DNA from: Bacteroidales bacterium
Lineage (GTDB): Bacteria > Bacteroidota > Bacteroidia > Bacteroidales > UBA1715
Assembly: GCA_017552705.1 (NCBI GenBank)
Contig: JAFZOY010000116.1
Coordinates: 24,310-88,309, forward strand
Reading direction: 5' to 3'
Length of the DNA: 64,000 nt
Part shown: positions 1 through 64,000 of the stretch, one piece after another
Numbering within the stretch: position 1 is the stretch's first letter
How the letters are laid out: every line of letters starts with the position of its first letter
Position numbers and translations under genes: made by a program
Notes under the pieces: model-generated
Seen by the model: only the letters and a program-made list of their open reading frames with translations
What the model was told of the DNA's origin: nothing
Databases searched by the model: none

Positions 1-1565
1 GCAGAATTATTCCAACTATAAACAGTGTCTATTTTTATTCTATTATGTTGCGACAACTGTTTATCAGTTGATTTTTGTATCAGAAATAATTGTTGCAAGG
101 AATCCACGTACAAATACGTCCATTTTGTATTATTTGGAAATTTAACTACAACCTTTTCTACATTATGAGGATAACGATCTGCCGACCAGTCACATTGTCC
201 ATAAAGCCGTTCGAGTTGCATTCGTTTCGCGACATACACGCTATCTTTCTTTGAAATCGGTTTGACAGGTTGCGTGGCTGTTTTTGTTTCTGCCATTTCT
301 GATTTTTGTACCACAACCTCTTGCTTCGTCGACTTTGAATCCACAATCTCTTGTTTTGGAGTTTGCTTTATGTATTCTTTTCGAACTCCGTTAATTGTTT
401 TAGCAACAAGTCTATTCAACGAATCATATTCCATTTCCGTTGTCGTAGTGTCTGACTTTATCAAAATAGTATTTCCTTTTTCATCGTATTTGTACTCTGT
501 TTTCACACCATTCGACAAACTCATTATTTTCCGTCCTACCGAATCATATTCGTATTCCAACGAGTTTTGTAAATCTTTCTTACACAACAATTTACCTTTT
601 TCATTATACAATTGTGTGCGTATAGGATATTTATCGCCGTTGGCAAAAACCATCGTATCTCTAATTATTTCACGACCTGGGGAATAGTTTCGATATAATA
701 ACACTTGAGAACCATCTTTATATGTCAACACACGTGTATTGATTGACTCTCTTGAATCCAACGAAAAATTTTTTCCTAAAATTTCTATTGTTGTATCAAT
801 TGCCGTTGCATATTTTTTTTCTTTCGCTAATTGCAACTTTCCATCTTCTAAAACATACGTTGAGAAATATCCTTTTTTTCTATGTGTGGTAGTTATAGTC
901 TTCGAATGCAATTCGCCACCGCTCATAATTTGCTTTAACGTAGGAGAAGAAAACGTTGTCTTTGTTCCATGCCAATATTTCGCATCTGCAACTGCGCCAT
1001 TTATGTCATAAATAACCAACCGACGATGATACTTGCGACAAACGACCTTTTGATTATATTTTGGTCTAAGAGAATTTTCCTTGATACATATTTCGTAGTT
1101 TTTTTCTCCATTTGATGCATGATAGCGAGTAATTTGCGCTATATTCAAAAATCGTCCTTTAGGAACAAATATTGCCGACGGACTTAGAACATACGGGAAA
1201 CGAAGTCGTTTTTTTAGATATTCTATATACGAACACTCTCGTCCTACACTATCGTAACATCGCGACGACAATGTAGTCTCCACACTACGCTTATTCTTTG
1301 AAACTACTTTCTCGTATATTTTTATTTTTTGCGAATCGGAACTATAGCCGATTTTTCTTGTATAAAATTTTTGAGAGTCTGCTTCAAGAAGTCCAACACT
1401 ATCCCTTACCCTATGGATATAATCAACATTATTGGGCATTTTAGTAAGTATTCGAAAATATGGTCGTTTGTAAACTTTGTGTCCTTCCACAACCAAACGT
1501 TGCCCCATTCCTATTATAGAAAGGAATATGAAGAAAATTGTCAATATGTGCCTTGGGGACTTCAA
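1..1565 (-). CDS. Secreted YD/RHS-like repeat protein, N-terminal ~521 codons (3' end lies beyond left edge; absent from ORF track)
   Basis: Hand translation: minus frame open from 1565 to 1. TTG 1565 gives MKSPRHILTIFFIFLSIIGMGQ (signal-peptide-like). Later motifs YEYDSVGRK, YKYDEKGN, MEYDSLNRL resemble YD repeats. Plus-strand ORFs 262-687, 739-1011 and 1329-1625 are its mirror image. Confidence 0.6.
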   Translation of the reverse strand, partial: MKSPRHILTIFFIFLSIIGMGQRLVVEGHKVYKRPYFRILTKMPNNVDYIHRVRDSVGLLEADSQKFYTRKIGYSSDSQKIKIYEKVVSKNKRSVETTLSSRCYDSVGRECSYIEYLKKRLRFPYVLSPSAIFVPKGRFLNIAQITRYHASNGEKNYEICIKENSLRPKYNQKVVCRKYHRRLVIYDINGAVADAKYWHGTKTTFSSPTLKQIMSGGELHSKTITTTHRKKGYFSTYVLEDGKLQLAKEKKYATAIDTTIEILGKNFSLDSRESINTRVLTYKDGSQVLLYRNYSPGREIIRDTMVFANGDKYPIRTQLYNEKGKLLCKKDLQNSLEYEYDSVGRKIMSLSNGVKTEYKYDEKGNTILIKSDTTTTEMEYDSLNRLVAKTINGVRKEYIKQTPKQEIVDSKSTKQEVVVQKSEMAETKTATQPVKPISKKDSVYVAKRMQLERLYGQCDWSADRYPHNVEKVVVKFPNNTKWTYLYVDSLQQLFLIQKSTDKQLSQHNRIKIDTVYSWNNS

Positions 1566-1609
1566 AATAACTATAAAAGGTTTAATTCAAAAATTATTTT
1601 CATCGTTTT

Positions 1610-1895
1610 TTATTTCACATCTTGAACAAGACGAACAGAGAACTTGCCATCGTTGCTACTCTCCACGCTGACACCGCTATCGCTGAAGAACAGATGTAAT
1701 ACCCAGCCCCCTCCGTCGGAGTCGGCAGACGAAGACCAGAAAACCCCGTTACTACCCTCATAGGAATGAAAAAGATTGCTATGAATGCGAGTTTTGATTT
1801 CATACATTCAAATAATGATATGAAAGTTTGAGTTTTTGAGCGAAAGAATAGAAATTCGCAAGTCCCAATAGGAAGAAAAAGCAAATTCGTTTCAT
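1610..1895 (-). pseudogene. Decayed paralog of the lectin-like repeat gene 7691-9655 (signal peptide plus C-terminal remnant, frame broken)
   Basis: ATG 1895 encodes MKRICFFFLLGLANFYSFAQ... and stops at 1802-1800. The overlapping frame 1807-1610 encodes ...GVFWSSSADSDGGGW...FSVRLVQDVK*. 1613-1636 matches 8876-8899 at 22/24 nt. Confidence 0.5.
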
Positions 1896-1928
1896 CGTTC
1901 CATTTATTTTTTATAGGTTATTTCTTCG

Positions 1929-2480
1929 TCACCATTCTTCTTCTGGATGCAAATTGTTTATGTGAATTCCTTCCCAATTAAAAGGATTGGAACCATCGCT
2001 TCCATAAAACGACTCCGCATTTTCATATATAGAAATCTTACGTGCATATTCTGGTAATTTTCCAGGAAACACCATAAAAAAATCATACGAACGTGCGTTC
2101 CATTTTTCACCATTCTCATCTACATAAATAAACGGTTTACTTGCATATTGTACATTTTCTGGAGCATTAAGGGAAATCCATTTATCAAACGGCAACTCAC
2201 GTTGAATGCTGTCGGAAAGTATGCCAAAATGCTGTATGGTACTTATAAACGAACCGCAACGCAAACTGGTTTGCGAACCCATTCCGACTTTGTCGTTTCC
2301 CAACACGTTGTATCTGAATACCACATAGACCTGGTTTGGCTCCACAACAACTTTCATAATATGTATGTAATCACGACTTTGTCTATCAACTTTGGGATAA
2401 TACGTCGTAATTGTCTGTCCTACTACCAAAAAAGAAAGAAACAGAAAAACTATAGGCAATATGTAACGGAAAAGTTTCAT
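1929..2480 (-). CDS. Secreted hypothetical protein, KLFR-leader family member A
   Basis: ORF track 1929-2486. The ATG at 2480 gives MKLFRYILPIVFLFLSFLVVGQ signal peptide; TATTTTTG -7 box at 2501-2508. No recognisable domain. Confidence 0.6.
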   Translation of the reverse strand: MKLFRYILPIVFLFLSFLVVGQTITTYYPKVDRQSRDYIHIMKVVVEPNQVYVVFRYNVLGNDKVGMGSQTSLRCGSFISTIQHFGILSDSIQRELPFDKWISLNAPENVQYASKPFIYVDENGEKWNARSYDFFMVFPGKLPEYARKISIYENAESFYGSDGSNPFNWEGIHINNLHPEEEW

Positions 2481-2535
2481 AATCAAAAATGTTTAGAGTT
2501 CAAAAATAAGAAGATTTCTTTTACTTTTTGTCTTC
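2444..2535 (-). repeat. 5' homology cassette copy A (-7 box, leader, KLFR signal-peptide codons)
   Basis: Sense strand GAAGACAAAAAGTAAAAGAAATCTTCTTATTTTTGAACTCTAAACATTTTTGATTATGAAACTTTTCCGTTACATA; near-identical to copies B and C. Confidence 0.8.
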
Positions 2536-2625
2536 GGCAAGAAAATGACAAAGAAAATTTTCTAAATATCACTATCTATTTTGTAGTATCTAAAATAAAT
2601 AGTATTTTTACAAAAAAAACGAGAC

Positions 2626-3750
2626 ATGAAAAATCCTTTTATTCTTTCCCCATACACCGACAAATCGCTATTCTGCGACAGGGAATCGGAGTTAAAAACG
2701 CTGTTTGACTATGTTACAAACGAGGCAAATGTCACGTTAATTTCGCCACGAAGAATGGGAAAAACGGGACTAATCTACCGACTTTTCGACGAAATTTCAA
2801 CACAAAAACTCGACTTTGAAACATTTTACGTTGACATTTATGCCACACAATCTATCGACGAGTTCATAAAAGTTTTCTCCGAAACTATCATCCAATCGTT
2901 TCAAAAAAAGACTTCCCTGCTGAAAAAGGCAATGAAAGTGTTTTCGGGCGTAAAACCAGTCTTGTCGTTCGACGAACTGACGGGTAATCCGCAAATTTCT
3001 CTGTCATACAACGACAACGAGGAAAAAATGAAGACGTTACGGAGTATTTTCGATTTTTTGGAAAATCACGACAAAAAAGTGATTGTGGCATTCGACGAAT
3101 TTCAACAAGTCCGTGAATACAGAGGCGTAAACATGGAAGCCATATTACGTACTCATATACAAAAACTTACAAACGTCCGATTCATTTTCTGCGGAAGCAA
3201 GAAACATCTTATGTTCGACATTTTTGCAAACGCACGAAATCCGTTCTACGCAAGCACCAGCTACCTATATCTTGATAAGATTGACAATGGAAAATATTTC
3301 GATTTTATCGAACATCTGTTCAGTGAGCATGGGAAAACGATTGAAAGCGACGCAATTGAATTTGTGCTAAAATTCACCAAACGACACACGTTTTACACAC
3401 AATCGTTATGCCATTTCATTTTTCAAAACGCCTCCAAAAAAGTTTCGCTGCAATTTGCAAAAGAAGAAGCGGCACGACTGATTGCATTGAACGAAAACAT
3501 ATATCTGCAATATCGTTCGCTCCTTACGCCACAGCAATGGAACTATTTGAAAGCCATTGCAAAAGAAGGTGTTGTAGTACAACCAACAGCGAGTAGTTTT
3601 TTGAGGAAATACGAGATAGGCACGCCTGCAAATTCACAACGAATTTTGACCTCCCTCATAGCCAAAGATTTAATTCTCGACACAACGACCAAAGAACATA
3701 CTGAATATTCGGTTTCCGACGTGTTTTTATCCCGCTGGTTAGAAGCATAA
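2626..3750 (+). CDS. AAA+ ATPase (archaeal-ATPase/DEXX-box type) with C-terminal wHTH-like tail
   Basis: Walker A SPRRMGKTG, Walker B VIVAFDEFQQV; overall layout resembles PF01637-type ATP-binding proteins (from memory). Confidence 0.7.
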   Translation: MKNPFILSPYTDKSLFCDRESELKTLFDYVTNEANVTLISPRRMGKTGLIYRLFDEISTQKLDFETFYVDIYATQSIDEFIKVFSETIIQSFQKKTSLLKKAMKVFSGVKPVLSFDELTGNPQISLSYNDNEEKMKTLRSIFDFLENHDKKVIVAFDEFQQVREYRGVNMEAILRTHIQKLTNVRFIFCGSKKHLMFDIFANARNPFYASTSYLYLDKIDNGKYFDFIEHLFSEHGKTIESDAIEFVLKFTKRHTFYTQSLCHFIFQNASKKVSLQFAKEEAARLIALNENIYLQYRSLLTPQQWNYLKAIAKEGVVVQPTASSFLRKYEIGTPANSQRILTSLIAKDLILDTTTKEHTEYSVSDVFLSRWLEA

Positions 3751-3786
3751 CGACCATTTTTTCAACGAGTTATTTACCTCAAAACA

Positions 3787-4974
3787 ATGATTTCAAAACG
3801 TTTCATATTCCTTGCCCTCTTGCTTGCAAACATTGCGGCGTTTGCCTCGCCAAGCGACAGCGTGATGTTTCGTGTAGAGATTGGCGACAAATATGGTTTT
3901 GTGAAAGCTAATGGAGAAATTCTTATTGAACCGCAATTCGATTACGCCGGACAATTCTCGGTGAACGGTCTTGCCAAAGTTGAAATTAACGGCAAATACG
4001 GATATATTGACAAAACAGGAAAGATTGTCATTGAACCACAGTTTGAACTGGCCTTAGATTTTCATTCCGAAAACGGACTGGCTCCTGTCACCATAAATGG
4101 CAAATGGGGATTTATAGATAAAACAGGGAAAATTGTTGTTGAGCCACAATTTATAGATTGTTTTTATTCACAAGGCGTATATAATTTCCTGAGAAAAAGC
4201 GTGGACGATGACCAAACGGGATTTCTTGAGGACAGTACAGGCAAACTCACTATAGTACCCTATGTGATAATGACATTTTTTGGAGACGGACTGGCTGCCG
4301 TAAGTACCAAGAAGGGATACGGCTACATTGACTTGACCGGAGAAATTGCGATTAAACCAAATTCGAAATACCAATTTATAAGTTGCCATTATGAAGGCTT
4401 GGCTGCTGTTATGCAAAAGAACAAATGGGGCAAATGGGGCTTTATCGACAAAAAGGGGAAAGTTGTAGTAAGACCAATATATGACCACGTTTATCGTTTT
4501 TCAAACGGTAAAACCACCGTTGTAAAAAATGATAAATGCGGAGTCATAAACACCAAAGGAGAAATGATAATCAAGCCACAATTCGACATGATTGACAAAT
4601 TTGCGGCAAACGGTTTGGCAATAGTGAAAATCAATGACAAATATGGTTACATTGACACGACAGGGACAATAGTTTTCGAACCAAAATTTAACAAAGCCAC
4701 TGCTTTTTCTGAAAACAATTTTGCTTGTGTTAAAACAGACAACAAATGGGGAATAATAGACAATACGGGTAAATGGGTTATGGAACCGCAATTTGAAGGT
4801 CCATACCCTCCCGAGATTGTGGGAAACTATATCATTGTTGCAAACTATACAAAAAAAGGTACGTACCGTAGTGATGGCGTAATTGACTTGACCACAGGGA
4901 AATACACGATTGAAGCAACATGTGGTTATAAAATTAGTCCTGCTTTTATCGACGAATCCGAAGAAGATTTATAA
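3787..4974 (+). CDS. Secreted WG-repeat (KWG) protein
   Basis: Signal peptide MISKRFIFLALLLANIAAFA. Eight repeats of the type GK(Y/W)G(Y/F)IDKTGK(I/V)V(I/V)EPQF. Confidence 0.8.
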   Translation: MISKRFIFLALLLANIAAFASPSDSVMFRVEIGDKYGFVKANGEILIEPQFDYAGQFSVNGLAKVEINGKYGYIDKTGKIVIEPQFELALDFHSENGLAPVTINGKWGFIDKTGKIVVEPQFIDCFYSQGVYNFLRKSVDDDQTGFLEDSTGKLTIVPYVIMTFFGDGLAAVSTKKGYGYIDLTGEIAIKPNSKYQFISCHYEGLAAVMQKNKWGKWGFIDKKGKVVVRPIYDHVYRFSNGKTTVVKNDKCGVINTKGEMIIKPQFDMIDKFAANGLAIVKINDKYGYIDTTGTIVFEPKFNKATAFSENNFACVKTDNKWGIIDNTGKWVMEPQFEGPYPPEIVGNYIIVANYTKKGTYRSDGVIDLTTGKYTIEATCGYKISPAFIDESEEDL

Positions 4975-5033
4975 AAACGATCTCGGGGCACGAATACAAA
5001 AACAATCGGCATTATGGAACGAAAAAGTTTCAA
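4926..5033 (-). pseudogene. Orphan 5' cassette stub (KLFR leader with no mature domain)
   Basis: TTG 5033 reads MKLFRSIMPIVFVFVPRDRFYKSSSDSSIKAGLIL* (35 codons) and runs antisense into the 3' end of the WG-repeat gene. Confidence 0.5.
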
Positions 5034-5088
5034 AATCAAAAATGTTTAGAGTTCAAAAATAGAAAGTTTTCTTTTACTTTTTGTCTTC
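4997..5088 (-). repeat. 5' homology cassette copy B
   Basis: Sense GAAGACAAAAAGTAAAAGAAAACTTTCTATTTTTGAACTCTAAACATTTTTGATTTTGAAACTTTTTCGTTCCATAATGCCGATT; -7 box at 5054-5061. Confidence 0.8.
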
Positions 5089-5349
5089 AGCGACAAAAAG
5101 TAACAAAAACCGCCGTCGACGCCACATCTTCGCTAAAAATCTCCTCACTTCGCTAAACTCTCGAAATGGCGCCAACACACAATCCACGCTGCCAAGCCGA
5201 GAGTTTTTGACGCTCCGTTCAAAGATTTTCTTAACGCTCATCTGTGAAGTCGAACCATCATTGAATATTGGAAGACCATAAATCGGTGAGTATTATTGAA
5301 TACGATATTGTTTTCGCACCACGAGCATTCGACTGAGTTGCGAAGCGTG

Positions 5350-5670
5350 TCAATCCCTCTTTTTCCAAGATTCAATTGACTCCTCATATTCCTCTTTTGT
5401 ATAATATGGTGCAATATACGGAACTCTTCGACCTGAACCGTAATAATCATATTCTTTTTGTATCTTTTCAACATATTGTTTAGCATCTTCGTCAAATAAT
5501 AAGTAATCTTGCCACTCCAAAATATCATAATATGAACGTGGTGTATTATAATACTTATTGCTAAAACTGCTGTCCATAGATATCATCTCAACCTCGTTAG
5601 CATCGGTTAAATCTATTTCAAAAAATCTCTTTTCTTCAAAAGACTCATATTTATCCTTGAAGTGTCTCAT
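5350..5670 (-). CDS. Small cytoplasmic acidic/Tyr-rich hypothetical protein
   Basis: ATG 5670, 30 nt downstream of the stop of 5701-6078. No signal peptide and no recognisable motif. Confidence 0.45.
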   Translation of the reverse strand: MRHFKDKYESFEEKRFFEIDLTDANEVEMISMDSSFSNKYYNTPRSYYDILEWQDYLLFDEDAKQYVEKIQKEYDYYGSGRRVPYIAPYYTKEEYEESIESWKKRD

Positions 5671-5700
5671 TTCATTTCCCGTTACAACTTTTTGCTGAAA

Positions 5701-6078
5701 TCACGGCTTTGTTTTTATAAACCAATTCCCTTTCTTGAACTCAAAATTTTTCAAATGATAATTACGTGTATTACTACAAAGTCCAAATAAACACATCGTG
5801 TCTTTCCCACGTATTATCGTTATTGGGAAAGGAACATCACATATCAGTCCATCTGGAGTATATGGAAAAAATTCCTTAAAGAGCGTTTCTTTCTCGTATT
5901 TAACAATTGGTTTCTTTTTGACTATATCAAATACTATATGATATTTTTTTGTTGTTAATATTTTTAGATTAATTTTCTCCTTATTAGAAAATGTGAGTAA
6001 TCTATATTCTTGTGCCTGCAACGATATTGTTGTAAGCAACAGAAACACAATCGGCACTATGTAACGAAAGAGTTTCAA
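5701..6078 (-). CDS. Secreted hypothetical protein, KLFR-leader family member C
   Basis: TTG 6078 gives (M)KLFRYIVPIVFLLLTTISLQAQ; -7 box TATTTTTG at 6099-6106. Confidence 0.55.
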   Translation of the reverse strand: MKLFRYIVPIVFLLLTTISLQAQEYRLLTFSNKEKINLKILTTKKYHIVFDIVKKKPIVKYEKETLFKEFFPYTPDGLICDVPFPITIIRGKDTMCLFGLCSNTRNYHLKNFEFKKGNWFIKTKP

Positions 6079-6106
6079 AATCAAAAATGTTTAGAGTTCA
6101 AAAATA
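6042..6106 (-). repeat. 5' homology cassette copy C
   Basis: Sense TTATTTTTGAACTCTAAACATTTTTGATTTTGAAACTCTTTCGTTACATAGTGCCGATT. Confidence 0.8.
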
Positions 6107-6151
6107 ACAATTAAATGAAAATATATGTAAGAGGATCTCAAATTTTGATTG

Positions 6152-7687
6152 CTAGTAAAGGCCGTCCCTACCTTTAAGAAACTCAAGCAAATGAGTGAAT
6201 TTCTGTTGGTATGCTTTTCTAATAGAATCTCTATTATTGATAAGTAATTCCAATTTCTGCATATCGTCGGCTTTATCACTCGTTCTAAAAAATTTGAATG
6301 TTTCTGTTTCATCATCGAAACACTCTGATTTGCCCATACCACCCACACATATATCTTTAGCACCCTGCTCCATAACAACATTATTGTTATGAATCATAAA
6401 TGCCTTACATCCACATTTCTCACACTCAAAATCAAAGAGGATATTCCTATCATAATCAAATTCGACATAAGCATCTTCTATCTCATTTTCAATCACATCT
6501 ATTTTTACACTTTTGTTTTCACAAAGACTATAACACGTCAAATACCCCCGACTCTTTTTGACACCAGTATCATAAACGTGTTGATACATTATTGTATCTG
6601 AAATAAGATATGTTTCAAAAATCTTATCACTGGTATAATAACATTTCATATAGAGTGTATCATTACCAAATGAATTATAATAATCATCATATCCCCAATA
6701 CGAAGATTCTTCTTCGGACGAAGATTTTTCACGAATGATTTTTGCATCATCTTCAGACTTTTCATAGTTTAAGAATTTATAATAATGAATATTCTTTGCA
6801 CTATGGTGAATTCTATTCTTTGTCTTAATAAGGGCAATCCGCCCATTTTCTTTTTTTACATACATTGTGATACATTGATTATCAGGATCGTCAACTATTA
6901 GTCCAAAATAATTATCCCATACCCAAGGTCTGTATCGAATTATTTCATCCCATTCCACATCGTTTGTGTAACTATTTTCGTCTTTTGTCACTATTGTAGA
7001 ACTGATTTTGTCCACATCGAATGTACCTACCACTTCAACACCTTTTTCTGAGAAAATCTTTGCCAAATACAAGGTCATTTCGACATTGTCTTGTCCAAAA
7101 TATATTTGTCGTAATGAAGTAAGTTTTTCAAATTCATCAAAAAAAGCACACCCATAAAACTTATTAAAAGTGTTGATATTCAAACACTTAATATTTTTTA
7201 ATTTAGAAATACTATTTTCGGTAACAAGAATGTCAATACCTTTTATCCGTAATTCTTCCAACCACGTCATTTCCCACACTGGATTGGTAACACAAGGCAA
7301 ATTGGTTCGCAAAAAATTTCGTGCATAACTATGTCCTTCTACGTCAGTCACTTCCAAACGTTTGATTTTCTTGAAACCATCAATGCCGTTCAATCCCTGA
7401 ATAAGGAAACTTTCTATCCTCAACGCCTCGATATTCGGGAAATCTTCGGGGGTAAACGGTATGTGCTCTATCCACGGGTAGCATTTCAACTTCACATATT
7501 TCACCCGTTCCCTGTTTTTTATCTTGAAAACATCCACCTTGTTCGGCAACGACATGTCAAGTTCCAGTATCTCGTCGGGTGTGTACAACTCGTCCCAATG
7601 GAAATTGCCGTCCTTATCCATCTGCGCCATTGCCCCAAGCGAGAGGAAGAAAAAGAAAATGGGTAATATGGAACGGAAAAGTTTCAA
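6152..7687 (-). CDS. Secreted leucine-rich-repeat protein, KLFR-leader family member D
   Basis: TTG 7687 gives (M)KLFRSILPIFFFFLSLGAMAQ. LRR-like segments include NIEALRIESFLIQGLNGIDGFKKIKRLEV and LEELRIKGIDILVTENSISKLKNIKCLNI. The C-terminal part is Cys-rich. Confidence 0.7.
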   Translation of the reverse strand: MKLFRSILPIFFFFLSLGAMAQMDKDGNFHWDELYTPDEILELDMSLPNKVDVFKIKNRERVKYVKLKCYPWIEHIPFTPEDFPNIEALRIESFLIQGLNGIDGFKKIKRLEVTDVEGHSYARNFLRTNLPCVTNPVWEMTWLEELRIKGIDILVTENSISKLKNIKCLNINTFNKFYGCAFFDEFEKLTSLRQIYFGQDNVEMTLYLAKIFSEKGVEVVGTFDVDKISSTIVTKDENSYTNDVEWDEIIRYRPWVWDNYFGLIVDDPDNQCITMYVKKENGRIALIKTKNRIHHSAKNIHYYKFLNYEKSEDDAKIIREKSSSEEESSYWGYDDYYNSFGNDTLYMKCYYTSDKIFETYLISDTIMYQHVYDTGVKKSRGYLTCYSLCENKSVKIDVIENEIEDAYVEFDYDRNILFDFECEKCGCKAFMIHNNNVVMEQGAKDICVGGMGKSECFDDETETFKFFRTSDKADDMQKLELLINNRDSIRKAYQQKFTHLLEFLKGRDGLY

Positions 7688-7690
7688 AAT
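7620..7690 (-). repeat. 5' homology cassette copy D (coding part only; no own promoter)
   Basis: TTGAAACTTTTCCGTTCCATATTACCCATTTTCTTTTTCTTCCTCTCGCTTGGGGCAATGGCGCAG; about 85% identical to copy G. Confidence 0.75.
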
Positions 7691-9655
7691 CTAATAATTT
7701 TCATTTGCTACTCCGTAATAAAAATGAACGAGACGAACAGGTAAGGCATCAGCATTGACAAAATAAGTTCTACAATCAACGCCTGTAAAACCAGTGTTGA
7801 ATGTCATACATAAAGGAGCGGCATCAAAAATATCATCTTTTTGAGAATACGTACTTGTCCAATACCAACCAATATAATAGTTTCCCTTAAATACTTTATT
7901 ATATCGATAGCCCGCAGAAGGAAGAAACACCGCTCCGTTTGCCTCCATCTTCGCCCATTGCTCTATCGTATATTGGTTGTCAAAATATCCATATTCTCTG
8001 AAACCTGGTACAAAATCAACATCGGGCAAGTTTTTCCAATCATCGGGCAACAAGACCAGTCCAATCCAATCATCATCTTCCGAGATTTTTATTCTTGCAT
8101 AACCAGAAAGATACTTCGCATCAGTCCTTTTAAATATTATATATTCCCAACAATAACTGTCCAATGTAGCCCATTGTCCGTATGCCTGACCGCCATTGGA
8201 AATCTTGTTATATCCCCAATCCGATTTTCCAAACAAACTCATTTGATAATCATCAACGACTATGGTATAAGGTTTATAAATCTTTCCATTGGAGCACTTA
8301 AAACCCGACGTGGCCCATGCAAACAAGTCTATCCAACCATTATAAGTAGAAGATATTTTCTCGTTTCCCGGTCCCACAATATCCCATTGGTGTTCTGCAA
8401 ATCGCCATGTGTTGGTACTTGCCCTATATTGCAAGTTTCCCTTTGAAAATGCGACATACATTCGATAACATGAAGAAAACCATCCATGAATCGCACCTTC
8501 GGGATAAGGGAAATCACATTTCACGGAACGAGTGGTAATGTTCTGTACGGTTCCATAAATCGTATCGGTTTTGTAATCCTTGTTCGCATCCACTCTCAAA
8601 GTAACAATATAGGGGCGAATATAGTACGTCGTTTCCGGATTAAGACGAGTGTATATGGTGTCAAACTGCTGAATTTTGTCAAGACTTCTTTCACAAACCG
8701 AATTAGATTCAATGGTAAGGTTTTCATCGGTACCGATACAATATCCCATTTTCCCGTTTGCCTTGTCACTTGAAAAAACAGACAATCTGACGGTATGAGG
8801 GGTGACAGATTTTATCGTTGCAGAAACAAAAACCTTTTTCTCATTCATTAACTTGCCATTAACAGCAGAGTTCTTTTTCACATCTTGTACAAGACGGACT
8901 GCATATAAGCAACCACGGTTATTATAAGTAATATCGGGCTCTGTATATCCCGTAAACTTAAGAATATAGGCATTTTCCTCTTCTTTGCATGACGAAGACC
9001 AATAGGCCCCCACATACGAATCATAAGAGGGCAAAAACACGGCTCCGCATGACTGCATTATCAACCAATCGTTTGGTGTGTATGTGTTTTGCTTCCATTC
9101 ATTTGCCTGAGCGACAAAACGAAGTCTTGACGGTGTGGTCCAATTATCGGGCAAAAGGATTAAGCCATTCACTGTGCCAACGCGTCCTATAGAAAGCAAT
9201 TTTTCCGCACGGGGACGCTTGTGCAACACATAGTCCCACTCACTTCTGGTAAGTGTCCGCCACATTTTCACTTTGTTGCCGCCGTTGGCAATCTTATTGT
9301 ACACACCCCAGTCGGAATCAGTGTCCGCAATGTCACTGTTTTCATTGAAATATGCCTGCTTACGCTTTGACTGTGGCGACACGAGCCATCCGCTTGTCCC
9401 CCAGCAAAACAAGTCAATCCAAGCAGAAGAGTGCCCACCACTTTTTTTATTATCACCAATAACATCCCATTGCCGTTCGGCAAAACGCCACATTTTTGTG
9501 CCTGCCTGAAAACGCAGGTTACCTTTACTGAAATAAACCTTGGTGCTGTCGCTCACCGAAAATTCGGCAAGAATCGCACCGTCCTTTATAGGCGGTTGGG
9601 CTTGGGCTACAAAGGATAGCAGCAGAATGGGTAATATGTAACGAAAGAGTTTCAA
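7691..9655 (-). CDS. Secreted protein with two tandem lectin-like (FISUMP/DUF1566-like) repeats, KLFR-leader family member E
   Basis: TTG 9655 gives (M)KLFRYILPILLLSFVAQAQ. Two copies of FSKGNL..W(R)FAE.QWD..G..WIDLF.W.TSG..GAVFLPS..YW(S/T)S..VRLV. The family name is inferred from motif memory. Confidence 0.7.
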   Translation of the reverse strand: MKLFRYILPILLLSFVAQAQPPIKDGAILAEFSVSDSTKVYFSKGNLRFQAGTKMWRFAERQWDVIGDNKKSGGHSSAWIDLFCWGTSGWLVSPQSKRKQAYFNENSDIADTDSDWGVYNKIANGGNKVKMWRTLTRSEWDYVLHKRPRAEKLLSIGRVGTVNGLILLPDNWTTPSRLRFVAQANEWKQNTYTPNDWLIMQSCGAVFLPSYDSYVGAYWSSSCKEEENAYILKFTGYTEPDITYNNRGCLYAVRLVQDVKKNSAVNGKLMNEKKVFVSATIKSVTPHTVRLSVFSSDKANGKMGYCIGTDENLTIESNSVCERSLDKIQQFDTIYTRLNPETTYYIRPYIVTLRVDANKDYKTDTIYGTVQNITTRSVKCDFPYPEGAIHGWFSSCYRMYVAFSKGNLQYRASTNTWRFAEHQWDIVGPGNEKISSTYNGWIDLFAWATSGFKCSNGKIYKPYTIVVDDYQMSLFGKSDWGYNKISNGGQAYGQWATLDSYCWEYIIFKRTDAKYLSGYARIKISEDDDWIGLVLLPDDWKNLPDVDFVPGFREYGYFDNQYTIEQWAKMEANGAVFLPSAGYRYNKVFKGNYYIGWYWTSTYSQKDDIFDAAPLCMTFNTGFTGVDCRTYFVNADALPVRLVHFYYGVANENY

Positions 9656-9686
9656 AATAAATGTTTTAGAGTTCAAAGATAGAAAA
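9619..9686 (-). repeat. 5' homology cassette copy E
   Basis: Sense TTTTTCTATCTTTGAACTCTAAAACATTTATTTTGAAACTCTTTCGTTACATATTACCC; -7 box TATCTTTG at 9674-9681. Confidence 0.8.
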
Positions 9687-9687
9687 A

Positions 9688-10866
9688 TTACACGTTCTCA
9701 AAAAAATTACCCCAGTCTTTCCAACTCACATAATTAACATTGTTGATTCTACATGTAAAATCGCCTAAATACAATACAGTACCGTCGCATTGCACGTCGG
9801 AACGCAAGTCTATGTATTTTCTGACGTTTGCTGACAACTTCTTCTCCGCATCGCTCGAACTCTTTATCTCAACGGCAAATGTATGTTTCCAGTCGGCAAT
9901 AATGTCAACCTCAAATCCTTTGTTGTCACGGAAATAGGTCAAGTTTGCCTTTTTCGCCTTGTTCAATCTGGTCTTCAACAATTCCGAAACGGCAAATGTT
10001 TCAACAATGGCGCCCTTATTGAGATTTAAATTCAAATCGGCGATTGTTTCTATCCGCAACAAATGACACAACAAGCCAGTATCGACAAAATACAGTTTCG
10101 GAGTTTTTACAACCGCCTTCCCAAGATTGTTCGTGTCGGGTTCCAAAAAGTGAATTATATATGACGACTCCAAGATTGAAAGCCATTTTTTTACCGTCGG
10201 TGCCGAAATTCCCAGATTTTTTGAAATGCTATCCATCGAGACCATTTGTCCGCTATAAGTGGCACAAATCTGAATAAACCGTCTGAACAGGGAAAGATTG
10301 CTTGCGTTTATCAAATCCTTCACATCGTAGTCCAAATAGGTGTCGATATAACTTTCGAACCAATCTTCCTTGAAAAAATGTTTCTGCGTATCGTGCAACG
10401 GCGGATAAAATCCTTTGACAATCATGTCGTATGGTGTTTCAAACTGTTCTGCCGTAGTGTTCAGTTCCGCAATGGAAAGCGGCAACAGTTTAAGAAACGC
10501 CACACGTCCCGCCAAGGAATCCGTCATATTTTCCTTCAACTTAAACTGGCTGGAACCTGTGAGAATAAATGTTCCTGGAGCGGTATTCCTATTGTCAACA
10601 TAGTATTTCACCGCATCAAAAATTTCGGGGACTTTCTGCGCCTCGTCTATAATCGCCCCGTCGGGAAACGACAACAAGAAATCCTTTGGGTTCGACGCCG
10701 CAAGTTCACGAAGACTTTTGTCATCGAACGTGAAATATTTCTTTTCGGGAAACGTCATCTTTGCCAACGTTGACTTTCCGCTTTGGCGAGGTCCAGTCAG
10801 CCCGACAACAGGAAATTGAGATGCAAGTCTCAACAAAGCTTCGCGTGCAGTTCTCTGTATCAACAT
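9688..10866 (-). CDS. AAA+ ATPase of the AAA_14/DUF4143 type with C-terminal PD-(D/E)xK-like motif
   Basis: Walker A GPRQSGKST, AIIDEAQ, C-terminal FEVDIIADWKHTFAVEIKSSS. Start set at ATG 10866 (MLIQRTAREALL) because TTG 10896 overlaps the -7 box. Confidence 0.8.
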   Translation of the reverse strand: MLIQRTAREALLRLASQFPVVGLTGPRQSGKSTLAKMTFPEKKYFTFDDKSLRELAASNPKDFLLSFPDGAIIDEAQKVPEIFDAVKYYVDNRNTAPGTFILTGSSQFKLKENMTDSLAGRVAFLKLLPLSIAELNTTAEQFETPYDMIVKGFYPPLHDTQKHFFKEDWFESYIDTYLDYDVKDLINASNLSLFRRFIQICATYSGQMVSMDSISKNLGISAPTVKKWLSILESSYIIHFLEPDTNNLGKAVVKTPKLYFVDTGLLCHLLRIETIADLNLNLNKGAIVETFAVSELLKTRLNKAKKANLTYFRDNKGFEVDIIADWKHTFAVEIKSSSDAEKKLSANVRKYIDLRSDVQCDGTVLYLGDFTCRINNVNYVSWKDWGNFFENV

Positions 10867-10893
10867 ATCAATTCGTTTTTTACCATTTTGATG

Positions 10894-10901
10894 CAAATAT
10901 A
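10894..10901 (-). promoter_or_regulatory. -7 box TATATTTG of the ATPase gene
   Basis: Matches the Bacteroidota TAnnTTTG consensus, 28 nt upstream of ATG 10866, directly abutting the triple repeat. Confidence 0.55.
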
Positions 10902-10970
10902 GTAAAAATCTAAAGTTTTATATGGTGAAAATCTAAAGTTTTGTGCAGTAAAAATCTAAAGTTTTGTATT
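10902..10970. repeat. Three tandem 23-bp direct repeats (core GT[A/G]AAAATCTAAAGTTTT)
   Basis: Cores at 10902-10919, 10925-10942 and 10948-10965; period 23 bp; one mismatch among the cores. Confidence 0.9.
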
Positions 10971-11062
10971 TTTTTATGATGAGATGTCTCTCTCCGCTTC
11001 GCTCCGTTCGACATGACGGTGCAGGACAATCGCGACCTGTGTCACCATTTTTCATCGAAGAA

Positions 11063-11906
11063 TCACCACTCTTTCAATGTGTTGAAACCATCGGCTTCGT
11101 AGTTGTATGAAATTCCTTGTCGTCCATCGGAGGAATCGAACCAATTCTGCTGTTTTGGAAGCCCCAATGCATAGATATTCTCATCTGTTTTGGGACGAGT
11201 GAACTGGTGGGGCAACCGTACATGCGTCACTCTTTCGTAGAATTCAGGTGTAACCCAACATTTGTCAACTTTAAGTCCCTCAAAATAATAACCAATTGCT
11301 TGTCTGTAAAAATTCTCATCAACCTCTATCACTGCACGACATTTCGTCCAATTTTTTTTTGCCTCCTCATATTGCTTGCGGGCATCTTCCTCTCTTTTAT
11401 ATACTTTCTCGTACTCCGACAACAAGACATAACGTCCTCCAATGTAACAACCATAATATGTGTCGAAGAATCTAACATATTTTCGTCCCACAGAATCAGT
11501 TTTCACAAATGACGAGTCATTTGTATTCCAAACATAATTGTATGTCCATTGAACGGAATCTTTTTCCACCTTTTCATAATACCCCAACGGTGTGATTATT
11601 CCATTCGGCAATAGCTTACAACGTATTTTGCCCGTTACAGGTTTTATGTTGTTTTCATCGTACCATTGAATTCCGACAATTCTATTCACGGCATCCTGAC
11701 TTCTAACGCGCAAGCATTTGTTTTCCACAGTGTCGTAGTACGTATAAAACAAATCAGTTATTGAATATAATGAATCTTCAGCACATTTTATTACTGCACA
11801 AGATTCGTATCCTATCTTGAAAATTTTGCTTGTGTCAACCTGCGCTGTTCCCGCAACCGAGCAGAACAGAAAGATAACAGGCACTATGTAACGGAAAAGT
11901 TTCAAA
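11063..11906 (-). CDS. Secreted hypothetical protein, KLFR-leader family member F
   Basis: TTG 11906 gives (M)KLFRYIVPVIFLFCSVAGTAQ. The C-terminus ...YNYEADGFNTLKEW is shared with member G. Confidence 0.6.
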
Positions 11907-11938
11907 ATCAAAATTGTTTGGAGTTCAAAGATAGAAAA
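11870..11938 (-). repeat. 5' homology cassette copy F
   Basis: Sense ATTTTTCTATCTTTGAACTCCAAACAATTTTGATTTTGAAACTTTTCCGTTACATAGTGCC; -7 box at 11926-11933. Confidence 0.8.
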
Positions 11939-12099
11939 ATTCCTGAATAATTCCAACAGACCCTTCGCGTTGCTCAGGGTGACGGTGGCGGGGAGAGAAA
12001 AAGTAACAAAGAACAATTATAGTGATGTTTCGTACAGAAAAACAACGTTTTATTTGTTTTCTATACAAAATAGCACTACCTTTGCATAAATATAAAAAA

Positions 12100-12720
12100 A
12101 TGAGTCCGTTCAATAACATTGGGAACATACCGTTCGATAGCACCGTTCTTGCTTCACTATTTCCCAAGAACAAGCATATCAATGAGAAAGCACGTGCGTT
12201 GGAAAAAGCGGGTGAAATCATTCGGCTCAAAAAGGGATTATACGTTGCAAGTCCCGAAGAGACGGGCAAACCGCTTTCGCAGGAACTCATTGCCAACCAC
12301 TTGTACGGACCTTCGTATGTGGGGCGTGAATATGCCTTGCGTTACTACGGACTTATTCCTGAACGCGTGTATCTTCTCACATCCGTAACTACCAAACATT
12401 CAAGGAATTTTGAAAATGCCACGGGGAATTATTCCTACCAGAACTGTTCACCCGAATACTTCTCCATCGGCGTAAGAATGGAACAGTCCGACGGCGTTAC
12501 ATTTCTCATAGCCTCGCCCGAAAAGGCATTGTGCGACGTCATCAATTTCAGCAAGAATCTCAATCTACGGTTTATGAAAGACGTTGAAATCTACCTTGAG
12601 GAAGATATTCGTTTCGACACCGACGAACTGAAAAATTTCAACATCGACATTCTTGAACAATGTGCAACAGTCAGTCGTAAACAACAAAGTATCAACACAT
12701 TAATCAAATACCTAAAATGA
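12100..12720 (+). CDS. AbiEi-like type IV toxin-antitoxin antitoxin / transcriptional regulator
   Basis: MSPFNNIGNIPFDSTVLASLFP...AGEIIRLKKGLYV...HLYGPSYVGREYALRYYGLIPE fits the AbiEi N-terminal pattern (memory). TACCTTTG box at 12077-12084. 4-nt overlap with the next gene. Confidence 0.7.
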   Translation: MSPFNNIGNIPFDSTVLASLFPKNKHINEKARALEKAGEIIRLKKGLYVASPEETGKPLSQELIANHLYGPSYVGREYALRYYGLIPERVYLLTSVTTKHSRNFENATGNYSYQNCSPEYFSIGVRMEQSDGVTFLIASPEKALCDVINFSKNLNLRFMKDVEIYLEEDIRFDTDELKNFNIDILEQCATVSRKQQSINTLIKYLK

Positions 12721-13182
12721 ACGACATTTTTGAACAAATGCTCCGCCAACACTCCCCCTCAGGAGAAATCGACAAGCGTAATGCTGTTTACGAGGTTATG
12801 CAACAAGTAATTCTCGGCGGACTGTATCGTGGCGGATTCTTCAAAGAAGCAGCGTTCTATGGTGGCACGTGCCTGCGAATCTCGCCCTTGTGTTCCGTCA
12901 ATGGAAAATCGCATTAAAGGACGCGACTGGTACGATTTTGAATGGTATGTCAGGAATCGTATTGCACTTGATTTCAATCATCTTCAAGTCCGTGCAAAAG
13001 AATTCAACGGCATTGAGATAGACAAAGGGCAATTTACGGAACTGCTCAAAAAACGCCTTGCCGAGACCGACATTGCCAAGGTTAAATCCGACGTGCTGCC
13101 GTATGTTATTGACAAACACGAACTTGACATTTGGTCAAACGATTATTTTCTTCAATTGGCTGATATGATTGTTTATGTGTAG
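12717..13182 (+). pseudogene. AbiEii/AbiGii nucleotidyltransferase toxin, internally deleted and frameshifted
   Basis: N-terminus ...VILGGLYRGGFFKEAAFYGGTCLRI is followed by a stop at 12915-12917. A second frame carries ...NRIKGRDWYDFEWYVRN...DIWSNDYFLQLADMIVYV*. The whole span is 466 nt, against roughly 280-300 aa expected. Confidence 0.65.
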
Positions 13183-13260
13183 GTACATTGACAAGCACCG
13201 CACACCGATTGAGTTGCAAGGATTAATTTTTCTTTCAAGAAAAAAGTAACAGAATCTCTT

Positions 13261-13896
13261 CTACCACACTCTCAACGACTTGAAGCCGTCGGCTTCGTAT
13301 TTGTTTGTCTTTTCGGGAAAAACTGGTTGACCATATGGCAAATAGCCACCATTTTGAAATTTTCTTAAAAATGTCTCAAATGATTCGCATGGTTCGAGAG
13401 TTACGTTTATGACATTATGATATGGAAGTTCTGAGGAAGGAATAATTAATATAGCATCAGAAGGAATAGTTATAGTATCAGGATGGGGCTTACTAATTTT
13501 TTCCTTGTATATTTCACTATCATTCCATCTAATACTCATACTAAAATGTTGTTCATCAATACTAATAGTAAGAGAACCAGGCGATGTCCAAATTATAGCA
13601 GTAGGAATTTGCGATTCAACCCGTAAGAATTGTTTGTCGTCATGTATAAATTCTTTGATTTTGGGTCCTGCTTCAAAAGCATGTGGGTCGCGAAGACAAA
13701 TCACAGATTCAAGGGGTATTTTATCAAACACCAACCAAAAACATTTGCACGATTCACAATTGTCTTCTTCGATTGCTACGTTTGCCTTTCGGTATAAGCT
13801 ACTATCTATTTCTATCTTGATAGAGTCGACCTGCCCCACCGCCCCGAGCGAGAGGAAGAAAAAGAAAATCGGCAGTATGGAACGAAAGAGTTTCAT
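13261..13896 (-). CDS. Secreted hypothetical protein, KLFR-leader family member G
   Basis: ATG 13896 gives MKLFRSILPIFFFFLSLGAVGQ. C-terminus ...NKYEADGFKSLRVW. Confidence 0.6.
   Translation of the reverse strand: MKLFRSILPIFFFFLSLGAVGQVDSIKIEIDSSLYRKANVAIEEDNCESCKCFWLVFDKIPLESVICLRDPHAFEAGPKIKEFIHDDKQFLRVESQIPTAIIWTSPGSLTISIDEQHFSMSIRWNDSEIYKEKISKPHPDTITIPSDAILIIPSSELPYHNVINVTLEPCESFETFLRKFQNGGYLPYGQPVFPEKTNKYEADGFKSLRVW
13830..13896 (-). repeat. 5' homology cassette copy G (coding part only)
   Basis: ATGAAACTCTTTCGTTCCATACTGCCGATTTTCTTTTTCTTCCTCTCGCTCGGGGCGGTGGGGCAG. The upstream sequence is unrelated to the other copies. Confidence 0.75.
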
Positions 13897-14099
13897 TATT
13901 CTTGTGAAATTATCCAACGGGCGAAAAAAGGGTCCTCCAACTCGTATGACGTGGTTTTTATTATATATCCGTTGACGGAGTTTCTTTTTAATTATCAGTA
14001 TTTTATATTATGCGAAATAAATCGCAACGGAATTTTTCGCAATATACAACTTTTCATAAAGCAATGCCACTTCAAAGAGAGTATTTTTATTTTCGGCGA

Positions 14100-14149
14100 G
14101 AAACAATAACATTCTAATCGTTGATGGATTTTTCCACCAACGATTAGAA
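14100..14149 (-). terminator. Hairpin downstream of 14190-15293
   Basis: 16-bp stem TTCTAATCGTTGATGG / CCACCAACGATTAGAA (one mismatch), 6-nt loop, moderately T-rich tail in minus sense. Confidence 0.5.
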
Positions 14150-14189
14150 CGAAAAAACTGCTTTAAAATAACCTTTGCAGACGCAAAGA

Positions 14190-15293
14190 TTAGAACACAA
14201 AGTTAAGCGCGGCGGCAAACTGCAACCCTCGTAGATTCAAGTTTTCCGAGAATGGAAGTATATATGTCATCTTGGTGTCGAACAACATGAAATTGTTCTT
14301 GAACACCTCGATTCCAATGGCAGGGCTAACATACACGTTTTTAAGAGAACTTTTCTCTCCTGTATATGCCAGATAGCCAACGTTATAACCAGAATACAAA
14401 TTGAGGAATTTCCGTCCACCACGACCTAAATGACGGGAATAGAAATCCTGCCCAAAACTGAAGTTGAAAATGTCGGAATACATAAGCGAATCGTTTTGAG
14501 GAACGTCAACGGCCTTGAACGCACCTACGGTCACGTAAGATTTACCCTTGGTGAACAAGTATTTCAACATATATCCGTTATAGTACTCCGCAGAAATGCC
14601 TGCCTTTGGATTTTCGGGCATAAAAATGCTGTATTCAAATCCAGGCATATTCACAAACTTGATTTTCTGAGTCTCGCTCGGAGTAGTCGGCTCGCGCATC
14701 AAAGTAACGCTAAGCACAACGGTTCCGTTTTTAGAATCCAATGCCCGTAATTCGTTTTCGTATTCCCGAATCTTACCTTTATCTTCGGCATTGCGGTCCT
14801 GCAAAAGATCACGGCGTGACTCAGTTTCTGCTGTAAGCAGAGATTCGTTACGCACACTTATTTTTGCCTGCAGTTCGTTGATTTTACTGATTTTAGTACT
14901 CTTTTCCTGCGAAATATATCTCGTGGATTCGCTCAACGTAATGGTTTGGCAGTTCCATTCGTCCAACTTATTTTTAAAGTCCGCAAATTGAACTTTCGTC
15001 ATAACCAACCTATATCTTATTTCATAGTAATCCTTGGTTTTTCGTTCAATTCCAACAGAGTTTTGTTCCACAAATTGCTCGAATTTCGGCGACACTTTTT
15101 CAAAATTCGGCGTATAGGTCTCAACCGAAGCGTCAATATACGTGCTGTCGGAACCATTTGGGACAAACGTACTAGAAGAAAGAGGCTCACAAGGATAAGA
15201 AGGAGCAAAGTCGTCGTCATCGATTTGTGCAAATGCGCCACTTGATAGTAATGCTATCGTTGTAATGCAAAGGGGAAAAGTCTTAAGTTTCAT
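14190..15293 (-). CDS. Putative outer-membrane protein (signal peptide, coiled-coil middle, beta-barrel-like C-terminus)
   Basis: MKLKTFPLCITTIALLSSGAFAQ; C-terminal alternating pattern ending ...LQFAAALNFVF (terminal Phe is typical of OMPs). Confidence 0.5.
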   Translation of the reverse strand: MKLKTFPLCITTIALLSSGAFAQIDDDDFAPSYPCEPLSSSTFVPNGSDSTYIDASVETYTPNFEKVSPKFEQFVEQNSVGIERKTKDYYEIRYRLVMTKVQFADFKNKLDEWNCQTITLSESTRYISQEKSTKISKINELQAKISVRNESLLTAETESRRDLLQDRNAEDKGKIREYENELRALDSKNGTVVLSVTLMREPTTPSETQKIKFVNMPGFEYSIFMPENPKAGISAEYYNGYMLKYLFTKGKSYVTVGAFKAVDVPQNDSLMYSDIFNFSFGQDFYSRHLGRGGRKFLNLYSGYNVGYLAYTGEKSSLKNVYVSPAIGIEVFKNNFMLFDTKMTYILPFSENLNLRGLQFAAALNFVF

Positions 15294-15375
15294 TTTTGTA
15301 GTTTTAATTTATTATTCACCCAATTTTGGGCGACGTAAAGATAGACAAAAACCATTATACAACGCTATGATTACC

Positions 15376-15411
15376 ACAAAAAAACGCAACCTGTAGCTAA
15401 CAAGTTGCGTT
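15376..15411 (-). terminator. Rho-independent terminator after tRNA-Gln
   Basis: Stem AACGCAAC (15383-15390) / GTTGCGTT (15404-15411), followed in minus sense by a T-run. Confidence 0.65.
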
Positions 15412-15418
15412 TCAAACG

Positions 15419-15489
15419 TTGTCGTACAAGGATTCGAACCTCGACTAACTGGACCAAAACCAGTTGTGCTGCCATTACACCATACGACA
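15419..15489 (-). tRNA. tRNA-Gln (anticodon UUG)
   Basis: 71-nt cloverleaf folded by hand: acceptor TGTCGTA/TACGACA, D arm GTGT-AATGGCA-GCAC, anticodon arm ACTGG-TTTTGGT-CCAGT, T arm CGAGG-TTCGAAT-CCTTG, discriminator A. CCA is not encoded. Confidence 0.85.
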
Positions 15490-15508
15490 GTCCACCCGAA
15501 TGGGTGTG

Positions 15509-15516
15509 CAAATATA
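15509..15516 (-). promoter_or_regulatory. -7 box TATATTTG upstream of tRNA-Gln
   Basis: TAnnTTTG match 19 nt upstream of the mature tRNA 5' end. Confidence 0.5.
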
Positions 15517-15568
15517 CATCTTTTTCTTTTTGTACAAATAGATTGGCGTTTTTTTTAGAAAAAATGGG

Positions 15569-16204
15569 TTATCCCAATATTTTTTTACAGTCCCGCATCT
15601 GTTCTACCGTCATCTGTCCCTTTGCTGTGGCACTCTCCAGCGACACGGCGGCAAACGAGAACGGACTTCCTAAATATAAATTTGCGATGCGGGTGATTTT
15701 TCCCTCTTCGCCCATTGCAAGCGCAACCACATTTTTATAGTCAGCATAGAGCGAAAGCACCCGCGCGCAATCCTCTTGGGTGTGGGCCATTGTCGCCACT
15801 TTCGCTATATCGGCATGTTGGGCAAAACAACTATCAACAATCGACTTCAATTCCTGTAACGAAGGTGTGTTTTCGTAGTTGTGATACGAAATTATACAGC
15901 GGCACCCTTTTGAGTGGGCGAACGCTATGATTTCTTTCTTGAACGATTCTGCTGATTCAATTTCTACGTCAACGTAAGCCGCACCACACGCTATTGCTGT
16001 TTTCAGCAACCCAAGTCGAACCGCATCGGGACAACAATCAGGGCGACATGTTGCAATAGCAGGCTTTTGCACGTGAGAAAACACCTCAGCGGTAGTCTGC
16101 TCAGTCAAACCGCACAAATCTATCCGTATTTCCGACATTTCTGCCGAATTTGCAAGAGCTATAACACTTGCTGGATTTTTCTCTGTTATACTAACGCAAA
16201 TCAC
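15569..16204 (-). CDS. aroD: 3-dehydroquinate dehydratase, type I
   Basis: MICVSITEK...SEIRIDLCGL, ISYHNYENTP, IAKVATMA (Schiff-base Lys context). 14-nt overlap with aroB. Confidence 0.85.
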   Translation of the reverse strand: MICVSITEKNPASVIALANSAEMSEIRIDLCGLTEQTTAEVFSHVQKPAIATCRPDCCPDAVRLGLLKTAIACGAAYVDVEIESAESFKKEIIAFAHSKGCRCIISYHNYENTPSLQELKSIVDSCFAQHADIAKVATMAHTQEDCARVLSLYADYKNVVALAMGEEGKITRIANLYLGSPFSFAAVSLESATAKGQMTVEQMRDCKKILG

Positions 16205-17225
16205 CGATACAAGCAGCTAATTCCGTATAAGACAATTTTTCAACGCAACATTTTCCAATGCCAGTTAGATACACGAAATGTACACTGTCGCCGTCACGTT
16301 TTTTGTCGCATTTCATTACCGCCAACAATTCCTCCGAACTTACATCGCACGTTGTTGGCAAGCCAAGTTTTTCCAGCAACGAAACCAAGCGGTCGCAATC
16401 CGCCTGCAACATTTTTCCTTTCAAAACCGACAACTTTGCGGCAAGCACCATTCCCACACTCACAGCAAATCCGTGAGGCATCTTGGTGATTTTCTCCACG
16501 GCATGTCCAAACGTATGTCCGTAATTAAATATTCTCCGTGCCCCCGATTCGCGCACATCATTGCTTACTACATTTGATTTTATCACAATTGACTCATACA
16601 CAAATGTTTCGAGCACTTCCGAAGAATATTTTTCCAAATCGGCAACGTGATTTTCAATATACGAAAACAACGATTCGTTTGCTATTGCGCCATGCTTTAC
16701 AACCTCTCCCATTCCACTCAGCAACTCGGATTTCGGCAACGATTTCAGAATATTCAGTTCACAAATCACAAATTTTGGAAGGCTAAACGTGCCTATCATG
16801 TTTTTATAGCCTCTGAAATTCACACCGTTTTTCCCGCCCACACTCGCATCAACCTGACTAAGCAATGTGGTTGAAACAAATCCGAACTCGATACCGCGCA
16901 TGAAGATTGTTGCAATAAAACCGCTCATATCACAAACGATTCCGCCGCCTATGCCAAGTATAAACGATGTTCTATCGAACTCATGTTCAATAAGTTGCTC
17001 AAACACGCCATCGAGCGATTGCAAACTTTTATTTGCCTCGCCACGAGGAATTTCTATGATTAAATCAACCTCAGGAAATTGCTCTCCATACAGAGAATGA
17101 ATCACAGGATCTGTAATAATGGCTATTTTCCGATTTTCCGGCAAATACTTCGAGACGTTTGCAAGCGACTCGCCCACATATATCTTCGATTCACCAATGG
17201 AACTTTTTATCTCAAGTTGCTTCAT
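16191..17225 (-). CDS. aroB: 3-dehydroquinate synthase
   Basis: GIGGGIVCDMSGFIA, DASVGGKNGVN, FNYGHTFGHAVE. Confidence 0.9.
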   Translation of the reverse strand: MKQLEIKSSIGESKIYVGESLANVSKYLPENRKIAIITDPVIHSLYGEQFPEVDLIIEIPRGEANKSLQSLDGVFEQLIEHEFDRTSFILGIGGGIVCDMSGFIATIFMRGIEFGFVSTTLLSQVDASVGGKNGVNFRGYKNMIGTFSLPKFVICELNILKSLPKSELLSGMGEVVKHGAIANESLFSYIENHVADLEKYSSEVLETFVYESIVIKSNVVSNDVRESGARRIFNYGHTFGHAVEKITKMPHGFAVSVGMVLAAKLSVLKGKMLQADCDRLVSLLEKLGLPTTCDVSSEELLAVMKCDKKRDGDSVHFVYLTGIGKCCVEKLSYTELAACIGDLR

Positions 17226-17317
17226 TACGCTAAACTAAAAGCTTGGCAAATATATAAAAAAATCCCCACAGACAAATTTCTGTGAGGATGCAAAAAAGAA
17301 CTAACGCAACTTCTTTT

Positions 17318-18061
17318 TTAGAATTTGAATCGAACGCCTAAGGAAACGTGCAAAACAGTGGTCCGATAATAATCAGAATCCTTGATAGTGCTTTCCACTG
17401 ATTCGAAAGCAGGCGAAGTTATCGGTAAAGAAAGCCCGATTTTAGGAACAAAACTGATATGTTCACCACCTACCCTACAAAATGCCATAGGCTCCAAATG
17501 AACCATGGAATATTCCTTATGAAACGATTTTCCATAGTCGTCGGTCCAATCAAACTTATGAAGCGATGAAGACAACCGCATCGACAAGCCCCATTCAAAC
17601 AATTTTACCGCTTGTCCGAAATCAATCTGCGCAAACGCCAATCCATACTTGTTATGATACGCTTTTTCATCAGCGATTCCGTATCCCGCACCCACAAAAG
17701 CCTCCAATTTGTACTTGTCGCTTTTTAGCAAATTATAGCGACCGACAGCAGCTTCGGCATATTTATGGGAATAACGTCCATAGATGGATATGTCGGTGTA
17801 TTTCGCACGCGAAGAATCCTTATGCGTAAAAATATCGTTGTAATCAGTCATATTTCCGAACGACATATTTCCGTTGAGCATTACCGCATAGTTGTCGGAA
17901 AACGCATAATCCAACGAAGCATATGCACTATTGGGACTTAGCGACAGTTCAACTTGTTTTTCACCTTTTTCCTCAAACAAAGGAACATTCGCCATCTGCG
18001 GAACGTACATCGAAGAACATCCGCTCAAAAGGAACGGCAAGAGATACAGAATCTTTCTCAT
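17318..18061 (-). CDS. Putative outer-membrane beta-barrel lipoprotein
   Basis: MRKILYLLPFLLSGCSS lipobox; ends ...LHVSLGVRFKF. Confidence 0.55.
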   Translation of the reverse strand: MRKILYLLPFLLSGCSSMYVPQMANVPLFEEKGEKQVELSLSPNSAYASLDYAFSDNYAVMLNGNMSFGNMTDYNDIFTHKDSSRAKYTDISIYGRYSHKYAEAAVGRYNLLKSDKYKLEAFVGAGYGIADEKAYHNKYGLAFAQIDFGQAVKLFEWGLSMRLSSSLHKFDWTDDYGKSFHKEYSMVHLEPMAFCRVGGEHISFVPKIGLSLPITSPAFESVESTIKDSDYYRTTVLHVSLGVRFKF

Positions 18062-18073
18062 AATCATATTATT

Positions 18074-20806
18074 TTATTGTTTTACAATTTGTTTAGTTTC
18101 TACATTTCCATTTCCTTGAACTACTCGTACCATATATGTTCCAATAGGTAAATCCCCGCAATTCAATTCCACATTTTTATGGAACTTCTTCGACAGGATT
18201 TTCTTTCCTCGCAAATCATATATGGTTACTGTATTGTTGGTTTTATTTGACGAAACATACAATTTATCTTCCACAGGATTGGGGAACATCAGCACTGGGT
18301 CTGAATAATTCACCACCAATGAAAGCAATTCGTCGGGTTCCGATTGTTCATCGTCGTCTGACTCAAAAGAAGTAAGATTGTATGATTTCACATAGCTGCC
18401 GTTTGACTCATCACAATACGTAGTATTTCCGATTTTTGCCGAAAACAATGCGCCATGCTCGATTCGTGTTCCCGGACGTAGGACAATGCTCTCATTTGCC
18501 AACACCGAAGTTGTGGAACCAGATTCCATAACAACATCGCCGTCGTTGTAGGAAACGCCGTCAACACTGTGACCAATATATACACTTTGGCGAGCTTCCG
18601 CAGCCTTTGTATGTCCTTGTTTCATAGTTTCGTTCTCCACATATATTGTTTCGGGAGCTGCCTCCTCCAACATCATAGTAGTCATCTCTTCTGTAAAAAC
18701 GCCAATTTTGTTGTCATCGTATATATGGTCGAGGTTTTTATTTTCCACATACAGCACATCAAACAACGAAATGTCTGATGTCGAGGTTTTTACGTACAAA
18801 TTATTTGTTACGGGCTGGAATGCTCCGCTTTGAGCCAAATACGATTTTACATTGATAGCTGGATTGGCAATCCGTTCCAATCCCAACGAACTATACGTTG
18901 GAATAAAATTGTCAGGTTTGGAATTATAATCGATTTCACCCAAGAACTCTATCAAATCTATATAATCGATTCCCCACAAACTGCCATTGTTACGGAAATC
19001 CTTTAGATTATGCAAATTGCGGATACTTCCAGGAGCATTGTCTATCGGCATAGTATTGTTTACAGACTCACTCCGCGAAGCTATCGTTTGTCCCGATGTA
19101 CAATGAGTAGTGTTCAAAACACGGATGCAGGTTTTATAATTTACCGATTCGCTATACACCAGATGGTTTGTTTTGTTGGGAACCGCATACACCGAGAATT
19201 CCCATGACAAATGAGGAACAGGCACAATGTCGGGAACTAAATACGACAATTTTGGTTCCTTTTCCATCAACAACGAGCCCGCCGAAAAACCTTGTCCAGT
19301 TCCATTGCCGCTTCCCATTGAAATGGCGATTGACCTACATTGTTGCGGAAAGTTTCCGAGAGATTGCAAATCCGTCAAGAAATTAGTCCGATTTCCCGAT
19401 GGCTTTGCTGTTTTCCCCGATGTTGCAGAATGATGGTATAACAACATTTCCTTAGCCGCATCGCTATTCAGCATTGTTTTTTCCGCATCCTGCAATGCTT
19501 CCAATTCATCGAGTAAATCCTGGTTCAAATATTTCACCATATACTGGATTCCAAGAGGAACATTTGCGCCCTCTTGTGGCGAATCCACGGAAATAAACAA
19601 TCTCGTCTGATGGTCGATACCATAATGCTCCATATACGTCAAGGCGTATCTTACAACCAATCCGCCCATACTTGCTCCAGCGATTATGAGTTCATTATTG
19701 GATGTTTTCTCCGCATTGATTTTCTGAATAAAAGCGACCAAATTTTTCGCATTCGGAATGATTGATTCCGTACTGTTTTTCGAACGATACAATATTATGT
19801 CATACCCTTCATTCCGCAGTTTATCCAAGAAATCATTTTTATTGGACACCCGATATAAATTCACCTTTCCCGCCACATCAACCAAACGGTTGTTGTCCAT
19901 TGGGTCAAAACCGGAAACAATTACACACGGCTTGCGGATTGTCCCATCACTATTGCATCTTCCATAAACCGCATATTCGGCCTCAATGGAATTCGACACA
20001 AAGCTTTCCGGTCCGAAATCAGGCTCTGTTCCAAACGAGAAACTTTTCAACATAGTATCAGAATCCCCGCCAGTTATTGTAATTGAACTTGCGCCATAAT
20101 ACACTCGTCCAGAGGCATATATGCGCATTTTCATAGTTTTTGCGCCTGCGGTTTCATACGACACAACCACAGGTTTGCCAATTCCAACTGACACAAACCC
20201 AAGTCCGTCGTCAAAATCAACCTCAACATCCTGAATCGTTCTCGCTTTATTTCCGAACACAAATTGTTCAGGAATAGAGAACGTATAGGTTCCAAGCGCC
20301 AATGTCGTCGCAAATGGAGAAAATGCACAGCATAATTTTTCGTCAAGCACTTGGGTATTCAACGACGAAGCATCGATTACACGTCCCTTCACGGTATCCA
20401 AAACAATCTGGTGATTGGAAACAGCCTCTGGTTTTATCTGGTTATACGAAAACAAAAGGATTCCCATAGAAATTTCAGTGGATGATTCTTCTACAGCCTG
20501 CTCCATAGCTTGTTGGTCAAAATCCACCTGTGTGTAGTCAACATGTGCGAAACAATACTGCCGATGCAACTTCTTCCAAGTCGCAAACGAGCTTGTGTCA
20601 CATTGTTTTGAACCATCATATTTTCCTATGTTCACACTTGGAAACGCCCGTTCTATAAGCAATCCTGTTGTGACTTTTTTCAACGGAATTTCCGAATACA
20701 CATCGGAAACAATCTCCTTGTACCGTTCCATTACGGCATCGGATTGTGCCGTAATTCGAACCGCGTACAACAATATCAAACTGATGACAAATACTATCTT
20801 TTTCAT
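18074..20806 (-). CDS. T9SS-secreted alpha/beta-hydrolase (lipase/esterase-like) protein
   Basis: Signal peptide MKKIVFVISLILLYAVRITAQ. Nucleophile elbow IIAGASMGGLV. C-terminus ...LMFPNPVEDKLYV...VTIYDLRGKKIL...GTYMVRVVQGNGNVETKQIVKQ is a type-A T9SS CTD pattern. Confidence 0.75.
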   Translation of the reverse strand: MKKIVFVISLILLYAVRITAQSDAVMERYKEIVSDVYSEIPLKKVTTGLLIERAFPSVNIGKYDGSKQCDTSSFATWKKLHRQYCFAHVDYTQVDFDQQAMEQAVEESSTEISMGILLFSYNQIKPEAVSNHQIVLDTVKGRVIDASSLNTQVLDEKLCCAFSPFATTLALGTYTFSIPEQFVFGNKARTIQDVEVDFDDGLGFVSVGIGKPVVVSYETAGAKTMKMRIYASGRVYYGASSITITGGDSDTMLKSFSFGTEPDFGPESFVSNSIEAEYAVYGRCNSDGTIRKPCVIVSGFDPMDNNRLVDVAGKVNLYRVSNKNDFLDKLRNEGYDIILYRSKNSTESIIPNAKNLVAFIQKINAEKTSNNELIIAGASMGGLVVRYALTYMEHYGIDHQTRLFISVDSPQEGANVPLGIQYMVKYLNQDLLDELEALQDAEKTMLNSDAAKEMLLYHHSATSGKTAKPSGNRTNFLTDLQSLGNFPQQCRSIAISMGSGNGTGQGFSAGSLLMEKEPKLSYLVPDIVPVPHLSWEFSVYAVPNKTNHLVYSESVNYKTCIRVLNTTHCTSGQTIASRSESVNNTMPIDNAPGSIRNLHNLKDFRNNGSLWGIDYIDLIEFLGEIDYNSKPDNFIPTYSSLGLERIANPAINVKSYLAQSGAFQPVTNNLYVKTSTSDISLFDVLYVENKNLDHIYDDNKIGVFTEEMTTMMLEEAAPETIYVENETMKQGHTKAAEARQSVYIGHSVDGVSYNDGDVVMESGSTTSVLANESIVLRPGTRIEHGALFSAKIGNTTYCDESNGSYVKSYNLTSFESDDDEQSEPDELLSLVVNYSDPVLMFPNPVEDKLYVSSNKTNNTVTIYDLRGKKILSKKFHKNVELNCGDLPIGTYMVRVVQGNGNVETKQIVKQ

Positions 20807-20822
20807 ATTTTCCTACACATAG

Positions 20823-22148
20823 TTATTTTACATCAGACGATTGTATTTCACGTATTTGTTCTTGTAAATCAATAATATACAAGGTCATTTCTTCGATTTT
20901 CCGCAGCAATACGGTATTCATCTCCGCCAAATTCACACTTTGTCCTTCTATACTACTTGCTGACGGCACATTTGGTAAATGTTTGTGTTCCTTCACATAA
21001 GCACTAACTTCGTCAAGCGAAGCGAGATTATAGTCGTCGGCGAACACATAATCAGGCCACTTGTTGCCATTTACCGTAGCAAGGACTTCTATTTCCTCAG
21101 CATAGATTTTCTTTGCATTCACAACGCCGTTTCCATATACGGTGAACGAGTTTCTTTTGTTTGTGGCGTCATAAACCGAGATAGCCTTGGTTTTCTCCGT
21201 TCCGTTCACTGAAAAACCAGTCTTTGTTCCCGTTAAATCCTTGATTGAAACAGTTGTATAGGTAGTCAACAACATCGGTAATTTTGAAGTGCCAATAAAC
21301 ACGGTGCTTGGAGTCCATTGCAATGCAATCTTCTCGATATGTGGTCCATTCACCGCCGAAAGGTTGTTTCGTTGACGGATACCCAACGCACCACCATTCC
21401 AGCCATAAAGCACCGGACCGTCGGTATCAGTGTCGGCAAACAAACGTTTCTGCGGAGCCGGCACATTCGTATTGTCCGACACGCCATAATATCCAAGACC
21501 GGAATGAGGGTCGCAGGCATCACGGAAATAAATATCATTGTTATACAATGCAAATGGCGTTTGGCAGGAGCGTTCCTGATTGATATTCACAAAACTGCTG
21601 CCTTGTCCGCTAACAATTCCAGCTTCTCCGCTTGCATTTGGAGGTGTGGTTCTGTCGAAACCGTTGTTTTGCTGAGCCAACGAGATAGGGAAATAATCTG
21701 TTGCAAACGGATTCGGACACGCGTCAACCGACGATGTTTCACAGTCAAGGCACTGCCAACCCCAACCACTTGCAGCAGCCTCGGAAGGCGTTGGCGAACT
21801 TGGCCACATTTCCTGCAACAACACATAGGTTTTTCCTCCGTAATGAACGGTAATATTTTCATTTTCGGACAGTACATAATGGAACGGAACCCATTCCCCC
21901 GTGTAGCTGCTCGCCACGCTCCACAGCCACGCATTATTCATATCATACGGCGTTGAAGGTGTATAGTTCGACGACGGATTGTCGTTCATATACACCACAG
22001 GCACGTCAACTCCGTTGATGGTCACATCAACCACATCGCCCTTTTTGTAATTTGTTGACGGATTGTACGTGTCGGCATACACCGAACTACACGCATTCAC
22101 ACACACTAATGCTCCCGCGAGCATTCTAAAAAACTTGTTTCTTTTCAT
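20823..22148 (-). CDS. Secreted protein with the Bacteroidota C-terminal 'KHLP..PSA + coiled-coil' module
   Basis: Signal peptide MKRNKFFRMLAGALVCVNA. C-terminus ...YVKEHKHLPNVPSASSIEGQSVNLAEMNTVLLRKIEEMTLYIIDLQEQI resembles tail-fiber-like domain proteins (memory). Confidence 0.5.
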   Translation of the reverse strand: MKRNKFFRMLAGALVCVNACSSVYADTYNPSTNYKKGDVVDVTINGVDVPVVYMNDNPSSNYTPSTPYDMNNAWLWSVASSYTGEWVPFHYVLSENENITVHYGGKTYVLLQEMWPSSPTPSEAAASGWGWQCLDCETSSVDACPNPFATDYFPISLAQQNNGFDRTTPPNASGEAGIVSGQGSSFVNINQERSCQTPFALYNNDIYFRDACDPHSGLGYYGVSDNTNVPAPQKRLFADTDTDGPVLYGWNGGALGIRQRNNLSAVNGPHIEKIALQWTPSTVFIGTSKLPMLLTTYTTVSIKDLTGTKTGFSVNGTEKTKAISVYDATNKRNSFTVYGNGVVNAKKIYAEEIEVLATVNGNKWPDYVFADDYNLASLDEVSAYVKEHKHLPNVPSASSIEGQSVNLAEMNTVLLRKIEEMTLYIIDLQEQIREIQSSDVK

Positions 22149-22304
22149 GGTACTAATTATTTAAATGATTTATACTTGTTTTAGCTTTTTGTTTAGTTTG
22201 TTGTTTGTTTCTCGGTACAAAATTACCCATTTCTCCATTCCGCCTTTGATTTTTTTTGCTTTTATACATAAACAAATCATACTAAATATAAACAACCAAC
22301 ACTT

Positions 22305-22673
22305 TCATCGAATTTTGGAGTAAAAGGCATTTTCAATATGCTCAATCGTATATTCCCCTTTTCGGGCGACAATAGAAATTATGTCAAAACGGACATTGCA
22401 ATCCATCTTCTTCAACTTTATATAATAGTTCGCTGCCGACAAAAGGAGTTTTTGCTTTTGTATGGTGACCGCATCAACTGGTTTCATAAACGTAGTTGTA
22501 CGTGTTTTCACCTCAATAAAAACGACCATTGATTCCTTTTGGGCAATAATGTCGATTTCCTTGTGCGAACAATGCCAATTGGTCTCCAAAATGGTATATC
22601 CATTTTCTTCGAGATACTTTTGCGCAAGGCGCTCGCCCCACGATCCTACCTGTTTTGTGTCTTGAAATTCCAT
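22305..22673 (-). CDS. yraN: YraN-family (UPF0102) endonuclease-like protein
   Basis: MEFQDTKQVGSWGERLAQKYLEENGYTILETNWHCSHKEIDIIAQ...VVFIEVKTR. Start moved to the ATG at 22673. Confidence 0.75.
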   Translation of the reverse strand: MEFQDTKQVGSWGERLAQKYLEENGYTILETNWHCSHKEIDIIAQKESMVVFIEVKTRTTTFMKPVDAVTIQKQKLLLSAANYYIKLKKMDCNVRFDIISIVARKGEYTIEHIENAFYSKIR

Positions 22674-22889
22674 AGTATTACATTGCGACTCAATAACGCT
22701 GCAAAAATAGAGGGTTGTTTTGTGCATGTCAATGGGAAAATAACAAAGCAAATTGAGCTAACACACATCAAATCAACCTATTTGGAATTTTTCAAATTTT
22801 GAAAGAGAGAATTTCTTCGTTAAAAGGCAGTCGAATTAAACAAAAGGTATTATTTCCAGCCCAATTGTTTGGATTTAACAGAAATAACC

Positions 22890-22897
22890 TATATTTG
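22890..22897 (+). promoter_or_regulatory. -7 box TATATTTG of the que operon (with TTTG at 22868-22871)
   Basis: TAnnTTTG match 46 nt upstream of the queF ATG. Confidence 0.55.
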
Positions 22898-22904
22898 TCG
22901 GCGA

Positions 22905-22942
22905 TTAGAGCTTTAAGTTTTTCCTCTACAAACCTAAAAACA
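22905..22942 (+). promoter_or_regulatory. Candidate preQ1-I-like riboswitch aptamer in the queF leader
   Basis: UAGAG (22906-10) pairs with CUCUA (22924-28). Loop CUUUAAGUUUUUC; A-rich tail CAAACCUAAAAACA ends at the AUG. Loop UUUA can pair with tail UAAA. Layout parallels the B. subtilis queC aptamer as I recall it. Confidence 0.3.
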
Positions 22943-23416
22943 ATGAGTAGAACAAGTGACGAATTACAAGGCGTAAGCCTATTGGGAAATGCAAAAACGC
23001 AATATCCCTCAGATTATTCCCCCGAACTTTTGGAGACGTTTGTCAACAAGCATCAAGAGAATGATTATCTTGTAACGTTGAATTGTCCGGAATTTACCAC
23101 GTTGTGCCCAAAAACAGGGCAACCTGATTTTGCGAAAATCATCATCAATTATATCCCCGATAAAGAAATGGTGGAAAGCAAATCGTTGAAATTGTATTTG
23201 TTCAGTTTCCGCAACCACGGCGATTTCCACGAGGATAGTATCAACATTATTATGAAGGACTTGGTGAAAATTCTGCAACCTCGCTATCTTGAAGTGATCG
23301 GAATTTTTACTCCACGAGGCGGAATTTCCATCTATCCGTTCGCCAACTATGCCGACGAAAACCACACTGAATTCAAGAACCAACGTCTGTTGGCACAGAT
23401 GAACAAAACTTTTTAG
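22943..23416 (+). CDS. queF: NADPH-dependent 7-cyano-7-deazaguanine (preQ0) reductase
   Basis: [33 protein letters not shown]. Start set at ATG 22943. Confidence 0.9.
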
Positions 23417-23419
23417 TGT

Positions 23420-24076
23420 ATGGAAAAAGACACGGTATTGATTCTTTCTGGCGGAATCGACAGCACTACCTTGCTATACGAATATCAGGACAAAATTGCC
23501 CTCGCTGTTTCGTTTCACTACGGCAGCAATCATAATGATAAGGAAATCCCTTTTGCGGAATATCACTGTAATCGATTGGGAATTAAACATATAACTATTC
23601 CTCTTTCGTTTATGAAAGACTATTTTCAAAGTTCGTTGCTTCAAGGTGCCGACGCTATTCCCGAGGGTAACTACGACGATGAAAATATGAAATCCACAGT
23701 GGTTCCATTCCGAAATGGCATTATGTTGGCCATTGCAGCAGGATTTGCCGAAACAAATGGTCTGCACCGTGTGATGATGGCAAACCACAGTGGCGACCAC
23801 GCTATTTATCCCGACTGTCGTCCAAAATTCGTCGATGCTATGGGAAAAGCAATTGAAGCAGGCACATACGAGGGCATTACCTTAGAAACGCCCTACACCA
23901 ACCTAAGCAAGGCCGACATTGTAAAACGAGGTTCTTCACTCGGCATCGACTACACGCAAACATGGAGTTGCTACAAAGGAAAAGAAATCCACTGCGGAAA
24001 ATGTGGTACGTGCCGTGAACGCAAAGAGGCATTTGCCTTGGCAAAATTAGCCGACGCAACCCAATACGAAGAATGA
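23420..24076 (+). CDS. queC: 7-cyano-7-deazaguanine synthase
   Basis: LSGGIDSTTLLY, CGKCGTCRERKEAF zinc motif. Confidence 0.9.
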   Translation: MEKDTVLILSGGIDSTTLLYEYQDKIALAVSFHYGSNHNDKEIPFAEYHCNRLGIKHITIPLSFMKDYFQSSLLQGADAIPEGNYDDENMKSTVVPFRNGIMLAIAAGFAETNGLHRVMMANHSGDHAIYPDCRPKFVDAMGKAIEAGTYEGITLETPYTNLSKADIVKRGSSLGIDYTQTWSCYKGKEIHCGKCGTCRERKEAFALAKLADATQYEE

Positions 24077-24630
24077 AGCATACCAACAAGATACACGAAA
24101 TTTTTATCAGTCTGCAGGGCGAAGGATTCCACACAGGAACAGCGGCAGTGTTTGTCCGTTTCTCGGGGTGCAACCTTACCTGCGATTTCTGCGACACCCT
24201 TCATCAAACATTCACACTGATGTCCGACGAAGAAATCGCCGAAACAGTGTCGAAATATGCTGTGGATTGGGTTATTCTCACAGGAGGAGAGCCCAGCCTG
24301 CAAGCCTCCGATCAACTCATTGACCTTCTGCATCGGCAAGGCAAAAAAATTGCCATAGAGACAAACGGAACGCATAGTCTCCCACGCAATCTCGACTGGA
24401 TTACTGTTTCTCCAAAAATATGGGACAAAACTATTGTCAATCAAGCTGATGAATTGAAAATAGTGTTCACTGGCGAAGATGTTGAAGCATGGCGGGAAAA
24501 AATCAAAACGAACCATTGGTTTCTGCAACCTTGCTCATGCAAAAACACAACCGAAACCATACAATACATTTTAAACCATCCACATTGGCGATTGTCTATA
24601 CAAACACATAAATATATTGGCATAGAATAA
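24073..24630 (+). CDS. queE: 7-carboxy-7-deazaguanine synthase (radical SAM)
   Basis: EIFISLQGEGFHTGTAAVFVRFSGCNLTCDFCDT, LTGGEP. Confidence 0.9.
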   Translation: MKHTNKIHEIFISLQGEGFHTGTAAVFVRFSGCNLTCDFCDTLHQTFTLMSDEEIAETVSKYAVDWVILTGGEPSLQASDQLIDLLHRQGKKIAIETNGTHSLPRNLDWITVSPKIWDKTIVNQADELKIVFTGEDVEAWREKIKTNHWFLQPCSCKNTTETIQYILNHPHWRLSIQTHKYIGIE

Positions 24631-24706
24631 AACCTCACAATAATCACGATCAGAAAGCCGTTTTTTGCACGAAATATTTATTTTTGCCCAAACGATAACG
24701 AATAGA

Positions 24707-25342
24707 ATGGAAGAACAAAACTTACAACGAACATCTGTAGAAAAAGCAAACGGACTCACACATTTATTGGGAGCAATTTTAGCAATACCAGCTGGCTGGT
24801 ACGTTATTACCCACGGATTCCAAAAGAGTATCGATGTGGGCGTTTCCATGGTGATATTCTCCATTGGTTTTTTTGTACTGTATTTAGCTTCATTTTTATA
24901 CCACTGGGTTGTAAATCCACAAACAAAATTGTTACTCCGCCACTTCGACCACGCGAATATCTACGTGCTAATTGCTGCTTCATACACTCCAGTATGGCTG
25001 GCGGTGGTTGGCGGCACATTAGGGAAGGTACTCTTCATCGTTATTTGGGCTGTTGCCATAGCAGGAATCATCTACAAGATTATCGCACTTGGAAAATACC
25101 CGAAACTTTCGCTCGCCATATATCTGATTATGGGGTGGTCGGTAGTTTTTGCGGCAAAACCAGTATATAAAAACCTTTCAGCCATCCAGATTAGTTTTAT
25201 CTTGGCTGAAGGCATCTTTTATTCTGTTGGCACATATTTTTATTCAAAGAAAGACCGCCCTTGGTTCCACGTGATATGGCATTTCTTTGTGTTGGCCGGC
25301 ACTGCATGCCACTATGTGGCAATGGTTCCGATTGTGCAATAA
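24707..25342 (+). CDS. Hemolysin III / PAQR family membrane protein
   Basis: Seven hydrophobic segments; LYLASFLYH, FDHANIYVLIAASYTP, HVIWHFFVLAG. Confidence 0.8.
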   Translation: MEEQNLQRTSVEKANGLTHLLGAILAIPAGWYVITHGFQKSIDVGVSMVIFSIGFFVLYLASFLYHWVVNPQTKLLLRHFDHANIYVLIAASYTPVWLAVVGGTLGKVLFIVIWAVAIAGIIYKIIALGKYPKLSLAIYLIMGWSVVFAAKPVYKNLSAIQISFILAEGIFYSVGTYFYSKKDRPWFHVIWHFFVLAGTACHYVAMVPIVQ

Positions 25343-25481
25343 TGCGAAATACCTTCAACAAATTATTTGAATATAATCGCATTTCAGCATCGGTTATAAC
25401 CGTTTCGGTGTTTTTAGGGGAATTTTTTCCAAAATTTTTCCAAATTTTGGGTTGATGCATACGGATATAGTTTGAATCACT

Positions 25482-26507
25482 ATGACAATAAAAGAACTCA
25501 CATTTATTACCGACATCATTTCGTACAAGCCATGGAGCTGCCTGTTCCGTGTATTGTTCATCTCGCTTATTGGATTCCTTTGCCTGTTTATGACGGAAAC
25601 CATTTCCGAACCGTATGAGCTTCGTATGCCGTACATTTCCTATAGTATCGCATTTGTGGTGATTACCGAAATAAATGTCCTGTTCAATTATCTGGTGTCA
25701 AAATACGGTACACAAATAATGAAAGAGTATCTGTTCATTACGCACATCTTACTGAATATTATACTGATACTTATTGCAGTGTTTCTCCTATTTCCATCAA
25801 TAGAAGGTGAAGAAATCGCTCTTAATCCTATTGTGGAACTTTCCGCCATATTCACATTTATGTTCATCATTTTTATAATATTGGATATCACACTGTTACG
25901 CATCATACAAACATATATCCAATCGCAACAGGAAATTGAGAACTTACGTCAGGCGCAAAGTGCAAGCGAATATCAAGCATTGATGGAGCAAGTGAATCCG
26001 CATTTTCTGTTCAACAATCTTTCTGTATTGAAATCATTGATACTCTACGACAAGGACAAAGCCTACGAGTTCACCCAGAATTTCACCGACATATACCGCT
26101 ATGTGTTGCAGAGCAAAGATAAAGACCTTGTGACACTTGCCGATGAATTAGAATTCGTGAAATCATTTGTGGCGTTACACAAAGAACGTATTGGCGAAGG
26201 ACTTAACGTAACGTTCAACATTCCCGACGAGGCCCTTGGCAAACTGTTGGTGCCACTTGGCATGCAGATTTTGATTGAAAATGCGTTGAAACACAACATC
26301 GCATCGAAAAGCGAACCGCTCAACATCAACATTTACACAGACCACGATATGCTGGTTGTAAACAATACCCTCAACAAAAAAGAAACCGCATATTCCACAA
26401 AGAAAGGATTAGAAAATATAACCAAACGATACAAAATGCTTTCGGATAAACAGGTTGTTGTGGAACAAAACGATACAAATTTCATTGTTTCTATACCATT
26501 GATATAA
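25482..26507 (+). CDS. LytS-type sensor histidine kinase
   Basis: Multi-TM N-terminus; H-box QVNPHFLFNNL; ATPase motif ILIENALKHN. Confidence 0.8.
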   Translation: MTIKELTFITDIISYKPWSCLFRVLFISLIGFLCLFMTETISEPYELRMPYISYSIAFVVITEINVLFNYLVSKYGTQIMKEYLFITHILLNIILILIAVFLLFPSIEGEEIALNPIVELSAIFTFMFIIFIILDITLLRIIQTYIQSQQEIENLRQAQSASEYQALMEQVNPHFLFNNLSVLKSLILYDKDKAYEFTQNFTDIYRYVLQSKDKDLVTLADELEFVKSFVALHKERIGEGLNVTFNIPDEALGKLLVPLGMQILIENALKHNIASKSEPLNINIYTDHDMLVVNNTLNKKETAYSTKKGLENITKRYKMLSDKQVVVEQNDTNFIVSIPLI

Positions 26508-26524
26508 ACTTAAAACGTATTTCT

Positions 26525-27289
26525 ATGGAAGTGATAATAATTGAAGATGAGGACTACAATGTGAAACTGTTACAAGGACGATTGCTACAACTTCGTCCCG
26601 ACTGGACAATCTCACACACCTTCGACAGTGTGAAATCAACAGTGAATTATTTCAAGGAAAATGCCCAACCAGACCTGATTTTTATGGACATACAGCTTGC
26701 CGACGGCATCAGTTTCTCGATTTTCGACCAAGTAGAAATCACCTGTCCGATAATTTTCACAACCGCTTTCGACGAATACGCAATCCAAGCTTTCAAAGTG
26801 ATGAGCATAGACTATCTGCTCAAACCATTGAAAGATTCGGAATTGGAACAGGCAATCCAGAAATTTGAATCAATCACCAAACCTAAAAACCTTCAAAAGG
26901 ACGGGGTTTACAAAGAATTACTCGATGTGATTCGCAATGGAGAGAAGAAATACCGTACCCGTTTCCTCATTCAAGGTCATTCGTCGTACACCAAGCTTAC
27001 CGTTGACGAAATAGCTTATTTCTATAGCGAAAACAAAATCACATTTGCGGTGACGTTCGCCCAAAAGGAACATATTGTGAATTTTTCGCTGGAACAACTC
27101 GAAGAAGAACTTTCAAAAGACAATTTCTTCCGACTCAACCGAAAATATATCGCCAACATACAAGCAATACAATCGTTTGAGGATTTCTTCGGAGGAAAAC
27201 TCATTGTGCACCTTACTGTTCCAATGAAAGAACAAATAACGGTCAGCCGATTGAAAAACAGCGCATTTAAAGAATGGATGGGAAAATAA
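26525..27289 (+). CDS. LytTR-family response regulator
   Basis: Receiver domain DLIFMDIQLADG...DYLLKP. The C-terminal DNA-binding region is LytTR-like. Confidence 0.85.
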   Translation: MEVIIIEDEDYNVKLLQGRLLQLRPDWTISHTFDSVKSTVNYFKENAQPDLIFMDIQLADGISFSIFDQVEITCPIIFTTAFDEYAIQAFKVMSIDYLLKPLKDSELEQAIQKFESITKPKNLQKDGVYKELLDVIRNGEKKYRTRFLIQGHSSYTKLTVDEIAYFYSENKITFAVTFAQKEHIVNFSLEQLEEELSKDNFFRLNRKYIANIQAIQSFEDFFGGKLIVHLTVPMKEQITVSRLKNSAFKEWMGK

Positions 27290-27311
27290 ATTCTCCCATC
27301 CTTACTTAAAA

Positions 27312-27341
27312 GTGATGTTACTTTTATCGTAGTAACATCAC
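27312..27341. terminator. Bidirectional hairpin between convergent genes
   Basis: 11-bp stem GTGATGTTACT / AGTAACATCAC with an 8-nt loop; overlaps the last codons of the giant gene. Confidence 0.5.
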
Positions 27342-30300
27342 ACTACCATATTTCACTGTCTTACCATTGCCGGCATCGAATCCTTGCCATACCTGTCCAT
27401 CGAGGAATGTTGCCTCCATTTTCCAGATATACGTGTCAGATTCAGCCATCTTGCCTTCGTAGCGACCATCCCAGTAGCCGACAAACATTCCGTCCTTCAC
27501 TTCGTTGGAGAACCACATCAAATTACCCCACTTGTCATATACGGAAATTTCACAGGTTTGCAAATTGAAGCCCTTCGGCTGGAATGTACGTACCGCATGA
27601 GCCGGATTCGACGGCGAGAATGCTGTAGGAACATACAGCGACGATGACAAGTTCACAAATATACATTCAGTGTATGTGCTCGTACAACCGAAATCGTTCG
27701 TTACCGTCAATATCGGGCAGTTGTAGCCGTAAAGGTAACCGCCTTCATAAATCGGGAAGTTTCTCTGGTTGAACGACAAAACCGTGTCAACATACGACTC
27801 GTCAGCACCCTGATGACCAAAATTCCACGCCATAGTATATTCGATTGGCAAAGCAATTGGCTCACCCAGTTCATCGGTTGTCCACAAACTATCTTGTACC
27901 GTGCTGTCTTTCAGTTCTATAACGTTCGTCGATCCTGGCATCGACCAGTTGAAATGAGCAACTGGAGCAGGAGCAATCTGTACAACCAAGGTATCGAAGC
28001 CTTCACAACCAGCCCATGTTTGTTCATAGACTATCAATGTGTCAACACCCGGTTCAAGCCAGTCGATGTAGCGTACCGAAGTTGACATAGCGTCTTTCGA
28101 ATAGTTCAAGTGATTGCCCGTAACTGTCCAGAAATACTGGCTATTTTCGGAATATTGCGTATAGTACGATTCTCCGATTGAACCCATACACACAGAATCA
28201 CGACCAATCAAATGTGTATTTGCACCTGGCGCAACAACCAATGTGATAGTGTCTCGCTCACTTTCACAGCCAAGCGAATTGGTTTCGTCCTCCTCATCAA
28301 TTGCGTACATATTCATATCATATATCTCAAAACGGTATGAACCAGTATCAAGACGCTGTCCTGGTTGGAATCTGTACGACTGTCCGTGCCAAACTTCAGG
28401 CAATGTGCCGTCCAAACTATTCCAAACCGTGTTCGGACTACCCAACGAACGAAGTTCGTCAATATCCTCACCTTGACAAATCAACGTAGAGAACACAAGC
28501 GGTTTTCGAGCACGCGCCTTAACTGAATACGTCATTTCCTGCACATCGCTTCGGCAAGTGGCAACGTCGCTTCGATATACGTATCGTGCCGAAATAACAT
28601 AGTCGCCAACGGCGGTAATCATATTTGTAGGCGTTACCGAATGTTCCTCATTGTCAGCATATTTTTTCGATTGAGTTCCGTTGGAAACAGACCATTCAAC
28701 AAACGAAAGGTCGGTAATGGCGGGAACATAATTTTTTGCCTGAATCGTCAATACTGAATCATAGATACACAACACGGTATCTTCGCCAATTGTGAATGTT
28801 GGACGAGCTATCACGTGTAACGTATCGGGAATGGTGTCGCTGAAACAGCCTCTTTGCTCACGAACCACATAATAGATAACATCCTTATTACCAACCTCAC
28901 CTGGATCTGGCGTATATGTGTAGCCTTTGGCAACAAGTACTTGGGCATCAGCATCGTTGTACCATGCATCGGTAGCAAAATCGGTAGCCAACGTTGGAAT
29001 GAGCGTATCGCCTTCGCATACACTTGCTCCTGAAACACGTGGGCTATTCGGTTTTGAATACACATTAAATATAACATTCGCTTTATCACTTTCGCACGAT
29101 CTCAACGTTTGTGTCACGCTATAGCGTTTAGCACCAGCCGTCATATCTGATTGCGACAACATAAGTTCTTCGCCGTCGGCAATTAGTTCATCCGCAACGT
29201 ACCATTTCACCGTCATTCCTTCGCGAGGCTCTGCCACAAGTGTAGGAGCAGCGTCGTATTCGCATAAATTTCCAGGATTCTTAAACGACGGCGCATTCGG
29301 AATCATCTTTATTTCATATACAACCGGAGCCAGCGGTCCCTGACAGCCATTAACGGTCTGTGCTACATAATACACATATTCATTTACATCGCTAACCTTA
29401 GGTTGATATGTTGAACCCTTTCCAAGGAACGTATTACCAGAAGCATCGCTGTACCAGCTCAACACTGCTCCGTCAGCACCACGGGCAGAAATAACCGTGT
29501 CGGTTCCTTCACATGTTTCCGAACCGAATACTTCAGGTGCCGTTGGTATCGGTTTAATTGTATATGTAGCGGATGCTTTCTCACTATAGCAATCATTTTC
29601 AAAACGAACGGCGTAGATTGTGTAATCATTTGGTTCGTCGCCAGTTGGATTGAAAGTCATTTGCACAGAAGAACCATCAATAGAAGGAATTCCATATTCT
29701 CCTGGATCTTCCTCAAACCATACGGCACCTGTTCCCATTCCATTGTATGTTGCCTTGAACGACAATTTATCGGTTTCGCCCTCGCACACAGCATCGTTAG
29801 CTGGTGTGATAATTGGAGCCTGTGTTTCGATTATCGTTACAGTTGTCTTAACCTTGCGGCCTTCGCAACCTTCAGGATTTGTCAACCCTTGTAATGGCAA
29901 TAAATTGTATTCCGACACATAATATGGATACACGTTTGCCGTAGCAACTGCATTTTTCGGATCAAATTTTCCTAATTCATCACCAACGGCAAAATCAGTT
30001 GCATCAACAGAAGCATAGAAACGGAACTGCGACAACGAGCCATCCCGTTCGTTCCAGCTATCGGTAGTTCCAGTTGCAGCCGTCAATGTTGCGGCACCGC
30101 TTGCTACATCGTAAACGCAGGCTACAGGTGCATCAACAATCACATTAGGAATTGGACATGGCACCAAACGAACAACTGCCTCGGTTGCCTCTGAATAACA
30201 TTCCGCCGAGCCATCGTACTGACGGGCATAATATGTCCGTTCAGTTTCACGGTCATACGGAAGACCTGTGTTCCACGTTGTTCCATCGCCATTGTCAGTT

Positions 30301-33300
30301 TTATTTTTGCGAACATCTGGGCTCATTCCCGATTCATAATCAAACCAGTGAATTGATGCGCCCGACTCAACAGCAGAAGTAACTTTCACCACAACGTCGT
30401 TCTTTTGGCTGGTCATAGCGTAGAAACCTTCTGTTTCAGGCTTCGGCAAATAAATCACACGAAGTTGTCGTTCTGCCGTGCCAACGCAGCCTTTATTGTC
30501 AACCGCTTTATATGCAATACTATAAATGTCAGTTTTACTGTCTTGCTTCGATGCACTGAAATATGCATACGATTCAGTCGTTGTGGCAAATGAGCCATCA
30601 ACACCCGTTGTTGTCCATAAAGTTTCCTCCAACGTGTTCTCAACATCGCCGCCATTGTTACCGGCAACTGCTCTTACACGAATACGAACGTCGCCGCTGC
30701 TATGACACACGGATGTTGGATCAGATGCCTCGAACGAAACAGTTGGATTGCTGTAGACCGTGCTACGAATTTCGCGTGGTTCCGACCAACAAGACTGACG
30801 ACCTGCTTCGTAATAGGCTTTGTAACGAACAAAATATGTGGTAGTTCCAGGTTCATCAATGTTATTTTGCGTGAATGTGGATGACGTTCCCGACATGCCG
30901 GCAATAGAATTCAATTCGGCAGTTGTTGACCAACTCCATTCCGTTGGATCAGCACCGCTGTTTGCCGTAGCAACCATGCCTTCCGCAAATGCCACGCCTT
31001 CGCAAGTTTCGGCGTCAGTCACAGTTTCAACCGTCCACGGACAATCAACTATTGAAATTTTTTGTTCAGCACGTTCGCTCACACAACCATTCACCGTCTG
31101 CGACACATAAAGCGACATTCCTTCCGCACCAGTCTGTTCAGCAGGATTGATAATAGAAGCATCAACCGTCCACGGATTCGCATTGCCACTCAATTCATTG
31201 CGTGAAGTTTCTGTTCGGAACCAACTTACAGCCGATGCATCGTCTTCAATATCTTTAGCTGTAAGAACCACAGGAATTGGATTCGAAGTCATTCCTATAT
31301 AAGTGTCCGTTGACGGAACATCAGGATATTCAACCACCAATGTCGCATCATCGCTGTTCGTACAGCCATTTGCATCGGTGTAGGTATATTGTATCGTATA
31401 ATTACCATCAGTTTGACCACCAAATGTTGGGTCGATTTCGCCCGTTGAAGCAGCAATGTTGGTAGTTTCGCCGTCCAATGTCCATTCGCCGCCGCTTGTT
31501 ATCATTGTTGAACTTGTTCCGTTCACTGTTGCCGAAACAATGGTCTTGCCTTGGGCGTAGCACATAAGTACATCATCCACAGTGATTTCAGGCAACGCAT
31601 TCACCGTAACGGTAACTTTCGCCTTCGGACTCTCACATTCCTGTCCGCTCGATGATTCCACAGCCATATAACTTACATAGAATGTAGTTGTTGTGTTTTC
31701 AGAGACTACGTTACCAACACCATGCGCATAACTTGACGAGTTGTCGTTTACCGTTTGTGTTTCCAACGGAGTTGATTGATTTTCAGCCGAATACCACAAC
31801 CATTTTGTTGCTTTGCCGCCAACTGCCATTGTTTCCACGTTTCCACTTGCCGATACAGTTATGTCGGGCAATGATTCGCTTGAACATCTCACCACATCAT
31901 CAGGAGCAGGTGCCGACCACGGACAGTCAACCAACGACAGAACCACTTCCGATGGCTTACTTTCGCAACCATTACCATCGGTTTGCGTAATCCAGTAACT
32001 CTTTGTGTATGAAGTGAGACCTACAGTAGCCGCTGCCAACGCAGTTTTGTCGGGAGCATATTCCACCGAATTACTTGCCGACTGCAATTCCGAAGATTGA
32101 TTTGCGCTTGCATTCGCATACCACGTCATTTCCACTCCAGTTGAAGTGAATTCTCCCGTAAGATTCGGCAAATGTTCTATGTCGCCAATCAACCAAGTTT
32201 TTGGATTTGCTATGGGAGCTTCCATAAAATGAGCCGTTGTGGTACTTTTTACCGTTGATGTACATGTAGTTCCGTCATTATACGGAGAACTTTCGACTAC
32301 ATACGTTAATGTCGTTGTTAATTTATCACTATTAGTATTGTAATCGCCTGGAATCCAACTAAATCCGCTAACAGTACCTTCCGATGCGGTAAGTGTTCCC
32401 GTGTGCGGATTCACCGTAACTGGTACGGCTTGGTCGCCATAGGCACAAATATCTTCTGGACTTGTTATTGTAACGCTTGGAGTATCAACCACATGAACGG
32501 TAACTTTTGTTCCTGCCGACCAACAATTATTTATTTCATCGTATTCTGCCGCATAATATACAAAATCCTGAATTGCCGATGCTGGATTAGTTACTTCATA
32601 TTCTATGACATTTGCGCCAACTCCCGATTTTACATGTGAATCGAAGTCAGAGCCATTCTCCCCAACAGGATCTGCATCCAACCACGAGATATGCGATGCC
32701 GAGATTGTTGAGCTGGCGTTTCTTTCCGCTTTTAACGTTTTGGTTGCATCTCCTTCGCTACGGCAAACATATATGTCGCTTGCCACAGGAGCGAGTGCCT
32801 CGCACGCCGAAACAACCAATGTTGCTATTGTGCTGTCGCTATAACATTCTTTGTTGTTGACCATTCTATATTCACGCACAGCGAATTTATACGAGCCGAC
32901 AGGTGTTGTTTCGTCAGCACCCATGGAATAACTTGTTCCCGTTTCTATCACATCGCCGCCCGTTTCGTCTTCCAACCATTGAATCACGTCGCCCGCTTCC
33001 GAAGCAGTTGCGGTAAGCTCATCGGAGCCTGATGCTTGATCACCTGTAATCAATACCGTTTGAGTTGGGCCAACTGTTGGCGCATCAACTTTCGCCACCG
33101 TGGTTTTCACAGTGGTTTCGTTCTGACATTTATACGGATCTGTATAAACGTATTTTATCTCGTTTTCGCCCGTTGGTTTTGTTGCAGGATTGAAACTTGG
33201 ATCAGTTGACGATGCGGTTCCTGTCCATACACCTGAACCGCCTGTTGGGGAAACCGTTGCGGTAATTGTTGCCGCTGCCGCATTGTAACATATTTCCGTA

Positions 33301-36300
33301 GGAGCATTAATTTCTACCGTAGGAAGTGAGTGAACAAATATTTTGTCGGATGTTGATTTTACACAACCATTTTCGTCAGTATAAGTAAGAGTAACCGTAT
33401 ATTCCTTGTTTGCAGCATTTTGCGTTGGGTCGAATGATCCCGTTTTGTCATCAATCGAACCTCCATTATCAATTGTGTATGCAAAACCGTCAGGATTGCT
33501 TGTCCCTGTTGTACTCATTGTTACCACAGAACTATTGTTTCCACCTTCGCACACATCACTGTTGCTAACTGTCAACGTTGGCGTTGGCAATGGATACACA
33601 ACCATATTTATAGATGTCTCGTCGGCTTTACAGCCTTTTTCGCTTTCGAAATTATAGGTTACTTTTTGTGTTCCAGCTGCAAAATCACTTGGCTTGAACG
33701 TGGCTGTTTTTTCCGAACTTTTGGTAGCCACAGTCCAAGAACCCGTACCATCCATACCAGGCGTAATCGTTGCAGAAATAGTTTGAGCGGTAGTTTCGCT
33801 GATACAATTATTTGGATTATCGGAGTGAAGTTCAGCCGTTGGCTTTGGATTTACAATAATTTCTGCCGTACCAGTTCCTTCACAACCATTTATGTCAACT
33901 ACCCGAACATTGACAGTATAATCATTTGCCGCAGCCGTGTTCTTAAACACAGGCGTTGCCGTGCTTGTACTATTGAATTCCGCAGCAGCGGAACCCGACC
34001 ATTCAACAGTTTCGTAGGAATCAGCCAAACTTACGTTTACCGCCGTTCCTTCGCACACTTCGTCGTTTGACAAAACAATTGTCGGCAACAATTCATCGAG
34101 GACAGTCACTGTTACCGAAGAGCGTTCGCTTTCACAGCCATCAACCGACTGACTTACGTAGTAGTTGGTTCCATTTGTGGAACTTGCCGTACTCGGAGTT
34201 GGTGCTGTGGAACTTGCAGTACCGCCTGTAGCATCGGTTCCGTACCAATTCAGAACTGCCCCAGACGCTTTTGTCACATAGTTATCAAGACGTTCTGATA
34301 CAGCATCAAGACATTTTGAGAATCCTGTTGTTGTAGGTGCCGATGGAATTGGTTTTACCGTTACATCGCGGCTGACACGTTTTGCCTTACAACCCTTTGC
34401 ACTGGTAAAATCATACGTTACTGTTCCCGTAGTAGTTTCGCCGAATGACGCACTTGTTTCGGTAGCATTCGAAACATTTGAACTCCAAGTAAACGAACCA
34501 TTTTCACTTGGTTTTGCAGTAACTATTGCAGAAATAGTCGCCGTTTCTCCCGAACAAATAGCGTCAGGTTCCGACAACGTAACCGTTGGATTCGGATACA
34601 CCGTAATAGTTGCATCGCTTTCGCCATCGCATTCAGCATTTTTTACATACACGTGAACGTTGTATGTATTTATATCGCCATTCGCTGCAGGCGCGGTAAA
34701 AGTTGGCGTTGCAGAATTCACAGTCGAGCCAAAACCTTGTGTTGCCGCAGTTCCCGACCACGTTACTTCATATTGGTTAGCTTTTTCCACAGTGACATCA
34801 GTTGTCGAACCTTCGCACAATTCCGATGACGAAATTATGATTTCGGGACGAAGTTTCTTGTTTACCACTATTTCTATTGGTGTCCGCTCACTTTCGCAGC
34901 CTTTGTAGGTTTGCGATACAGAATAATTGAACACGTTGTCTGTTTGTATGCTGAACGATGGAGCCGCGTTCAATTTTGTACCGTTCGCATCGTACCACGA
35001 TAACGTACAATTTCCGTCGGCAGTTGCCTCCAATGTTTTGTTTGCCGCCGACGCGTTCATACACCATGATTTCTGGTTAGCTTCCGTTGGCGCATTCGGA
35101 TACGGATTGAAGACCAACGATAATGCATCTGGACGATCGGCTTTACAGCCTGCCGAACTTTCATAATCAACAGTCACCGATACATCTTCCTCCGACGGCC
35201 ACGCAGCAGTTTTCACCACTGTTGCGGTAGCTCCGCTTCCCGTTGCGCCAAGCCAAGCAAATGTTCCGTCCGAAACAGTCTGACCATTGATTTTTGCCGT
35301 TGCAGTCACCGAAATCGTTTCATCGCTACATACGGTGGTTTTATCCGCTGAAAGAGTTACAACAGGCTTCGATTCTATGGAAACAGCTTTTGTTGCCGGA
35401 GTGCTTTCGCACGACAATGTTGCCGTCACCATATTTGTCGCCGTAACCGAATAATCACCCGATGTTGATGCCGTAAGCGATGCGGCAGTACCACTACCCG
35501 AACCGCTCCACGAGAATGTTGCATCGCTTATGTCAGAAGATCCCGACAAAGCAACCGTTGCCGGAGAACAGACTTTTCCACTTTCCGGAACCGAAGTAAT
35601 GGCAACCGTCGGAACTTTTCCCACAACAACTTTTGCACTACCACCGTAGTTCGAGGCAGGAGCAACACAATTCGCATCCTTCAACGATTTGATTGTATAT
35701 ACATATTCCGACGAAACTTCGCCTGAGGCTACAGTTGACGACGGTGTGATTTTTCCTGAAATCGACTGGGACGAACCATTTTTCGCTGTTCCACCGTTTT
35801 CAGAATACGTATATGTGAACGGTGCCGTTCCGATAAATGTCAGCCCAATATCAGAAATGTCGTCGCCTTCGCAATATTCCCCACCAGTTCCTATCGACAT
35901 TGACGGATATGGAAGGCTGGTCACTTCGATTTCTGCCGTTTTCTGGCACGAAGTCAGCGTTGGGAATTTCACATCTTTAACCAATACCTTATATGTTCCC
36001 GCTTCCTCAATATTATTCAACGGCAACGTTGCCGCCGTTTGCGTTGCCAACACTTCGTCACCTTTATACCACGTATAGTTGAATGATGATGCATCGTCCT
36101 GCGACGTTACCGTGAACGAAACATTCTCGTTCGGACACAACGCCGTTTTTCCGCTCGGCGTGATTGTCAGCGGTTTAGGCTCCGTACACGTTGGGCAGTC
36201 CATAATCGCTTCAACCGAAGGCGAAATCGAGTAGTTTTTACAATAGTTCGTCTGTGAAAACTCCGATGTGTTTGCCAATGTTGACGCAGTTGCCGCAACC

Positions 36301-38198
36301 ACACGGAAAAATACTGATTCTCCACTTTTCACACCAGAAAAAATTGGCGATTCTTTCGGGTTTGCAATCGTATAAGTGCTGTTTTTAGATGGTGTACCGA
36401 TTTGCACCCAACTTGATTCAACATCGGGAGTTTTCGTATATTGGAATAAATACTGTAACGTCGAACCATAAAATGAAGACAACAAATTACTTGCAACAGA
36501 GCCCAGAGTAAACGGGTCGGAACAAACTTTTGTGGCACGTTCCAAGTCATCTACATTTGAAAACAAGTCCAATGCCGGAGACGAACAAGCCATAATTTTA
36601 ATGTCGTCAAAGCATATATCCTGACCGTTCGACCAGTTTTCACCCCAACTTTGAACTTCCACAACAATGTCTTCATCTTCAAGAATCAAATTATCTATTG
36701 AAATTCTGTTCCATCCTGAACCAACCCGAACTTCATAATTTTCCTTTGAAGCAAGAACATTACCTGCTGTATTTTTTATATTCAATGTTATAACAGGATT
36801 TGAACCTGCCGACATATTTCCCACATAACATTCAAATGTTAAAGCTTTTCCCTTGCACAAGTCTTTTATTGTTCGTGTGAAGATAGTCCCTTTAAATCCG
36901 CTTGTCACGTTCATAAACAAACAGGCACTATTGGAAATTCCGTTAATCATACTAGAATGGTCACTTGTAATTGCACCATTTCCAATCATCCAAGTCGCAG
37001 TTGAATTACAATTTGCATCGGTACAATAACCTATTCCTGTTGGTACAATGACACCATAGTTTCCATCGTTTATTTGACCTGCCGCATCAAACGACCCAGC
37101 AGTTGAAGGCATCGTCCAACTAACATCCGTTCGATAAGGGAAATATGACGAAGGGGTTGTGGTTGTATTTCCATTGGCATCCACATACTCATGTGTATCG
37201 GTAAAATATCCAAAATCCTCATAAAAAATGGTTTCTCGCGAAGAATATACGGTATTCCCATCAACAACAGTTTCACAACAGGTCACGGTAGTGACTTCGT
37301 AAGGGTCTGTAGCTGTTCCGTTTACAGTCGCTCTATAATACATTTTAGCAGCAGTAACTTCATCGTACATACTTGCTTTATTTGACACAGTTGACCAAGA
37401 AGAACCATTGGTTGACTTTTCCCATTTTATAACAGCATCATCACCATAATTTCTATCAAGAGTCAATAAAGTCTGTTCCCCCCGGCACATCTCAGACCCT
37501 TGTCCAGAAAGAATCTTTGGATTTATATATCCATACACCTTCAAATCGGAAATACCAATAACAGTATTTTTAGAACCATTATATCCTTCCATCATTGAAA
37601 TAGTCATACTTGTTTGACTTGATGTAAGTGTTCCTGAAAATGTAACATCTTGATACGTTCCTGTTGCAAAGCTATTTCCTTCCAACGATTTTGCGACACC
37701 GCCTTCTGCGGCTTGCATATATTGATTAAGGTTCGCTCCCACAGTCATTCCGCCAAAATAACCTAACGATGGCGTTGCCGTTGAAACAACCCAAACCCGC
37801 ATAGTTACCTTGTAAGCGGAACCCGGTTTCAATCCGTTAACAGTATATGAAAACAGCTTTGTACATGCAGTACCTGTCATGTTTGTCACAAACATTGCAT
37901 CATCTTCGTCAACATAAATACTGGTTTCATCGTTTTCATTAGTCCCCAACTTGAATGGATTATCCACACAAACCCAGTGTCCGCCTTTTTGAATACTATT
38001 ACCATCTTCCAGATAAGTTAAATTTGCCGCCAACGTGTTTCCCGCTGGACCTAATTGTTCCACCGTGGAAAAATCCCATCCCCAATCGTCATATCCTTCC
38101 TTTTGGTCAAAAGTAGTACCGCCAACAATAGCAGTTTGTCCAAACGAAACTACTGCAGTAGCAAGAATCAAACCGAATGTAATGAATATTCGTTTCAT
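27324..38198 (-). CDS. Giant (3624 aa) T9SS type-B cargo: Ig-like repeat adhesin
   Basis: Signal peptide MKRIFITFGLILATAVVSFGQ. Many modules of the type ..L.A...G..L.WY......G......YYV(S/A)Q...GCES.R..v.V. C-terminus LYVPTAFSPSN...FQPKG...ISVYDKWGNLMW...GYWDGRYEGK...DTYIWKMEATF is a gliding-motility (CHU_C/type-B) CTD. Confidence 0.85.
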   Translation of the reverse strand: MKRIFITFGLILATAVVSFGQTAIVGGTTFDQKEGYDDWGWDFSTVEQLGPAGNTLAANLTYLEDGNSIQKGGHWVCVDNPFKLGTNENDETSIYVDEDDAMFVTNMTGTACTKLFSYTVNGLKPGSAYKVTMRVWVVSTATPSLGYFGGMTVGANLNQYMQAAEGGVAKSLEGNSFATGTYQDVTFSGTLTSSQTSMTISMMEGYNGSKNTVIGISDLKVYGYINPKILSGQGSEMCRGEQTLLTLDRNYGDDAVIKWEKSTNGSSWSTVSNKASMYDEVTAAKMYYRATVNGTATDPYEVTTVTCCETVVDGNTVYSSRETIFYEDFGYFTDTHEYVDANGNTTTTPSSYFPYRTDVSWTMPSTAGSFDAAGQINDGNYGVIVPTGIGYCTDANCNSTATWMIGNGAITSDHSSMINGISNSACLFMNVTSGFKGTIFTRTIKDLCKGKALTFECYVGNMSAGSNPVITLNIKNTAGNVLASKENYEVRVGSGWNRISIDNLILEDEDIVVEVQSWGENWSNGQDICFDDIKIMACSSPALDLFSNVDDLERATKVCSDPFTLGSVASNLLSSFYGSTLQYLFQYTKTPDVESSWVQIGTPSKNSTYTIANPKESPIFSGVKSGESVFFRVVAATASTLANTSEFSQTNYCKNYSISPSVEAIMDCPTCTEPKPLTITPSGKTALCPNENVSFTVTSQDDASSFNYTWYKGDEVLATQTAATLPLNNIEEAGTYKVLVKDVKFPTLTSCQKTAEIEVTSLPYPSMSIGTGGEYCEGDDISDIGLTFIGTAPFTYTYSENGGTAKNGSSQSISGKITPSSTVASGEVSSEYVYTIKSLKDANCVAPASNYGGSAKVVVGKVPTVAITSVPESGKVCSPATVALSGSSDISDATFSWSGSGSGTAASLTASTSGDYSVTATNMVTATLSCESTPATKAVSIESKPVVTLSADKTTVCSDETISVTATAKINGQTVSDGTFAWLGATGSGATATVVKTAAWPSEEDVSVTVDYESSAGCKADRPDALSLVFNPYPNAPTEANQKSWCMNASAANKTLEATADGNCTLSWYDANGTKLNAAPSFSIQTDNVFNYSVSQTYKGCESERTPIEIVVNKKLRPEIIISSSELCEGSTTDVTVEKANQYEVTWSGTAATQGFGSTVNSATPTFTAPAANGDINTYNVHVYVKNAECDGESDATITVYPNPTVTLSEPDAICSGETATISAIVTAKPSENGSFTWSSNVSNATETSASFGETTTGTVTYDFTSAKGCKAKRVSRDVTVKPIPSAPTTTGFSKCLDAVSERLDNYVTKASGAVLNWYGTDATGGTASSTAPTPSTASSTNGTNYYVSQSVDGCESERSSVTVTVLDELLPTIVLSNDEVCEGTAVNVSLADSYETVEWSGSAAAEFNSTSTATPVFKNTAAANDYTVNVRVVDINGCEGTGTAEIIVNPKPTAELHSDNPNNCISETTAQTISATITPGMDGTGSWTVATKSSEKTATFKPSDFAAGTQKVTYNFESEKGCKADETSINMVVYPLPTPTLTVSNSDVCEGGNNSSVVTMSTTGTSNPDGFAYTIDNGGSIDDKTGSFDPTQNAANKEYTVTLTYTDENGCVKSTSDKIFVHSLPTVEINAPTEICYNAAAATITATVSPTGGSGVWTGTASSTDPSFNPATKPTGENEIKYVYTDPYKCQNETTVKTTVAKVDAPTVGPTQTVLITGDQASGSDELTATASEAGDVIQWLEDETGGDVIETGTSYSMGADETTPVGSYKFAVREYRMVNNKECYSDSTIATLVVSACEALAPVASDIYVCRSEGDATKTLKAERNASSTISASHISWLDADPVGENGSDFDSHVKSGVGANVIEYEVTNPASAIQDFVYYAAEYDEINNCWSAGTKVTVHVVDTPSVTITSPEDICAYGDQAVPVTVNPHTGTLTASEGTVSGFSWIPGDYNTNSDKLTTTLTYVVESSPYNDGTTCTSTVKSTTTAHFMEAPIANPKTWLIGDIEHLPNLTGEFTSTGVEMTWYANASANQSSELQSASNSVEYAPDKTALAAATVGLTSYTKSYWITQTDGNGCESKPSEVVLSLVDCPWSAPAPDDVVRCSSESLPDITVSASGNVETMAVGGKATKWLWYSAENQSTPLETQTVNDNSSSYAHGVGNVVSENTTTTFYVSYMAVESSSGQECESPKAKVTVTVNALPEITVDDVLMCYAQGKTIVSATVNGTSSTMITSGGEWTLDGETTNIAASTGEIDPTFGGQTDGNYTIQYTYTDANGCTNSDDATLVVEYPDVPSTDTYIGMTSNPIPVVLTAKDIEDDASAVSWFRTETSRNELSGNANPWTVDASIINPAEQTGAEGMSLYVSQTVNGCVSERAEQKISIVDCPWTVETVTDAETCEGVAFAEGMVATANSGADPTEWSWSTTAELNSIAGMSGTSSTFTQNNIDEPGTTTYFVRYKAYYEAGRQSCWSEPREIRSTVYSNPTVSFEASDPTSVCHSSGDVRIRVRAVAGNNGGDVENTLEETLWTTTGVDGSFATTTESYAYFSASKQDSKTDIYSIAYKAVDNKGCVGTAERQLRVIYLPKPETEGFYAMTSQKNDVVVKVTSAVESGASIHWFDYESGMSPDVRKNKTDNGDGTTWNTGLPYDRETERTYYARQYDGSAECYSEATEAVVRLVPCPIPNVIVDAPVACVYDVASGAATLTAATGTTDSWNERDGSLSQFRFYASVDATDFAVGDELGKFDPKNAVATANVYPYYVSEYNLLPLQGLTNPEGCEGRKVKTTVTIIETQAPIITPANDAVCEGETDKLSFKATYNGMGTGAVWFEEDPGEYGIPSIDGSSVQMTFNPTGDEPNDYTIYAVRFENDCYSEKASATYTIKPIPTAPEVFGSETCEGTDTVISARGADGAVLSWYSDASGNTFLGKGSTYQPKVSDVNEYVYYVAQTVNGCQGPLAPVVYEIKMIPNAPSFKNPGNLCEYDAAPTLVAEPREGMTVKWYVADELIADGEELMLSQSDMTAGAKRYSVTQTLRSCESDKANVIFNVYSKPNSPRVSGASVCEGDTLIPTLATDFATDAWYNDADAQVLVAKGYTYTPDPGEVGNKDVIYYVVREQRGCFSDTIPDTLHVIARPTFTIGEDTVLCIYDSVLTIQAKNYVPAITDLSFVEWSVSNGTQSKKYADNEEHSVTPTNMITAVGDYVISARYVYRSDVATCRSDVQEMTYSVKARARKPLVFSTLICQGEDIDELRSLGSPNTVWNSLDGTLPEVWHGQSYRFQPGQRLDTGSYRFEIYDMNMYAIDEEDETNSLGCESERDTITLVVAPGANTHLIGRDSVCMGSIGESYYTQYSENSQYFWTVTGNHLNYSKDAMSTSVRYIDWLEPGVDTLIVYEQTWAGCEGFDTLVVQIAPAPVAHFNWSMPGSTNVIELKDSTVQDSLWTTDELGEPIALPIEYTMAWNFGHQGADESYVDTVLSFNQRNFPIYEGGYLYGYNCPILTVTNDFGCTSTYTECIFVNLSSSLYVPTAFSPSNPAHAVRTFQPKGFNLQTCEISVYDKWGNLMWFSNEVKDGMFVGYWDGRYEGKMAESDTYIWKMEATFLDGQVWQGFDAGNGKTVKYGSVMLLR

Positions 38199-38342
38199 AA
38201 ATCGTATGTTTTTAATTTCAAAACTTTTTCATTGTAACATAATAGACTGCCAACAGTATCAGAATGTTACAAAGTGTAAATATAACACTATCCCCGTAAA
38301 AACGTACGATTTTTTCGAAAAAATTTTAGTGCGTGGGGAAAA

Positions 38343-38666
38343 CTACAACAACCCAAGTTTCAACTTGGCTTCTTCCGTCATCATATCCTGATTCCACTCG
38401 GGTTCCAGCACAATATTGACAGCAACATCTTCCACGCCGTTAATGAGCTTTAGCTTTGTTTGGATTTCATACACAAGAGGTTCTGCCATTGGGCAGTTCG
38501 GCGAAGTCAACGTCATATCAATCTCCACGATTGGAAGTTTATATTCAATTTTGTAGATCAACCCCAATTCGTAAATATCCACAGGAATTTCCGGGTCGTA
38601 AACCGTTTTCAACGTTTCTACAACCTCGTCCTTAATTCGCTTCAATTCTTTATCTTCGTCGGTCAT
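38343..38666 (-). CDS. DUF59/SufT-like Fe-S cluster assembly protein
   Basis: VYDPEIPVDIYELGLIY...LTSPNCPMAE. Confidence 0.8.
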   Translation of the reverse strand: MTDEDKELKRIKDEVVETLKTVYDPEIPVDIYELGLIYKIEYKLPIVEIDMTLTSPNCPMAEPLVYEIQTKLKLINGVEDVAVNIVLEPEWNQDMMTEEAKLKLGLL

Positions 38667-39109
38667 TATTTCTCTTGTGTTTTGAATGCTAAAGCGTAGA
38701 TTTTCATTTGTTTAATCATCGACAACAAGCCGTTGGAGCGTGTCGGAGAAAGATTTTCCTTCAAACCAATCGCCTCAATAAAATGCAAATCGCAATCTAA
38801 AATGTCCTGCGGTGTTTGTCCCGACATCACACGAATCAACAACGAAATAATTCCCTTCGTGATAATGGCATCGGAATCCGCGGTAAAAAAAACTTTCCCG
38901 TCTTTTTCCTCTGCGAAAAGCCATACCTGCGACTGACAACCTTTGATAAGATAATTTTCTTGCTTGTATTTCTCGTCAATTATCGGCAAATTTTTGCTTA
39001 AATCAATGAGGTACTGATACTTATCCATCCAGTCGTCGAACAAGCTGAATTCTTCAATTATTTCGTCTTGTATTTCGTTAATCGACATCGCTATTTGTTT
39101 TCGGGGCAA
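38666..39109 (-). CDS. sufE: SufE-like cysteine desulfuration protein
   Basis: LIKGCQSQVWL active-site Cys context. The start may instead be MSINEIQ at 39088. Confidence 0.8.
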   Translation of the reverse strand: MPRKQIAMSINEIQDEIIEEFSLFDDWMDKYQYLIDLSKNLPIIDEKYKQENYLIKGCQSQVWLFAEEKDGKVFFTADSDAIITKGIISLLIRVMSGQTPQDILDCDLHFIEAIGLKENLSPTRSNGLLSMIKQMKIYALAFKTQEK

Positions 39110-39177
39110 ATGTATAAAATTTTTGTATAAAAAAAGCCGACCTGTTGGGGTCGGCTTTAGTGTTGACGAACGGTATG

Positions 39178-40062
39178 TTAGCCTTTCAAAGCGTTTGCAC
39201 CGCTCACAATTTCGTTCAGCTCGTTGGTGATTGCCGCCTGACGGGCTTTGTTGTACTCTATGCGCAACGATTTCAACAACTCACCGGCATTGTCGGTAGC
39301 TTTGTGCATTGCCGTCATCCGGGCTCCGTGTTCCGAAGCGAACGATTCAAGCAATATGCTGAAAAACTGCGTCTTCAACGAACGTGGAATCAATTCATTG
39401 ACTATATATTCCTTGTTTGGTTCGAAAATATAATCGTAGTTGAAACCTGTTTTTTTCGTTGTTGATTCGTCCTGTACAATTGGCAGATATTGGGTCGTTG
39501 TGATAATCTGCGTGGCAGCGTTTTTGAATTTGTTATACACAACCACAACTTTATCATACACTCCCGAAGCAAAGTCGTTCATTATTTCCATTGAAATATT
39601 CGACGCTTCCTCGTAGGTAAGACGGTCAAAAATTTCGAAGAACGATTTTTTAGGAGTTATCCCTTTGCTTTTCAAAGAATCGCACACTTTTTTCCCGATT
39701 GCGTACACATCAACATTCGATGCGGCAAATTGGTCTGCGTAGTCCGTTTTTACGAGCGAAGCAACTGCTTTCCCTATACCCGAGTTGAAACCACCGCAAA
39801 GTCCGCTGTTCGAAGCCACGGCGACAACCAATATTTTATTTTCGGGACGAACGGTGGCGTACATATTGCCTTCGTTCGATTCAAGCCCACTGCTCACATT
39901 TTGCAGGATTTCCTGCAATTTTTCGGAATACGGACGCATTTGCACAACCGCCTGCTGCGCTTTACGCAATTTTGCCGCCGACACCATTTTCATGGCGCTG
40001 GTGATTTTTTGCGTGCTGCTTACCGAGGCAATTCTTATGCGTATTTCTTTTATTCCTGCCAT
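39178..40062 (-). CDS. atpG: F1 ATP synthase gamma subunit
   Basis: MAGIKEIRIRIASVSSTQKITSAMKMVSAAKLRKAQ...ITNELNEIVSGA. Confidence 0.95.
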   Translation of the reverse strand: MAGIKEIRIRIASVSSTQKITSAMKMVSAAKLRKAQQAVVQMRPYSEKLQEILQNVSSGLESNEGNMYATVRPENKILVVAVASNSGLCGGFNSGIGKAVASLVKTDYADQFAASNVDVYAIGKKVCDSLKSKGITPKKSFFEIFDRLTYEEASNISMEIMNDFASGVYDKVVVVYNKFKNAATQIITTTQYLPIVQDESTTKKTGFNYDYIFEPNKEYIVNELIPRSLKTQFFSILLESFASEHGARMTAMHKATDNAGELLKSLRIEYNKARQAAITNELNEIVSGANALKG

Positions 40063-40068
40063 ACAAAA

Positions 40069-41649
40069 CTATTTTTTATATTTTGCCGAAACTTCTTTCG
40101 CTGCTGCAGCCAAAACGCCTTTGATTTCGTCGTCGATGGCACCGCCAGCGATTTTATCGAGAGTATCTTTGTGTTTCAAGTCAAGATATTCCAAATATTC
40201 TTTCTCGAAATCAAGAACTTTGTCGATTGGAACGTCCGACAACAAGCCTTGTGTACCACAATAGATGATAGCAACCTGATGTTGAACCTTCATTGGAGAA
40301 TATTGTCCTTGTTTCAATATTTGAACATTTCTACGTCCTTTATCGAGCACAGCCATCGTGGCAGCATCCAAGTCGGAACCGAATTTAGAGAATGCCTCCA
40401 ACTCACGGAACTGAGCCTGATCCACACGAAGCGTACCAGCAACTTTCTTCATAGCCTTAATCTGAGCGTTACCACCCACACGCGATACTGAGATACCTAC
40501 GTTGATTGCAGGACGGATACCTGCGTGGAACAAACCAGATTCAAGGTAAATCTGTCCGTCGGTAATTGAAATCACATTTGTTGGGATATATGCCGACACG
40601 TCACCTTCCTGAGTTTCGATGATTGGAAGAGCAGTCAACGAACCGCCACCCTTAATCTTACCTTTCAATGAAGGAGGAACGTCGTTCATATTCTTTGCAA
40701 CATCGTCGTTTGCGATAATTTTTGCTGCACGTTCAAGCAAACGAGAGTGCAAATAGAACACATCACCCGGATAAGCCTCACGCCCAGGTGGACGACGAAG
40801 CAACAACGACACTTCACGATACGAAACAGCCTGTTTCGACAAGTCATCATATACAATCAAAGCTGGACGGCCAGTATCACGGAAATACTCACCTATGGCG
40901 CAACCTGCAAATGGTGCGTAGTACTGCAAAGCAGCTGGATCGGAAGCTGTTGACGAAACGATGGTTGTGTAAGCCATTGCGCCATGTTCCTCAAGCGTTT
41001 TTGCGATACTTGCAACGGTAGAACCTTTCTGACCGATTGCCACATAGATACAATATACTGGTTTTCCTTTTTCGTAGAATTCCTTTTGATTGATGATAGT
41101 ATCAATCGCAATAGCCGTTTTACCTGTCTGACGGTCACCGATAATCAACTCACGCTGTCCTCGTCCAATTGGAATCATCGCATCGATAGGTTTGATACCT
41201 GTCTGCAATGGTTCGTTTACAGGTTGACGGAACAAGATACCCGGAGCCTTGCGTTCCAAAGGCATTTCAATCAGTTCGCCGCTGATGTCGCCTTTACCGT
41301 CGATTGGTTCACCCAAGGTGTTTACCACACGGCCAAGAAGTCCCTCGCCCACCATAATCGAGGCGATTTTCTGCGTACGTTTTACTGTGTCGCCTTCGCT
41401 AATGCCGTCGGATTCACCAAGAAGCACCGCACCTACATTGTCCTCTTCGAGGTTTAGCACAATACCTTTTGTTCCATTGGCAAACTCAATCATTTCGTTT
41501 GCCTGCACATTAGTCAGACCGTGGATACGTGCGATGCTATCACCCACGGAAAGCACCGTTCCCACTTCTTCAAGTTCTGCTTCGGTTTTGTAGCCTTCAA
41601 GCTGTTTTTTTAGAATTTCCGAAACTTCTGCTGGTTTTATATCTGCCAT
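40069..41649 (-). CDS. atpA: F1 ATP synthase alpha subunit
   Basis: [56 protein letters not shown]. Confidence 0.97.
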
Positions 41650-41666
41650 AGTTAAATAGTTTACAC

Positions 41667-42209
41667 TTAATTATTTGCAATCATTTCTTTCTTAATTTGT
41701 TTCAACCGCGAACTCACACTTGCATCGTACTGCTGGTCCTCTATGCGGAGAATGAAACCTCCCATCAACGAAGGATCGACTTTCGTCTGCAATTCAACTT
41801 CAGTGTTCCGTGTTTTTTTCACAAGTTCAGCGACTGATTTTTCCTGTGCCTTCGACAATGGTGCAGCCGAGGTCAATGTAACCGCGGTGATACCCTGCTC
41901 CTTGCGATAAATGGTAAGCACATTACGTAAAATGTCCTGCGTAAACATCTCGCGTCCGTTCTCTATCTCCAGGTTTAGAAATTCAATGGTTTCGTCGGAA
42001 ACCTTTCCCTTGAGCAACCCAGCCACAAACGCTTTTTTGCCGCTTGGTTTCACAATAGGATTTTGGAAAATCTCTGCCAATTCGGGGATTTCGTTCAGAC
42101 TCTTTGCGAGAAGTTTCACGTCGGCAATCACTTTCTCCAAAACGCCCTTTTCCTTGGCGAATTCGAAGAATGCTTTTGCGTATCGGACCGAAATTTTACT
42201 TTGATTCAT
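41667..42209 (-). CDS. atpH: F1 ATP synthase delta subunit
   Basis: Position between atpF and atpA; [11 protein letters not shown]...[16 protein letters not shown]. Confidence 0.85.
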
Positions 42210-42232
42210 ATTACCTTTATTATAATCAATAA

Positions 42233-42727
42233 CTAATTGAATTTGAGATTTTTAATTGATTCGGCAATAATCTCGTCCGAAACTTTTTTGTTCTCCAATT
42301 CCTTTCCGATAACTTTCTCCGCGATTTCGAAAGACAAAGCAGCAACCTGATTTTTCAAATCCTGCATAGCCTGATTTTTCTCGTTTTCGATAGAAACTTT
42401 TGCCGCTGCCATGATTTTGTTCGCTTCGGCGGAAGCCTCTGTTTTTGCTTGGGCAATCATTTGATCCTTCATTTCGCGAGCTTCCTTCAAAAGATTATCG
42501 CGTTCCTTGCGTGCCTCAGCAATGATTCGTTCGTTGTCGGCCTGAAGTTTCGCCATTTCAGCCTTGGTTGTCTCAGCAAGTTTCAATGCGTCTTCTATCG
42601 ACTTGTTCCGTTCGTTAATCATTCCAAGCACTGGCTTCCATGCAAATTTTATCAGCAGGAACACCACAAGCAAGAACGTGATGGTTGTCCAAAAGACTAA
42701 ACCTATACCGGGGGTTACTAAATCCAT
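42233..42727 (-). CDS. atpF: F0 ATP synthase b subunit
   Basis: Single N-terminal TM followed by a long charged helix; operon position. Confidence 0.85.
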   Translation of the reverse strand: MDLVTPGIGLVFWTTITFLLVVFLLIKFAWKPVLGMINERNKSIEDALKLAETTKAEMAKLQADNERIIAEARKERDNLLKEAREMKDQMIAQAKTEASAEANKIMAAAKVSIENEKNQAMQDLKNQVAALSFEIAEKVIGKELENKKVSDEIIAESIKNLKFN

Positions 42728-42809
42728 ATTATTACGTTTTAATTCAGTTCTTTTTCAAAAGGGAAATCTTTCGGGGCCAACCGCCCCAAAAGCATCCCAG
42801 TTGGTTGTT

Positions 42810-43055
<246 letters not shown>

Positions 43056-43069
43056 TCATTTTCTTTTAT

Positions 43070-44140
43070 CTATGCTTCGTGTCCCTCCGGCATAGCCAAA
43101 CCTATAAACAACGCCGACAACATTGTAAATATGTAAGCCTGCAAAGCGGCAACGAATAATTCAAGTACATCCATAAACATCACGAAGAACACCGAAACAG
43201 GGGCGATAGCCAACGTTCCGAAGATGAAAATCAATGATGTCAAACTCAACACGATGATGTGTCCTGCAGTGATGTTTGCGAAAAGACGGATCATCAACGC
43301 GAATGGTTTCGTGAAAATACCGATAACCTCAACCACAGCCATAATTGGAATCAACGGCCAAGGCAAACCTGGCATACAGAAAATATCTTTCCAATATTCC
43401 TTGTTTCCACTGAAGTTCGTGATAAGCAATGTGAACACAGCCAATACAAATGTAACGGCAATGTTACCCGTCAAGTTTGCACTACCAGGGAAAAACGGAA
43501 TCAAACCCATCATGTTCGAAATCCAGATGAAGAAGAATACCGTCAACAAGTACGGAGTGTATTTGTCGGCATGTCTGCCAAGATTTGGTTCAATCACATC
43601 TTCCTTGATAAACAAAATCACTGGTTCCAACCATGCTTGGAATCCTTGTGGAGCTTGACCAGGACGACGTTTGTACGCACGTGCACAGCCGATGAACATC
43701 ACCAACATAATGATTGCCACAAGAAACAATGTAAATACATTCTTTGTTATTGAAAAATCAAGCGGACCTTTGTCGGTCACTTCGCCATTTTCCACATAAA
43801 ATATATCCTGACCGCCCATTTCTTTTGCTACCATTTTATATGTATGGTCGCCTTTTGTGACCGTTTTATGTCCATGTTCGAATTCACTCGACATAAACAC
43901 ATCAATTGAGAACGGATCAGTGTTTACCAATATAACAGGAAGCGGAAAACCAACAGCATGACCATTGTAGTCCCACATGTGCCAATCGTGGTTGTCGCCA
44001 ATATGTCCAAAAATAGTTTCGTTAATATTGAATGCCGGCTTTTCTTCAACAGATGAATCGTCGTTTGCAAACGATATACAAGAAAAAAGGAATGAAAAAC
44101 AAATAATTAGAAATTTCCTTTTTGATATTTTTACAAGCAT
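43070..44140 (-). CDS. atpB: F0 ATP synthase a subunit (long N-terminal extension)
   Basis: LMIRLFANITAGHI...ALQAYIFTMLSALFIG. Confidence 0.9.
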   Translation of the reverse strand: MLVKISKRKFLIICFSFLFSCISFANDDSSVEEKPAFNINETIFGHIGDNHDWHMWDYNGHAVGFPLPVILVNTDPFSIDVFMSSEFEHGHKTVTKGDHTYKMVAKEMGGQDIFYVENGEVTDKGPLDFSITKNVFTLFLVAIIMLVMFIGCARAYKRRPGQAPQGFQAWLEPVILFIKEDVIEPNLGRHADKYTPYLLTVFFFIWISNMMGLIPFFPGSANLTGNIAVTFVLAVFTLLITNFSGNKEYWKDIFCMPGLPWPLIPIMAVVEVIGIFTKPFALMIRLFANITAGHIIVLSLTSLIFIFGTLAIAPVSVFFVMFMDVLELFVAALQAYIFTMLSALFIGLAMPEGHEA

Positions 44141-44235
44141 ATTCTCAAAAATTTATACTACGTACGAATTTACATCATACAAATGTAGTAATATTTTTGA
44201 AATGTCACAAAAAAATCTTGACATTTTTCATGATT

Positions 44236-44284
44236 TTATAAAAACAAAAATTCTGTAGAAACAGCGACCGCCATCTCTACAGAA
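44236..44284 (-). terminator. Rho-independent terminator after infB
   Basis: 9-bp stem TTCTGTAGA (44251-59) / TCTACAGAA (44276-84), followed in minus sense by TTTTTGTTTTT. Confidence 0.7.
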
Positions 44285-44304
44285 TTAATTATGTATTGTA
44301 CCTA

Positions 44305-47181
44305 TTACAGCGTTCTCGACACTTCTTTTTCCTCGAAGGCTTCAATCATATCGCCCTCTTGAATGTCGTTGTAATTATTGATGCTCAAACCGCATTCAAA
44401 GCCTTTCGTCATCTCTTTCACATCGTCTTTCACCTTACGCAACGACGACAATTCGCCTGTAAAGATAACGATACCATCGCGGATTATGCGGACTTTCGAC
44501 GAACGCATAATTTTTCCGTCGGTGACAAAACAACCAGCAACGGTGCCGACTTTCGAGATTTTGAACACTTGGCGCACTTCGCAACTTCCTGTAACTTCTT
44601 CCTTGATTTCCGGAGAAAGCATACCTGCCATTGCGTCTTTCACCTCGTTGATTGCATCGTAAATGATTGAATACAAACGGATGTCGATTCCCATTTTTTC
44701 CGCCAAACGACGCGCATCAGTTGATGGACGTACTTGGAAACCAACGATGATAGCCTTCGATGCCGAAGCCAACAAAACATCGGATTCCGAAATCTGACCA
44801 ACAGCCTTATGTTTGATAACAACTTGGATTTCTTCGGTTGACAATTTCAACAACGCATCGGACAATGCTTCGATTGAACCACCAACATCACCTTTCACAA
44901 TCAAGTTCAATTCCTGAACATTTCCAATCTTAATCTTGCGGGCAATATCTTCAAGTGTTTCAGGTTTCATTGCACGCAATTCCTGTTCACGTTGTAGACG
45001 TTCGCGCTTGCTTGCTATGTCGCGAGCCTCACGTTCCGATGCCATCACATGGATTTTATCGCCTGCCTGCGGAGCTCCGTCGAGACCGAGAACCATCACT
45101 GGCATTGACGGTCCAGCTTCAGTGATTCGCTGTTCACGTTCGTTGAACATAGCTTTGATTTTTCCTGCATGCATACCAGCAAGTATCACATCGCCTACAT
45201 GGAGCGTTCCCGAACTTATCAAGATATTCGTGCTATATCCACGACCTTTGTCGAGTTTTGATTCAATAACAGTTCCTTGAGCCGGTTTGTTCGGATTAGC
45301 CTTCAACTCAAGCATATCAGCCTCAAGAAGAACTTTTTCCATCAACAAATCCACGTTTTTACCGAATTTAGCGGCAATTTCCTGTGATTGGTATTTTCCG
45401 CCCCATTCTTCAACAAGATAATTCATATTTGCAAGTTGCTCACGAACTTTGTCAGGATTTGCGCCTGGCTTATCTATCTTATTGATAGCAAATATGATAG
45501 GAACGCCTGCGGCAGCAGCGTGGTTGATTGCTTCCACCGTTTGCGGCATCACTTGGTCGTCGGCAGCCACAACGATAATCGCGATGTCGGTTACCTGAGC
45601 ACCACGGGCACGCATTGCGGTAAACGCTTCGTGACCTGGCGTATCAAGGAATGTGATTTGACGGCCATTTGCAAGTGTAACATTGTATGCACCAATATGT
45701 TGCGTGATACCACCAGCTTCACCGGCAATCACATTCGACTTACGGATATAGTCGAGCAACGACGTTTTACCATGGTCAACGTGACCCATAACCGTTACGA
45801 TCGGTGGACGAGGCAACAAATCTTCAGGTTTATCCTCAACTTCTTCGATGGATTCCTGAGTGTCGGCACTTACGAACTGTACTTCGAAACCGAAGTTTTC
45901 AGCAATCATTTGAATTGTGTCGGCCTCCAAACGTTGGTTCAACGAAACCATCAAACCAATATCAAAGCAAGCCTTGATAATATCCATCGCAGGAATATTC
46001 ATCATTGCCGAAAGGTCGTTGGCTGAAACAACATCGGTAACTTTCAGGATTTTTTCCTGTTCCTGTTGTTCCAATTCCGCCAATTCCATTTCCTGACGGA
46101 TTTTCTCCTTCTTGTCGCGGGTGTGTTTCGACGTATTGGTTTTTCTACCCATACTGTCGAGTTTGGTACGAACGTCCTTAATATTACGTTCAACCTCCTC
46201 TTCGTTCACTTCTTCGCGGAAGAAACCGTGTTTTCCATGTTTATTTTTGCCATTCTTACCATTCTTGTCGAATTTAGAAGGCTTTCCTTCCTTGCCTCCG
46301 AATTCGTCTCTCTCGTCGATGTTCACCTTTCCCGATTTGATTCGTTCACGGTGTCCTTTCTTGGTCGGACGAGTGTCGGATGGTTGCGAAGCAAGGTCAA
46401 CACGGCCAACAACCTTTGGTTTCCCTGCAACAGGAATTTCTGTTTTTATGAAATTGTCTTCGTCATCAACAACTTTTCTTTCCTTTTGTTCCGCATTTGC
46501 TTGTGCAGCAGCTTTTTGCTGTGCCACAATTTTCTGCTGTGCAAGTTGTTTTTCCTTACGTTCCTGTTCGCGTTCCTTACGAGTTTTCTTATCGGGACGG
46601 GTTTTCTGGTTTATCGACGAAAGGTCGATTTTTCCAAGCACTTTCACCGAGTCAACCTGCGGTGTTGACAATTTGAAAACTTCTTCCTCAACAGGTTCCG
46701 ATTCTACAGGAGTTTCAGGAATTTGTTCTTCCTCAACAACTGGTTCCGGCTCAACAACAGGAGCAGGTCCAGGTTCTTTCGGAGTTTGTGTTTTTTCTTC
46801 AGCAATTGATTCCGTTTTTTTCTTTTTCACGGGAGTTGTAGGCTTATTTACTTCGGCAAGATTTACTTTTCCTACAACTTTTGGCCGTTCAAGTTCAGGT
46901 TTTTTAATTTCGATAACCTCTTCTTTCGGGGCTTCTGGTTCTTCATCAACCGGCAACGAAATAGATTCCTTCGCTCTACGGGTTTCAGACAAATCTACAT
47001 CCTGGGCTTCTTGTTTTTTAACCGACTCAGGCTGGAATTCCTTTTTAAGCAATTCATACATCTCGTCCGTAATCTTCGCATTCGGATCACGTTCGATTTT
47101 GAAATTGTTCTTTTCGAGGAAATCCACGATAGTGTCCAATCCTAAATTAAATTCTTTTGTTACCTTACTGATTCTTGCCAT
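44305..47181 (-). CDS. infB: Translation initiation factor IF-2
   Basis: [29 protein letters not shown]. Lys/Glu-rich N-terminal region. ATG at 47181 (MARISKV). Confidence 0.97.
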
Positions 47182-47226
47182 AATTATCAATTGCTTTGTT
47201 ACTTTGTTATATTGTCAGAATGAAAA

Positions 47227-48489
47227 CTAATCTTCAAACTCCTCTTTCAGTATGCGCAACACGTCGTCGATTGTTTCTTCCTCAAGGTCAGTACGTTTCA
47301 ACAATTCTTCCTTGCTCAGACGCAATACGCTCTTGGCTGTGTCGCAACCAACTTTCTGGAATTCTTTGATTACCCATTCGTCGATTTCGTCGGTGAATTC
47401 TTCCAAATCCACATCTTCTTCTTGTTCCACATTGTCGCGATAAACTTCGATATCGTAGCCCGTCAACTGGATTGCAAGTTTGATGTTCGCACCACCCTTA
47501 CCGATTGCCAACGAAACTTGGTCAGGTTGCATAAACACCTCGGCACGTTTTTTTGCCTCGTCAATATTGATTGAAGTGATTTTTGCAGGACTCAACGCAC
47601 GTTGAATATACAATTGTGGGTTCGATGAATAGTTAATCACATCGATATTTTCATTTTTCAATTCACGAACAATTCCGTGGATACGTGAACCTTTCATACC
47701 AACGCATGCGCCCACTGGATCGATTCTGTCGTCATAAGATTCCACAGCAACTTTTGCTTTTTCGCCCGGAATACGAACGATTTTCTTGATAGTGATTAAA
47801 CCATCGAAAATTTCAGGAACTTCGAATTCAAACAAACGTTCCAAGAAATATGGCGATGTTCTTGAAATAATGACAAGCGGAGTGCCGTTTTTCATTTCAA
47901 CACGTGCCACAACACCTCTCACTGTATCGCCCTTGCGGAAACGGTCAGATGGGATTTGTTCCGATTTCGGCAAATACAAATCGTTGCGTTCATCGTCGAG
48001 AACAAGGATTTCCTTTTTCCAAACATTATATACCTCACCAGTAACGATTTCACCGATTTGGTCTTTGTATTTTTCGTAGATGTTGTTTTTCTCCAAATCC
48101 ATAATTCTCGAAATCAGGTTCTGGCGAATCGACAACACTTCGCGGCGGCCGAAATCTTCAATGCTGATTTTATCAGTTACATCTTCACCGATTTCGAAAT
48201 CTTCGTCGATTTTTTGAGCATCCGAAAGAGAAATCTGACTCAACGCATCTTTAAAATCCTCATCTGCAACCACTTCGCGGTTGTGCCAAATTTCAAAGTC
48301 GCCTTTGTCAACATTTATAATAATGTTAAAACTTTTCTTGATAGCTTCATCATCCTCGATGTTGAACTTACGTTTTAACAAATTACTTAAAACTTCTTCC
48401 AGAATTTTCTGCATAGTAGGACGATTGATATTTTTATCAACCTTGAATTCCGAAAAAGCTTCTGCCAAATTTTGATGTTCTACTTTCAT
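47227..48489 (-). CDS. nusA: Transcription termination/antitermination factor NusA
   Basis: S1 and KH regions: GEIVTGEVYNVWKKEILV, DPVGACVGMKGSRI, LAIGKGGANIKLA. Confidence 0.95.
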   Translation of the reverse strand: MKVEHQNLAEAFSEFKVDKNINRPTMQKILEEVLSNLLKRKFNIEDDEAIKKSFNIIINVDKGDFEIWHNREVVADEDFKDALSQISLSDAQKIDEDFEIGEDVTDKISIEDFGRREVLSIRQNLISRIMDLEKNNIYEKYKDQIGEIVTGEVYNVWKKEILVLDDERNDLYLPKSEQIPSDRFRKGDTVRGVVARVEMKNGTPLVIISRTSPYFLERLFEFEVPEIFDGLITIKKIVRIPGEKAKVAVESYDDRIDPVGACVGMKGSRIHGIVRELKNENIDVINYSSNPQLYIQRALSPAKITSINIDEAKKRAEVFMQPDQVSLAIGKGGANIKLAIQLTGYDIEVYRDNVEQEEDVDLEEFTDEIDEWVIKEFQKVGCDTAKSVLRLSKEELLKRTDLEEETIDDVLRILKEEFED

Positions 48490-48520
48490 CGCTTTACAAT
48501 TGTTTTTTTGGTACTAAATT

Positions 48521-49000
48521 TTAGATTATCTTATTTTTGAACATTATTACACATTCAGTTTTTTGAATATCGGCAAACGGTATTTCCGTTGTGAATTCCA
48601 TTTCTTTTTTCTTGTTTTTTGGTGGAACTTTCACCACATCAATGTGTTTTACCGTAACCGACTCGTCGCCCACGGCGAGCAATTCACCTTGGTATTTGCG
48701 GGCAGCGGTTGTCACAGTCACCATTTTTCCAATATTCTTCAAATATTGACGGCGAACCTTGAAAGGTTCCGACAAGCTTACCGACGAAACCGTCAACTCG
48801 AAATCCTCATCGTCGCGATTGAGGTTGCTTTCGATAAAACGGCTCAACTCCACGCACGTGTCAATGTCAACCGACGAATCCGCGTCAATTTCAACCATAA
48901 TCACATTTGCAGCCGAAATCGACAACGAAACCAAAAACATATCAGTGCCTTCGGTGAACTTCGCTACTAATGATTCTATTTTCTCCTTCGCTATCGCCAT
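48521..49000 (-). CDS. rimP: Ribosome maturation factor RimP
   Basis: Position upstream of nusA; size and pattern ...VEIDADSSVDIDTCVELSRFIE...FELTVSS. Confidence 0.88.
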   Translation of the reverse strand: MAIAKEKIESLVAKFTEGTDMFLVSLSISAANVIMVEIDADSSVDIDTCVELSRFIESNLNRDDEDFELTVSSVSLSEPFKVRRQYLKNIGKMVTVTTAARKYQGELLAVGDESVTVKHIDVVKVPPKNKKKEMEFTTEIPFADIQKTECVIMFKNKII

Positions 49001-49012
49001 TATTTAATTTGT

Positions 49013-49043
49013 ACAAAAAAAGAGGGGACTTGTTCGTCCCCTC
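49013..49043 (-). terminator. Intrinsic-terminator-like hairpin inside the rimP-nusA-infB leader (candidate attenuator)
   Basis: Minus sense: TATATTTG box (49063-70), then GAGGGGAC-gaacaa-GTCCCCTC, then TTTTTTT, then 14 nt to the rimP ATG. Confidence 0.55.
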
Positions 49044-49146
49044 AAATCAAATTTTCACAGCGCAAATATAACTAATTTTCGCAAAATCAAATGTTTTTGC
49101 CAGTTTTTGTTTATTTTCGGCAACGTTTTCTATAGAATTTGACAAA

Positions 49147-50511
49147 ATGAAACTGATACACACTATTATCTGCATCTGTATTGCATACTGCGGATTTGCA
49201 GCGGAATACACTATTTCGTTAGCGGTAAACGGATTCGGTGGACAAAAAACATATCTCACGAAAGTGGAGGGCGACCTTGCAATTCTAACCGACACGCTCA
49301 CCGCCGACCGCTATGGTTTGTTCAAAACCACGTTCACCGACGACAACGAAACAGGATTCTATAAGTTTATTTTCCCGCAATTGAACAACGCCGAAGTTCC
49401 GTTTATTTTCAACAAAGAAAGCGTTGCAATTTCCACCGAGGCAATCAATCCAAACGCATACATACAAATAATGATGTCGAAGGAAAACGACCTATACTAT
49501 CAGTTTTTGAAGAAAAACGCCATTTTCAACAATCAAGTGGAATTGCTCGAAAACATCTACGACAACTACCTCGGCGACGATTTCCGCGCACAAACGGAAC
49601 AGGAATATCTCCGTTTGATTCAGCAATATTCAAGCGACATCGCCAATTTATACGAACGGGGCAAAGGAACTTTTGCCTGGAAAATCATTAAATCATCGAT
49701 AACCCCTGTTCCACCAATGCTTCTTCCGCAGTCGGAGAAAAATGCTTTTTTGAAAGCCCATTTTTTTGACGATGTTGATTTTGCCGACACGTCGCTCATC
49801 AACTCCGAAGTTTTTACCGCAGCAGCAATCCATTATCTGTCGGTTTACACACAGCAAATCCAGCAGTCCAATAAAAACGCCATTTTTATGTCGGCGGTTG
49901 ACACAATTTTGGACAAGGCATCGGTGAACGAAACCACCTATGAATTCATTGTAAACTATCTTCTCGGCGGCTTTGAGTCAATGGGTGCAAACGAAATCGT
50001 TTCATATATTTCGCAGAAGTATTTAACGGAAAATTCGTGCAGCAACGGAGAAAAAACAACATTGCAACGCAAAGCGCTCAGCAACACCGAACTTGCTGTG
50101 GGGAAACATGCTCCTCTTGACATTCTTTCTGCCATGAATTCAAAGAAAGACATTGATTTCGCTTCGGAAAACATAGCGTTGGTATTTTGGGCGACGTGGT
50201 GCGGCCACTGCGTTGAGGCGGTGCCACAACTTGTTGAGCACTATGCGGAATTGTCGAAACCAAAATACAAACTCATAACCGTGTCGCTCGACACAACCAC
50301 CAACGACTGGGAAAATTTCATCAACGAACATCCAAAGTTCAACAAGTCACGCAACTTGATTGACACCAACGGTTGGGACGGAGAACTTGCCGAGTCGTAC
50401 TACATCTACGCAACCCCGACTATTTATTTGATTCAGGCGGGGAAAATCGTGGCGAAACCCGTCGAAGTCAATGAATTTTTCAAAACTGTAACTCGGCTGA
50501 AATGGGAATAA
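49147..50511 (+). CDS. TlpA-like thiol:disulfide oxidoreductase with N-terminal extension
   Basis: Signal peptide MKLIHTIICICIAYCGFA. Thioredoxin motif ALVFWATWCGHCVEAVP. Confidence 0.75.
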   Translation: MKLIHTIICICIAYCGFAAEYTISLAVNGFGGQKTYLTKVEGDLAILTDTLTADRYGLFKTTFTDDNETGFYKFIFPQLNNAEVPFIFNKESVAISTEAINPNAYIQIMMSKENDLYYQFLKKNAIFNNQVELLENIYDNYLGDDFRAQTEQEYLRLIQQYSSDIANLYERGKGTFAWKIIKSSITPVPPMLLPQSEKNAFLKAHFFDDVDFADTSLINSEVFTAAAIHYLSVYTQQIQQSNKNAIFMSAVDTILDKASVNETTYEFIVNYLLGGFESMGANEIVSYISQKYLTENSCSNGEKTTLQRKALSNTELAVGKHAPLDILSAMNSKKDIDFASENIALVFWATWCGHCVEAVPQLVEHYAELSKPKYKLITVSLDTTTNDWENFINEHPKFNKSRNLIDTNGWDGELAESYYIYATPTIYLIQAGKIVAKPVEVNEFFKTVTRLKWE

Positions 50512-50882
50512 AAATACTTCGATACGCGCCTACAATTCTATGGTTTGCAGGGATTTTAGTGGCAAGTTTTATATCGTCAAGCCACATCAGCCCCAAACTA
50601 TACTTGTTTCCACATCAAGACAAAGTAATACATGCGTGTATGTATTTAGGATTAGCCTTTTTATTTCTTTGCAACAGCCGTCATTTCTTTCCACTCACAC
50701 TCAAATTCATTGGCATTTCGGTCGTGGTAATCTGCATCATCAGCGGCACCATAGAAATTTTGCAACCAATACTCAGCAACCGCTCCAACGACATGTTCGA
50801 CCTTGTGGCAAACAGCACTGGAGCAATTTTGGCAGGCGGAATTGTGTATGGGGCGAGAAGGAAGTTGGGGAAAGAATTATAA
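50502..50882 (+). CDS. VanZ-family membrane protein
   Basis: Four TM segments; DKVIHACMYLGLAF, RSNDMFDLVANSTGA. Confidence 0.7.
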   Translation: MGIKILRYAPTILWFAGILVASFISSSHISPKLYLFPHQDKVIHACMYLGLAFLFLCNSRHFFPLTLKFIGISVVVICIISGTIEILQPILSNRSNDMFDLVANSTGAILAGGIVYGARRKLGKEL

Positions 50883-50902
50883 CCATACATTAATTATTAA
50901 CA

Positions 50903-50934
50903 AAAAACGCAACACTTTTCAGCATTGCGTTTTT
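50903..50934. terminator. Bidirectional terminator between vanZ-like gene and ahcY
   Basis: AAAAACGCAA (50903-12) / TTGCGTTTTT (50925-34), 12-nt loop, A-run and T-run flanks. Confidence 0.7.
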
Positions 50935-50954
50935 ATTTGACAAATCTATAACGA

Positions 50955-52388
50955 TTAGTATTTGTAAATATCCGATTTATAAGGACCTTCGATAGGAACG
51001 CCAAGATATTCGGATTGTTTCTTGGTAAGTTTCGTGAGTTTCACGCCAAGTTTGTCAAGGTGAAGACGGGCAACTTTCTCGTCGAGTTTCTTCGGCAAAG
51101 TGTAAACTTTTGTCTCGTAGCTCTTGTTGTTGGTGAACAACTCGATTTGTGCCAATGTCTGGTTTGTGAACGAAGCCGACATTACAAAACTTGGATGTCC
51201 TGTTGCACAGCCGAGGTTCAACAAACGACCTTCTGCCAAAATCAACACACTATGACCGTCGGGGAATGTCCATTGGTCATATTGTGGCTTGATGTTTTTC
51301 TTCTTGATTCCTGGTATTTTTGCCAACTCAGCCATCTGGATTTCGTTGTCGAAGTGGCCGATGTTGCCCACAATCGCCATATTTTTCATTTTGCTCATGT
51401 GCTCAGCCGTTATAATGTCGCAGTCGCCAGTGGTGGTAACATAAATGTCACCATATTCCAAGGTGTCTTCAACCGTCAACACTTGATAGCCTTCCATTGA
51501 TGCCTGCAAAGCACATATTGGGTCAATTTCCGTCACAATCACACGTGCACCTTGTCCGCGAAGCGATTGGGCGCAACCCTTACCAACGTCACCGTAGCCG
51601 CAGACAACGGCAACCTTGCCAGCCAACATCACGTCGGAGGCACGCATAATACCGTCGGTCAACGAGTGGCGGCAACCATACAAGTTGTCGAATTTCGATT
51701 TTGTAACAGAATCGTTCACGTTGATTGCAGGGAAAGGAAGAATGCCTTGCTCAGCCATTTGGTACAAGCGGTGAACGCCAGTTGTTGTTTCTTCGGAAAC
51801 GCCTATGATGTTTTTCTTTTTGTTTGTCCAGAATAGAGGATCTTGTTTCATCGTCTCGCGACACATATCCAAAATCACGCCCCATTCCTCAGAATCAGTA
51901 TCAGGATTGAAATCAGGAACTTTGCCTTCAGCCTCGAATTGAGAGCCGCGAACCACGATTAAGGTAGCATCACCACCATCGTCAAGTATCATTGTGGGAC
52001 CAGTTCCGTCAGGCCACGTAAGGGCTTTTTTCGTACATTCCCAGTATTCTTTCAACGTTTCGCCTTTCCAAGCAAATACGGGAGTTCCCTGTGGATTGTC
52101 GATTGTCCCGTTCTTGCCCACGACAACTGCTGCTGCTGCATGGTCTTGAGTCGAGAAAATGTTGCACGAAGCCCAACGCACGTCGGCCCCTAGTTCCACC
52201 AATGTTTCAATAAGAATTGCCGTCTGTACGGTCATGTGCAACGAGCCACTGATTTTTGCACCAGCAAGCGGTTTCTTACCTTTATATTCAGCACGGAGAG
52301 CCATCAGCCCCGGCATTTCAATCTCAGCCAAATCAAGTTCCTTACGTCCCCATTCAGCCAATTTGATGTCTGCTACTTTGTATTCCAT
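50955..52388 (-). CDS. ahcY: Adenosylhomocysteinase
   Basis: [17 protein letters not shown]...[14 protein letters not shown]-type pattern, [29 protein letters not shown]. Confidence 0.97.
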
Positions 52389-52407
52389 TATCTATTGTTT
52401 AGTTTTG

Positions 52408-52415
52408 CAAAAATA
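52408..52415 (-). promoter_or_regulatory. -7 box TATTTTTG of ahcY
   Basis: TAnnTTTG match 20 nt upstream of ATG 52388. Confidence 0.5.
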
Positions 52416-52704
52416 CAAAATTGCACCTAAAATCATACATGATTTATCGCTTTGTACATATCATTGCCAATTTTGCTTTTTAAACGACCAGAGGAAAAAT
52501 TGTTCGTTGCGGATTTTTCCAGAAAAAATCGCCGATACTTTGTGAAAGCGTATCAAAATCATACAACTTTCATAGGTTATTGGCGATGGAGTTATTTTGT
52601 ATATTGAACATTTATGTGATTATCTTTTTATTCTTCAAAAAGAAATGATATAGAAAAAAAACTTATTTTTGAAGAACGATTCTAAAACATTATTTTGAAT
52701 ATTA

Positions 52705-55230
52705 ATGAATAATGGTGTCAAAATAGGTGTAATAATTGCGACATCCATGTCTCGTACAGACGAACTGTTCGGAATGTCTTTAAACTCCGTGTTGAAACAA
52801 ACCTTGCAGCCAGAGTGTATTGTCGTGGTTGATGACAACAATGACAGCAAAATCTCCGAAATTATAAAAAATCAAATAGAAGGCATCGAAAACCCATCTA
52901 TTCACTATATCAAAAACATACGTACCAAAAATATGTCGGGAACAGGTGCATGGAACACAGGTGTCGATTATTTGACTGAAAAACTAGGCTATGATAGCTT
53001 TTTTGCAATCTTGGACGATGACGACAGTTGGGATAACAAATATTTGGAAACCGTTTGTAAGACCATTAATAACAACCCTGACTCTATCGCCGTTTTTGCA
53101 TTTTTAAAACGTAGCGATTGCGAATCCGAATCAAAAATTACTAATGAAGACTTAACCGTAGATAGTTTTCTCATTGGAAATCCTGGCATTCAGGGGTCCA
53201 ACATGTGTTTTAAAATACACAATTTTAGGAGCATTGGCGGTTTTGACGAAAACCTTGCAAGCTGCACAGACCGGGATCTGATGATAAGGTTTTTGCAAAA
53301 TAATGACAAAAACAACATCTCAATTATTCCACAAAAACTTGTCAATCATTTTACATCTGACAAAACAGTAACATCTAATTTCGAAAAGAAAAAAGCAGGA
53401 TTAGATTATTTTTATAAAAAATATATTGATCTATTTGATTTTCCTGTCTTGGACAAGTCATTATTAAGGGCAGAAAAGTTTTTTCATTATGACGGACGTG
53501 CAAACATTGAAAAATTATATCGGCAGACACATCCAGTTTTAATAACAGGCGTTTGCGGCTTCATAGGCTCACATATCGCTCAACAACTGATTAGTCTTGG
53601 CTATTCTGTTGTTGGTATTGACGATTTAAGTACAGGCACCATTGTAAATGTTAGCAAGTTAAGGAGAAACGTCAATTTTGAATTGCACATTTTTTCATTA
53701 CTTGATAATAAAAAATTGGACGAATTATTTGACAAATACAATTTTAATGCGGTTTTACATTGTGCGGCACTGCCAAGAATCAAATACTCAATGGATTATC
53801 CCAACGAAAGTTTTTGCGCAAACGTTACAGCAACGAAAAAACTTGCCGAAATTAGCCGGAAACACCACATAAAAAGATTTGTATTCTGTTCATCATCATC
53901 TGTTTATGGAGAATGTCAAAACGTCATAATGAATGAAAATGATGATCTTCGTCCGATTTCACCATATGCCAAGCAAAAAGCAGAAGCGGAACAAATCTTG
54001 GCAAAAACATTTGAGAACAGCGAAACAATTCTGCTGATTTTCAGACTTTTCAACGTATATGGTTTTTCGCACCAACCTACCAACATATATTCAACATTGG
54101 TCAACAACTTGATAAACAATGCCATATACAATGAGCAGCTGACAGTAAACGGCAATGGTATGCAAAAACGAGATTTTACGTATGTTGGTGACGTCGTAGA
54201 CGCTTTTGTTAAAGCTTTGGAGTTTTTTGATTCTAAAAACCACGTCAACATAATCAACATCGGAACAGGCACAAACCATTCTGTAAACGAAGTAGCAGAT
54301 TATGTAAGTCAGATTACAGGTAGAAAATATACAATACAAATCAATGTTGAGCCATCATTTACATTAGCAGATAATAGTTTGGCAGACAAAATGTTAAATT
54401 GGAAACCGCAAACCGCCATCATATCAGGGCTCAAAACGGTTTATAAACAAACTGTGCAAAACCAAATCATTGCAATAGGCATAGCAATGCACAACAATGC
54501 TTCTACAATTCGTCGATGCCTTAAATCTGCACTTGGACAGGCCAACTGCAAACGCAAATTACTCTTTGTTTTGGCAGACGACCAATCTTCAGACAATTGG
54601 AATGATGAAATTGCTGATTTGCTAAATGACGAAAGAATAATAGTGATGCATTTACAAAACTCCAATGTTGTAAAAACTCGCAATATGATCAATGATTACA
54701 TCAAATCTAAAATTGGAAATGTGGCACTAATTGGACGGCTGGACGCAGATGACGAATATGCATCAAAAACCGTTTTGGCTGAAATAGAGAGTATTTATGA
54801 CACGGAAAATCCTGATTTGATTCTTGCAGGAAATTACCTAAGACAAAACGGGAATATAATCCAAAGAAAAAATCTTGCTGTAAAAGATTTGGCAAACATT
54901 GATTATGTTTTGAAACGGTTGAAACAAATGTCAGAAAATAATGCCGAAGGAGAACTGCCATCATGCAATCTGATTGCAAAACCTAAAGTTCTCATACAGT
55001 ACCCTGACATCCGTAGTGGCGAAGATCATGCATTATTGGTGCATTACCTAATCAACCAGGACAAATACAAATTGTATTTTGCAGAAGATTTGCTTCTAAC
55101 AATATACAATCTTGGAGGTAACACAACATCTAAAAATATTAAAACACAAAAGCATAAAATTTGTCGTGAGCAATTATATAAAAACACATTGGAATTATGC
55201 AAAATGAAAAAAGAAAGCAAAAGGCAATAG
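52705..55230 (+). CDS. Tri-domain fusion: GT2 glycosyltransferase - NAD-dependent sugar epimerase/dehydratase (SDR) - GT2 glycosyltransferase (841 aa)
   Basis: N-terminal GT-A: IGVIIATSMSRTDELFGMSLNSVLKQT..IVVVDDNND, FAILDDDDSW. SDR: VLITGVCGFIGSHI, SSSSVYG, YAKQK. C-terminal GT-A: IAIGIAMHNNASTIRRCLKSALGQ, VLADDQSSD, RLDADDEY. Confidence 0.8.
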   Translation: MNNGVKIGVIIATSMSRTDELFGMSLNSVLKQTLQPECIVVVDDNNDSKISEIIKNQIEGIENPSIHYIKNIRTKNMSGTGAWNTGVDYLTEKLGYDSFFAILDDDDSWDNKYLETVCKTINNNPDSIAVFAFLKRSDCESESKITNEDLTVDSFLIGNPGIQGSNMCFKIHNFRSIGGFDENLASCTDRDLMIRFLQNNDKNNISIIPQKLVNHFTSDKTVTSNFEKKKAGLDYFYKKYIDLFDFPVLDKSLLRAEKFFHYDGRANIEKLYRQTHPVLITGVCGFIGSHIAQQLISLGYSVVGIDDLSTGTIVNVSKLRRNVNFELHIFSLLDNKKLDELFDKYNFNAVLHCAALPRIKYSMDYPNESFCANVTATKKLAEISRKHHIKRFVFCSSSSVYGECQNVIMNENDDLRPISPYAKQKAEAEQILAKTFENSETILLIFRLFNVYGFSHQPTNIYSTLVNNLINNAIYNEQLTVNGNGMQKRDFTYVGDVVDAFVKALEFFDSKNHVNIINIGTGTNHSVNEVADYVSQITGRKYTIQINVEPSFTLADNSLADKMLNWKPQTAIISGLKTVYKQTVQNQIIAIGIAMHNNASTIRRCLKSALGQANCKRKLLFVLADDQSSDNWNDEIADLLNDERIIVMHLQNSNVVKTRNMINDYIKSKIGNVALIGRLDADDEYASKTVLAEIESIYDTENPDLILAGNYLRQNGNIIQRKNLAVKDLANIDYVLKRLKQMSENNAEGELPSCNLIAKPKVLIQYPDIRSGEDHALLVHYLINQDKYKLYFAEDLLLTIYNLGGNTTSKNIKTQKHKICREQLYKNTLELCKMKKESKRQ

Positions 55231-58200
55231 AACTGCTCACCGAAATGGGATTAAAGAATCTCGAGTATCTCGGTCAGGGCAGTGAAGGCATAGTCTTTCA
55301 CGATGACGTCTCTGTTTACAAAGTACTTTCCCAACAGAAACGGGACAAAGTCGAAATTTATAGACGTCTATCTTTTTTCTTCAACATATCGTCATCTGGT
55401 TATTTTTACAAGCTTGATGACTTGATTGAATATGGCGACTTCTTCATCGAAAAATACAAGTATGAGCCGAGTACTCCCTGCGATAACATTTCAGAGAAGG
55501 AAGCCATTGAATTTTTGACAGAATGCTGGCAAAATCATTTTGTAATAAAAGATTGTAAAATAAAAAATTTTGTCAGAACGGGCCATCATATAAAACTCAT
55601 TGATATGGATGCATGCAGTTATAACGATAACTTATTCTTAAACATGTGCATTCGCATGTATCTTTTTATCAATTATAAAAACACAATGGATTCAGCTTCT
55701 TTTCAGAGGCTCAAACGAAGCGCCATAAACAATTTTGACTTACCTGAATTAAAAGGTGCAAAGAAATTCATCAATAAAGTTTTCGCCCATATCATCCATC
55801 AAGAATCTCTCTCTGAGATTTCAAAATTCAAAGTACCAGAAGACTTTAGCGGCGATTTATACACTTGCAACACCCTTCCAAATTTGGACAAGTTATTATT
55901 CCATAAAATCAAATGCGGCAGGTTCATAGAAGACATCATCATATCCGACTTAACTTTGAACGACAAACTATATTTTGAACCCCAAAAAATCGGATTAATC
56001 TACCGGGAACTCCTCCCGCTAAAAGATAAGGTCTCATTGCTCATAAAAACCTGTCCGCAAGACATTCCGACCATAGAAGCAAATATAAAGCACATCGTAA
56101 GGCAACTTTCCTCACCGAATCCGTTCTATGAGGTTGTTGTCTCTATTGACACCAAAGAGGCGAATTTTCTGAGGGAATACAATTCTACGGGCAATCTGAC
56201 AAAACTCGTTGAAATCGTACAGAAGCTTGTTGATGACAAGGTCATCGACAGATTTATCGTGTTTGACGCAACAAAAACCGAAGAAATAAATGAGAGATGG
56301 TTCGGCTTAAAATCCAATCAGGCACACACAACAAAAAACATTCCTGTCAGTTCGCAACTTTCCGCCTTTGAACAATGCCAAGGCGATTATGTTCTGCAAT
56401 GCGATTGCGATGTCCTTATCGGCCGAAAGGACTTTACTCATTCCTTCTTAGAAGACATGCTCTCAGAATTGAAACAAAACGAAAAAGTTCTTTTCGTCGG
56501 TTTCAATATATACAATCAGGAGTCTAAGCCCTATTTCGGATTCGAAAATGGTGGTTTCGTTCCCGAAGTGAGATTTGGCCTATTCAAAAAAGAACGCCTG
56601 TTCGCTTTGAGGCCATTCCCCAACAGTGTTGATAAAGAAGGGCGCCTGGAATTGTCTTGGTACCGTTCCATAGAGCAGTTCCAAAAACAATCGGGATACT
56701 GTTCTATTCGCGGTGGTGACAACCGTAGTTTCTATATACACCCCCAGAATTATCGCAAGACAGAGCCATATGCGTGGATGACTATTCTCGACAGAGTCGA
56801 ACAGCTGCAAATTCCTGATATTCAGTATGGTGGTTTTGATTGCGAAGGCTCTTTCTACGATTGGACTGCTCCAAGAAGAGCCGAAAAAATGATTGTTGTT
56901 TCTTGCTTTAGAAATATGCCCATTGATCGTTTTTTACGATTCTGGTGTTCGCTTATGAGTCAAGACTTTCAAGATTTTGGGATAATTTTATGCGACAACG
57001 GTTCTGACAATGGAACGCCTTTCTTGATAGAGCGGCTCATTCAGCCCTACAAAGATCGCATCACTTTCATTCGTTCTAGAGTTGTTCTGCCGAAAATACA
57101 GTTGGTATACCAAGCCATACACTATTTCTGCAATAACCAGCAAAGTGTCATTGCCATGATCGATGGGGATGATGCACTAATAGGGAAAAACACATTCAGT
57201 GACATCTATAGTAAATACGACACATGGTACATTGATGCATCTGTTGGCAGAGTTTACCAGACATGCCACCTACAACCACATTACCAATATCCTGCAAACT
57301 TCATTAATCCCCGAGGTACTGATGGAGGTAATGTATGGCAACCGTTGAGAACATTCCGAAAATATCTCTTTGATTCTATTCCATTAACTCACTTCAAATA
57401 CAGATCTTTTAACAAGATAAAACTCAATAGGAATCCTTGGCTTGAAGAATATGACGACTGCGCCATGATGATTCCAATTATAGAGATGAGCAAATCTCCT
57501 TTGCAAATGGACACCATCAACTATTTTGACGAATTCCATAATGAAGGTTTCATTTCGAATACCTCGTGTATTTCCGAAATATTGAGCAAACCTAGACTCA
57601 ATCCAAATAACGTTTTCATTGGCCGTCAATCATTCAGACCCGATTTTGAGCGGATAGAAATAGATCTTACCTATGACTGCAACCTGAAATGTCTAGGATG
57701 TAATCGATCCTGCGGACAAATGCCGTCAAAAGAACAATTGCAATTGCAGGATATCAGGGATTTTATAAATGATAGCGTTAAATTAGGCAAGAAGTGGAAA
57801 CATATCAATGTCCTTGGCGGGGAACCCACCTTACATCCGAATTTTGAAGAAATCATGGTGTTACTGCAACAATATATTGATGAACATTCCCCTAATACAA
57901 CCATACAGGTCGTCTCCAATGGTATCGCAAAGAAATCAAGAGAACTATGCGAGAAGATAAAAGCAGAATGCAAAAATGTAAGCATTGACTATGATTCTTA
58001 CAAAAACAACAACAAAATTGAATTTTTTTCTTCTTTCAATGACGCTCCCATTGACGACGAGAACTTTAAAAATGCAGATTACACAAAATCCTGCTGGGTA
58101 ACGAGCTATTGTGGCATCGGTTTGACAAGCCGAGGATATTATGCTTGCGCGGTATGCGGAGGCATTGACCGCGTACTTGATGAACACAATGGTGCAAAAA

Positions 58201-58379
58201 TTTTCTCGGAATTAACCGAAGAAAAATTAAGGGAACACTACAACAAATTTTGCAGACTTTGCGGAAATTACAAAGCCTATGCGCAGAATTTTGGAAATTT
58301 CATCCTTCGTTGTGAAAAGGAACCATTCAAAAACATCATTTCCAAATCATGGGGAAAACTATACGACAATCTATCCTGA
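55197..58379 (+). CDS. Four-domain fusion: protein-kinase-like - GT-A - GT-A - radical SAM with Cys-rich C-terminus (1060 aa)
   Basis: Kinase-like: GQGSEGIVF, VYKV, IKDCKIKNF, LIDMD. GT-A: DYVLQCDCDVLIG. GT-A: IILCDNGSDN, AMIDGDDALIG. Radical SAM: DLTYDCNLKCLGCN (TGC at 57678), VLGGEPTLHP. C-terminus: CWVTSYCG..YYACAVCGG..FCRLCGNY. Overlaps the upstream gene by 34 nt. Confidence 0.75.
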   Translation: MQNEKRKQKAIELLTEMGLKNLEYLGQGSEGIVFHDDVSVYKVLSQQKRDKVEIYRRLSFFFNISSSGYFYKLDDLIEYGDFFIEKYKYEPSTPCDNISEKEAIEFLTECWQNHFVIKDCKIKNFVRTGHHIKLIDMDACSYNDNLFLNMCIRMYLFINYKNTMDSASFQRLKRSAINNFDLPELKGAKKFINKVFAHIIHQESLSEISKFKVPEDFSGDLYTCNTLPNLDKLLFHKIKCGRFIEDIIISDLTLNDKLYFEPQKIGLIYRELLPLKDKVSLLIKTCPQDIPTIEANIKHIVRQLSSPNPFYEVVVSIDTKEANFLREYNSTGNLTKLVEIVQKLVDDKVIDRFIVFDATKTEEINERWFGLKSNQAHTTKNIPVSSQLSAFEQCQGDYVLQCDCDVLIGRKDFTHSFLEDMLSELKQNEKVLFVGFNIYNQESKPYFGFENGGFVPEVRFGLFKKERLFALRPFPNSVDKEGRLELSWYRSIEQFQKQSGYCSIRGGDNRSFYIHPQNYRKTEPYAWMTILDRVEQLQIPDIQYGGFDCEGSFYDWTAPRRAEKMIVVSCFRNMPIDRFLRFWCSLMSQDFQDFGIILCDNGSDNGTPFLIERLIQPYKDRITFIRSRVVLPKIQLVYQAIHYFCNNQQSVIAMIDGDDALIGKNTFSDIYSKYDTWYIDASVGRVYQTCHLQPHYQYPANFINPRGTDGGNVWQPLRTFRKYLFDSIPLTHFKYRSFNKIKLNRNPWLEEYDDCAMMIPIIEMSKSPLQMDTINYFDEFHNEGFISNTSCISEILSKPRLNPNNVFIGRQSFRPDFERIEIDLTYDCNLKCLGCNRSCGQMPSKEQLQLQDIRDFINDSVKLGKKWKHINVLGGEPTLHPNFEEIMVLLQQYIDEHSPNTTIQVVSNGIAKKSRELCEKIKAECKNVSIDYDSYKNNNKIEFFSSFNDAPIDDENFKNADYTKSCWVTSYCGIGLTSRGYYACAVCGGIDRVLDEHNGAKIFSELTEEKLREHYNKFCRLCGNYKAYAQNFGNFILRCEKEPFKNIISKSWGKLYDNLS

Positions 58380-59287
58380 TTACAGGTGTTTCTGGTTTTA
58401 TCGGCAGAAGTCTTGTTGAAGAAATTGTTAATCGGGATTTTTCATGGACAATCTACGGCATTGACATAAAAGAACCTGTTTTAAATGATTCCAAATATCG
58501 CAAATACATTGATTTTAGTATAGTTGATATTCGCGACGAAAATGCAGTTGAAACGTATTTTCTTGAACATCAATTTGACGGTGTTATACATCTTGCCGCC
58601 ATCAGTAGAGTTGTTGATGCAGAAAATAACAAAAAAAATTGTATTGCTACAAATTACTGGGGTACGAAATATATTGTGGAAAATGTAGCAAAACAACAAA
58701 ATACCTGGTTTATATTCGGTAGTAGTCGTGAAGTATATGGTGAACAAAAGGTGCTTCCCGTCAAAGAATCTGCAAATAAGAATCCCATTAACATCTATGG
58801 AGAATGCAAGTTAAAAGGTGAATTATTGGTCAAAGAGTTAATAAAAAAATACGTTATACTTAGATTCTCAAATGTGTATGGCAACAACTACGATATTGAT
58901 GGCCGCGTAATACCAACTTTCGTCAAGAGGGCTTTGGCAGGAGAAACGCTATATCTTGAGGGAGGTCAGCAAGTGATTGATTTTACGTATATTCAAGATA
59001 CTGTTGATTGCATAATAAGAATTGCAGAATTGTTACAAAATGGAACTATTCATTCGGATGAATTACATATTAGTCCTGGCAATGAAAACAAAATTACTGA
59101 CATTATCTCTTACTTGGAGAAACTTCTAAATAAGAATATTAATATTGAGATTCGAGAAAAACGAAACTATGATGTGGTACGATTTATAGGTGACACATCG
59201 CATAGATTAGATATTTTGGATGTGTCAGAATTTAAATGTTTATCGAAAGGCCTCGAGTTATATTTACAATCTTTCCCATTGTCATAA
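58349..59287 (+). CDS. NAD-dependent sugar epimerase/dehydratase (SDR)
   Basis: ILITGVSGFIGRSLV, GSSREVYGE, YGECKLKGE (YxxxK). Overlaps the upstream gene by 31 nt. Confidence 0.85.
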   Translation: MGKTIRQSILITGVSGFIGRSLVEEIVNRDFSWTIYGIDIKEPVLNDSKYRKYIDFSIVDIRDENAVETYFLEHQFDGVIHLAAISRVVDAENNKKNCIATNYWGTKYIVENVAKQQNTWFIFGSSREVYGEQKVLPVKESANKNPINIYGECKLKGELLVKELIKKYVILRFSNVYGNNYDIDGRVIPTFVKRALAGETLYLEGGQQVIDFTYIQDTVDCIIRIAELLQNGTIHSDELHISPGNENKITDIISYLEKLLNKNINIEIREKRNYDVVRFIGDTSHRLDILDVSEFKCLSKGLELYLQSFPLS

Positions 59288-59376
59288 CTATTCGTTTAGA
59301 ACTTTCCCGTTGATAAACATTCTGTGTTTTTGTAAAAAACCTAAATTTGATTAAGTACGCTAAATGCAAGTATAAA

Positions 59377-59407
59377 AAAGAGCAGCCTCATGAAGAGACT
59401 GCTCTTT
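59377..59407 (-). terminator. Hairpin terminator between convergent units (better T-run in minus sense)
   Basis: AAAGAGCAG (59377-85) / CTGCTCTTT (59399-407), 13-nt loop. In minus sense it is followed by TTTTTTAT. Confidence 0.6.
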
Positions 59408-59423
59408 GCAATAACAATCTAAC

Positions 59424-59513
59424 CTATTTCTTTGGTGGATTGTTTCCACGTCCTCTACCTGATGGATTCCCCGTCGTAGCTGGACCATTTACAGGTCTTG
59501 GATTTTTTGCCAT
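59424..59513 (-). CDS. Candidate 29-codon micro-ORF (MAKNPRPVNGPATTGNPSGRGRGNNPPKK)
   Basis: ATG 59513 is preceded by AAGGAGGTGG with an 8-nt spacer after GGAGG. Lies between the HNH gene stop (59552) and the terminator hairpin. Below the ORF-track size cutoff. Confidence 0.3.
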   Translation of the reverse strand: MAKNPRPVNGPATTGNPSGRGRGNNPPKK

Positions 59514-59551
59514 AAATACCACCTCCTTTTTATTTCAAAAATGGTGCAACA

Positions 59552-59881
59552 TTATAGATTCCTATTCCACGATTGTTTTTTCTCAATATTACAATCGTTA
59601 CCGTCTTTGTTTATTCCAGAAGAAATAATTGTATTATATTGGGGATAATTGTCACCCTTTTCCAAGTTATTTCTCCAATGAAGGGGTTGTAAATTTTCAA
59701 GAGAGTCATCACCTCCTTGTGATATGGGAATTATATGATCAATAGTCCAACCAAAATCAGTTTGTTTCCCATAATCATCCCATTTAATCCACGCTCCAGC
59801 AAGATCTTGTCGCCAAATTGCAGGGTTAAAACGTTTTATTTTCGCTTGTTCCCAAATCAGTTTCTTTTTATTTTCTGTCAT
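59552..59881 (-). CDS. Small HNH endonuclease
   Basis: GWTIDHIIPISQGGDDSLENLQPLHWRNNLEKGD (H-N-H motif). Own TATTTTTG box at 59911-59918. Confidence 0.8.
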   Translation of the reverse strand: MTENKKKLIWEQAKIKRFNPAIWRQDLAGAWIKWDDYGKQTDFGWTIDHIIPISQGGDDSLENLQPLHWRNNLEKGDNYPQYNTIISSGINKDGNDCNIEKKQSWNRNL

Positions 59882-59961
59882 TTGTTTAAAATTTTAATTT
59901 TTAATAATGACAAAAATAGAAGTACTTTTTGAGTTGTAATAATAAAAAGGGGGTACTTGTA

Positions 59962-60939
59962 TTATTGTGTAAGCCAATGTATTGGGATAATATATTGCCC
60001 TTGCTTTTCCAAATCAATTTTTCTTATGGCAAAATATTGTTGTGTTGTTGACAATGTGAGAATAATAGGATTAATTTTTTCAAAGATAATCTTCTTTACT
60101 TTTTTTATTATAATCTTTTTTTCTCGCCATTCATGTAACTTTTTCCGTGCATTTTCTATTTTAGGGGAATCATTCTCTATTACCAGTTTATATTGTTTTA
60201 GAACTTCTTCACAGAATGATTCGGTTTCAAACCAACTATCATAAAATATACGTTTATAATATAATACACCATAGATCGCTCTGATTTTCGGCTCAAGTTT
60301 TATTAGAATTTTTTCATATTCGTAATCCACATTTTTTAATTTGACACAAAAATCATTATTTTTAAAAGTTGTTTGAATCTTCAGTGGCTCTGTTAATTTA
60401 GGATTGTAATCAAGAAACTGTAGTGTAGAACTGCCAAAAGAAAGAAACTTTTCGCCTATGTCGTTTAAAATTACACCAGCATTATATTTTTCTGCACTAT
60501 CATCACCTTTTTTGCTGCCAAATAGAACAAGTAGAGGAGCTTTGAGACTAGGATCGGAAATTTCTACACGTTTCAATGTAGTTTTTCCTGTCAAAAAGTC
60601 AATATAAAATTCATCTGGGTATTCTTCAAACAATTTGCTCACGTGTTTATGCTTTCGAACATTCATTTTATATTCACTTTTAAAAAATAAAGTATAGATG
60701 AACATAAATTGCAATATATCAATCGCTTTTTGCTCTTTAGGACAGGGTATAAATGTTTTGCTACCAAACGAAAATAGCACTGTCAAAAATTGCATCGCAT
60801 ATGTTTTCAATTCGGGAGTTAAGTATTTTATATCAACAACATTATCCCCAACATCAATGCGTAATACATCTATGCTTTCTGGATTTTTTAATTTAAATTT
60901 AGCCATTTTAGTTTTTTTCTCATCTATGTCAATTATCAT
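59962..60939 (-). CDS. Hypothetical protein, 325 aa, no recognisable motif, extremely AT-rich
   Basis: Long ORF with ATG 60939 (alternative MAKFKLK at 60906). Lys/Ile/Phe/Tyr-rich. No Walker or nuclease motif seen. Confidence 0.5.
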   Translation of the reverse strand: MIIDIDEKKTKMAKFKLKNPESIDVLRIDVGDNVVDIKYLTPELKTYAMQFLTVLFSFGSKTFIPCPKEQKAIDILQFMFIYTLFFKSEYKMNVRKHKHVSKLFEEYPDEFYIDFLTGKTTLKRVEISDPSLKAPLLVLFGSKKGDDSAEKYNAGVILNDIGEKFLSFGSSTLQFLDYNPKLTEPLKIQTTFKNNDFCVKLKNVDYEYEKILIKLEPKIRAIYGVLYYKRIFYDSWFETESFCEEVLKQYKLVIENDSPKIENARKKLHEWREKKIIIKKVKKIIFEKINPIILTLSTTQQYFAIRKIDLEKQGQYIIPIHWLTQ

Positions 60940-61025
60940 ACCATTCTATTCTTCAAATTCTACAAGAAGTTATTGCATAATCCTACCTGATTATTGATTT
61001 TTCCTCTTAAATGATTGGGAAAGAT

Positions 61026-61107
61026 ACCGTCATTTCATTACGAGATTCCTAAAATTTTACCGTCATTTCATTACAAAATCTGTTGATTTTTGCCGTCATT
61101 TTATTAC
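61026..61107. repeat. Three 33-bp-phased direct repeats (core [A/G]CCGTCATTT[C/T]ATTAC)
   Basis: Cores at 61026-61041, 61059-61074 and 61092-61107. The third overlaps the -7 box TACATTTG at 61105-61112. Confidence 0.9.
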
Positions 61108-61137
61108 ATTTGCATTGATTATTAAAATTTTACGACA

Positions 61138-62487
61138 ATGAAAGGTAAAATACATCGTCAAGCGTTTGAGTTTCTTCAAGAATGGAGAAACAGCGACAGC
61201 AGAAAACCTTTGATATTAAGAGGTGCACGGCAAGTGGGGAAAACCACACTTGTTAAGCACTTTGCCGAAACTTACGCTGTGTTTATACATCTGAATCTTG
61301 AAAAAAGGGAAGACCGCAATTTGTTTGAAATGACTGACAATGTGAATCAACTCATTGCGAACATTTTCGTCCGTGAAGGCGTAAGGCAAGATGCAAAGAA
61401 TGTTTTGCTTTTCATTGATGAAATACAAAATTCCAAACCAGCAGTAGCAATGTTGCGGTATTTTTACGAGGAAAGGTATGATCTTCACGTAATTGCCGCT
61501 GGTTCGTTGCTCGAAACGGTTATGGATGTAAGACGGATCTCGTTCCCGGTGGGAAGGGTGCAGTTTATGTCGCTCAAGCCGTGTTCATTCGTTGAATTTC
61601 TCGATGGAATGGATTTAGTTCAGGAAAAGGAGTTTGTCGAACAAGTTGATGTCCCATGGGTTATACACGAACGTGTGATGCGACATTTTAGGGAATATAC
61701 CATTGTTGGAGGTATGCCCGATGCGGTGACACAATATGCTGCTACACATGACCATCAGGCAATAAGCACTGTTTATGAAAGTTTGTTGCAAACATATAAG
61801 GACGATGTGGAAAAGTACTCGTCGAGTGCGACAATTATACGTACCATCCGTTCTATATTGAATGTGGGTTGGAATAGTGCCGCAGAAATAATTTCGTTTG
61901 AAGGATTTGGTGAGACGGCATATCGCTCCCGAGAAATGAGCGAGGCGTTCCAAATCATATCAAAGGCAATGCTTTTGGAACTTGTGTATCCTACATCCGA
62001 AACTCGTCTGCCAATTGCACCAAATTATCGCCGTCGTCCTAAGCTGTTGTGGCTCGATACAGGACTTGTCAATTATGCCGCTGGCGTTCAAAAAGATGTT
62101 TTTCTTGCTGATGACATACAGGATATTTGGCGAGGAAGAATAGCGGAACACGTTGTTGGACAAGAACTTATAGCAAACAGGACAGAGGTTTCGGCACATC
62201 GTTCATTTTGGCATCGCGACAAACAAGGAGCTTCGGCTGAAGTAGATTTTATTTATCCATATCAGGGGTTGCTTGTGCCTGTTGAGGTCAAATCGGGACA
62301 TAATGCTCATTTAAAATCGTTACATCTTTTTATGAACGAAGCACCTCATAACATTGCAGTTAGAGTTTGGTCGAAGCCGTTTTCCCGTGATGAGGTAAAG
62401 ACTTCGCACGGAAAAACTTTCAAGTTGCTCAACGTGCCATTTTATTATGTAGGTCAACTTGAAAAAATATTGCAAAAGGAAATATAG
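61138..62487 (+). CDS. AAA+ ATPase of the AAA_14/DUF4143 type with C-terminal PD-(D/E)xK-like motif
   Basis: Walker A GARQVGKTT, LLFIDEIQ, C-terminal AEVDFIYPYQGLLVPVEVKSG. Confidence 0.8.
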   Translation: MKGKIHRQAFEFLQEWRNSDSRKPLILRGARQVGKTTLVKHFAETYAVFIHLNLEKREDRNLFEMTDNVNQLIANIFVREGVRQDAKNVLLFIDEIQNSKPAVAMLRYFYEERYDLHVIAAGSLLETVMDVRRISFPVGRVQFMSLKPCSFVEFLDGMDLVQEKEFVEQVDVPWVIHERVMRHFREYTIVGGMPDAVTQYAATHDHQAISTVYESLLQTYKDDVEKYSSSATIIRTIRSILNVGWNSAAEIISFEGFGETAYRSREMSEAFQIISKAMLLELVYPTSETRLPIAPNYRRRPKLLWLDTGLVNYAAGVQKDVFLADDIQDIWRGRIAEHVVGQELIANRTEVSAHRSFWHRDKQGASAEVDFIYPYQGLLVPVEVKSGHNAHLKSLHLFMNEAPHNIAVRVWSKPFSRDEVKTSHGKTFKLLNVPFYYVGQLEKILQKEI

Positions 62488-62506
62488 CCTTGTGTATCCT
62501 ATAGAT

Positions 62507-63832
62507 TTAGTTGTTCCCGAATAAATTTTCGTTCAGTGCAATCAATGCTTTTTCTTTGTTTTTGGTGTCGATAAGCACCGAGATGTTGTGGTCGCTACCG
62601 CCATAGCAAATCATTCGTACCGAAATGTCTTTCAACGATTTAAGCACTTCTGTCGCATGACCTTGTTCCTCGGCAATCATATTTCCAACAATGCAGATGA
62701 TTGTTTGGTCTTTGTCGACTTCAACTGTACCCAATTTTTTCAGTTCGTCAGTTATCTGAGCAAGATAGTCAACCTTGTCGATTGTGAGCGACAACGCAAC
62801 TTCCGAAGTAGTGATCAAGTCGATTGGCGTTTTGTATTTTTCGAAGACCTCGAACACGCGACACAGAAATCCGTATGCGAGCAACATTCTGCCTGATTTT
62901 ATCTTGATGGCTGTCAGACCATCTTTTGCAGCGATAGCCTTGATACCCGTACCAGTCACCTTGTTCGAAATTGTGGTTCCTTTTGCAAGCGGTTCCATAG
63001 TGTTTTTAAGCAATACAGGAATATTTTTCACCTTTGCAGGAAGCACAGTCGATGGGTGAAGGATTTTTGCACCGAAATACGCAAGTTCGGCAGCCTCGTC
63101 AAACGACATTTCAGCGATAGGATGCGTATTTTTTACAATACGAGGATCGTTGTTGTGGATGCCGTCGATGTCGGTCCAAATTTCAACAACTTCAGCATTG
63201 ATTGCAGCACCGATAAGCGATGCGGAATAATCGCTACCGCCACGTTTTAGGTTGTCAACCTCGCCTTTGTCGTTTGTGCAGATAAATCCTTGCGTAATGA
63301 ACAGCGTAGTATCAGGATAGCGTTGCAGAACTTTTTTCAGTTCACTTTCGATTTTTGTCATCACAGGTTCGCCGTCGCCGTCAACAAACATAAATTCAAG
63401 CGAGTTGAGCAGAACCGAAGGAATATTATTTTCTTCGTGATAAAGTTGCACCAAGTTGGTTGACATGATTTCGCCGCGGGCAAGAATCATTTTTTCAGCC
63501 TGTATATTGAATGGCTTATGGGCAAACGAGCGTACCACGTCGCATTCGCGAGTGATGATAGACTTCGCTTTCTCGCGGAACTGAGGAGTCTGCAACAGAC
63601 CTTCGATTACGCCGTCGTATTTCTTTTCCAATGCGGAAATGAGGTTCGACGCTGCGTCGTCGTTTCCTTTTTTGAAATAGTCAGAAATTTCAACCAAATT
63701 GTTGGTAGTTCCCGACATTGCCGAAAGGACAACAATCTGCTTGTTTCCGTCGGTAATCAATTTGGAAACGTTTTTCATTCTTTCAGGCGAACCAACCGAG
63801 GTTCCACCGAATTTCAATACTTTCATAGTCAT
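62507..63832 (-). CDS. lysC: Aspartate kinase
   Basis: MKVLKFGGTSVGS, VVVLSAMSGTTN, GGSDYSA, C-terminal ACT-like region. TACCTTTG box at 63846-63853. Confidence 0.95.
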   Translation of the reverse strand: MTMKVLKFGGTSVGSPERMKNVSKLITDGNKQIVVLSAMSGTTNNLVEISDYFKKGNDDAASNLISALEKKYDGVIEGLLQTPQFREKAKSIITRECDVVRSFAHKPFNIQAEKMILARGEIMSTNLVQLYHEENNIPSVLLNSLEFMFVDGDGEPVMTKIESELKKVLQRYPDTTLFITQGFICTNDKGEVDNLKRGGSDYSASLIGAAINAEVVEIWTDIDGIHNNDPRIVKNTHPIAEMSFDEAAELAYFGAKILHPSTVLPAKVKNIPVLLKNTMEPLAKGTTISNKVTGTGIKAIAAKDGLTAIKIKSGRMLLAYGFLCRVFEVFEKYKTPIDLITTSEVALSLTIDKVDYLAQITDELKKLGTVEVDKDQTIICIVGNMIAEEQGHATEVLKSLKDISVRMICYGGSDHNISVLIDTKNKEKALIALNENLFGNN

Positions 63833-63921
63833 ATTTTTAGTGCCGCAAAGGTACAAAAAATGCGAAAAGCCCAATAATTTTTAACGACGATTTCTGAATG
63901 ATGCTCCGTGTGATTTACTGA

Positions 63922-64000
63922 CTATATCTCCAAATTCTTTTCGTCGTATTCAGCAATTTCGCGCAAACGGCCATAATGCTCGTCGTGCTGGCTTCGGTCA
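63922..64000 (-). CDS. 3' end of an unidentified gene entering from the right edge
   Basis: The minus frame reads ...DRSQHDEHYGRLREIAEYDEKNLEI* with TAG at 63924-63922. Only 26 codons are visible. Confidence 0.3.
   Translation of the reverse strand, partial: DRSQHDEHYGRLREIAEYDEKNLEI

What the first reader, a model, noticed from the sequence alone, without database searches (positions are those of the whole stretch)
1929..13917. Seven copies of one promoter, short leader and signal-peptide 5' cassette grafted onto unrelated secreted proteins, mostly with TTG starts
On the minus strand the same roughly 60-95-nt 5' module recurs at seven places:

| Copy | Coordinates | Note |
|---|---|---|
| A | 2444-2535 | full cassette |
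| B | 4997-5088 | full cassette, orphan stub |
| C | 6042-6106 | full cassette |
| D | 7620-7690 | coding part only |
| E | 9619-9686 | full cassette |
| F | 11870-11938 | full cassette |
| G | 13830-13896 | coding part only |

- **Consensus (sense):** TA(T/C)(T/C)TTTG AACTC(T/C)AAA(A)CA(T/A)TT(TGA)TT [TTG/ATG] AAA CT(T/C) TT(C/T) CGT T(A/C)C ATA. This is a TAnnTTTG -7 box, a leader of about 20 nt, and codons for (M)KLFR(Y/S)I(L/V/M)P(I/V).
- **Start codons:** the homologous start is ATG in A and G but TTG in B, C, D, E and F.
- **Mature parts:** downstream of the cassette the proteins are mutually unrelated. They are two small unknowns, an LRR protein, a tandem lectin-like protein and two proteins sharing only a C-terminal motif.
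- **Sub-types:** A/B/C share GTTCAAAAATA on the plus strand, and E/F share GTTCAAAGATAGAAAAATT.
- **Interpretation:** nucleotide-level conservation extends upstream of the start codon, so this is not just a generic hydrophobic signal peptide. It resembles the 'upstream homology box' organisation of Borrelia lipoprotein families, with a shared expression and export module that could drive co-regulation or recombinational shuffling of secreted effectors.
Basis: partly seen in the sequence, partly recalled or inferred. Interest (0 to 1): 0.75.

Follow-up and report, generated by a model that had tools for sequence, protein, structure and literature searches.

The report
Portable promoter and signal-peptide cassette
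An uncultured ruminant-gut Bacteroidales bacterium puts the same ~90-base front end (promoter box, short leader, unusual TTG start, export signal) on at least eight unrelated secreted-protein genes in one variable island, and closely related assemblies show the protein bodies being swapped behind it.

Summary
All seven minus-strand copies exist at the stated places, against 0.46 expected by chance, and an eighth diverged copy starts at 1565. Five copies carry a TAnnTTTG box and an 18-20-nt spacer, with 73-93% identity upstream against a background of 52±6%. Five of seven starts are TTG.

The mature parts share no detectable similarity. They include RHS-repeat, weak LRR-like and Lcl-like domains.

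Public assemblies hold the cassette only in ruminant-gut Bacteroidales. It occurs in 3 species genomes, 36 metagenome loci and about 30 protein clusters among 1.84 billion.

The shuffling idea is supported directly:
- A 98.9%-identical assembly keeps the flank, the ATG and the whole signal peptide of gene G, then carries an unrelated mature protein from the cleavage codon on.
- Gene C elsewhere is identical from its TTG onward but has an unrelated upstream region.
- Each upstream class fronts several mature families, and each family sits behind several classes.
- A matching 3' module (YEADGF..L.EW, stop, flank) also recurs.

No recombinase, inverted repeats or RNA structure were found. The best reading is a Sec/SPI expression-and-export module that also serves as portable homology for recombination. 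Promoter activity, TTG initiation and co-regulation remain inferred. It is a new variant of a known kind.

The parts
1503..1600 (-). Copy H, new and diverged. It has a TAATTTTTGAATTAAAC box-like sequence, a leader, a TTG start at 1563-1565 and the signal peptide LKSPRHILTIFFIFLSIIGMG|Q. The gene runs off the left end of the window; it is called as 797 aa in L045 and has an RHS repeat.
2418..2537 (-). Copy A, full cassette. It has the class-0 upstream sequence GAAGACAAAAAGTAAAAG, a TATTTTTG box at 2501-2508, a 20-nt spacer, ATG at 2478-2480 and the signal peptide MKLFRYILPIVFLFLSFLVVG|Q. Gene A is 1929-2480.
1836..2597 (-). Gene-A unit. It is 97.5-98.9% identical in at least five different neighbourhoods. 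The 5' breakpoint (2537/2597) lies just upstream of the promoter box. The 3' breakpoint (1836/1862) lies inside the next gene's signal peptide (MKRICFFFLLGLANFYSFAQ, start at 1896).
4926..5090 (-). Copy B, orphan 5' stub. It has the palindrome CTTTTTGTC-N6-GACAAAAAG, a TATTTTTG box at 5054-5061, TTG at 5031-5033 and a 35-codon ORF that degenerates after about codon 14. It converges on the end of the + strand WG-repeat gene.
6013..6106 (-). Copy C, full cassette. It has a TATTTTTG box at 6099-6106, TTG at 6076-6078 and the signal peptide ...TTISLQA|Q. Gene C is 5701-6078. C plus ORF 5350-5670 form one gene in other assemblies.
7625..7687 (-). Copy D, signal peptide only. TTG at 7685-7687 lies 3 nt after the stop of E, so translational coupling is possible. 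Gene D is 6152-7687.
9599..9689 (-). Copy E, full cassette. It has AATTTTTCTATCTTTG with the box at 9674-9681, an 18-nt spacer, TTG at 9653-9655 and the signal peptide ...SFVAQA|Q. Gene E is 7691-9655.
11843..11941 (-). Copy F, full cassette. It has AATTTTTCTATCTTTG with the box at 11926-11933, TTG at 11903-11905 and the signal peptide ...CSVAGTA|Q. Gene F is 11063-11905.
13834..13896 (-). Copy G, signal peptide only, with ATG at 13894-13896 and its own unrelated upstream region. Gene G is 13261-13896.
13195..13825 (-). Allelic replacement segment, made of the G mature-coding region plus its 3' flank. In L053, L054 and L055 an unrelated 519-bp segment (the mature part of P0015) replaces it. 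The flanks are 98.9% and 97.8% identical. The 5' edge falls exactly at the signal-peptide cleavage codon.
13261..13299 (-). 3' module of G: the C-terminal motif KYEADGFKSLRVW plus the stop codon. A recurring AT-rich hairpin flank follows (TAGAAGAGATTCTGTTACTTTTTTCTTGAAAGAAAA).
11063..11101 (-). 3' module of F: the C-terminal motif NYEADGFNTLKEW plus the stop codon. The recurring flank TGATTCTTCGATGAAAAATGGTG... with a REP-like element follows.

Best explanation
The repeat is a lineage-specific 5' expression-and-export module about 90 nt long.

**Components of the module**
- A Bacteroidota sigma-ABfr-type -7 box (TAnnTTTG).
- An 18-20-nt A/U-rich, unstructured spacer and leader, with A at -3 and an A-run around -11 to -14.
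- A TTG start codon (ATG in a minority of copies).
- A Sec/signal-peptidase-I signal peptide, M/L-K-L-F-R-(Y/S)-I-x-P followed by a hydrophobic core, ending in the Bacteroidetes 'Q-rule' site (A/G | Q).

**Setting.** The module heads at least eight genes for unrelated secreted or periplasmic proteins. They lie in a low-GC, hypervariable chromosomal island beside tRNA-Gln and are interleaved with defence-type genes. A subset of the genes also ends in a shared 3' module (YEADGF..L.EW, stop codon and flank).

**Proposed working.** Each module gives its gene its own promoter, its own Shine-Dalgarno-independent initiation site and Sec export. Because the module is repeated in direct orientation, it also acts as portable homology. 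General recombination and gene conversion within or at the edges of the module exchange mature-protein-coding bodies. They also move whole gene units between array slots, paralogues and strains, leaving orphan 5' and 3' stubs behind.

**Shown:** the repeat, its restricted distribution, the mosaicism, the allele replacement with breakpoints at module edges, and the linkage of TTG with the leader.

**Inferred:** promoter activity and transcription start site, TTG initiation, signal-peptidase-I cleavage and pyroglutamate formation, the recombination pathway, and any co-regulation.
For: **The repeat is real.**

**Module boundaries.** Among 48 copies, conservation of at least 90% spans CTATYTTTGAACTCYAAAC..TTTGATT-TTG-AAACTNTTNCGTTNCATA. 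It falls off about 15 nt upstream of the box and after about codon 10.

**The leader looks constrained.** This test used the 29 metagenome copies that were baited only on coding sequence.
- The 26-28-nt box plus leader has a mean major-allele frequency of 0.94-0.95.
- Adjacent free synonymous sites are near saturation, at 0.48 for L3 and 0.38 for P9.

**Fit to Bacteroidota expression signals.** Published features are TAnnTTTG at -7, a modal 5' UTR of 23 nt, and A enrichment at -3, -6 and -11 to -15 in place of a Shine-Dalgarno sequence (PMC7366714). The leader RNA is unstructured, with z about 0.

**Signal peptide.** Position 22 is an invariant Gln preceded by A or G, matching the Q-rule (PMC5837995).

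**TTG belongs to the module.**

| Upstream context | TTG | ATG |
|---|---|---|
| Cassette leader | 34 | 9 |
| Other context | 5 | 14 |

- Fisher p is 1.4e-4, and the copies are not independent.
- In the fuller set of 73 copies, each of the eight non-cassette TTG copies has a diverged cassette, an ATG directly in front, or a position that abuts or overlaps the stop codon of an upstream ORF.

**Mature parts are unrelated.**

**Shuffling.**
- An allelic mature-domain swap has its edge exactly at the signal-peptide end. It is seen in three independent assemblies.
- One junction lies exactly at the TTG; another case shows a 40-nt conversion patch in the hydrophobic core.
- Another breakpoint lies inside the leader.
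- Upstream class 0 fronts 6 mature families and classes 1 and 2 front 5 each. Mature families with at least three copies show 1-7 upstream classes.
- Gene A, 100% identical at the protein level, sits in at least five neighbourhoods.
- Orphan 5' and 3' stubs occur.

**Promoter and signal peptide are tightly linked.** 46 of 51 boxes are followed by the signal peptide under the script's test, and a 47th (L022) carries a variant of it.
Against: - There are no expression data, so promoter activity, transcription start site, TTG initiation and cleavage all rest on consensus and comparison.
- No -33 TTTG element is conserved across the upstream classes.
- Every comparison sequence is a metagenome assembly or MAG. 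Some mosaicism could in principle be an assembly chimera. Two points argue against this: the key arrangements recur in independent samples, and the shared repeat is shorter than the k=141 suggested by the k141_ contig names (my inference).
- Homologous recombination between cassettes explains exchange among genes that already carry the module. It does not explain how unrelated bodies first acquired it.
- Breakpoints exactly at the TTG and exactly at the cleavage codon could also fit a site-directed process.
- Several synonymous positions are invariant (K2 AAA, R5 CGT, I7 ATA, and position 6 as TCC or TAC) despite unfavoured codons. This hints at a nucleotide-level function that this explanation does not cover.
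Confidence: 0.7

Rival explanations
1. This is ordinary tandem gene duplication. One ancestral secreted-protein gene was duplicated. The mature parts then diverged beyond recognition, while the 5' end stayed conserved under purifying selection.
For: - All copies are co-oriented in one array.
- F and G share a C-terminal motif.
- D and G have similar signal-peptide DNA, at 85%.
Against: - Mature parts range from 125 to over 1300 aa and carry different repeat families: RHS_repeat, WG_beta_rep, weak LRR and an Lcl-like fold.
- The E domain belongs to a family with 1878 detected homologues that uses several other signal peptides.
- The breaks in homology are sharp, going from 98.9% identity to none exactly at the signal-peptide end or at the TTG. 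Gradual divergence cannot produce that.
Confidence: 0.04
2. This is an integron-like or rAID-1-like acquisition array. A site-specific tyrosine recombinase inserts gene cassettes, and the repeated intergenic sequence is its recombination site.
For: - The genes are co-directional, GC is low (34.5-41.5% against 40-47% in most of the rest of the window), and the intergenic sequences are repetitive. These features are listed for rAID-1 (10.1101/471110).
- Some breakpoints fall at precise positions.
- Class-0 upstream sequences contain a palindrome.
Against: - No recombinase, integrase or transposase domain was found in the window ORFs scanned up to about 52 kb, or in the 8 kb beyond the left end in L045. 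ORFs of 150 aa or more beyond about 52 kb were not scanned.
- There is no att-like repeat of the tRNA.
- Breakpoints are heterogeneous. They fall upstream of the box, inside the leader, at the TTG, inside the hydrophobic core and at the cleavage site.
- The repeat includes coding sequence and a promoter, unlike attC.
- No Pfam family at all, and so no immunity family, is hit by the six cassette proteins at E up to 0.01.
- The palindrome is not conserved among class-0 copies.
Confidence: 0.08
3. This is a programmed phase- or antigenic-variation system of the Mycoplasma vsp/vlp/vsa or pilE/pilS type. One expression site is combined with silent bodies, and recombination at the conserved 5' sequence switches which protein is made.
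For: - The 5' non-coding region and signal peptide are conserved in front of variable bodies.
- Stubs and promoterless copies (D, G) exist.
- Array turnover is high between assemblies whose flanks differ by about 1%.
Against: - Most copies carry their own promoter box and start codon, 46-47 of 51, so they are not silent.
- All copies are in direct orientation, so recombination between them deletes rather than inverts.
- No inverted repeats flank the promoters, no recombinase is present, and no long homopolymer or simple-repeat tract is seen in the box-to-start sequences.
Confidence: 0.06
4. The main reason for conservation is regulatory. The leader, the TTG and the first about 10 codons form an operator at DNA or RNA level for a dedicated trans-acting factor. 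This could be a transcription factor on the two TTTGAA(A)C repeats spaced 21-23 nt apart, an sRNA or RNA-binding protein over the start region, or IF3-sensitive TTG initiation. The factor would co-regulate a variable secretome, and recombination would be a side effect of the repeat.
For: - The leader is far more conserved than adjacent neutral sites.
- Synonymous positions are invariant and use unfavoured codons: ATA is 17% and TCC is 9% of their codon sets in housekeeping genes.
- TTG is tightly linked to this leader.
- TTTGAACTC in the box is repeated as TTTGAAACTC at the start codon.
Against: - No candidate regulator or antisense copy was found in the window.
- The RNA is unstructured.
- The invariance of CGT and ATA is partly an ascertainment effect of the search pattern. 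About 8 unbiased copies confirm it.
- A promoter plus a Shine-Dalgarno-less initiation region alone could account for much of the constraint.
Confidence: 0.2

Closest known systems
Borrelia upstream homology box (UHB) gene families on cp32 and linear plasmids (erp/mlp/bdr-type loci). This comparison rests on my own knowledge and was not tested here.
   Same: A conserved block comprising promoter, leader and the start of the ORF is shared by otherwise divergent paralogous genes for exported proteins. It is thought to allow common expression control and recombination.
   Different: - Borrelia is an unrelated phylum and the sequences are unrelated.
- The Borrelia genes are plasmid-borne lipoprotein genes with sigma-70-type promoters and Shine-Dalgarno sites.
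- This locus is chromosomal, with a Bacteroidota -7 box, no Shine-Dalgarno sequence, TTG starts and signal-peptidase-I Q-rule signal peptides.
Mycoplasma variable lipoprotein loci (vlp, vsp, vsa). This comparison rests on my own knowledge.
   Same: A highly conserved 5' non-coding region and signal peptide sit in front of variable bodies within clustered, recombining arrays.
   Different: - The Mycoplasma systems switch by site-specific inversion or promoter slippage and encode lipoproteins with repeats.
- Here there is no recombinase, no inverted sites and no slippery tract.
- Here all copies are in direct orientation and the mature parts are unrelated families.
Phytoplasma 'sequence-variable mosaic' (SVM) proteins with a conserved signal peptide (Pfam SVM_signal). 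The literature was located and the details are from my own knowledge.
   Same: One highly conserved signal peptide is attached to many unrelated small secreted proteins in recombination-prone mosaic regions.
   Different: - Phytoplasmas are wall-less Mollicutes, and the regions are associated with potential mobile units.
- No Pfam signal-peptide family hits these proteins.
- The conservation here also includes the promoter, the leader and a TTG start.
Bacteroidales rAID-1 recombinase-associated orphan-immunity arrays (10.1101/471110)
   Same: Both occur in the order Bacteroidales. Both are low-GC, co-directional arrays of small diverse genes with repetitive intergenic sequences, variable between strains.
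   Different: - The defining XerD-like recombinase is absent here.
- The cassette proteins hit no Pfam family, and so none of the Pfam immunity families.
- The repeat extends into the coding region as a signal peptide.
- The genes include large repeat proteins of 500 to over 1300 aa.
Orphan toxin and immunity modules of CDI/Rhs systems, and tandem T7SS immunity paralogues (PMC9484751, seen)
   Same: Short conserved sequence at the module edges lets homologous recombination swap variable bodies. Orphan fragments accumulate.
   Different: - There the conserved part lies inside one large toxin gene or in paralogous immunity genes.
- Here it is a promoter plus signal-peptide front end, and in a subset a 12-aa C-terminal motif, on unrelated genes.

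Membership tests
rAID-1 (recombinase-associated acquired interbacterial defence array) | A XerD-like tyrosine recombinase gene at the 5' end of the array | tested here: not met
   Pfam scans of window ORFs from 14 to 52 kb and the called genes of L045-L055 show no integrase or recombinase domain. Upstream of the array lie a 367-aa protein, tRNA-Gln and aroD/aroB.
rAID-1 (recombinase-associated acquired interbacterial defence array) | Two or more co-directional downstream genes with GC of 41% or lower and repetitive intergenic sequences | tested here: met
   Eight co-directional genes are present. GC is 34.5-41.5% across 1-14 kb, against 40-47% in most of the rest of the window. The 5' and 3' modules are repeated. 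However, + strand genes are interleaved.
rAID-1 (recombinase-associated acquired interbacterial defence array) | Genes homologous to interbacterial immunity families | tested here: not met
   None of the six cassette proteins in the window hits Pfam, NCBIfam or PADLOC. The specialised immunity HMM set of the rAID paper was not available.
Bacteroidota sigma-ABfr promoter | A TAnnTTTG element centred near -7 of a mapped transcription start | tested here: inconclusive
   TATTTTTG or TATCTTTG is present 18-20 nt upstream of the start codon in A, B, C, E and F. The consensus is cited from PMC7366714. There are no transcription-start data, and no -33 TTTG is conserved.
Sec / signal peptidase I signal peptide obeying the Bacteroidetes Q-rule | A basic n-region, a hydrophobic core, a small residue at -1, Gln at +1 and no lipobox Cys | tested here: met
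   K2 and R5 are invariant, a hydrophobic core of 11-14 residues follows, and the site is A/G then Q22, which is invariant. The rule is from PMC5837995. This is by inspection only. No signal-peptide predictor was available and cleavage is not shown.
Curated conserved signal-peptide families (SVM_signal, YSIRK, KxYKxGKxW, ESPR) | A match to the Pfam or NCBIfam model | tested here: not met
   The full-length proteins, N-termini included, gave no hit.
Bacteroides invertible promoters and shufflons | Inverted repeats flanking the promoter or the 5' gene segment, plus a nearby serine or tyrosine recombinase | tested here: not met
   No local inverted repeats surround any cassette. All copies are in direct orientation in every contig. 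No recombinase is present.
Mycoplasma-type phase-variable lipoprotein family | A lipoprotein signal with a lipobox Cys, and a switching element such as a homopolymer tract or a recombination site | tested here: not met
   No lipobox is present and the signal is of the SPI type. No long homopolymer or simple-repeat tract is seen between the box and the start codon.
T9SS cargo | A C-terminal sorting domain (Por_Secre_tail or type-B CTD) | tested here: not met
   The cassette proteins have no CTD hit. Neighbouring genes do have one, so the organism has a T9SS. The 12-aa YEADGF..L.EW end is not a known CTD.
Borrelia UHB families | Sequence homology to the UHB, plasmid location and lipoprotein products | not tested
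   No Borrelia sequence was compared. The window's flanking genes are chromosomal housekeeping genes and the products are not lipoproteins, so only the organisation is analogous.

The most novel reading that the evidence does not exclude
The cassette may be more than a promoter plus signal peptide. It could be an 'address label' that defines a private, co-ordinately controlled and continuously re-assorted secretome.
- **Control.** The invariant leader, the TTG start, the fixed synonymous positions (AAA, CGT, ATA, TCC/TAC) and the box-like repeat at the start codon would form an operator for a dedicated DNA- or RNA-level regulator.
- **Re-assortment.** Together with the 3' YEADGF..L.EW module, the same sequence would bracket gene bodies. 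General recombination could then exchange them within and between genomes, giving an integrase-free functional equivalent of an integron for exported proteins in Bacteroidales.
Probability: 0.15. Interest if true: 0.8.

Novelty: new variant of a known kind. Interest (0 to 1): 0.6.

Why it matters
- **A clear case in a new phylum.** It shows, in Bacteroidota, a portable block of promoter, leader, start codon and signal peptide. The boundaries are base-exact, and natural swaps of protein bodies behind the block can be read directly from public assemblies. Three literature searches found no description of such a module in this phylum.
- **Strain diversification.** It suggests how gut commensals could diversify exported proteins quickly between strains. 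Flanks differ by about 1% while array content is completely different.
- **A natural test set for initiation.** It offers many genes for studying non-AUG, Shine-Dalgarno-independent initiation in Bacteroidota.
- **Annotation errors.** Gene callers truncate these genes and lose the signal peptide, or extend them to a TTG inside the promoter box. Secretome predictions for this lineage are therefore wrong in a systematic way.
- **A possible tool.** A compact natural expression-and-export cassette could be useful for engineering Bacteroidales.

Tried and rejected
- **Signal-peptide profile in the word-indexed protein search.** The 44-aa profile returned only 6 short proteins because only the 8000 candidates sharing most words were scored. 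The exhaustive representative search gave the usable answer of 30 clusters.
- **AlphaFold model of the G family.** Only 7 sequences were available and mean pLDDT was 47.5. The model was unusable and no fold search was run on it.
- **Sequence search of E, D and A against PDB chains.** Nothing significant was found.
- **Riboswitch or RNA thermometer in the leader.** Rejected: folding energies match shuffled controls and the only Rfam hit in the window is a tRNA.
- **Invertible promoter or shufflon.** Rejected.
- **Integrative island at tRNA-Gln.** Not supported: there is no repeat of the tRNA 3' end and no integrase.
- **Phage origin.** Two pattern scans of the viral contig collection gave no match.
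- **The class-0 palindrome CTTTTTGTC-N6-GACAAAAAG as an attC-like or operator site.** Not pursued, because its left arm is not conserved among class-0 copies.
- **Literature searches for a described Bacteroidota equivalent.** They returned nothing relevant.
- **Codon invariance at CGT and ATA.** This was first over-read. The metagenome bait fixed those bases, so only the roughly 8 copies found independently of nucleotide sequence count.

Full report
**1. The observation**

The core AAACTNTTNCGTTNCATA occurs seven times in the 64-kb window. Shuffles give a mean of 0.46 matches, and none of 100 reaches seven. An independent repeat search recovers the same seven-member family (family D2).

Translating from the homologous start codon gives (M/L)KLFR(Y/S)I(L/V/M)P followed by a hydrophobic core. 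The start is ATG in A and G, and TTG in B, C, D, E and F.

The non-coding part TTTGAACTCYAAAMA is present at a fixed offset in A, B, C, E and F only. Its TAnnTTTG box ends 18-20 nt before the start codon.

| Region compared | Identity |
|---|---|
| 45 nt upstream, among A, B, C, E, F | 73-93% |
| 45 nt upstream of D and G | 47-64% |
| Random 45-mers (background) | 52±6% |
| Mature-coding DNA | 46-65% |

The mature proteins share no blastp similarity except the C-terminal YEADGF..L..W of F and G. None hits Pfam, NCBIfam or PADLOC.

I add an eighth, diverged copy. Its TTG is at 1563-1565, it encodes LKSPRHILTIFFIFLSIIGMGQ, and it has a recognisably homologous but degenerate box and leader. It heads an RHS-repeat protein that runs off the left end of the window.

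**2. Where else it occurs**

- A strict promoter-to-signal-peptide pattern hit three MAGs among 185,579 species genomes. All three are uncultured ruminant-gut Bacteroidales.
- A pattern confined to the coding part hit 36 metagenome loci.
- An exhaustive HMM search with the seven N-termini against 1.84 billion cluster representatives found only 30 proteins at E≤0.001. Their mature parts are mostly unrelated to one another and range from 54 to 1336 aa.
- Viral contigs hold no copy.

The module is therefore a private feature of a narrow lineage. Window 1-12480 is 100% identical to an ENA contig (L045), which extends the locus 8 kb further left.

**3. Anatomy of the module**

Across 48 copies, conservation of at least 90% runs from about 15 nt upstream of the box to about codon 10. 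The sequence is CTATYTTTGAACTCYAAAC..TTTGATT TTG AAA CTN TTN CGT TNC ATA. Further upstream the copies fall into several recurrent classes.

The most useful test uses the 29 cassette-bearing metagenome copies, because their bait lay wholly in the coding part.
- The 26-28-nt box plus leader has a mean major-allele frequency of 0.94-0.95.
- The free synonymous positions next door are near saturation, at 0.48 for L3 and 0.38 for P9.

The non-coding part therefore appears to be under constraint of its own, rather than merely young.

The sequence fits what is published for Bacteroidota (PMC7366714):
- TAnnTTTG at -7.
- Short leaders, with a mode of 23 nt.
- No Shine-Dalgarno sequence, but A enrichment at -3, -6 and -11 to -15.

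The cassette has A at -3 and an A-run at about -10 to -14. The predicted 5' RNA is unstructured, with z-scores about 0, and no Rfam family matches it.

The peptide has a basic n-region and a hydrophobic core. It ends in A/G followed by an invariant Gln. This is the signal-peptidase-I 'Q-rule' site of Bacteroidetes (PMC5837995). There is no lipobox and no T9SS C-terminal domain.

**4. The TTG start**

Among 62 unique copies, 39 start with TTG.

| Upstream context | TTG | ATG |
|---|---|---|
| Cassette leader | 34 | 9 |
| Other sequence | 5 | 14 |

The odds ratio is 10.6 and Fisher p is 1.4e-4, with the caveat that the copies are not independent.

In the fuller set of 73 copies there are eight TTG copies without the canonical leader:
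- four have a diverged leader;
- two have an ATG placed directly in front (ATG-TTG-AAA);
- two abut or overlap the stop codon of an upstream ORF.

TTG is therefore part of the module. The same position is ATG in homologues, and in type-1 leaders an in-frame TAA lies five codons upstream of the start. These points make it the most likely initiation codon, but this remains inference.

Gene callers handle these genes badly. Some truncate the gene and lose the signal peptide (L053, called at 8305 when the likely start is about 8207). Others extend it to a TTG inside the promoter box (MNSKTFILKLFRY...).

**5. Are the bodies really unrelated?**

- H has an RHS repeat above Pfam's cut-off.
- D has only a sub-threshold LRR_4 match.
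- Relatives in other contigs have WG β-propeller repeats.
- E's N-terminal domain belongs to a family with 1878 detected homologues. A 62-sequence AlphaFold model has pLDDT 73. Its best PDB match is the Lcl C-terminal domain, a C-type-lectin-like fold, but the match is weak (probability 0.93, E=0.055).

Within the E family the same mature start (..GAI.AEFSVSDSTKVYFSQGNLQYQAS..) follows the KLFR peptide in 39 of the 120 top hits. In the others it follows at least four further signal peptides, lipoprotein signals among them. The signal peptide and the body thus have separate histories.

**6. Direct evidence of shuffling**

(a) *Allelic body swap.* Three independent assemblies (L053, L054, L055) are collinear with window 13826-19896 at 98.9% identity. 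The shared stretch covers aroB, aroD, the 367-aa gene, G's upstream region, its ATG and the whole signal peptide. Homology stops at the Gln cleavage codon and resumes at 13194, just past the AbiEii stop. In between, the window encodes the G body and the other assemblies encode an unrelated 188-aa protein.

(b) *Junction at the start codon.* Gene C in L028 is identical to the window from the TTG onward, with three mismatches over about 240 nt, but shares nothing upstream. The junction is ATG|TTG.

(c) *Conversion patch.* Two D-family genes share their upstream region, n-region and body, but differ in a roughly 40-nt patch in the hydrophobic core. This is a conversion-like tract.

(d) *Breakpoint in the leader.* Downstream of the 98.9%-identical DUF4143 ATPase gene, L046 keeps the promoter box and then diverges inside the leader into another gene.

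(e) *A travelling gene unit.* Gene A is 100% identical at the protein level yet lies in at least five different neighbourhoods. The shared DNA unit runs from just upstream of its box to inside the next gene's signal peptide.

(f) *Mixed associations.* Upstream class 0 fronts six mature families, and classes 1 and 2 front five each. Mature families with at least three copies show between one and seven upstream classes.

(g) *Debris.* Orphan 5' stubs occur, namely B and a recurrent 30-codon stub. Orphan 3' stubs also occur.

A matching 3' module recurs at the ends of unrelated bodies. It consists of the C-terminal YEADGF..L.EW, the stop codon and one of a few flanks, and it includes F, G and H.

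Breakpoints are scattered across the module and do not sit at one fixed site.

**7. Context**

The array occupies a low-GC stretch next to tRNA-Gln. It is interleaved with several other genes:
- an AbiEi/AbiEii pair;
- a DUF4143 ATPase that matches the PADLOC candidate PDC-S01;
- an ATPase_2 gene;
- a WG-repeat gene.

The ORFs scanned in the rest of the window, up to about 52 kb, are housekeeping-type genes (aroB, queC/queF, ATP synthase, IF-2, NusA) together with a two-component pair and a T9SS-tailed protein.

The following were not found:
- a recombinase or transposase in those ORFs or in the flanking loci;
- an att-like repeat of the tRNA;
- inverted repeats around the cassettes.

**8. Interpretation**

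The best-supported reading is a lineage-specific expression-and-export front end that also acts as portable homology. General recombination and gene conversion at or within it, and at the 3' module where present, re-assort protein bodies and move gene units.

- *Shown:* the repeat, its constraint, its narrow distribution and the mosaicism.
- *Inferred:* promoter activity, TTG initiation, cleavage and the recombination pathway.

How unrelated bodies first acquired the module is not explained.

Several synonymous positions also remain unexplained. AAA at K2, CGT at R5, ATA at I7 and TCC/TAC at position 6 are invariant, although ATA makes up 17% and TCC 9% of their codon sets in the window's housekeeping genes. 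The box-like TTTGAAAC at the start codon is a further oddity. These features leave room for an additional DNA- or RNA-level operator.

**9. Comparison with known systems**

- **Analogues in organisation.** The arrangement resembles Borrelia UHB families, Mycoplasma vlp/vsp loci and phytoplasma SVM proteins. These comparisons rest on my own knowledge, and only located SVM literature.
- **rAID-1.** Within Bacteroidales the locus resembles rAID-1 arrays (10.1101/471110), but it fails the defining recombinase criterion.
- **Curated signal-peptide families.** It matches none.
- **Prior description.** I found no description of such a module in Bacteroidota.

I rate it a new variant of a known kind, with interest 0.6.

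**10. Caveat**

All comparison sequences are metagenome assemblies or MAGs. The decisive arrangements each recur in independent samples, and the shared repeat (about 100 nt or less) is shorter than the k=141 suggested by the k141_ contig names. That makes assembly chimeras an unlikely general explanation, but closed genomes are needed.

Noticed in passing
window 10901-10969: Three tandem 23-nt repeats (AGTAAAAATCTAAAGTTTTATAT) lie immediately upstream of the DUF4143 ATPase gene (9688-10896, minus strand). That gene matches the PADLOC candidate defence family PDC-S01 at E=8e-99. The repeats could be an operator or iteron-like array.
   Followed up: no
window 12717-13182 (+): The AbiEii toxin gene is broken here. 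About 358 nt present in L053 are missing, and the gene is 274 aa in L053 and L046. The AbiEi antitoxin gene (12022-12720) is intact.
   Followed up: partly
window 13261-13299 and 11063-11101; L045 13325-13406; many loci: A 12-aa C-terminal motif, YEADGF(K/N)(S/T)L(K/R)EW followed by the stop codon, ends many otherwise unrelated cassette proteins. One of a few recurrent 3' flanks follows it. No Pfam or NCBIfam model covers it. It could be a sorting or recognition tag, or just the 3' recombination anchor.
   Followed up: partly
window 1610-1900 (-): This is the remnant of a deleted gene. A 31-codon stub with a different signal peptide (MKRICFFFLLGLANFYSFAQ, start at 1896) is followed, in another frame, by the C-terminal end of an E/Lcl-like domain (..VRLVQDVK). 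The gene is intact in L049 (1772-2272, Pfam Lcl_C).
   Followed up: partly
window 5350-6078 (-): Gene C (5701-6078) and the ORF 5350-5670 correspond to a single longer gene in other assemblies (P0033; L046 432-1181). The gene is therefore split here.
   Followed up: partly
window ~11955-11990 and ~10985-11060 (-): REP-like elements lie between array genes and recur in the intergenic modules of other contigs. Examples are GTCACCCTGAGCAACGCGAAGGGTC and CCGTCATGTCGAACGGAGCGAAGCGGAGAGAGACATCTC. Gene callers translate them into spurious N-terminal extensions.
   Followed up: no
L003 4784, L011 1850, L032 5882, L046 1188-1280 and 9169-9261: A 30-codon cassette 'stub' (M/L)KLFRYIVPILFLFCSVAGNATTKPTASKR* is conserved across several contigs. 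It may be a real micro-ORF rather than debris.
   Followed up: no
all cassette copies, codons 2-7: Synonymous positions of K2 (AAA), R5 (CGT), I7 (ATA) and S6/Y6 (TCC/TAC) are essentially invariant. ATA and TCC make up 17% and 9% of their codon sets in the window's housekeeping genes. The third positions of L3, F4 and P9 vary freely. Part of this is search-pattern bias, but about 8 independently found copies confirm it.
   Followed up: partly
L005 1577, L007 161, L041 5093, L046 3230-3300: In a derived variant, the same promoter box is followed by a short insertion that creates an ATG, and by a related but distinct signal peptide (MKWFH(T/V)IV...).
   Followed up: no
window 27324-38198 (-): A giant 3624-aa ORF lies between a LytTR two-component pair and the ATP synthase operon. 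It was not examined.
   Followed up: no

Follow-up and report, generated by a model that had tools for sequence, protein, structure and literature searches.

A conserved six-domain glycosyltransferase cassette with operonic links to 7-deazaguanine supply and a possible function as a cytoplasmic megasynthase

What is built by a compact block of fused glycosyltransferase genes that comes with no membrane component? The question is raised by three overlapping genes of a Bacteroidales bacterium, located in a stretch of 64,000 nt that was analysed as a whole (hereafter, the window). A sequence-only reading had proposed a soluble assembly line acting on a cytoplasmic acceptor, such as a small molecule or a nucleotide. 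No published description of such a cassette or megasynthase was found.

Layout and composition of the operon

The block consists of three plus-strand ORFs encoding the proteins P1, P2 and P3, and the previously claimed coordinates, lengths and overlaps were all reproduced, with P1 and P2 sharing exactly 34 nt and P2 and P3 exactly 31 nt. The genes and the features that bound them are as follows:

52389..52704, plus strand: upstream intergenic region, presumed to hold the operon promoter and 5΄ leader
52705..55230, plus strand: P1 (841 aa)
55197..58379, plus strand: P2 (1060 aa)
58349..59287, plus strand: P3 (312 aa), a stand-alone extended SDR of the NAD-dependent epimerase/dehydratase family (PF01370, 1e-41)
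59377..59407, no strand assigned: hairpin with a 13-bp stem and A and T runs on either side (terminator scan)

The upstream region is an AT-rich gap of 316 nt separating P1 from the divergent ahcY gene, and no Rfam families or riboswitches were detected in it. The hairpin sits between the convergent P3 and HNH genes and is likely a bidirectional terminator that closes the operon; the terminator scan found no comparable hairpin between P1, P2 and P3. We regard the ATG at 52705 as the true start of P1, rather than M15 as chosen by the gene caller, because the conserved strand KIGVIIAT begins at residue 6. No TM segment was found in the cassette proteins, as claimed, given that the maximum 19-residue Kyte–Doolittle mean was 1.48, compared with 2.45–2.88 for membrane-protein controls. 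The view of the locus as a single compact operon of soluble multidomain enzymes is upheld.

The GC content of the block (0.368) is lower than that of the flanks (0.414–0.427), and the values for P1 (0.354), P2 (0.389) and P3 (0.335) lie below those of neighbouring genes (0.40–0.47). These values agree with the AT-richness previously read from single lines, and the hand counts behind that claim (18/60 GC at 53341–53400 and 29/60 in atpA at 40501–40560) were exact. The AT-rich island extends to ~61.1 kb, beyond the end of the cassette.

Domain composition of the proteins

Domain-by-domain HMM searches, AF2 structure prediction (pLDDT 91.9 and 92.9) and Foldseek searches of the resulting models confirmed the domain strings read earlier for all three proteins, namely GT2-SDR-GT2 for P1, kinase-like, GT2, GT2, radical SAM for P2 and a single SDR for P3. 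The count of five GT-A domains was too high; four were found, each reaching at least the gathering score of PF00535. The domains of P1 and P2 are as follows:

52705..53520, plus strand: P1 aa 1–272, GT2a, GT-A glycosyltransferase family 2 domain (PF00535, 55 bits)
53521..54450, plus strand: P1 aa 273–582, extended-SDR insert of the UDP-hexose 4-epimerase type (PF01370, 1.9e-56)
54451..55230, plus strand: P1 aa 583–841, GT2b, second GT2 domain (PF00535, 46 bits)
55197..55826, plus strand: P2 aa 1–210, protein-kinase-like domain (Foldseek; without Pfam family)
55827..56021, plus strand: P2 aa 211–275, small alpha/beta linker domain (AF2)
56022..56876, plus strand: P2 aa 276–560, GT-A1, divergent GT2 domain (PF00535, 23.8 bits against a cut-off of 23.3)
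56877..57596, plus strand: P2 aa 561–800, GT-A2, GT2 domain (PF00535, 34 bits)
57597..58379, plus strand: P2 aa 801–1060, radical SAM domain with Cys-rich C-terminal extension (PF04055, 1.6e-10)

In P1, the DDDD motif of GT2a (D104–D107) is invariant across 68 homologues, as is R678-L-D680-x-D682-D683 in GT2b. The SDR insert between them carries the motifs G282xxGxxG and Y421xxxK and scored 187 bits against the GalE model, under the cut-off of 262; Foldseek matched it to 4-epimerases of UDP-Glc, UDP-GlcA and UDP-GlcNAc (TM 0.91, rmsd 1.9 Å, 29% identity). The earlier designation of two SDR epimerases accordingly holds for this insert, whereas P3 (motifs G13xxGxxG and Y150xxxK) can be called only an extended SDR, since its scores against the GalE, RmlB and RmlD models are similar and all under the cut-offs.

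The kinase-like domain of P2 matched no Pfam family, even at E ≤ 10, but was assigned by Foldseek to the Ser/Thr kinase fold (CaMKII/Aurora, E ~4e-7), and G28, K42, N124 and D136 are invariant among 74 homologues. It matches just 120 representative proteins of the 1.84 billion searched, and all proteins examined that contain it are multi-GT2 proteins (9 by Pfam, ~80 by domain BLAST). The following linker is predicted by AF2 with high pLDDT (strands 220–222, 242–250 and 264–271; helix 230–239), and the Pfam search yielded no family match for it. GT-A1, the best-conserved domain between loci (38–72% identity), has the invariant motifs Q401-x-D403-x-D405 (DxD) and HPQNYRK; in GT-A2, which has a sequence-level match to the SpsA structure, DGDDA at 656–660 is at least 90% conserved. 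The two form a tandem pair, for which Foldseek returned the chondroitin polymerase K4CP (E 1.8e-16) and PmHS2 (E 1e-7). In the radical SAM domain, C828xxxC832xxC835 is invariant, as are C966, C984, C1019 and C1022 of the C-terminal extension, C972 being at least 90% conserved. Among solved structures, GDGT-MAS, CteB, viperin and BtrN come closest to this domain, whereas QueE reached only E = 1.8.

Conservation and distribution of the cassette

A colinear core of six domains, GT2a-GT2b-kinase-like-GT-A1-GT-A2-radical SAM, was found to be invariant across ~130 loci (49 from genomes and 80 from metagenomes), with catalytic motifs kept in all six. GT2a is found in every cassette locus, and GT2b follows it in all cases. 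The ORF borders differ by lineage (1 to 4 ORFs) while the domain order stays fixed. Because this fission and fusion occurs at domain borders, we consider the fusions, which are conserved across lineages, to be natural rather than assembly or frameshift artefacts. The SDRs, previously counted among the core components, are instead dispensable accessories: the P1 insert is missing in most lineages, and a P3-type orthologue was found only in the Opitutales locus L006 (47% identity), other lineages having different downstream SDRs or none. The comparison of gene neighbourhoods thus supports conservation of the six-domain core but not of the SDRs, and shows that QueC/YhhQ and type I R-M genes recur beside it.

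Besides L006, the carriers belong to Bacteroidota, Campylobacter, Treponema, Fibrobacter and Proteobacteria and include one archaeal MAG, a patchy spread over at least eight phyla at 33–89% identity. In three loci (L002, L003 and L048), the cassette is a lone 1587-aa gene amid housekeeping genes. The low GC content and this patchy occurrence support the suggestion, made earlier from composition, that the cassette was acquired horizontally; it has spread between distant microbes. The full cassette was not found in phage genomes or IMG/VR.

The kinase-like domain is shared with sister classes. In one class, of colinear architecture (GT2a ... kinase-like ... GT-A1-GT-A2, 25–42% identity per domain), a class I methyltransferase comes after the kinase-like domain, the C-terminal radical SAM domain is absent, and the next gene in 4/4 loci is a SLOG LDcluster4 gene that retains the LOG-type GGxGG and GGGxGTxxE motifs. 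Another class has a GTP-cyclohydrolase-II–NADAR fusion and an amidotransferase downstream, and the sister classes also adjoin an nSTAND NTPase, and a pair of SNF2 and MmeI-type R-M genes. Going by published work on the LOG, RibA and NADAR families, the SLOG and GCHII-NADAR partners are predicted to release free bases derived from purines, although some SLOG domains, such as that of ThsA, sense a ligand instead of releasing a base.

Neighbouring genes

We surveyed 129 flanking ORFs from 39 non-redundant loci and counted QueC and YhhQ in 72 fully flanked loci. YhhQ/Vut_1 and QueC, which import and synthesize preQ0, respectively, were the two commonest neighbours of the cassette, and both passed the NCBIfam equivalog cut-offs (151.5 vs 50.95 for YhhQ/Vut_1; 175.8 vs 150.3 for QueC). 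These genes always lie on the same strand as the cassette and abut or overlap its ORFs (gaps of –53 to +2 nt). One or the other was present in 27/72 loci (~38%) and both together in 0/72, which suggests that they are interchangeable means of preQ0 supply. The present cassette has neither accessory, and queF-queC-queE lies at 22.8–24.6 kb of the window. No preQ1 riboswitch was found upstream of the YhhQ- or QueC-linked cassette operons. In some other lineages, a UDP-glucose dehydrogenase is linked to the cassette.

The next commonest neighbours were type I R-M genes, and in three lineages (L036, L040 and L047) the cassette has hsdM on one side and hsdS on the other. It also adjoins GmrSD genes, BREX and PDC-S01 ATPases, the last of these in the window and in L032. 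No PADLOC model matched P1 or P3, and P2 matched pVip at the generic radical SAM level only. Mobile cargo of any kind is, however, typically located in defence islands as well. This context, together with the N-terminal Ser/Thr protein kinase fold of P2 and its intact catalytic residues, would suit the glycosylation of a cytoplasmic host or phage protein, either by a soluble multi-domain machine like those that make the capsid glycans of giant viruses or by a toxin-like effector that would shut down an essential protein following sensing by the kinase domain. A viral fold library yielded many giant-virus and caudoviral multi-GT-A proteins; however, these matches are at the fold level only (9–15% identity), neither a precursor-peptide gene nor a conserved candidate for the acceptor protein was found nearby, and the full cassette was not recovered from phage genomes or IMG/VR. 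Protein glycosylation, which would also leave the QueC, YhhQ, SLOG and GCHII-NADAR partners unexplained, appears very improbable.

Transporters, flippases, polymerases and initiating transferases were absent from the recurrent flanking families of the 39 non-redundant loci, in agreement with the earlier statement that the locus does not resemble a capsule or O-antigen cluster, and no characterised capsule/LPS locus type matches it. This result bears on the possibility of an ordinary ABC-transporter-dependent synthase of surface polysaccharide, in which a soluble multidomain polymerase would make a repeat-unit glycan on undecaprenyl phosphate with phosphorylation and SAM-dependent capping like WbdD, the initiation, Wzm/Wzt or Kps genes being unlinked. 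The top fold matches, K4CP and PmHS2, are indeed capsule polymerases with tandem GT-A domains, and the UDP-hexose 4-epimerase and UDP-glucose dehydrogenase accessories, which we take to mirror kfoA and kfoF, parallel the UDP-sugar supply of such polymerases. Moreover, the sister proteins pair the kinase-like domain with a class I methyltransferase, the two activities of WbdD, and the L006 cassette adjoins GT4 and sugar-activation genes. However, export and initiation genes normally cluster with their polymerases and do not recur here, and the cassette is also seen as a lone gene flanked by housekeeping genes and within type I R-M operons. Its carriers (Bacteroidota, Campylobacter, spirochaetes, Fibrobacter and an archaeal MAG) differ in envelopes and lipid primers, operonic QueC, YhhQ and SLOG partners would be purposeless in such a pathway, and the identity to K4CP is just 12–14%, with an rmsd of 25 Å over the two-domain alignment. 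We consider a surface polysaccharide unlikely.

The linkage to QueC and YhhQ would also fit the hypermodification of nucleic acids that already contain a 7-deazaguanine, in which these proteins secure the base and a glycan is placed and tailored on queuosine/preQ1 at tRNA position 34 or on 7-deazaguanine in DNA. Eukaryotes have galactosyl- and mannosyl-queuosine, the UDP-hexose 4-epimerase located between the two GT2 domains of P1 could make UDP-Gal, and the eukaryotic Q-galactosyltransferase B3GNTL1 belongs to family GT2. A DNA-marking function would be in keeping with a position inside type I R-M operons, and a preprint reports phage glycosyltransferases that attach multi-sugar glycans to DNA bases (bioRxiv 10.1101/2023.12.21.572611). 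Nevertheless, neither a base-exchange enzyme resembling TGT or DpdA nor a recognisable RNA- or DNA-binding domain was found in or beside the cassette, the sister-class partners are expected to release free bases rather than to act as nucleic-acid enzymes, and the use of four transferases, a kinase and a radical SAM enzyme on one tRNA position would have no precedent. Such a modification is quite unlikely in our judgement.

Proposed function

We tentatively propose, with somewhat less than even confidence, that the cassette encodes a cytoplasmic megasynthase that would assemble a glycoside on free 7-deazaguanine, phosphorylate it and tailor it by radical chemistry, probably for use in microbial conflict or phage defence. 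The four GT2 domains, whose arrangement as two tandem pairs recalls bifunctional glycosaminoglycan polymerases, would transfer sugars from UDP-sugars, the pool of which may be adjusted by the 4-epimerase insert of P1 and by P3 in the present genome, and by UDP-glucose dehydrogenase in some other lineages. The kinase-like domain may phosphorylate the growing product, and the radical SAM domain, likely with an auxiliary Fe-S cluster, would tailor a sugar or a nucleotide-like group in a single radical step. Because the operon partners QueC and YhhQ supply this base, we infer that the acceptor or a key building block is free 7-deazaguanine (preQ0 or a close precursor), which is consistent with the cytoplasmic acceptor guessed previously. 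The source of preQ0 would be the host queF-queC-queE genes here and the cassette-linked QueC or YhhQ elsewhere; loci having neither would need to use host genes, which were checked in the present window only.

With such an acceptor, the product would be a glycosylated nucleobase or a nucleoside-like glycoconjugate that may stay in the cell or act on nucleic-acid metabolism. No GT2 (GT-A) enzyme is known to us that N-glycosylates a free base. The four transferase domains and the K4CP-like tandem fold are no less compatible with a polymer than with a small glycoside. The weakest step of the reading is the role in defence or microbial conflict, which is suggested by the cassette lying repeatedly within defence islands and type I R-M operons. 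The wiring to 7-deazaguanine supply seen in relatives and the anti-phage neighbours together suggest that the product is not a capsule but a nucleobase decorated with sugar, of a kind not described before.

Comparison with known systems

Like the cassette, K4CP (PDB 2z86, 2z87) and PmHS2 (8vh7, 8vh8) have two GT2-type GT-A domains on one soluble polypeptide and supply genes for a UDP-sugar 4-epimerase and a UDP-glucose dehydrogenase. At 12–14% identity, they differ from it in relative domain orientation (rmsd ~25 Å); moreover, the cassette lacks nearby kps export genes, has operonic QueC or YhhQ, and contains a further pair of GT2 domains along with the kinase-like and radical SAM domains. WbdD, a kinase-methyltransferase that terminates the chains of the O9a O-antigen in E. 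coli, likewise combines a protein-kinase-fold domain with a SAM-using enzyme in cytoplasmic glycan assembly. However, WbdD was absent from the PDB sequence matches and the top Foldseek matches, with no detectable sequence relation, and the cassette lacks its coiled coil and wzm/wzt neighbours and uses a radical SAM protein as the SAM enzyme.

The huimycin and dapiramicin clusters combine a preQ0 aglycone, glycosyltransferase(s), sugar-tailoring SDRs and QueC-type supply, and thus resemble the proposed chemistry of the cassette; they come from actinomycetes and contain the complete FolE/QueD/QueE/QueC set, an O-methyltransferase and just one glycosyltransferase, which is annotated with a family other than GT2, PF13439 (PMC7439116; bioRxiv 10.64898/2026.04.15.718813). 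In contrast to the cassette, they have no GT2 megasynthase, kinase-like domain or radical SAM tailoring domain and are not known from defence islands.

Dpd, QatABCD and Cap9/Cap10 of type IV CBASS are 7-deazaguanine-based defence systems (PMC10164549, PMC13279940, bioRxiv 10.1101/2025.04.06.647259) that share with the cassette QueC-family genes in anti-phage or R-M contexts and, on the proposed reading, the use of 7-deazaguanine outside tRNA. The TGT-like DpdA/Cap10, QatABD and Dpd helicases are absent near the cassette, and none of these systems contains a glycosyltransferase. The cassette-linked QueC scores as canonical QueC, and the QatC model gave only 26.7 bits vs a cut-off of 280.

The prokaryotic viperins (pVips) are, similarly, radical SAM enzymes found in defence islands and act on nucleotides. 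The best named-family matches of the P2 radical SAM core were the pVip and MoaA models; the scores were far under the family cut-offs (36.5 vs 180 bits), and the match spanned only the N-terminal half of the model. Unlike pVip, the cassette domain ends in a Cys-rich part of its own and forms a fusion with glycosyltransferases. Finally, the SLOG (LDcluster4) sister class resembles the cassette in consisting of stand-alone genes in conflict-type neighbourhoods, but its partner is a LOG-like SLOG protein, whereas that of the cassette is QueC or YhhQ.

Gene organization and composition of the locus

Three overlapping plus-strand ORFs (P1, P2 and P3) had been proposed from the sequence alone, and recomputation recovered the same borders and overlaps (34 nt between P1 and P2, 31 nt between P2 and P3). 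These ORFs and the genes that follow them are listed below.

Features of the cassette and its downstream neighbours
52705–55230, plus strand, P1, 841 aa
55197–58379, plus strand, P2, 1060 aa
58349–59287, plus strand, P3, 312 aa
59552–59881, minus strand, HNH endonuclease gene, 109 aa, in a very low GC island
59962–60939, minus strand, 314/325-aa protein, no family match in Pfam or PADLOC, GC 0.29
61138–62487, PDC-S01 (AAA_14/DUF4143) ATPase, 449 aa, detected by PADLOC

Public gene calls begin P1 at Met15 (52747; 827 aa); since the conserved first β-strand, KIGVIIAT, lies upstream of this residue, translation more plausibly begins at the ATG at 52705. The reported absence of a membrane component was borne out by hydropathy: the highest 19-residue Kyte–Doolittle mean in P1–P3 was 1.48, compared with 2.45–2.88 in the membrane proteins of the same window used as controls. 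The hand-made GC counts that had marked the block as AT-rich were also exact, and the GC content of P1–P3 was 0.368 versus 0.414–0.427 in the flanks. The AT-rich stretch reaches approximately 61.1 kb, taking in the HNH gene and the 314/325-aa gene (0.29 GC). These two genes, situated between the cassette and the PDC-S01 ATPase, may constitute a compact defence module belonging to that island. A terminator scan yielded a sole convincing candidate, a 13-bp hairpin (59377–59407) in the gap where P3 and the HNH gene converge, and a σ70 promoter scan gave background-level signals only, the σ70 model being unsuited to Bacteroidota.

The host is a member of Bacteroidota, and the window carries the atp operon, infB-nusA-rimP, ahcY and lysC. 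An exact-match look-up of AhcY for an island-free sister strain, which would set the insertion borders, returned only the same contigs. Elsewhere in the window, a single minus-strand ORF (27324–38198) encodes a giant Bacteroidota surface adhesin of 3624 aa; it combines a signal peptide with repeated Ig-like modules, and its C-terminal region resembles, by eye only, the T9SS/gliding-motility type.

Domain architecture and conserved motifs

Searches against Pfam and NCBIfam gave GT2, extended SDR and GT2 in P1, a GT2 region plus radical SAM in P2, and an extended SDR in P3. Where five GT-A domains had been counted, four were found, each reaching the PF00535 gathering cut-off (23.3 bits) when the proteins were cut into pieces: P1 1–272 (GT2a, 55 bits), P1 583–841 (GT2b, 46.4 bits), P2 276–560 (GT-A1, 23.8 bits) and P2 561–800 (GT-A2, 34.2 bits). 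Their DxD motifs were invariant or at least 90% conserved, and the corresponding residues (DDDD at 104–107 in GT2a, D680-x-DD in GT2b, Q401-x-D-x-D in GT-A1 and DGDDA in GT-A2) were all invariant or nearly so. AlphaFold2 models, built from alignments of 74 homologues for P2 and 68 for P1, were of high confidence (mean pLDDT 91.9 and pTM 0.89 for P2; 92.9 and 0.86 for P1) and contained GT-A folds in both proteins; in P2, a small α/β linker joins a kinase fold of approximately 210 aa to the two GT-A domains, after which comes radical SAM.

No Pfam family matched P2 over its first 270 residues. Foldseek aligned this region with the Ser/Thr kinases CaMKII and Aurora (E ~4e-7), and G28, K42, N124 and D136 were invariant in 74 sequences, with the catalytic-loop Asp119 substituted in a few members. 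The modelled kinase fold and conserved catalytic residues place the region, by prediction, in the protein kinase-like superfamily. A phmmer search of 1.84 billion representative proteins gave only 120 matches to this domain, 44 of them at E ≤ 1e-10, and all matches examined were multi-GT2 proteins (9 by Pfam, approximately 80 by domain BLAST).

The radical SAM domain scored 41.9 bits with PF04055 (cut-off 29.5), and C828, C832 and C835 of its CxxxCxxC motif were invariant in 74 sequences. Among the five downstream cysteines C966, C972, C984, C1019 and C1022, four were invariant and one was at least 90% conserved, a pattern that suggests a putative auxiliary cluster; their spacing departs from that of canonical SPASM domains, and no SPASM Pfam match was obtained. 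Weak profile matches were found to GDGT-MAS, CteB, viperin and BtrN; GDGT-MAS, CteB and BtrN are the closest relatives with solved structures. Two specific identities were rejected. A fused QueE is contradicted by the lack of any QueE model among the NCBIfam matches, by the poor match to QueE structures (E = 1.8) and by the presence of a true queE at 24073–24630. Identity with pVip is contradicted by the NF038283 score (36.5 bits versus a cut-off of 180, covering model positions 7–122 of 281) and by PADLOC pVip matches that cover the N-terminal half only. Stand-alone homologues of the whole domain, including the Cys-rich C-terminus, occur at 26–40% identity in IMG/VR (L054–L133; e.g. L064, 9044–10633), where the large viral contigs carrying them reach 675 kb. 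In several cases an SDR epimerase/dehydratase gene is the direct neighbour, which hints at nucleotide sugars as the substrates of this radical SAM subfamily.

Of the two SDR epimerases in the sequence-only reading, the one within P1 is a candidate UDP-hexose 4-epimerase: its best Foldseek matches were UDP-glucose, UDP-glucuronate and UDP-GlcNAc 4-epimerases (TM 0.91, rmsd 1.9 Å, 29% identity), and the epimerase motifs GxxGxxG and YxxxK were present, but its score of 187 bits for the GalE equivalog TIGR01179 fell short of the cut-off (262). P3 may or may not be an epimerase, its GalE score (113.9 bits) being no higher than those of dehydratase and reductase models. These results reveal a core of six domains, predicted to be soluble, with intact catalytic motifs.

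When P2 was compared with the PDB by Foldseek, the top match was the chondroitin polymerase K4CP (E 1.8e-16, approximately 700 columns), followed by the heparosan synthase PmHS2 and, below these, the single GT2 enzymes TarS, SpsA and WrtF; GT2a also matched PmHS2 weakly in sequence (E 0.0023). The likeness to bifunctional GAG polymerases of the K4CP/PmHS/PmHAS type is at the level of the fold, with just 12–14% identity. The K4CP-like fold, together with a combination of kinase and SAM enzyme that recalls the logic of WbdD, would suit a surface polysaccharide synthase of the ABC-transporter type whose export genes lie elsewhere, and such a polymerase, with four transferase domains and built-in kinase and radical SAM tailoring, would itself be new to glycobiology.

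Distribution and conservation of the cassette

More than 350 relatives of P2 were found, many of them full-length at 46–89% identity, and a similar number for P1. A scan of one genome per species gave 49 loci, from Bacteroidales, Lutibacter, Chitinophagales (including the complete chromosome of Phnomibacter sp. MR), Campylobacter, Treponema, Fibrobacter, Opitutales, Gamma- and Deltaproteobacteria and an archaeal MAG, and a metagenome scan added 80 further loci. Tblastn searches with each domain showed an identical order in all loci: GT2a, an optional SDR, GT2b, kinase-like, GT-A1, GT-A2 and radical SAM. The ORF borders were lineage-dependent, the cassette being encoded by one ORF of 1580–1900 aa, by two, as in the window, or by three to four. 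Because these borders vary between lineages while the domain order stays constant, the fusions are natural. A frameshift or assembly artefact was rejected, since four metagenome contigs of this organism, independent of one another, share the gene structure and different phyla maintain the architectures. The SDR insertion in P1 was confined to one Bacteroidales subgroup; elsewhere an SDR of another type lies downstream or upstream of the cassette, or none is present.

The cassette, of approximately 5–6.5 kb, is horizontally mobile. In L002, L003 and L048, a single 1587-aa cassette gene stands alone amid housekeeping genes, and a distant variant, in unfused form, adjoins IS110 and ISAs1 elements on a 607-kb Salinivibrio replicon. 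A phage- or plasmid-borne element was rejected as its identity: the full cassette was absent from 50,697 phage records and from IMG/VR, where only the stand-alone radical SAM homologues occurred. In the archaeal MAG (L049, 16600–19450, minus strand), a second, partly degraded copy of GT-A1, GT-A2 and radical SAM was observed; it runs in the opposite orientation to the intact cassette and is separated from it by a few kb. Cultured carriers include Campylobacter sp. 10_1_50, Treponema pedis, Lutibacter citreus and Phnomibacter sp. MR.

Linkage to preQ0 supply

ORFs from every locus were clustered, and the 129 ORFs immediately next to the cassette in 39 non-redundant loci were searched against Pfam and PADLOC. 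Among these neighbours the most frequent families were the preQ0 importer Vut_1/YhhQ (8), the preQ0 synthase QueC (6), type I R-M methyltransferases (4–6), HsdS (3) and UDP-glucose dehydrogenase (3). The YhhQ and QueC neighbours exceeded the NCBIfam equivalog cut-offs for 'queuosine precursor transporter' and '7-cyano-7-deazaguanine synthase', and their genes lie on the same strand as the cassette, abutting or overlapping it (gaps of –53 to +2 nt), which establishes an operonic linkage to preQ0 supply. In the 132-locus set, YhhQ occurred 20 times, always directly upstream, and QueC also 20 times, directly downstream in 14 cases and directly upstream in 6. Of the 72 loci flanked on each side by 1 kb or more of sequence, 27 carried YhhQ or QueC and none carried both. 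Because two unrelated proteins that have nothing in common but the supply of preQ0 occur mutually exclusively, these data provide strong comparative evidence that the cassette would require a 7-deazaguanine base.

No YhhQ or QueC gene is linked to the cassette in the window, which holds queF-queC-queE approximately 28 kb away (22799–24630, plus strand), so the host makes preQ0 and preQ1 itself. QueF (preQ1 synthase, 168.6 bits) and QueC (183.3 bits) were both above their cut-offs, and QueE, of the Cx14CxxC type, scored 163.8 bits, below its cut-off. The preQ0 pathway is also possessed by E. coli. No preQ1 riboswitch reached the gathering score before the YhhQ- or QueC-linked operons of nine loci, and E-value scans that covered two upstream regions and the leader in the window likewise detected none. 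A RiPP-type system with a precursor peptide was rejected, as no conserved cluster of small ORFs was found beside the cassette.

The preQ0 link would also accommodate glycosylation of tRNA or DNA containing Q or preQ; with a base-exchange or nucleic-acid-binding module absent from the cassette, we regard this as quite improbable.

Export genes and defence context

The view that the locus is not a capsule or O-antigen cluster was supported in the comparative set. Export machinery was not among the recurrent families (129 flanking ORFs of 39 loci and clusters from 132 loci), which included no ABC transporter, flippase, polymerase, chain-length regulator or initiating transferase, and in the 44–64 kb interval of the window no Wzx/Wzy/Wzz, Wzm/Wzt or KpsMT/DE was detected. 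No PGT family occurred among the neighbours; an unlinked housekeeping WecA-type enzyme may still take that part. Export genes are thus not linked to the cassette. The genomic context and partner genes argue against a surface polysaccharide synthase, which we consider unlikely, and the product is probably a cytoplasmic, non-exported glycoconjugate. Cytoplasmic activity might instead be directed at proteins, and we judge cytoplasmic protein glycosylation to be highly improbable.

A known defence system was rejected, given that PADLOC-DB 2.0 returned no match for P1 and P3 and only a generic pVip radical SAM similarity for P2. In Phnomibacter (L040), a Chitinophagaceae MAG (L036) and a Prolixibacteraceae MAG (L047), the hsdM and hsdS genes of a type I R-M operon flank the cassette, and GmrSD-type genes and hsdR follow downstream. 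In Phnomibacter sp. MR (L040, 5900–21837), hsdM, the cassette, hsdS, two GmrSD-like genes and hsdR form a tight same-strand array, which makes this strain a convenient cultured system for studying any functional coupling with type I restriction. The Lutibacter cassette is close to BREX or hsdM, and PDC-S01 ATPases border the cassette both in the window and in Fibrobacteraceae (L032). This context is that of a defence island or mobile cargo, and is suggestive, not proof, of a defence role.

Sister classes with the kinase-like domain

Two further classes of protein share the kinase-like domain (L140–L147). Class B proteins (1150–1960 aa) are colinear with the cassette (GT2a, kinase-like, GT-A1 and GT-A2); their kinase-like domain is followed by a class I methyltransferase, and radical SAM is absent. 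In four of the four loci looked up, the next gene encoded a SLOG 'LDcluster4' protein retaining GGxGG and GGGxGTxxE, which we take to be motifs of the LOG-type nucleotide phosphoribohydrolases that free bases. Class B loci adjoin either an nSTAND NTPase or an SNF2 helicase and an MmeI-type methyltransferase. Class C (P0284), comprising GT2 and kinase-like domains, is followed by a GTP-cyclohydrolase-II–NADAR fusion, an Asn-synthase-like amidotransferase and an SDR. According to the RibA and NADAR literature, a GTP-cyclohydrolase-II and NADAR pair would yield a free GTP-derived base. The three classes thus share one scaffold, each paired with a different putative source of free purine-derived base (QueC/YhhQ, SLOG or GCHII–NADAR). 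Both sister systems look uncharacterised; the 2015 NAR paper defining the SLOG clades may mention the SLOG-linked class.

Proposed function and relation to known systems

We propose that the GT2 domains would use UDP-sugars, the pool of which would be tuned by the accessory epimerase, SDR and UGDH, that the kinase-like domain would phosphorylate the product, and that the radical SAM domain would tailor a sugar or nucleotide-like moiety. Free 7-deazaguanine base would be the acceptor or building block, and the system may act in conflict or defence. Taken as a composite, this reading falls slightly short of an even chance; 7-deazaguanine as a substrate is evenly balanced, and a defence or conflict role is offered tentatively, as possible though on balance somewhat improbable.

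A bolder version would make the cassette the founding example of a new conflict or defence class, in which a megasynthase encoded by one operon turns a free modified purine base into a glyco-nucleoside analogue that is phosphorylated and carries radical- or methyl-type tailoring. The base would be preQ0 here and, in the sister classes, one released by SLOG or GCHII–NADAR; phage nucleic-acid metabolism would be poisoned or marked by the product, for example through misuse by phage DpdA/TGT or polymerases, and the cassette would serve as a backup layer within type I R-M operons. We consider this version rather unlikely, and see a real though minor chance that the defence chemistry is categorically new; all the enzyme superfamilies involved are already known.

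If the preferred reading is correct, a widespread assembly line without an assigned function extends from rumen and gut Bacteroidales to Campylobacter, Treponema, marine Flavobacteriia and an archaeal MAG. It would join 7-deazaguanine metabolism to glycosyltransferases and extend the use of preQ0 beyond tRNA/DNA modification and protein deazaguanylation. The pairing of base-supplying enzymes with GT2–kinase megasynthases in three classes may point to a family of nucleobase glycoconjugates that could serve as antivirals, signals or antimetabolites.

The architecture was described in no paper retrieved by full-text searches (QueC, YhhQ or 7-deazaguanine with glycosyltransferase; LDcluster4; preQ0 anti-phage), and the term 'glycosyl' does not occur in a 2026 survey of the QueC family. 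The nearest concepts are the glycosylated preQ0 natural products huimycin and dapiramicin, and the 7-deazaguanine-based defence systems Dpd, Qat and type IV CBASS; the cassette differs from both groups in its GT2 megasynthase and in this kinase-like and radical SAM domain.

What the first reader, a model, noticed from the sequence alone, without database searches (positions are those of the whole stretch)
55197..58379. 1060-aa protein joining a minimal protein-kinase-like domain, two GT-A domains and a C-terminal radical SAM domain with extra Cys clusters
- **Kinase-like region:** directly visible motifs are the Gly-loop GQGSEG (from 55272), VYKV Lys, the catalytic-loop-like DCKIKN (55551-55568) and IDMD (a DFG-like position).
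- **GT-A domains:** DxD-type motifs DCD (around 56400) and DGDD (57162-57173).
- **Radical SAM domain:** CNLKCLGC (CX3CX2C, 57678-57701) and GGEPTLHP. Seven more Cys follow in the last 110 residues (CWVTSYC, CAVC, CRLC), which could ligate an auxiliary Fe-S cluster (SPASM/twitch-like).
- **Why it matters:** kinase-like sugar or lipid kinases (WaaP/KdkA-type) and glycosyltransferases are known partners. Covalent fusion of both to a radical SAM enzyme is unusual to my knowledge and implies substrate channelling between phosphorylation, glycosyl transfer and radical chemistry.
Basis: partly seen in the sequence, partly recalled or inferred. Interest (0 to 1): 0.75.

Follow-up and report, generated by a model that had tools for sequence, protein, structure and literature searches.

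The report
Kinase-like, four-glycosyltransferase, radical SAM enzyme module
The 1060-residue protein is real and is the core of a widespread, mobile and so far undescribed enzyme set (a protein-kinase-like domain, four glycosyltransferase domains and a radical SAM domain) whose partner genes suggest it attaches sugars to a purine-type base such as 7-deazaguanine.

Summary

**Domains**
- **aa 1-275:** a minimal Ser/Thr-protein-kinase-like fold (AF2 pLDDT 91; Foldseek top 50 all protein kinases).
- **aa 276-562:** a divergent GT-A glycosyltransferase that Pfam misses (pLDDT 87; top 50 all GT-A), with an invariant DxD.
- **aa 563-810:** GT2, above the Pfam cut-off.
- **aa 811-1060:** radical SAM, above the cut-off, with CX3CX2C plus five invariant C-terminal Cys.

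**Not a chimera**
- More than 120 full-length homologues exist, and relatives occur in 258 species genomes across bacterial phyla and archaea.
- The ordered set GT2a-GT2b-KIN-X-GT2c-rSAM is constant but is split or fused in many ways.
- The window carries it as a three-gene operon (52705-59287) with two SDR sugar-nucleotide enzymes.

**Context**
- In 30 of 78 loci the operon also holds QueC or the YhhQ preQ0 transporter, never both.
- A sister branch always (5 of 5) carries a LOG-like base-releasing enzyme.
- Loci often lie among restriction-modification, defence and mobile-element genes.

**Best model (inferred, confidence about 0.4):** a cytoplasmic machine that glycosylates, phosphorylates and radical-modifies a purine-type base or nucleotide.

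**Literature:** I found no description of this system.

The parts
52705..55230 (+). Upstream operon gene (841 aa): GT2a (aa 1-265), GalE-like SDR epimerase/dehydratase (aa 266-590) and GT2b (aa 591-841). It overlaps the core ORF by 34 nt.
   Evidence: - Pfam finds PF00535 twice, plus PF01370 (191.6 bits) and PF16363.
- GalE TIGR01179 scores 187 bits, below its cut-off.
- GT2a and GT2b are found next to, or fused to, the core in nearly all loci.
- Acidic motifs are conserved: DDDD 104-107 and DxDD 680-683.
55197..56021 (+). Core protein aa 1-275: a minimal protein-kinase-like, ATP-binding domain. It has a Gly-loop (G26/G28/G31), K42, catalytic loop D119-C-K-I-K-N124 and D136, but no activation segment. 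A small beta linker follows (aa ~215-275).
   Evidence: - Profile versus PDB: the best 60 hits are all ePKs, best E 6.6e-4.
- AF2 pLDDT is 91.2.
- Foldseek top 50 are all Ser/Thr kinases, E 4e-8 to 1e-6.
- G28, K42, N124 and D136 are invariant, while D119 is variable.
56022..56882 (+). Core protein aa 276-562: 'domain X', a divergent GT-A-fold glycosyltransferase. D403-x-D405 is invariant, and the HPQNYRK motif (H515-K521) is conserved in more than 90% of 75 homologues.
   Evidence: - No Pfam, NCBIfam or PDB sequence hit.
- AF2 pLDDT 86.7, pTM 0.89.
- Foldseek PDB top 50 are all GT-A enzymes, including COLGALT1, POMGNT1, BcsA, K4CP, GalNAc-T, TarP and LARGE1, at E about 1e-6 and TM about 0.45.
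- It is one of the most conserved parts of the protein.
56883..57626 (+). Core protein aa 563-810: a GT2-family GT-A glycosyltransferase (GT2c) with D600 and D656-G-D658-D659.
   Evidence: - PF00535 scores 47.4 bits against a cut-off of 23.3.
- The profile hits SpsA 1h7l at E 3e-5.
- D600, D659 and D680 are conserved.
57627..58379 (+). Core protein aa 811-1060: a compact radical SAM domain. It has C828-x3-C832-x2-C835 and GGEPT 874-878. A C-terminal Cys set (C966, C972, C984, C1019, C1022) is a probable auxiliary Fe-S site.
   Evidence: - PF04055 scores 41.9 bits against a cut-off of 29.5, and Fer4_12 also hits.
- No curated NCBIfam or PHROG family reaches its cut-off. The nearest are the N-terminal cores of MoaA, viperin and Tes.
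- Cys conservation was measured in 78 homologues.
- PDB hits are 7tol at 6e-5 and 7wzv at 1e-3.
58349..59287 (+). Downstream operon gene (312 aa): an SDR-family NAD-dependent sugar-nucleotide epimerase, dehydratase or reductase. It overlaps the core ORF by 31 nt.
   Evidence: - PF01370 scores 143 bits, with PF04321 and PF16363 also hitting.
- A homologous SDR lies directly downstream of the core in 23 loci.
59377..59407 (.). A 13-bp-stem hairpin followed by a T-run, lying after the SDR gene. It is the likely end of the three-gene operon.
   Evidence: Terminator-like site from the consensus scan. This is a pattern match only.

Best explanation
**What it is.** The ORF is the central enzyme of a self-contained, cytoplasmic, horizontally mobile glycosylation module. 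The module has a constant ordered domain set: GT2a, GT2b, a kinase-like ATP-binding domain, a divergent GT-A (X), GT2c, and a radical SAM domain with an auxiliary Fe-S site. In this window the set is spread over two translationally coupled genes. A third gene and an embedded domain supply SDR enzymes that tailor the nucleotide-sugar donors.

**Proposed mechanism (inferred).**
1. A soluble purine-type acceptor is the starting substrate, most likely the free base 7-cyano-7-deazaguanine (preQ0) or a nucleotide derived from it. In this window it would come from the housekeeping queF-queC-queE genes.
2. Metal-dependent GT-A domains glycosylate it.
3. The kinase-like domain binds ATP-Mg and phosphorylates the sugar or base-sugar intermediate. 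Alternatively it only holds the nucleotide-like intermediate.
4. Further GT2 domains extend the product.
5. The radical SAM domain performs one radical step on the sugar or base: C-C or C-X bond formation, oxidation or dehydration.

The product would be a phosphorylated glycosyl-deazapurine, used as a metabolite in inter-genomic conflict.

**Shown:**
- the domain identities;
- conservation of the catalytic and ligand residues;
- the conserved domain set;
- the operon partners;
- the absence of membrane segments;
- the island context.

**Inferred:** the acceptor, the order of steps, the radical chemistry and the biological role.
For: **Domain identities:**

**Active sites.** All four GT-A domains keep DxD-type acidic motifs. 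ATP/Mg ligands G28, K42, N124 and D136 are invariant in 75 homologues. CX3CX2C and five further Cys are conserved in 78.

**Conserved domain set.** The ordered set is the same across about 78 loci from several phyla, however it is split or fused. KIN-X-GT2c is the constant core in the best 150 of 618 strong representatives.

**Soluble proteins.** None of the three window proteins has a TM segment. No flippase, polymerase or lipid-carrier gene is conserved nearby.

**Link to a purine-type base:**
- QueC lies in the operon in 20 of the 78 tabulated loci (two further fragment loci also carry it). It scores 176 and 158 bits against the TIGR00364 cut-off of 150.3.
- The YhhQ queuosine-precursor transporter is in the operon in 10 of the 78 loci (plus one fragment). 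It scores 150 bits against the TIGR00697 cut-off of 51.
- The two are never found together. They sit on the same strand as the core, often overlapping it, in Flavobacteriia, Chitinophagia, Bacteroidales, Treponema, Fibrobacter, Myxococcales and a Proteobacteria MAG.
- The linked QueCs form their own subgroup. The canonical YPDC pocket motif is changed to [FY]WDC in 17 of 21 (motif defined in PMC13329287).
- The sister branch with a SAM methyltransferase in place of the radical SAM domain has a LOG/SLOG-like gene (PF18306) overlapping its 3' end in 5 of 5 members checked.

**Phosphorylated intermediate.** Some relatives carry a fused histidine-phosphatase domain.

**Viral homologues.** Stand-alone homologues of the radical SAM domain sit between DNA polymerase A, a 5'-3' exonuclease and a thymidylate-synthase homologue, or with GT2 and methyltransferase genes.

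**Island context:**
- Neighbours include BREX, type I R-M, GmrSD (4 times), McrBC, Wadjet JetD, PglZ, resolvases and transposases. PADLOC candidate PDC-S01 lies next to the window operon.
- GC is 0.34-0.41 across 52-62 kb, against 0.40-0.44 on either side.
Against: - No product, acceptor or activity has been observed. Every mechanistic step is inference.
- The window operon itself has neither QueC nor YhhQ. The housekeeping queFCE genes lie about 28 kb away, and 48 of 78 loci lack a preQ0 gene in the operon.
- No preQ1 riboswitch was found in the window or 12 loci.
- No base-exchange (TGT/DpdA-like) or nucleoside-type enzyme is in the module.
- The catalytic Asp of the kinase-like domain is missing in 27% of homologues, so phosphorylation may not be universal.
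- Many neighbours are housekeeping genes, so the defence-island association is an enrichment, not a rule. It was not tested against a matched background.
- SDR, GT2 and NDP-sugar dehydrogenase partners are equally typical of ordinary polysaccharide loci.
Confidence: 0.4

Rival explanations
1. It is an ordinary, though unusually fused, glycan-assembly module. It would build or decorate a cell-surface polysaccharide, glycolipid or glycoprotein, for example a phosphorylated, radical-modified tetrasaccharide repeat. It would be variable between strains because it changes phage receptors or antigenicity. QueC and YhhQ would be neighbours for unrelated reasons.
For: - GT2 domains, GalE-like SDRs and an NDP-sugar dehydrogenase are the standard content of surface-glycan loci.
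- Foldseek neighbours of domain X include polymerising GT-A enzymes (BcsA, K4CP, hyaluronan synthase, LARGE1, TarP).
- Patchy, island-borne distribution is also typical of glycan-variation loci.
Against: - No TM helix is present in any module protein.
- No conserved flippase, polymerase, initiating phosphoglycosyl transferase, ABC exporter or chain-length gene lies in about 70 loci.
- In many genomes the module stands alone as one gene of 1540-1900 aa.
- QueC or YhhQ appear repeatedly in the operon, mutually exclusive, in several phyla, and a LOG-like gene is present in 5 of 5 of the sister branch. This is hard to explain by chance.
Confidence: 0.25
2. It is a nucleic-acid hypermodification system. 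The GT-A domains would glycosylate a base already in DNA or tRNA, for example a 7-deazaguanine inserted by host enzymes, or a base made reactive by the radical SAM and kinase-like domains. This would mark self DNA against restriction or alter tRNA during phage infection.
For: - Loci sit beside R-M, BREX, McrBC and GmrSD genes.
- Homologues of the radical SAM domain lie inside phage replication modules, next to DNA polymerase A, an exonuclease and a thymidylate-synthase homologue.
- There is a link to preQ0, a known precursor of DNA and tRNA modifications (PMC6884629, PMC5699537).
- From my own knowledge: known thymidine hypermodification pathways combine a DNA kinase with a radical SAM enzyme.
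Against: - No DNA- or RNA-binding domain, DpdA/TGT homologue, helicase or nuclease is a constant part of the module.
- The full module is absent from IMG/VR contigs and GenBank phages.
- Four GT domains is many for a base modification.
- A LOG-like partner and a base transporter point to free bases rather than polymer-bound ones.
Confidence: 0.17
3. It is a peptide (RiPP) or protein maturase. The protein-kinase-like domain would recognise or phosphorylate Ser/Thr of a substrate peptide, as in class III/IV lanthipeptide synthetases. The GT2 domains would glycosylate it, as glycocin S/O-glycosyltransferases do. The radical SAM domain, with its auxiliary cluster, would install a cross-link.
For: - The closest sequence and fold relatives of the kinase-like domain are protein kinases.
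- Weak NCBIfam hits of the radical SAM core include SPASM/twitch peptide maturases.
Against: - No conserved small ORF lies within 1.2 kb of the module in about 75 loci.
- The kinase-like domain lacks the activation segment and the P+1/APE elements that bind peptides (secondary structure).
- No protease or exporter partner is present.
- SDR sugar enzymes and QueC/YhhQ partners do not fit a RiPP cluster.
Confidence: 0.05
4. It is an artefact: a chimeric ORF created by mis-assembly or frameshift that joins unrelated genes.
For: None found.
Against: - The identical sequence is on 4 independent contigs from three sources.
- More than 120 full-length homologues cover 97-100% of the query.
- The same domain order is seen in 258 species genomes.
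Confidence: 0.01

Closest known systems
7-deazapurine glycoside pathways of actinomycetes (huimycin, proposed dapiramicin A)
   Same: - preQ0 made by QueC is the aglycone, and glycosyltransferases attach sugars to it.
- Sugar-nucleotide tailoring enzymes of the SDR type (RmlB/RmlD-like) accompany the pathway (PMC7439116; bioRxiv 10.64898/2026.04.15.718813).
- Here, QueC or a preQ0 transporter sits in the operon with GT and SDR genes.
   Different: - Those clusters carry the full FolE/QueD/QueE/QueC set, a GT of Pfam family PF13439 rather than GT2, and an O-methyltransferase.
- They have no kinase-like domain and no extra radical SAM enzyme.
- They are actinomycete secondary-metabolite clusters.
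- Here there are four GT-A domains, a kinase-like domain and a new radical SAM family, mostly in Bacteroidota and in island contexts. The link to preQ0 is only genomic.
Tunicamycin-type nucleoside sugar chemistry (TunA/TunF SDRs, TunB radical SAM, TunD GT); comparison from my own knowledge, not tested here
   Same: SDR enzymes that remodel a UDP-sugar are combined with a radical SAM enzyme acting on a nucleoside-sugar intermediate and a GT-A glycosyltransferase, all of them soluble.
   Different: - No detectable sequence relationship to TunB was tested or found.
- Tunicamycin clusters have no kinase-like domain, only one GT, and they add a lipid chain.
Dystroglycan matriglycan pathway (POMK kinase acting between glycosyltransferase steps; LARGE1 as a double GT-A enzyme); pathway facts from my own knowledge, with POMGNT1 and LARGE1 appearing as fold hits
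   Same: - A protein-kinase-fold enzyme phosphorylates a sugar within a growing glycan, and later GTs need that phosphate.
- Two GT-A domains are fused in one chain.
- POMGNT1 and LARGE1 are among the Foldseek matches of domain X.
   Different: - That pathway is eukaryotic, luminal and acts on a protein acceptor, with no radical SAM enzyme.
- The similarity here is at fold level only (TM about 0.4, 10-14% identity).
Prokaryotic viperins (pVips) and MoaA
   Same: - The radical SAM core gives its best, sub-threshold profile hits to MoaA and to viperin-family models. Both act on nucleoside triphosphates.
- pVips are defence genes that are often linked to nucleotide kinases.
   Different: - Scores are far below the family cut-offs: 36-44 bits against 180-284.
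- Matches cover only the N-terminal CX3CX2C/GGE core.
- The C-terminal five-Cys region is unlike either family.
- The kinase here has the protein-kinase fold, not a P-loop.
QueC-family proteins repurposed in defence (QatC of QatABCD, Cap9 of type IV CBASS)
   Same: A QueC-family gene is embedded in a mobile, island-borne multi-gene system (PMC13329287, PMC13279940).
   Different: - The QueCs linked to this module keep the canonical SGGxDS, VPxRN and zinc motifs and pass the QueC equivalog cut-off.
- QatC matches are only 23-25 bits against a cut-off of 280.
- No QatA/B/D or Cap10 partners are present.

Membership tests
Radical SAM superfamily (PF04055) | CX3CX2C motif that ligates the SAM-binding [4Fe-4S] cluster | tested here: met
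   C828-x3-C832-x2-C835 is present. It is conserved in 76 of 78 homologues, and the other 2 are gapped.
Radical SAM superfamily (PF04055) | Profile score above Pfam's gathering threshold | tested here: met
   41.9 bits against a cut-off of 29.5, over aa 824-937.
Radical SAM superfamily (PF04055) | Reductive cleavage of SAM to a 5'-deoxyadenosyl radical | not testable with these tools
   Requires anaerobic purification, EPR or UV-vis, and detection of 5'-deoxyadenosine.
SPASM/twitch subfamily of radical SAM enzymes | C-terminal Cys motif binding one (twitch) or two (SPASM, 7-Cys CX9-15GX4C...CX2CX5CX3C) auxiliary clusters, and membership of a curated SPASM or twitch model | tested here: inconclusive
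   - Five conserved Cys have the spacing C966-x5-C972-x11-C984 ... C1019-x2-C1022. This does not match the 7-Cys SPASM pattern.
- The twitch model NF033640 scores 34-35 bits against a cut-off of 170, and only on the N-terminal core.
- An auxiliary cluster is plausible, but family membership is not shown.
Eukaryotic-like protein kinase (ePK/PKL) fold | Bilobal kinase fold | tested here: met
   AF2 pLDDT is 91.2. Foldseek gives 1478 PDB hits at E<=1e-3, and the top 50 are all Ser/Thr kinases.
Eukaryotic-like protein kinase (ePK/PKL) fold | Nucleotide-binding motifs: Gly-rich loop, beta3 Lys, catalytic-loop Asn and DFG-position Asp | tested here: met
   G28, K42, N124 and D136 are invariant, and G26 is conserved in 74 of 75 homologues.
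Eukaryotic-like protein kinase (ePK/PKL) fold | Catalytic-base Asp (HRD position) conserved | tested here: not met
   It is present in the window protein (D119). In the family it is D in 55, N in 14, S in 4 and C in 2 of 75, spread over several lineages.
Eukaryotic-like protein kinase (ePK/PKL) fold | Activation segment with APE/P+1 elements for peptide substrates (true protein kinases) | tested here: not met
   Only about 7 residues separate D136 from the next long helix (144-160) in the model. No APE motif is present.
   - None appears among the best 60 PDB sequence hits or the top 50 fold hits, which are all Ser/Thr protein kinases.
- No Pfam Kdo or APH model hit the protein at E<=0.1.
- Lower-ranked hits were not inspected.
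Glycosyltransferase family 2 (GT-A fold, PF00535) | Profile score above the gathering threshold, plus a DxD metal/nucleotide-sugar motif | tested here: met
   - aa 566-709 score 47.4 bits against a cut-off of 23.3.
- D656-G-D658-D659 is conserved.
- This applies to GT2c only.
Glycosyltransferase family 2 (GT-A fold, PF00535) | Domain X (aa 276-562) as a member | tested here: inconclusive
   - GT-A membership at fold level is met, with an invariant D403-x-D405.
- No Pfam or NCBIfam GT model reports this region as its best stretch.
- It is best treated as a new GT-A family.
Prokaryotic viperin (pVip) defence family | Full-length match to viperin models above their cut-off | tested here: not met
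   - NF038283 scores 36.5-40.6 bits against a cut-off of 180.
- PADLOC pVip models score 39.7 and 27.8 bits, covering only profile positions 3-115 of about 260.
QueE (7-carboxy-7-deazaguanine synthase) | Match to any QueE model above its cut-off | tested here: not met
   - No QueE model is among the best 25 hits for the window domain.
- The PHROG 'QueE-like' family scores 22 bits.
- The genuine QueE of this genome is at 24073-24630 (164 bits).
Known anti-phage defence systems (PADLOC-DB 2.0) | Any module protein matches a defence-system model | tested here: not met
   Only the weak pVip hits on the radical SAM core. There are no hits for the GT2-SDR-GT2 or SDR proteins.

The most novel reading that the evidence does not exclude
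The KIN-X-GT2c superfamily would define a new class of conflict or defence system. It has two branches. One carries the radical SAM domain with QueC or YhhQ as partners. The other carries a methyltransferase with a LOG-like partner. On this reading the system takes a free purine-type base (preQ0, or a base released from a nucleotide), builds it into a phosphorylated, glycosylated pseudo-nucleotide, and uses that product as an antiviral antimetabolite, a signal or a nucleic-acid mark. This chemistry is not known from any described immune system, and it would be the first role for a Hanks-type kinase fold and a GT-A array in nucleobase metabolism.
Probability: 0.2. Interest if true: 0.9.

Novelty: new variant of a known kind. 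Interest (0 to 1): 0.72.

Why it matters
**Scale and neglect**
- The module is large (up to 1900 aa in one chain) and strongly conserved.
- Relatives occur in 258 species genomes, and 618 representative clusters match strongly.
- It spans Bacteroidota, Campylobacterota, Spirochaetota, Fibrobacterota, Myxococcota, Proteobacteria and archaea.
- Public annotation calls it only 'glycosyltransferase' or '4Fe-4S cluster-binding protein'.

**New families it contains**
- A GT-A family invisible to Pfam.
- A radical SAM family with no curated model, which also occurs in phages.
- A minimal protein-kinase-like domain whose ATP-binding residues are invariant but whose catalytic Asp is not.

**If the preQ0/LOG link reflects the substrate**
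- It would open a new branch of 7-deazapurine biochemistry outside actinomycete antibiotics and tRNA/DNA base exchange.
- It might also reveal a new kind of island-borne conflict system.

**Testability.** Cultured carriers make this directly testable:
- Lutibacter citreus
- Olleya namhaensis DSM 28881
- Lacinutrix jangbogonensis
- Winogradskyella rapida
- Shewanella marina JCM 15074
- Salinivibrio kushneri TGB19
- Cystobacter fuscus

Tried and rejected
- **Chimera or sequencing error:** rejected.
- **Domain X as a sugar-1-phosphate nucleotidyltransferase (kinase plus NTase activation pair):** considered. All of the top 50 fold matches are DxD glycosyltransferases and the DxD is invariant, so I did not adopt it.
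- **Radical SAM domain as QueE, MoaA, viperin or NrdG:** all hits are far below cut-off and cover only the N-terminal core.
- **preQ1 riboswitch control of the operon:** no Rfam hit in the window or 12 loci.
- **Phage-encoded full module:** none in IMG/VR or GenBank phages. Only stand-alone homologues of the radical SAM domain were found.
- **Plasmids:** one distant split version, on a Salinivibrio 607-kb replicon flanked by IS elements.
- **Conserved precursor peptide:** none.
- **Membrane anchoring:** none.
- **LOG-like gene in the radical SAM branch:** none.
- **Identity of PDB 7wzv, the second-best radical SAM hit:** not resolved. Text searches for the entry codes found nothing relevant.
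- **Literature searches for this architecture or for its links to QueC, SLOG or defence:** nothing describing it.
- **Sigma-70 promoter scan:** uninformative, with counts equal to shuffles.
- **Not run:**
  - A structure model of the radical SAM domain or of the full-length protein, because the two prediction jobs went to the two unannotated N-terminal domains.
  - A matched-background test of defence-gene enrichment.

Full report
**1.

The ORF 55197-58379 (+) is intact and encodes 1060 aa.
- G26-Q-G28-S-E-G31 from nt 55272, and K42 in VYKV.
- D119-C-K-I-K-N124 at 55551-55568, and I-D136-M-D.
- D403-C-D405, and D656-G-D-D659 at 57162-57173.
- C828-x3-C832-x2-C835 at 57678-57701, and GGEPTLHP.
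- Seven Cys in the last 95 residues.

The identical protein is on four contigs from three public sources. It is deposited as MBR5434605.1, 'MAG: glycosyltransferase [Bacteroidales bacterium]'. A search of 5.8 billion proteins returned more than 120 homologues. Nearly all cover 97-100% of the query, at 46-89% identity. A sequencing chimera is excluded.

**2. Domain by domain**

*(a) aa 1-275, the kinase-like domain*
- Pfam and NCBIfam see nothing.
- A profile of 23 homologues hits 303 PDB sequences at E<=10. The best 60 are all eukaryotic-type protein kinases, such as ROCK2, TTK, Snf1, CDK2, twitchin and bacterial YabT, with best E 6.6e-4.
- The AF2 model is confident (pLDDT 91.2, pTM 0.84).
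- Foldseek finds 1478 PDB matches at E<=1e-3. The top 50 are all Ser/Thr kinases, such as CaMKII, CDPK1, AMPK, Aurora and PAK1, at E 4e-8 to 1e-6 and TM about 0.45.
- The family consensus of the catalytic loop is D-C-K-P-E-N, which is the Ser/Thr-kinase pattern.
- The domain is 'minimal'. A long helix starts only about 7 residues after D136, so there is no activation segment or APE motif.
- Across 75 diverse homologues G28, K42, N124, D136 and R153 are invariant, and G26 is conserved in 74. The catalytic-base Asp is D in 55, N in 14, S in 4 and C in 2, in several lineages. ATP/Mg binding is under strong selection, whereas base-assisted phosphotransfer is not universal.

*(b) aa 276-562, domain X*
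- There is no sequence hit to Pfam, NCBIfam or PDB.
- The AF2 model (pLDDT 86.7, pTM 0.89) matches only GT-A glycosyltransferases in the Foldseek top 50. These include COLGALT1, POMGNT1, BcsA, K4CP, GalNAc-T2/T3, TarP, glycogenin, LARGE1 and AvpGT, at E about 1e-6.
- D403-x-D405 is invariant.
- This is one of the most conserved parts of the protein.

*(c) aa 563-810, GT2c*
- GT2 scores above the Pfam cut-off (47.4 against 23.3 bits).
- The profile hits SpsA at E 3e-5.

*(d) aa 811-1060, the radical SAM domain*
- Radical_SAM scores above the cut-off (41.9 against 29.5 bits).
- No curated NCBIfam, PADLOC or PHROG family comes near its threshold. The nearest are the N-terminal cores of MoaA, viperin and the tetraether synthase Tes.
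- In 78 homologues C966, C984, C1019 and C1022 are invariant and C972 is conserved in 77. C839 is present in 55, and C987 and C1039 are not conserved.
- This fits one auxiliary Fe-S site, but it does not match the 7-Cys SPASM motif.

**3. The ORF is one piece of a conserved six-domain system**

A scan of one genome per species found relatives in 258 of 185,579 species. I fetched 75 loci. They come from:
- mostly Bacteroidota;
- also Campylobacter, Treponema, Fibrobacter, Opitutales, Myxococcota and Gammaproteobacteria (Shewanella marina, Methylovulum, Amphritea);
- archaea (Thermoplasmata, Methanocella).

I called ORFs myself and ran BLASTP against the window domains. The same ordered set appears in nearly every locus: GT2a, GT2b, KIN, X, GT2c, rSAM. 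It is packaged in at least six ways:
- GT2a | GT2b | core.
- GT2a-GT2b | core.
- GT2a-SDR-GT2b | core, as in this window.
- All fused, at 1540-1900 aa.
- GT2b fused to the core.
- In distant Myxococcota and Proteobacteria, GT2a | GT2b-KIN-X-GT2c | rSAM as a separate gene, sometimes in two copies.

The kinase-like domain is still detectable in the distant versions (E 1e-7 to 1e-14). All four GT-A domains keep their acidic motifs.

In the window the three genes overlap by 34 and 31 nt and end before a strong hairpin at 59377-59407. None of the three proteins has a membrane segment.

**4. What travels with it**

Clustering all neighbours gave three recurrent accessory genes, always on the same strand as the core and usually overlapping it:
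- SDR sugar-nucleotide enzymes, in 35 of 78 loci, either fused or separate.
- QueC, in 20 of the 78 tabulated loci. Two more fragment loci that hold only the radical SAM end also carry it.
- A Vut_1/YhhQ transporter, in 10 of the 78 loci, plus one fragment locus.

An NDP-sugar dehydrogenase-like gene occurs in four loci.

The QueCs pass the QueC equivalog cut-off (176 and 158 bits against 150.3). The transporters pass the 'queuosine precursor transporter' cut-off (150 against 51).

QueC and YhhQ never occur together. QueC sits either upstream of GT2a or downstream of the core. The carriers span Flavobacteriia, Chitinophagia, Saprospiria, Bacteroidales, a Proteobacteria MAG and Myxococcales for QueC, and Bacteroidales, Treponema and Fibrobacter for YhhQ.

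For a single-copy gene, chance adjacency would be of the order of 0.2% per locus. This is my own rough estimate, not a computed test.

The linked QueCs keep SGGxDS, VPxRN and the zinc motif. They change the pocket motif YPDC to [FY]WDC in 17 of 21. The window's housekeeping QueC keeps YPDC (motif roles from PMC13329287).

This window's operon has no QueC or YhhQ. The genome does have queF-queC-queE at 22799-24630. No preQ1 riboswitch was found.

**5. Island context**

In Pfam-annotated contigs, the window and its homologues' loci show these neighbours:

| Locus | Neighbours |
|---|---|
| L001 | BREX |
| L002 | Type I R-M system, plus HipA_2 and DUF3037 |
| L003 | AAA_21 and HicB |
| L004 | Resolvase, DUF5906 and RecU |
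| L008 | A transposase |
| Salinivibrio | Two IS elements |
| Window, 61138-62487 | PADLOC candidate PDC-S01 (590 bits) |

I also surveyed 210 distinct neighbour families within three genes of the module. Among them:
- N6_Mtase/HsdM appears 3 times, GmrSD_N 4 times, SbcC/AAA_23 twice and resolvase twice.
- McrBC, BsuBI/PstI, JetD, PglZ and Lon_C each appear once.
- Many housekeeping genes are also present.

GC content is 0.34-0.41 across 52-62 kb, against 0.40-0.44 on either side. I did not run a matched-background enrichment test.

**6. Relatives of the parts**

*Viral homologues of the radical SAM domain*
- No full module is in IMG/VR or GenBank phages.
- About 30 viral contigs encode stand-alone proteins of about 230-340 aa that are homologous to the whole radical SAM domain, including its Cys region (26-38% identity).
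- In five of them the gene lies between DNA polymerase A and a 5'-3' exonuclease, with a Gp2.5-like SSB and a thymidylate-synthase homologue nearby.
- Elsewhere it lies with GT2, GT4, GT25, FkbM methyltransferases, a second radical SAM gene, UDP-galactopyranose mutase or SDRs.

*The wider superfamily*
- An exhaustive profile search of 1.84 billion representatives gave 618 hits at E<=1e-30.
- My own HMMs show that KIN-X-GT2c is the constant core of the best 150.
- The largest group (54 representatives, 1700-2000 aa) is a sister branch. It has GT2a, KIN, a class I SAM methyltransferase, X and GT2c, and no radical SAM domain.
- All five members I could look up have a LOG/SLOG-like gene (PF18306, GGGxGTxxE motif) overlapping the 3' end. 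They sit beside STAND NTPases, a CHAT protease, or an SNF2 helicase plus an MmeI-type methylase.
- Two relatives carry a fused histidine-phosphatase domain.
- The LOG-like gene is absent from the radical SAM branch.

**7. Most likely mechanism**

*Shown*
- A soluble array of four competent-looking GT-A domains.
- A nucleotide-binding kinase fold.
- A radical SAM domain with a probable second cluster.
- SDR enzymes that tailor the donor sugars.
- Operon partners whose only common denominator is supply of a free purine-type base: QueC makes preQ0, YhhQ imports it, and LOG-type enzymes release a base from a nucleotide.

*Inferred*
- The base, or a nucleotide made from it, is the acceptor. It is glycosylated as in huimycin-type pathways.
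- The kinase-like domain phosphorylates or clamps the intermediate. The phosphatase-bearing relatives argue that a phosphorylated intermediate exists.
- Further GT2 domains extend the product.
- The radical SAM domain (a methyltransferase in the sister branch) performs one tailoring step.

I give this model about 0.4.

**8. Rivals**
- **Ordinary surface-glycan or protein-glycosylation module (0.25).** It fits the GT2/SDR content. It does not explain the lack of any membrane or export component, or the base-supply partners.
- **In-situ nucleic-acid hypermodification (0.17).** It fits the R-M neighbourhoods and the phage replication-module homologues. The module has no nucleic-acid-binding or base-exchange component.
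- **RiPP or protein maturase (0.05).** It is disfavoured by the absence of any conserved small ORF and of peptide-binding kinase elements.
- **Artefact (0.01).**

**9. Comparison with known systems**

The closest in logic are:
- The actinomycete preQ0 glycoside pathways (PMC7439116; bioRxiv 10.64898/2026.04.15.718813).
- Tunicamycin-type SDR plus radical SAM plus GT chemistry (from my own knowledge).
- The POMK/LARGE1 arrangement, in which a kinase fold acts between GT steps (from my own knowledge).

The protein is not a member of any of these. It fails the viperin, MoaA and QueE cut-offs and matches no PADLOC system. Its domain X and its radical SAM domain lack curated families.

Full-text searches for the architecture and for its QueC, SLOG or defence links found no description.

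**10. Verdict**
- The protein is the core of a widespread, uncharacterised system, not a one-off fusion.
- Its function is unknown. The genomic evidence points to purine or 7-deazapurine glycosylation in a conflict-island setting.
- This is new for the enzyme families involved and is directly testable in cultured carriers.

Noticed in passing
window 22799-24630 (+): A housekeeping queF-queC-queE operon: preQ1 synthase QueF-II at 168.6 bits, QueC at 183.3 bits, and a Cx14CxxC-type QueE at 163.8 bits, which is below its cut-off of 240. The organism therefore looks able to make preQ0 and preQ1 itself. This QueC keeps the canonical YPDC motif, unlike the module-linked QueCs.
   Followed up: partly
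window 61138-62487 (+) and 59962-60939 (-): An AAA_14/DUF4143 ATPase matches the PADLOC defence candidate PDC-S01 (590.7 bits). Beside it is a 325-aa ORF with no Pfam, NCBIfam or PADLOC hit. Both lie in the same low-GC stretch as the operon, between adenosylhomocysteinase (50955-52388, -) and aspartokinase (62507-63874, -).
   Followed up: partly
window 27324-38198 (-): A giant ORF of 3624 aa. I did not examine it.
   Followed up: no
L096:9959-10666, L090:8129-8830, L098, L106, L110 (IMG/VR contigs): Phage-encoded stand-alone homologues (about 235 aa) of the radical SAM domain, including its C-terminal Cys motifs. They are embedded in a T7-like replication module: Gp2.5-like SSB, DNA polymerase A, the radical SAM gene, a 5'-3' exonuclease, DUF6378 and a thymidylate-synthase homologue. 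This is an uncharacterised phage radical SAM family, possibly nucleotide- or DNA-directed.
   Followed up: partly
L165, L167, L168, L169, L170, L171: A sister two-gene system. The first gene encodes a protein of 1700-2000 aa (GT2a, kinase-like domain, SAM methyltransferase, X, GT2c, sometimes a histidine phosphatase). The second is an overlapping LOG/SLOG-like gene (PF18306), present in 5 of 5 members checked. Neighbours are STAND NTPases, a CHAT protease, GAP1-N2, and an SNF2 helicase plus an MmeI-type methylase.
   Followed up: partly
L075:11523-12341 (-), L164:10745-11515 (-), also L076 and L077: In the gammaproteobacterial split versions, a conserved hypothetical protein of 255-292 aa lies on the opposite strand between the GT gene and the radical SAM gene. 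The two copies scanned (L075, L164) have no NCBIfam hit.
   Followed up: partly
L004 13251-13346 (+) and 13425-13517 (-): Two inverted copies of the Rfam TD-2 RNA motif (57.9 and 56.5 bits, cut-off 48.7). They lie between the module's SDR gene and a resolvase gene, at the edge of a mobile element.
   Followed up: no
L001 7345-10466 and 10701-17115: In Lutibacter the module is followed by four small unannotated ORFs (one of them DUF4407), an HTH gene and a complete BREX locus with BrxA, BrxB, BrxC and a PglX-type methylase.
   Followed up: no
window 15419-15489 (-): The only Rfam gathering-level hit in the window is a tRNA gene. No riboswitch lies anywhere in the 64 kb.
   Followed up: no
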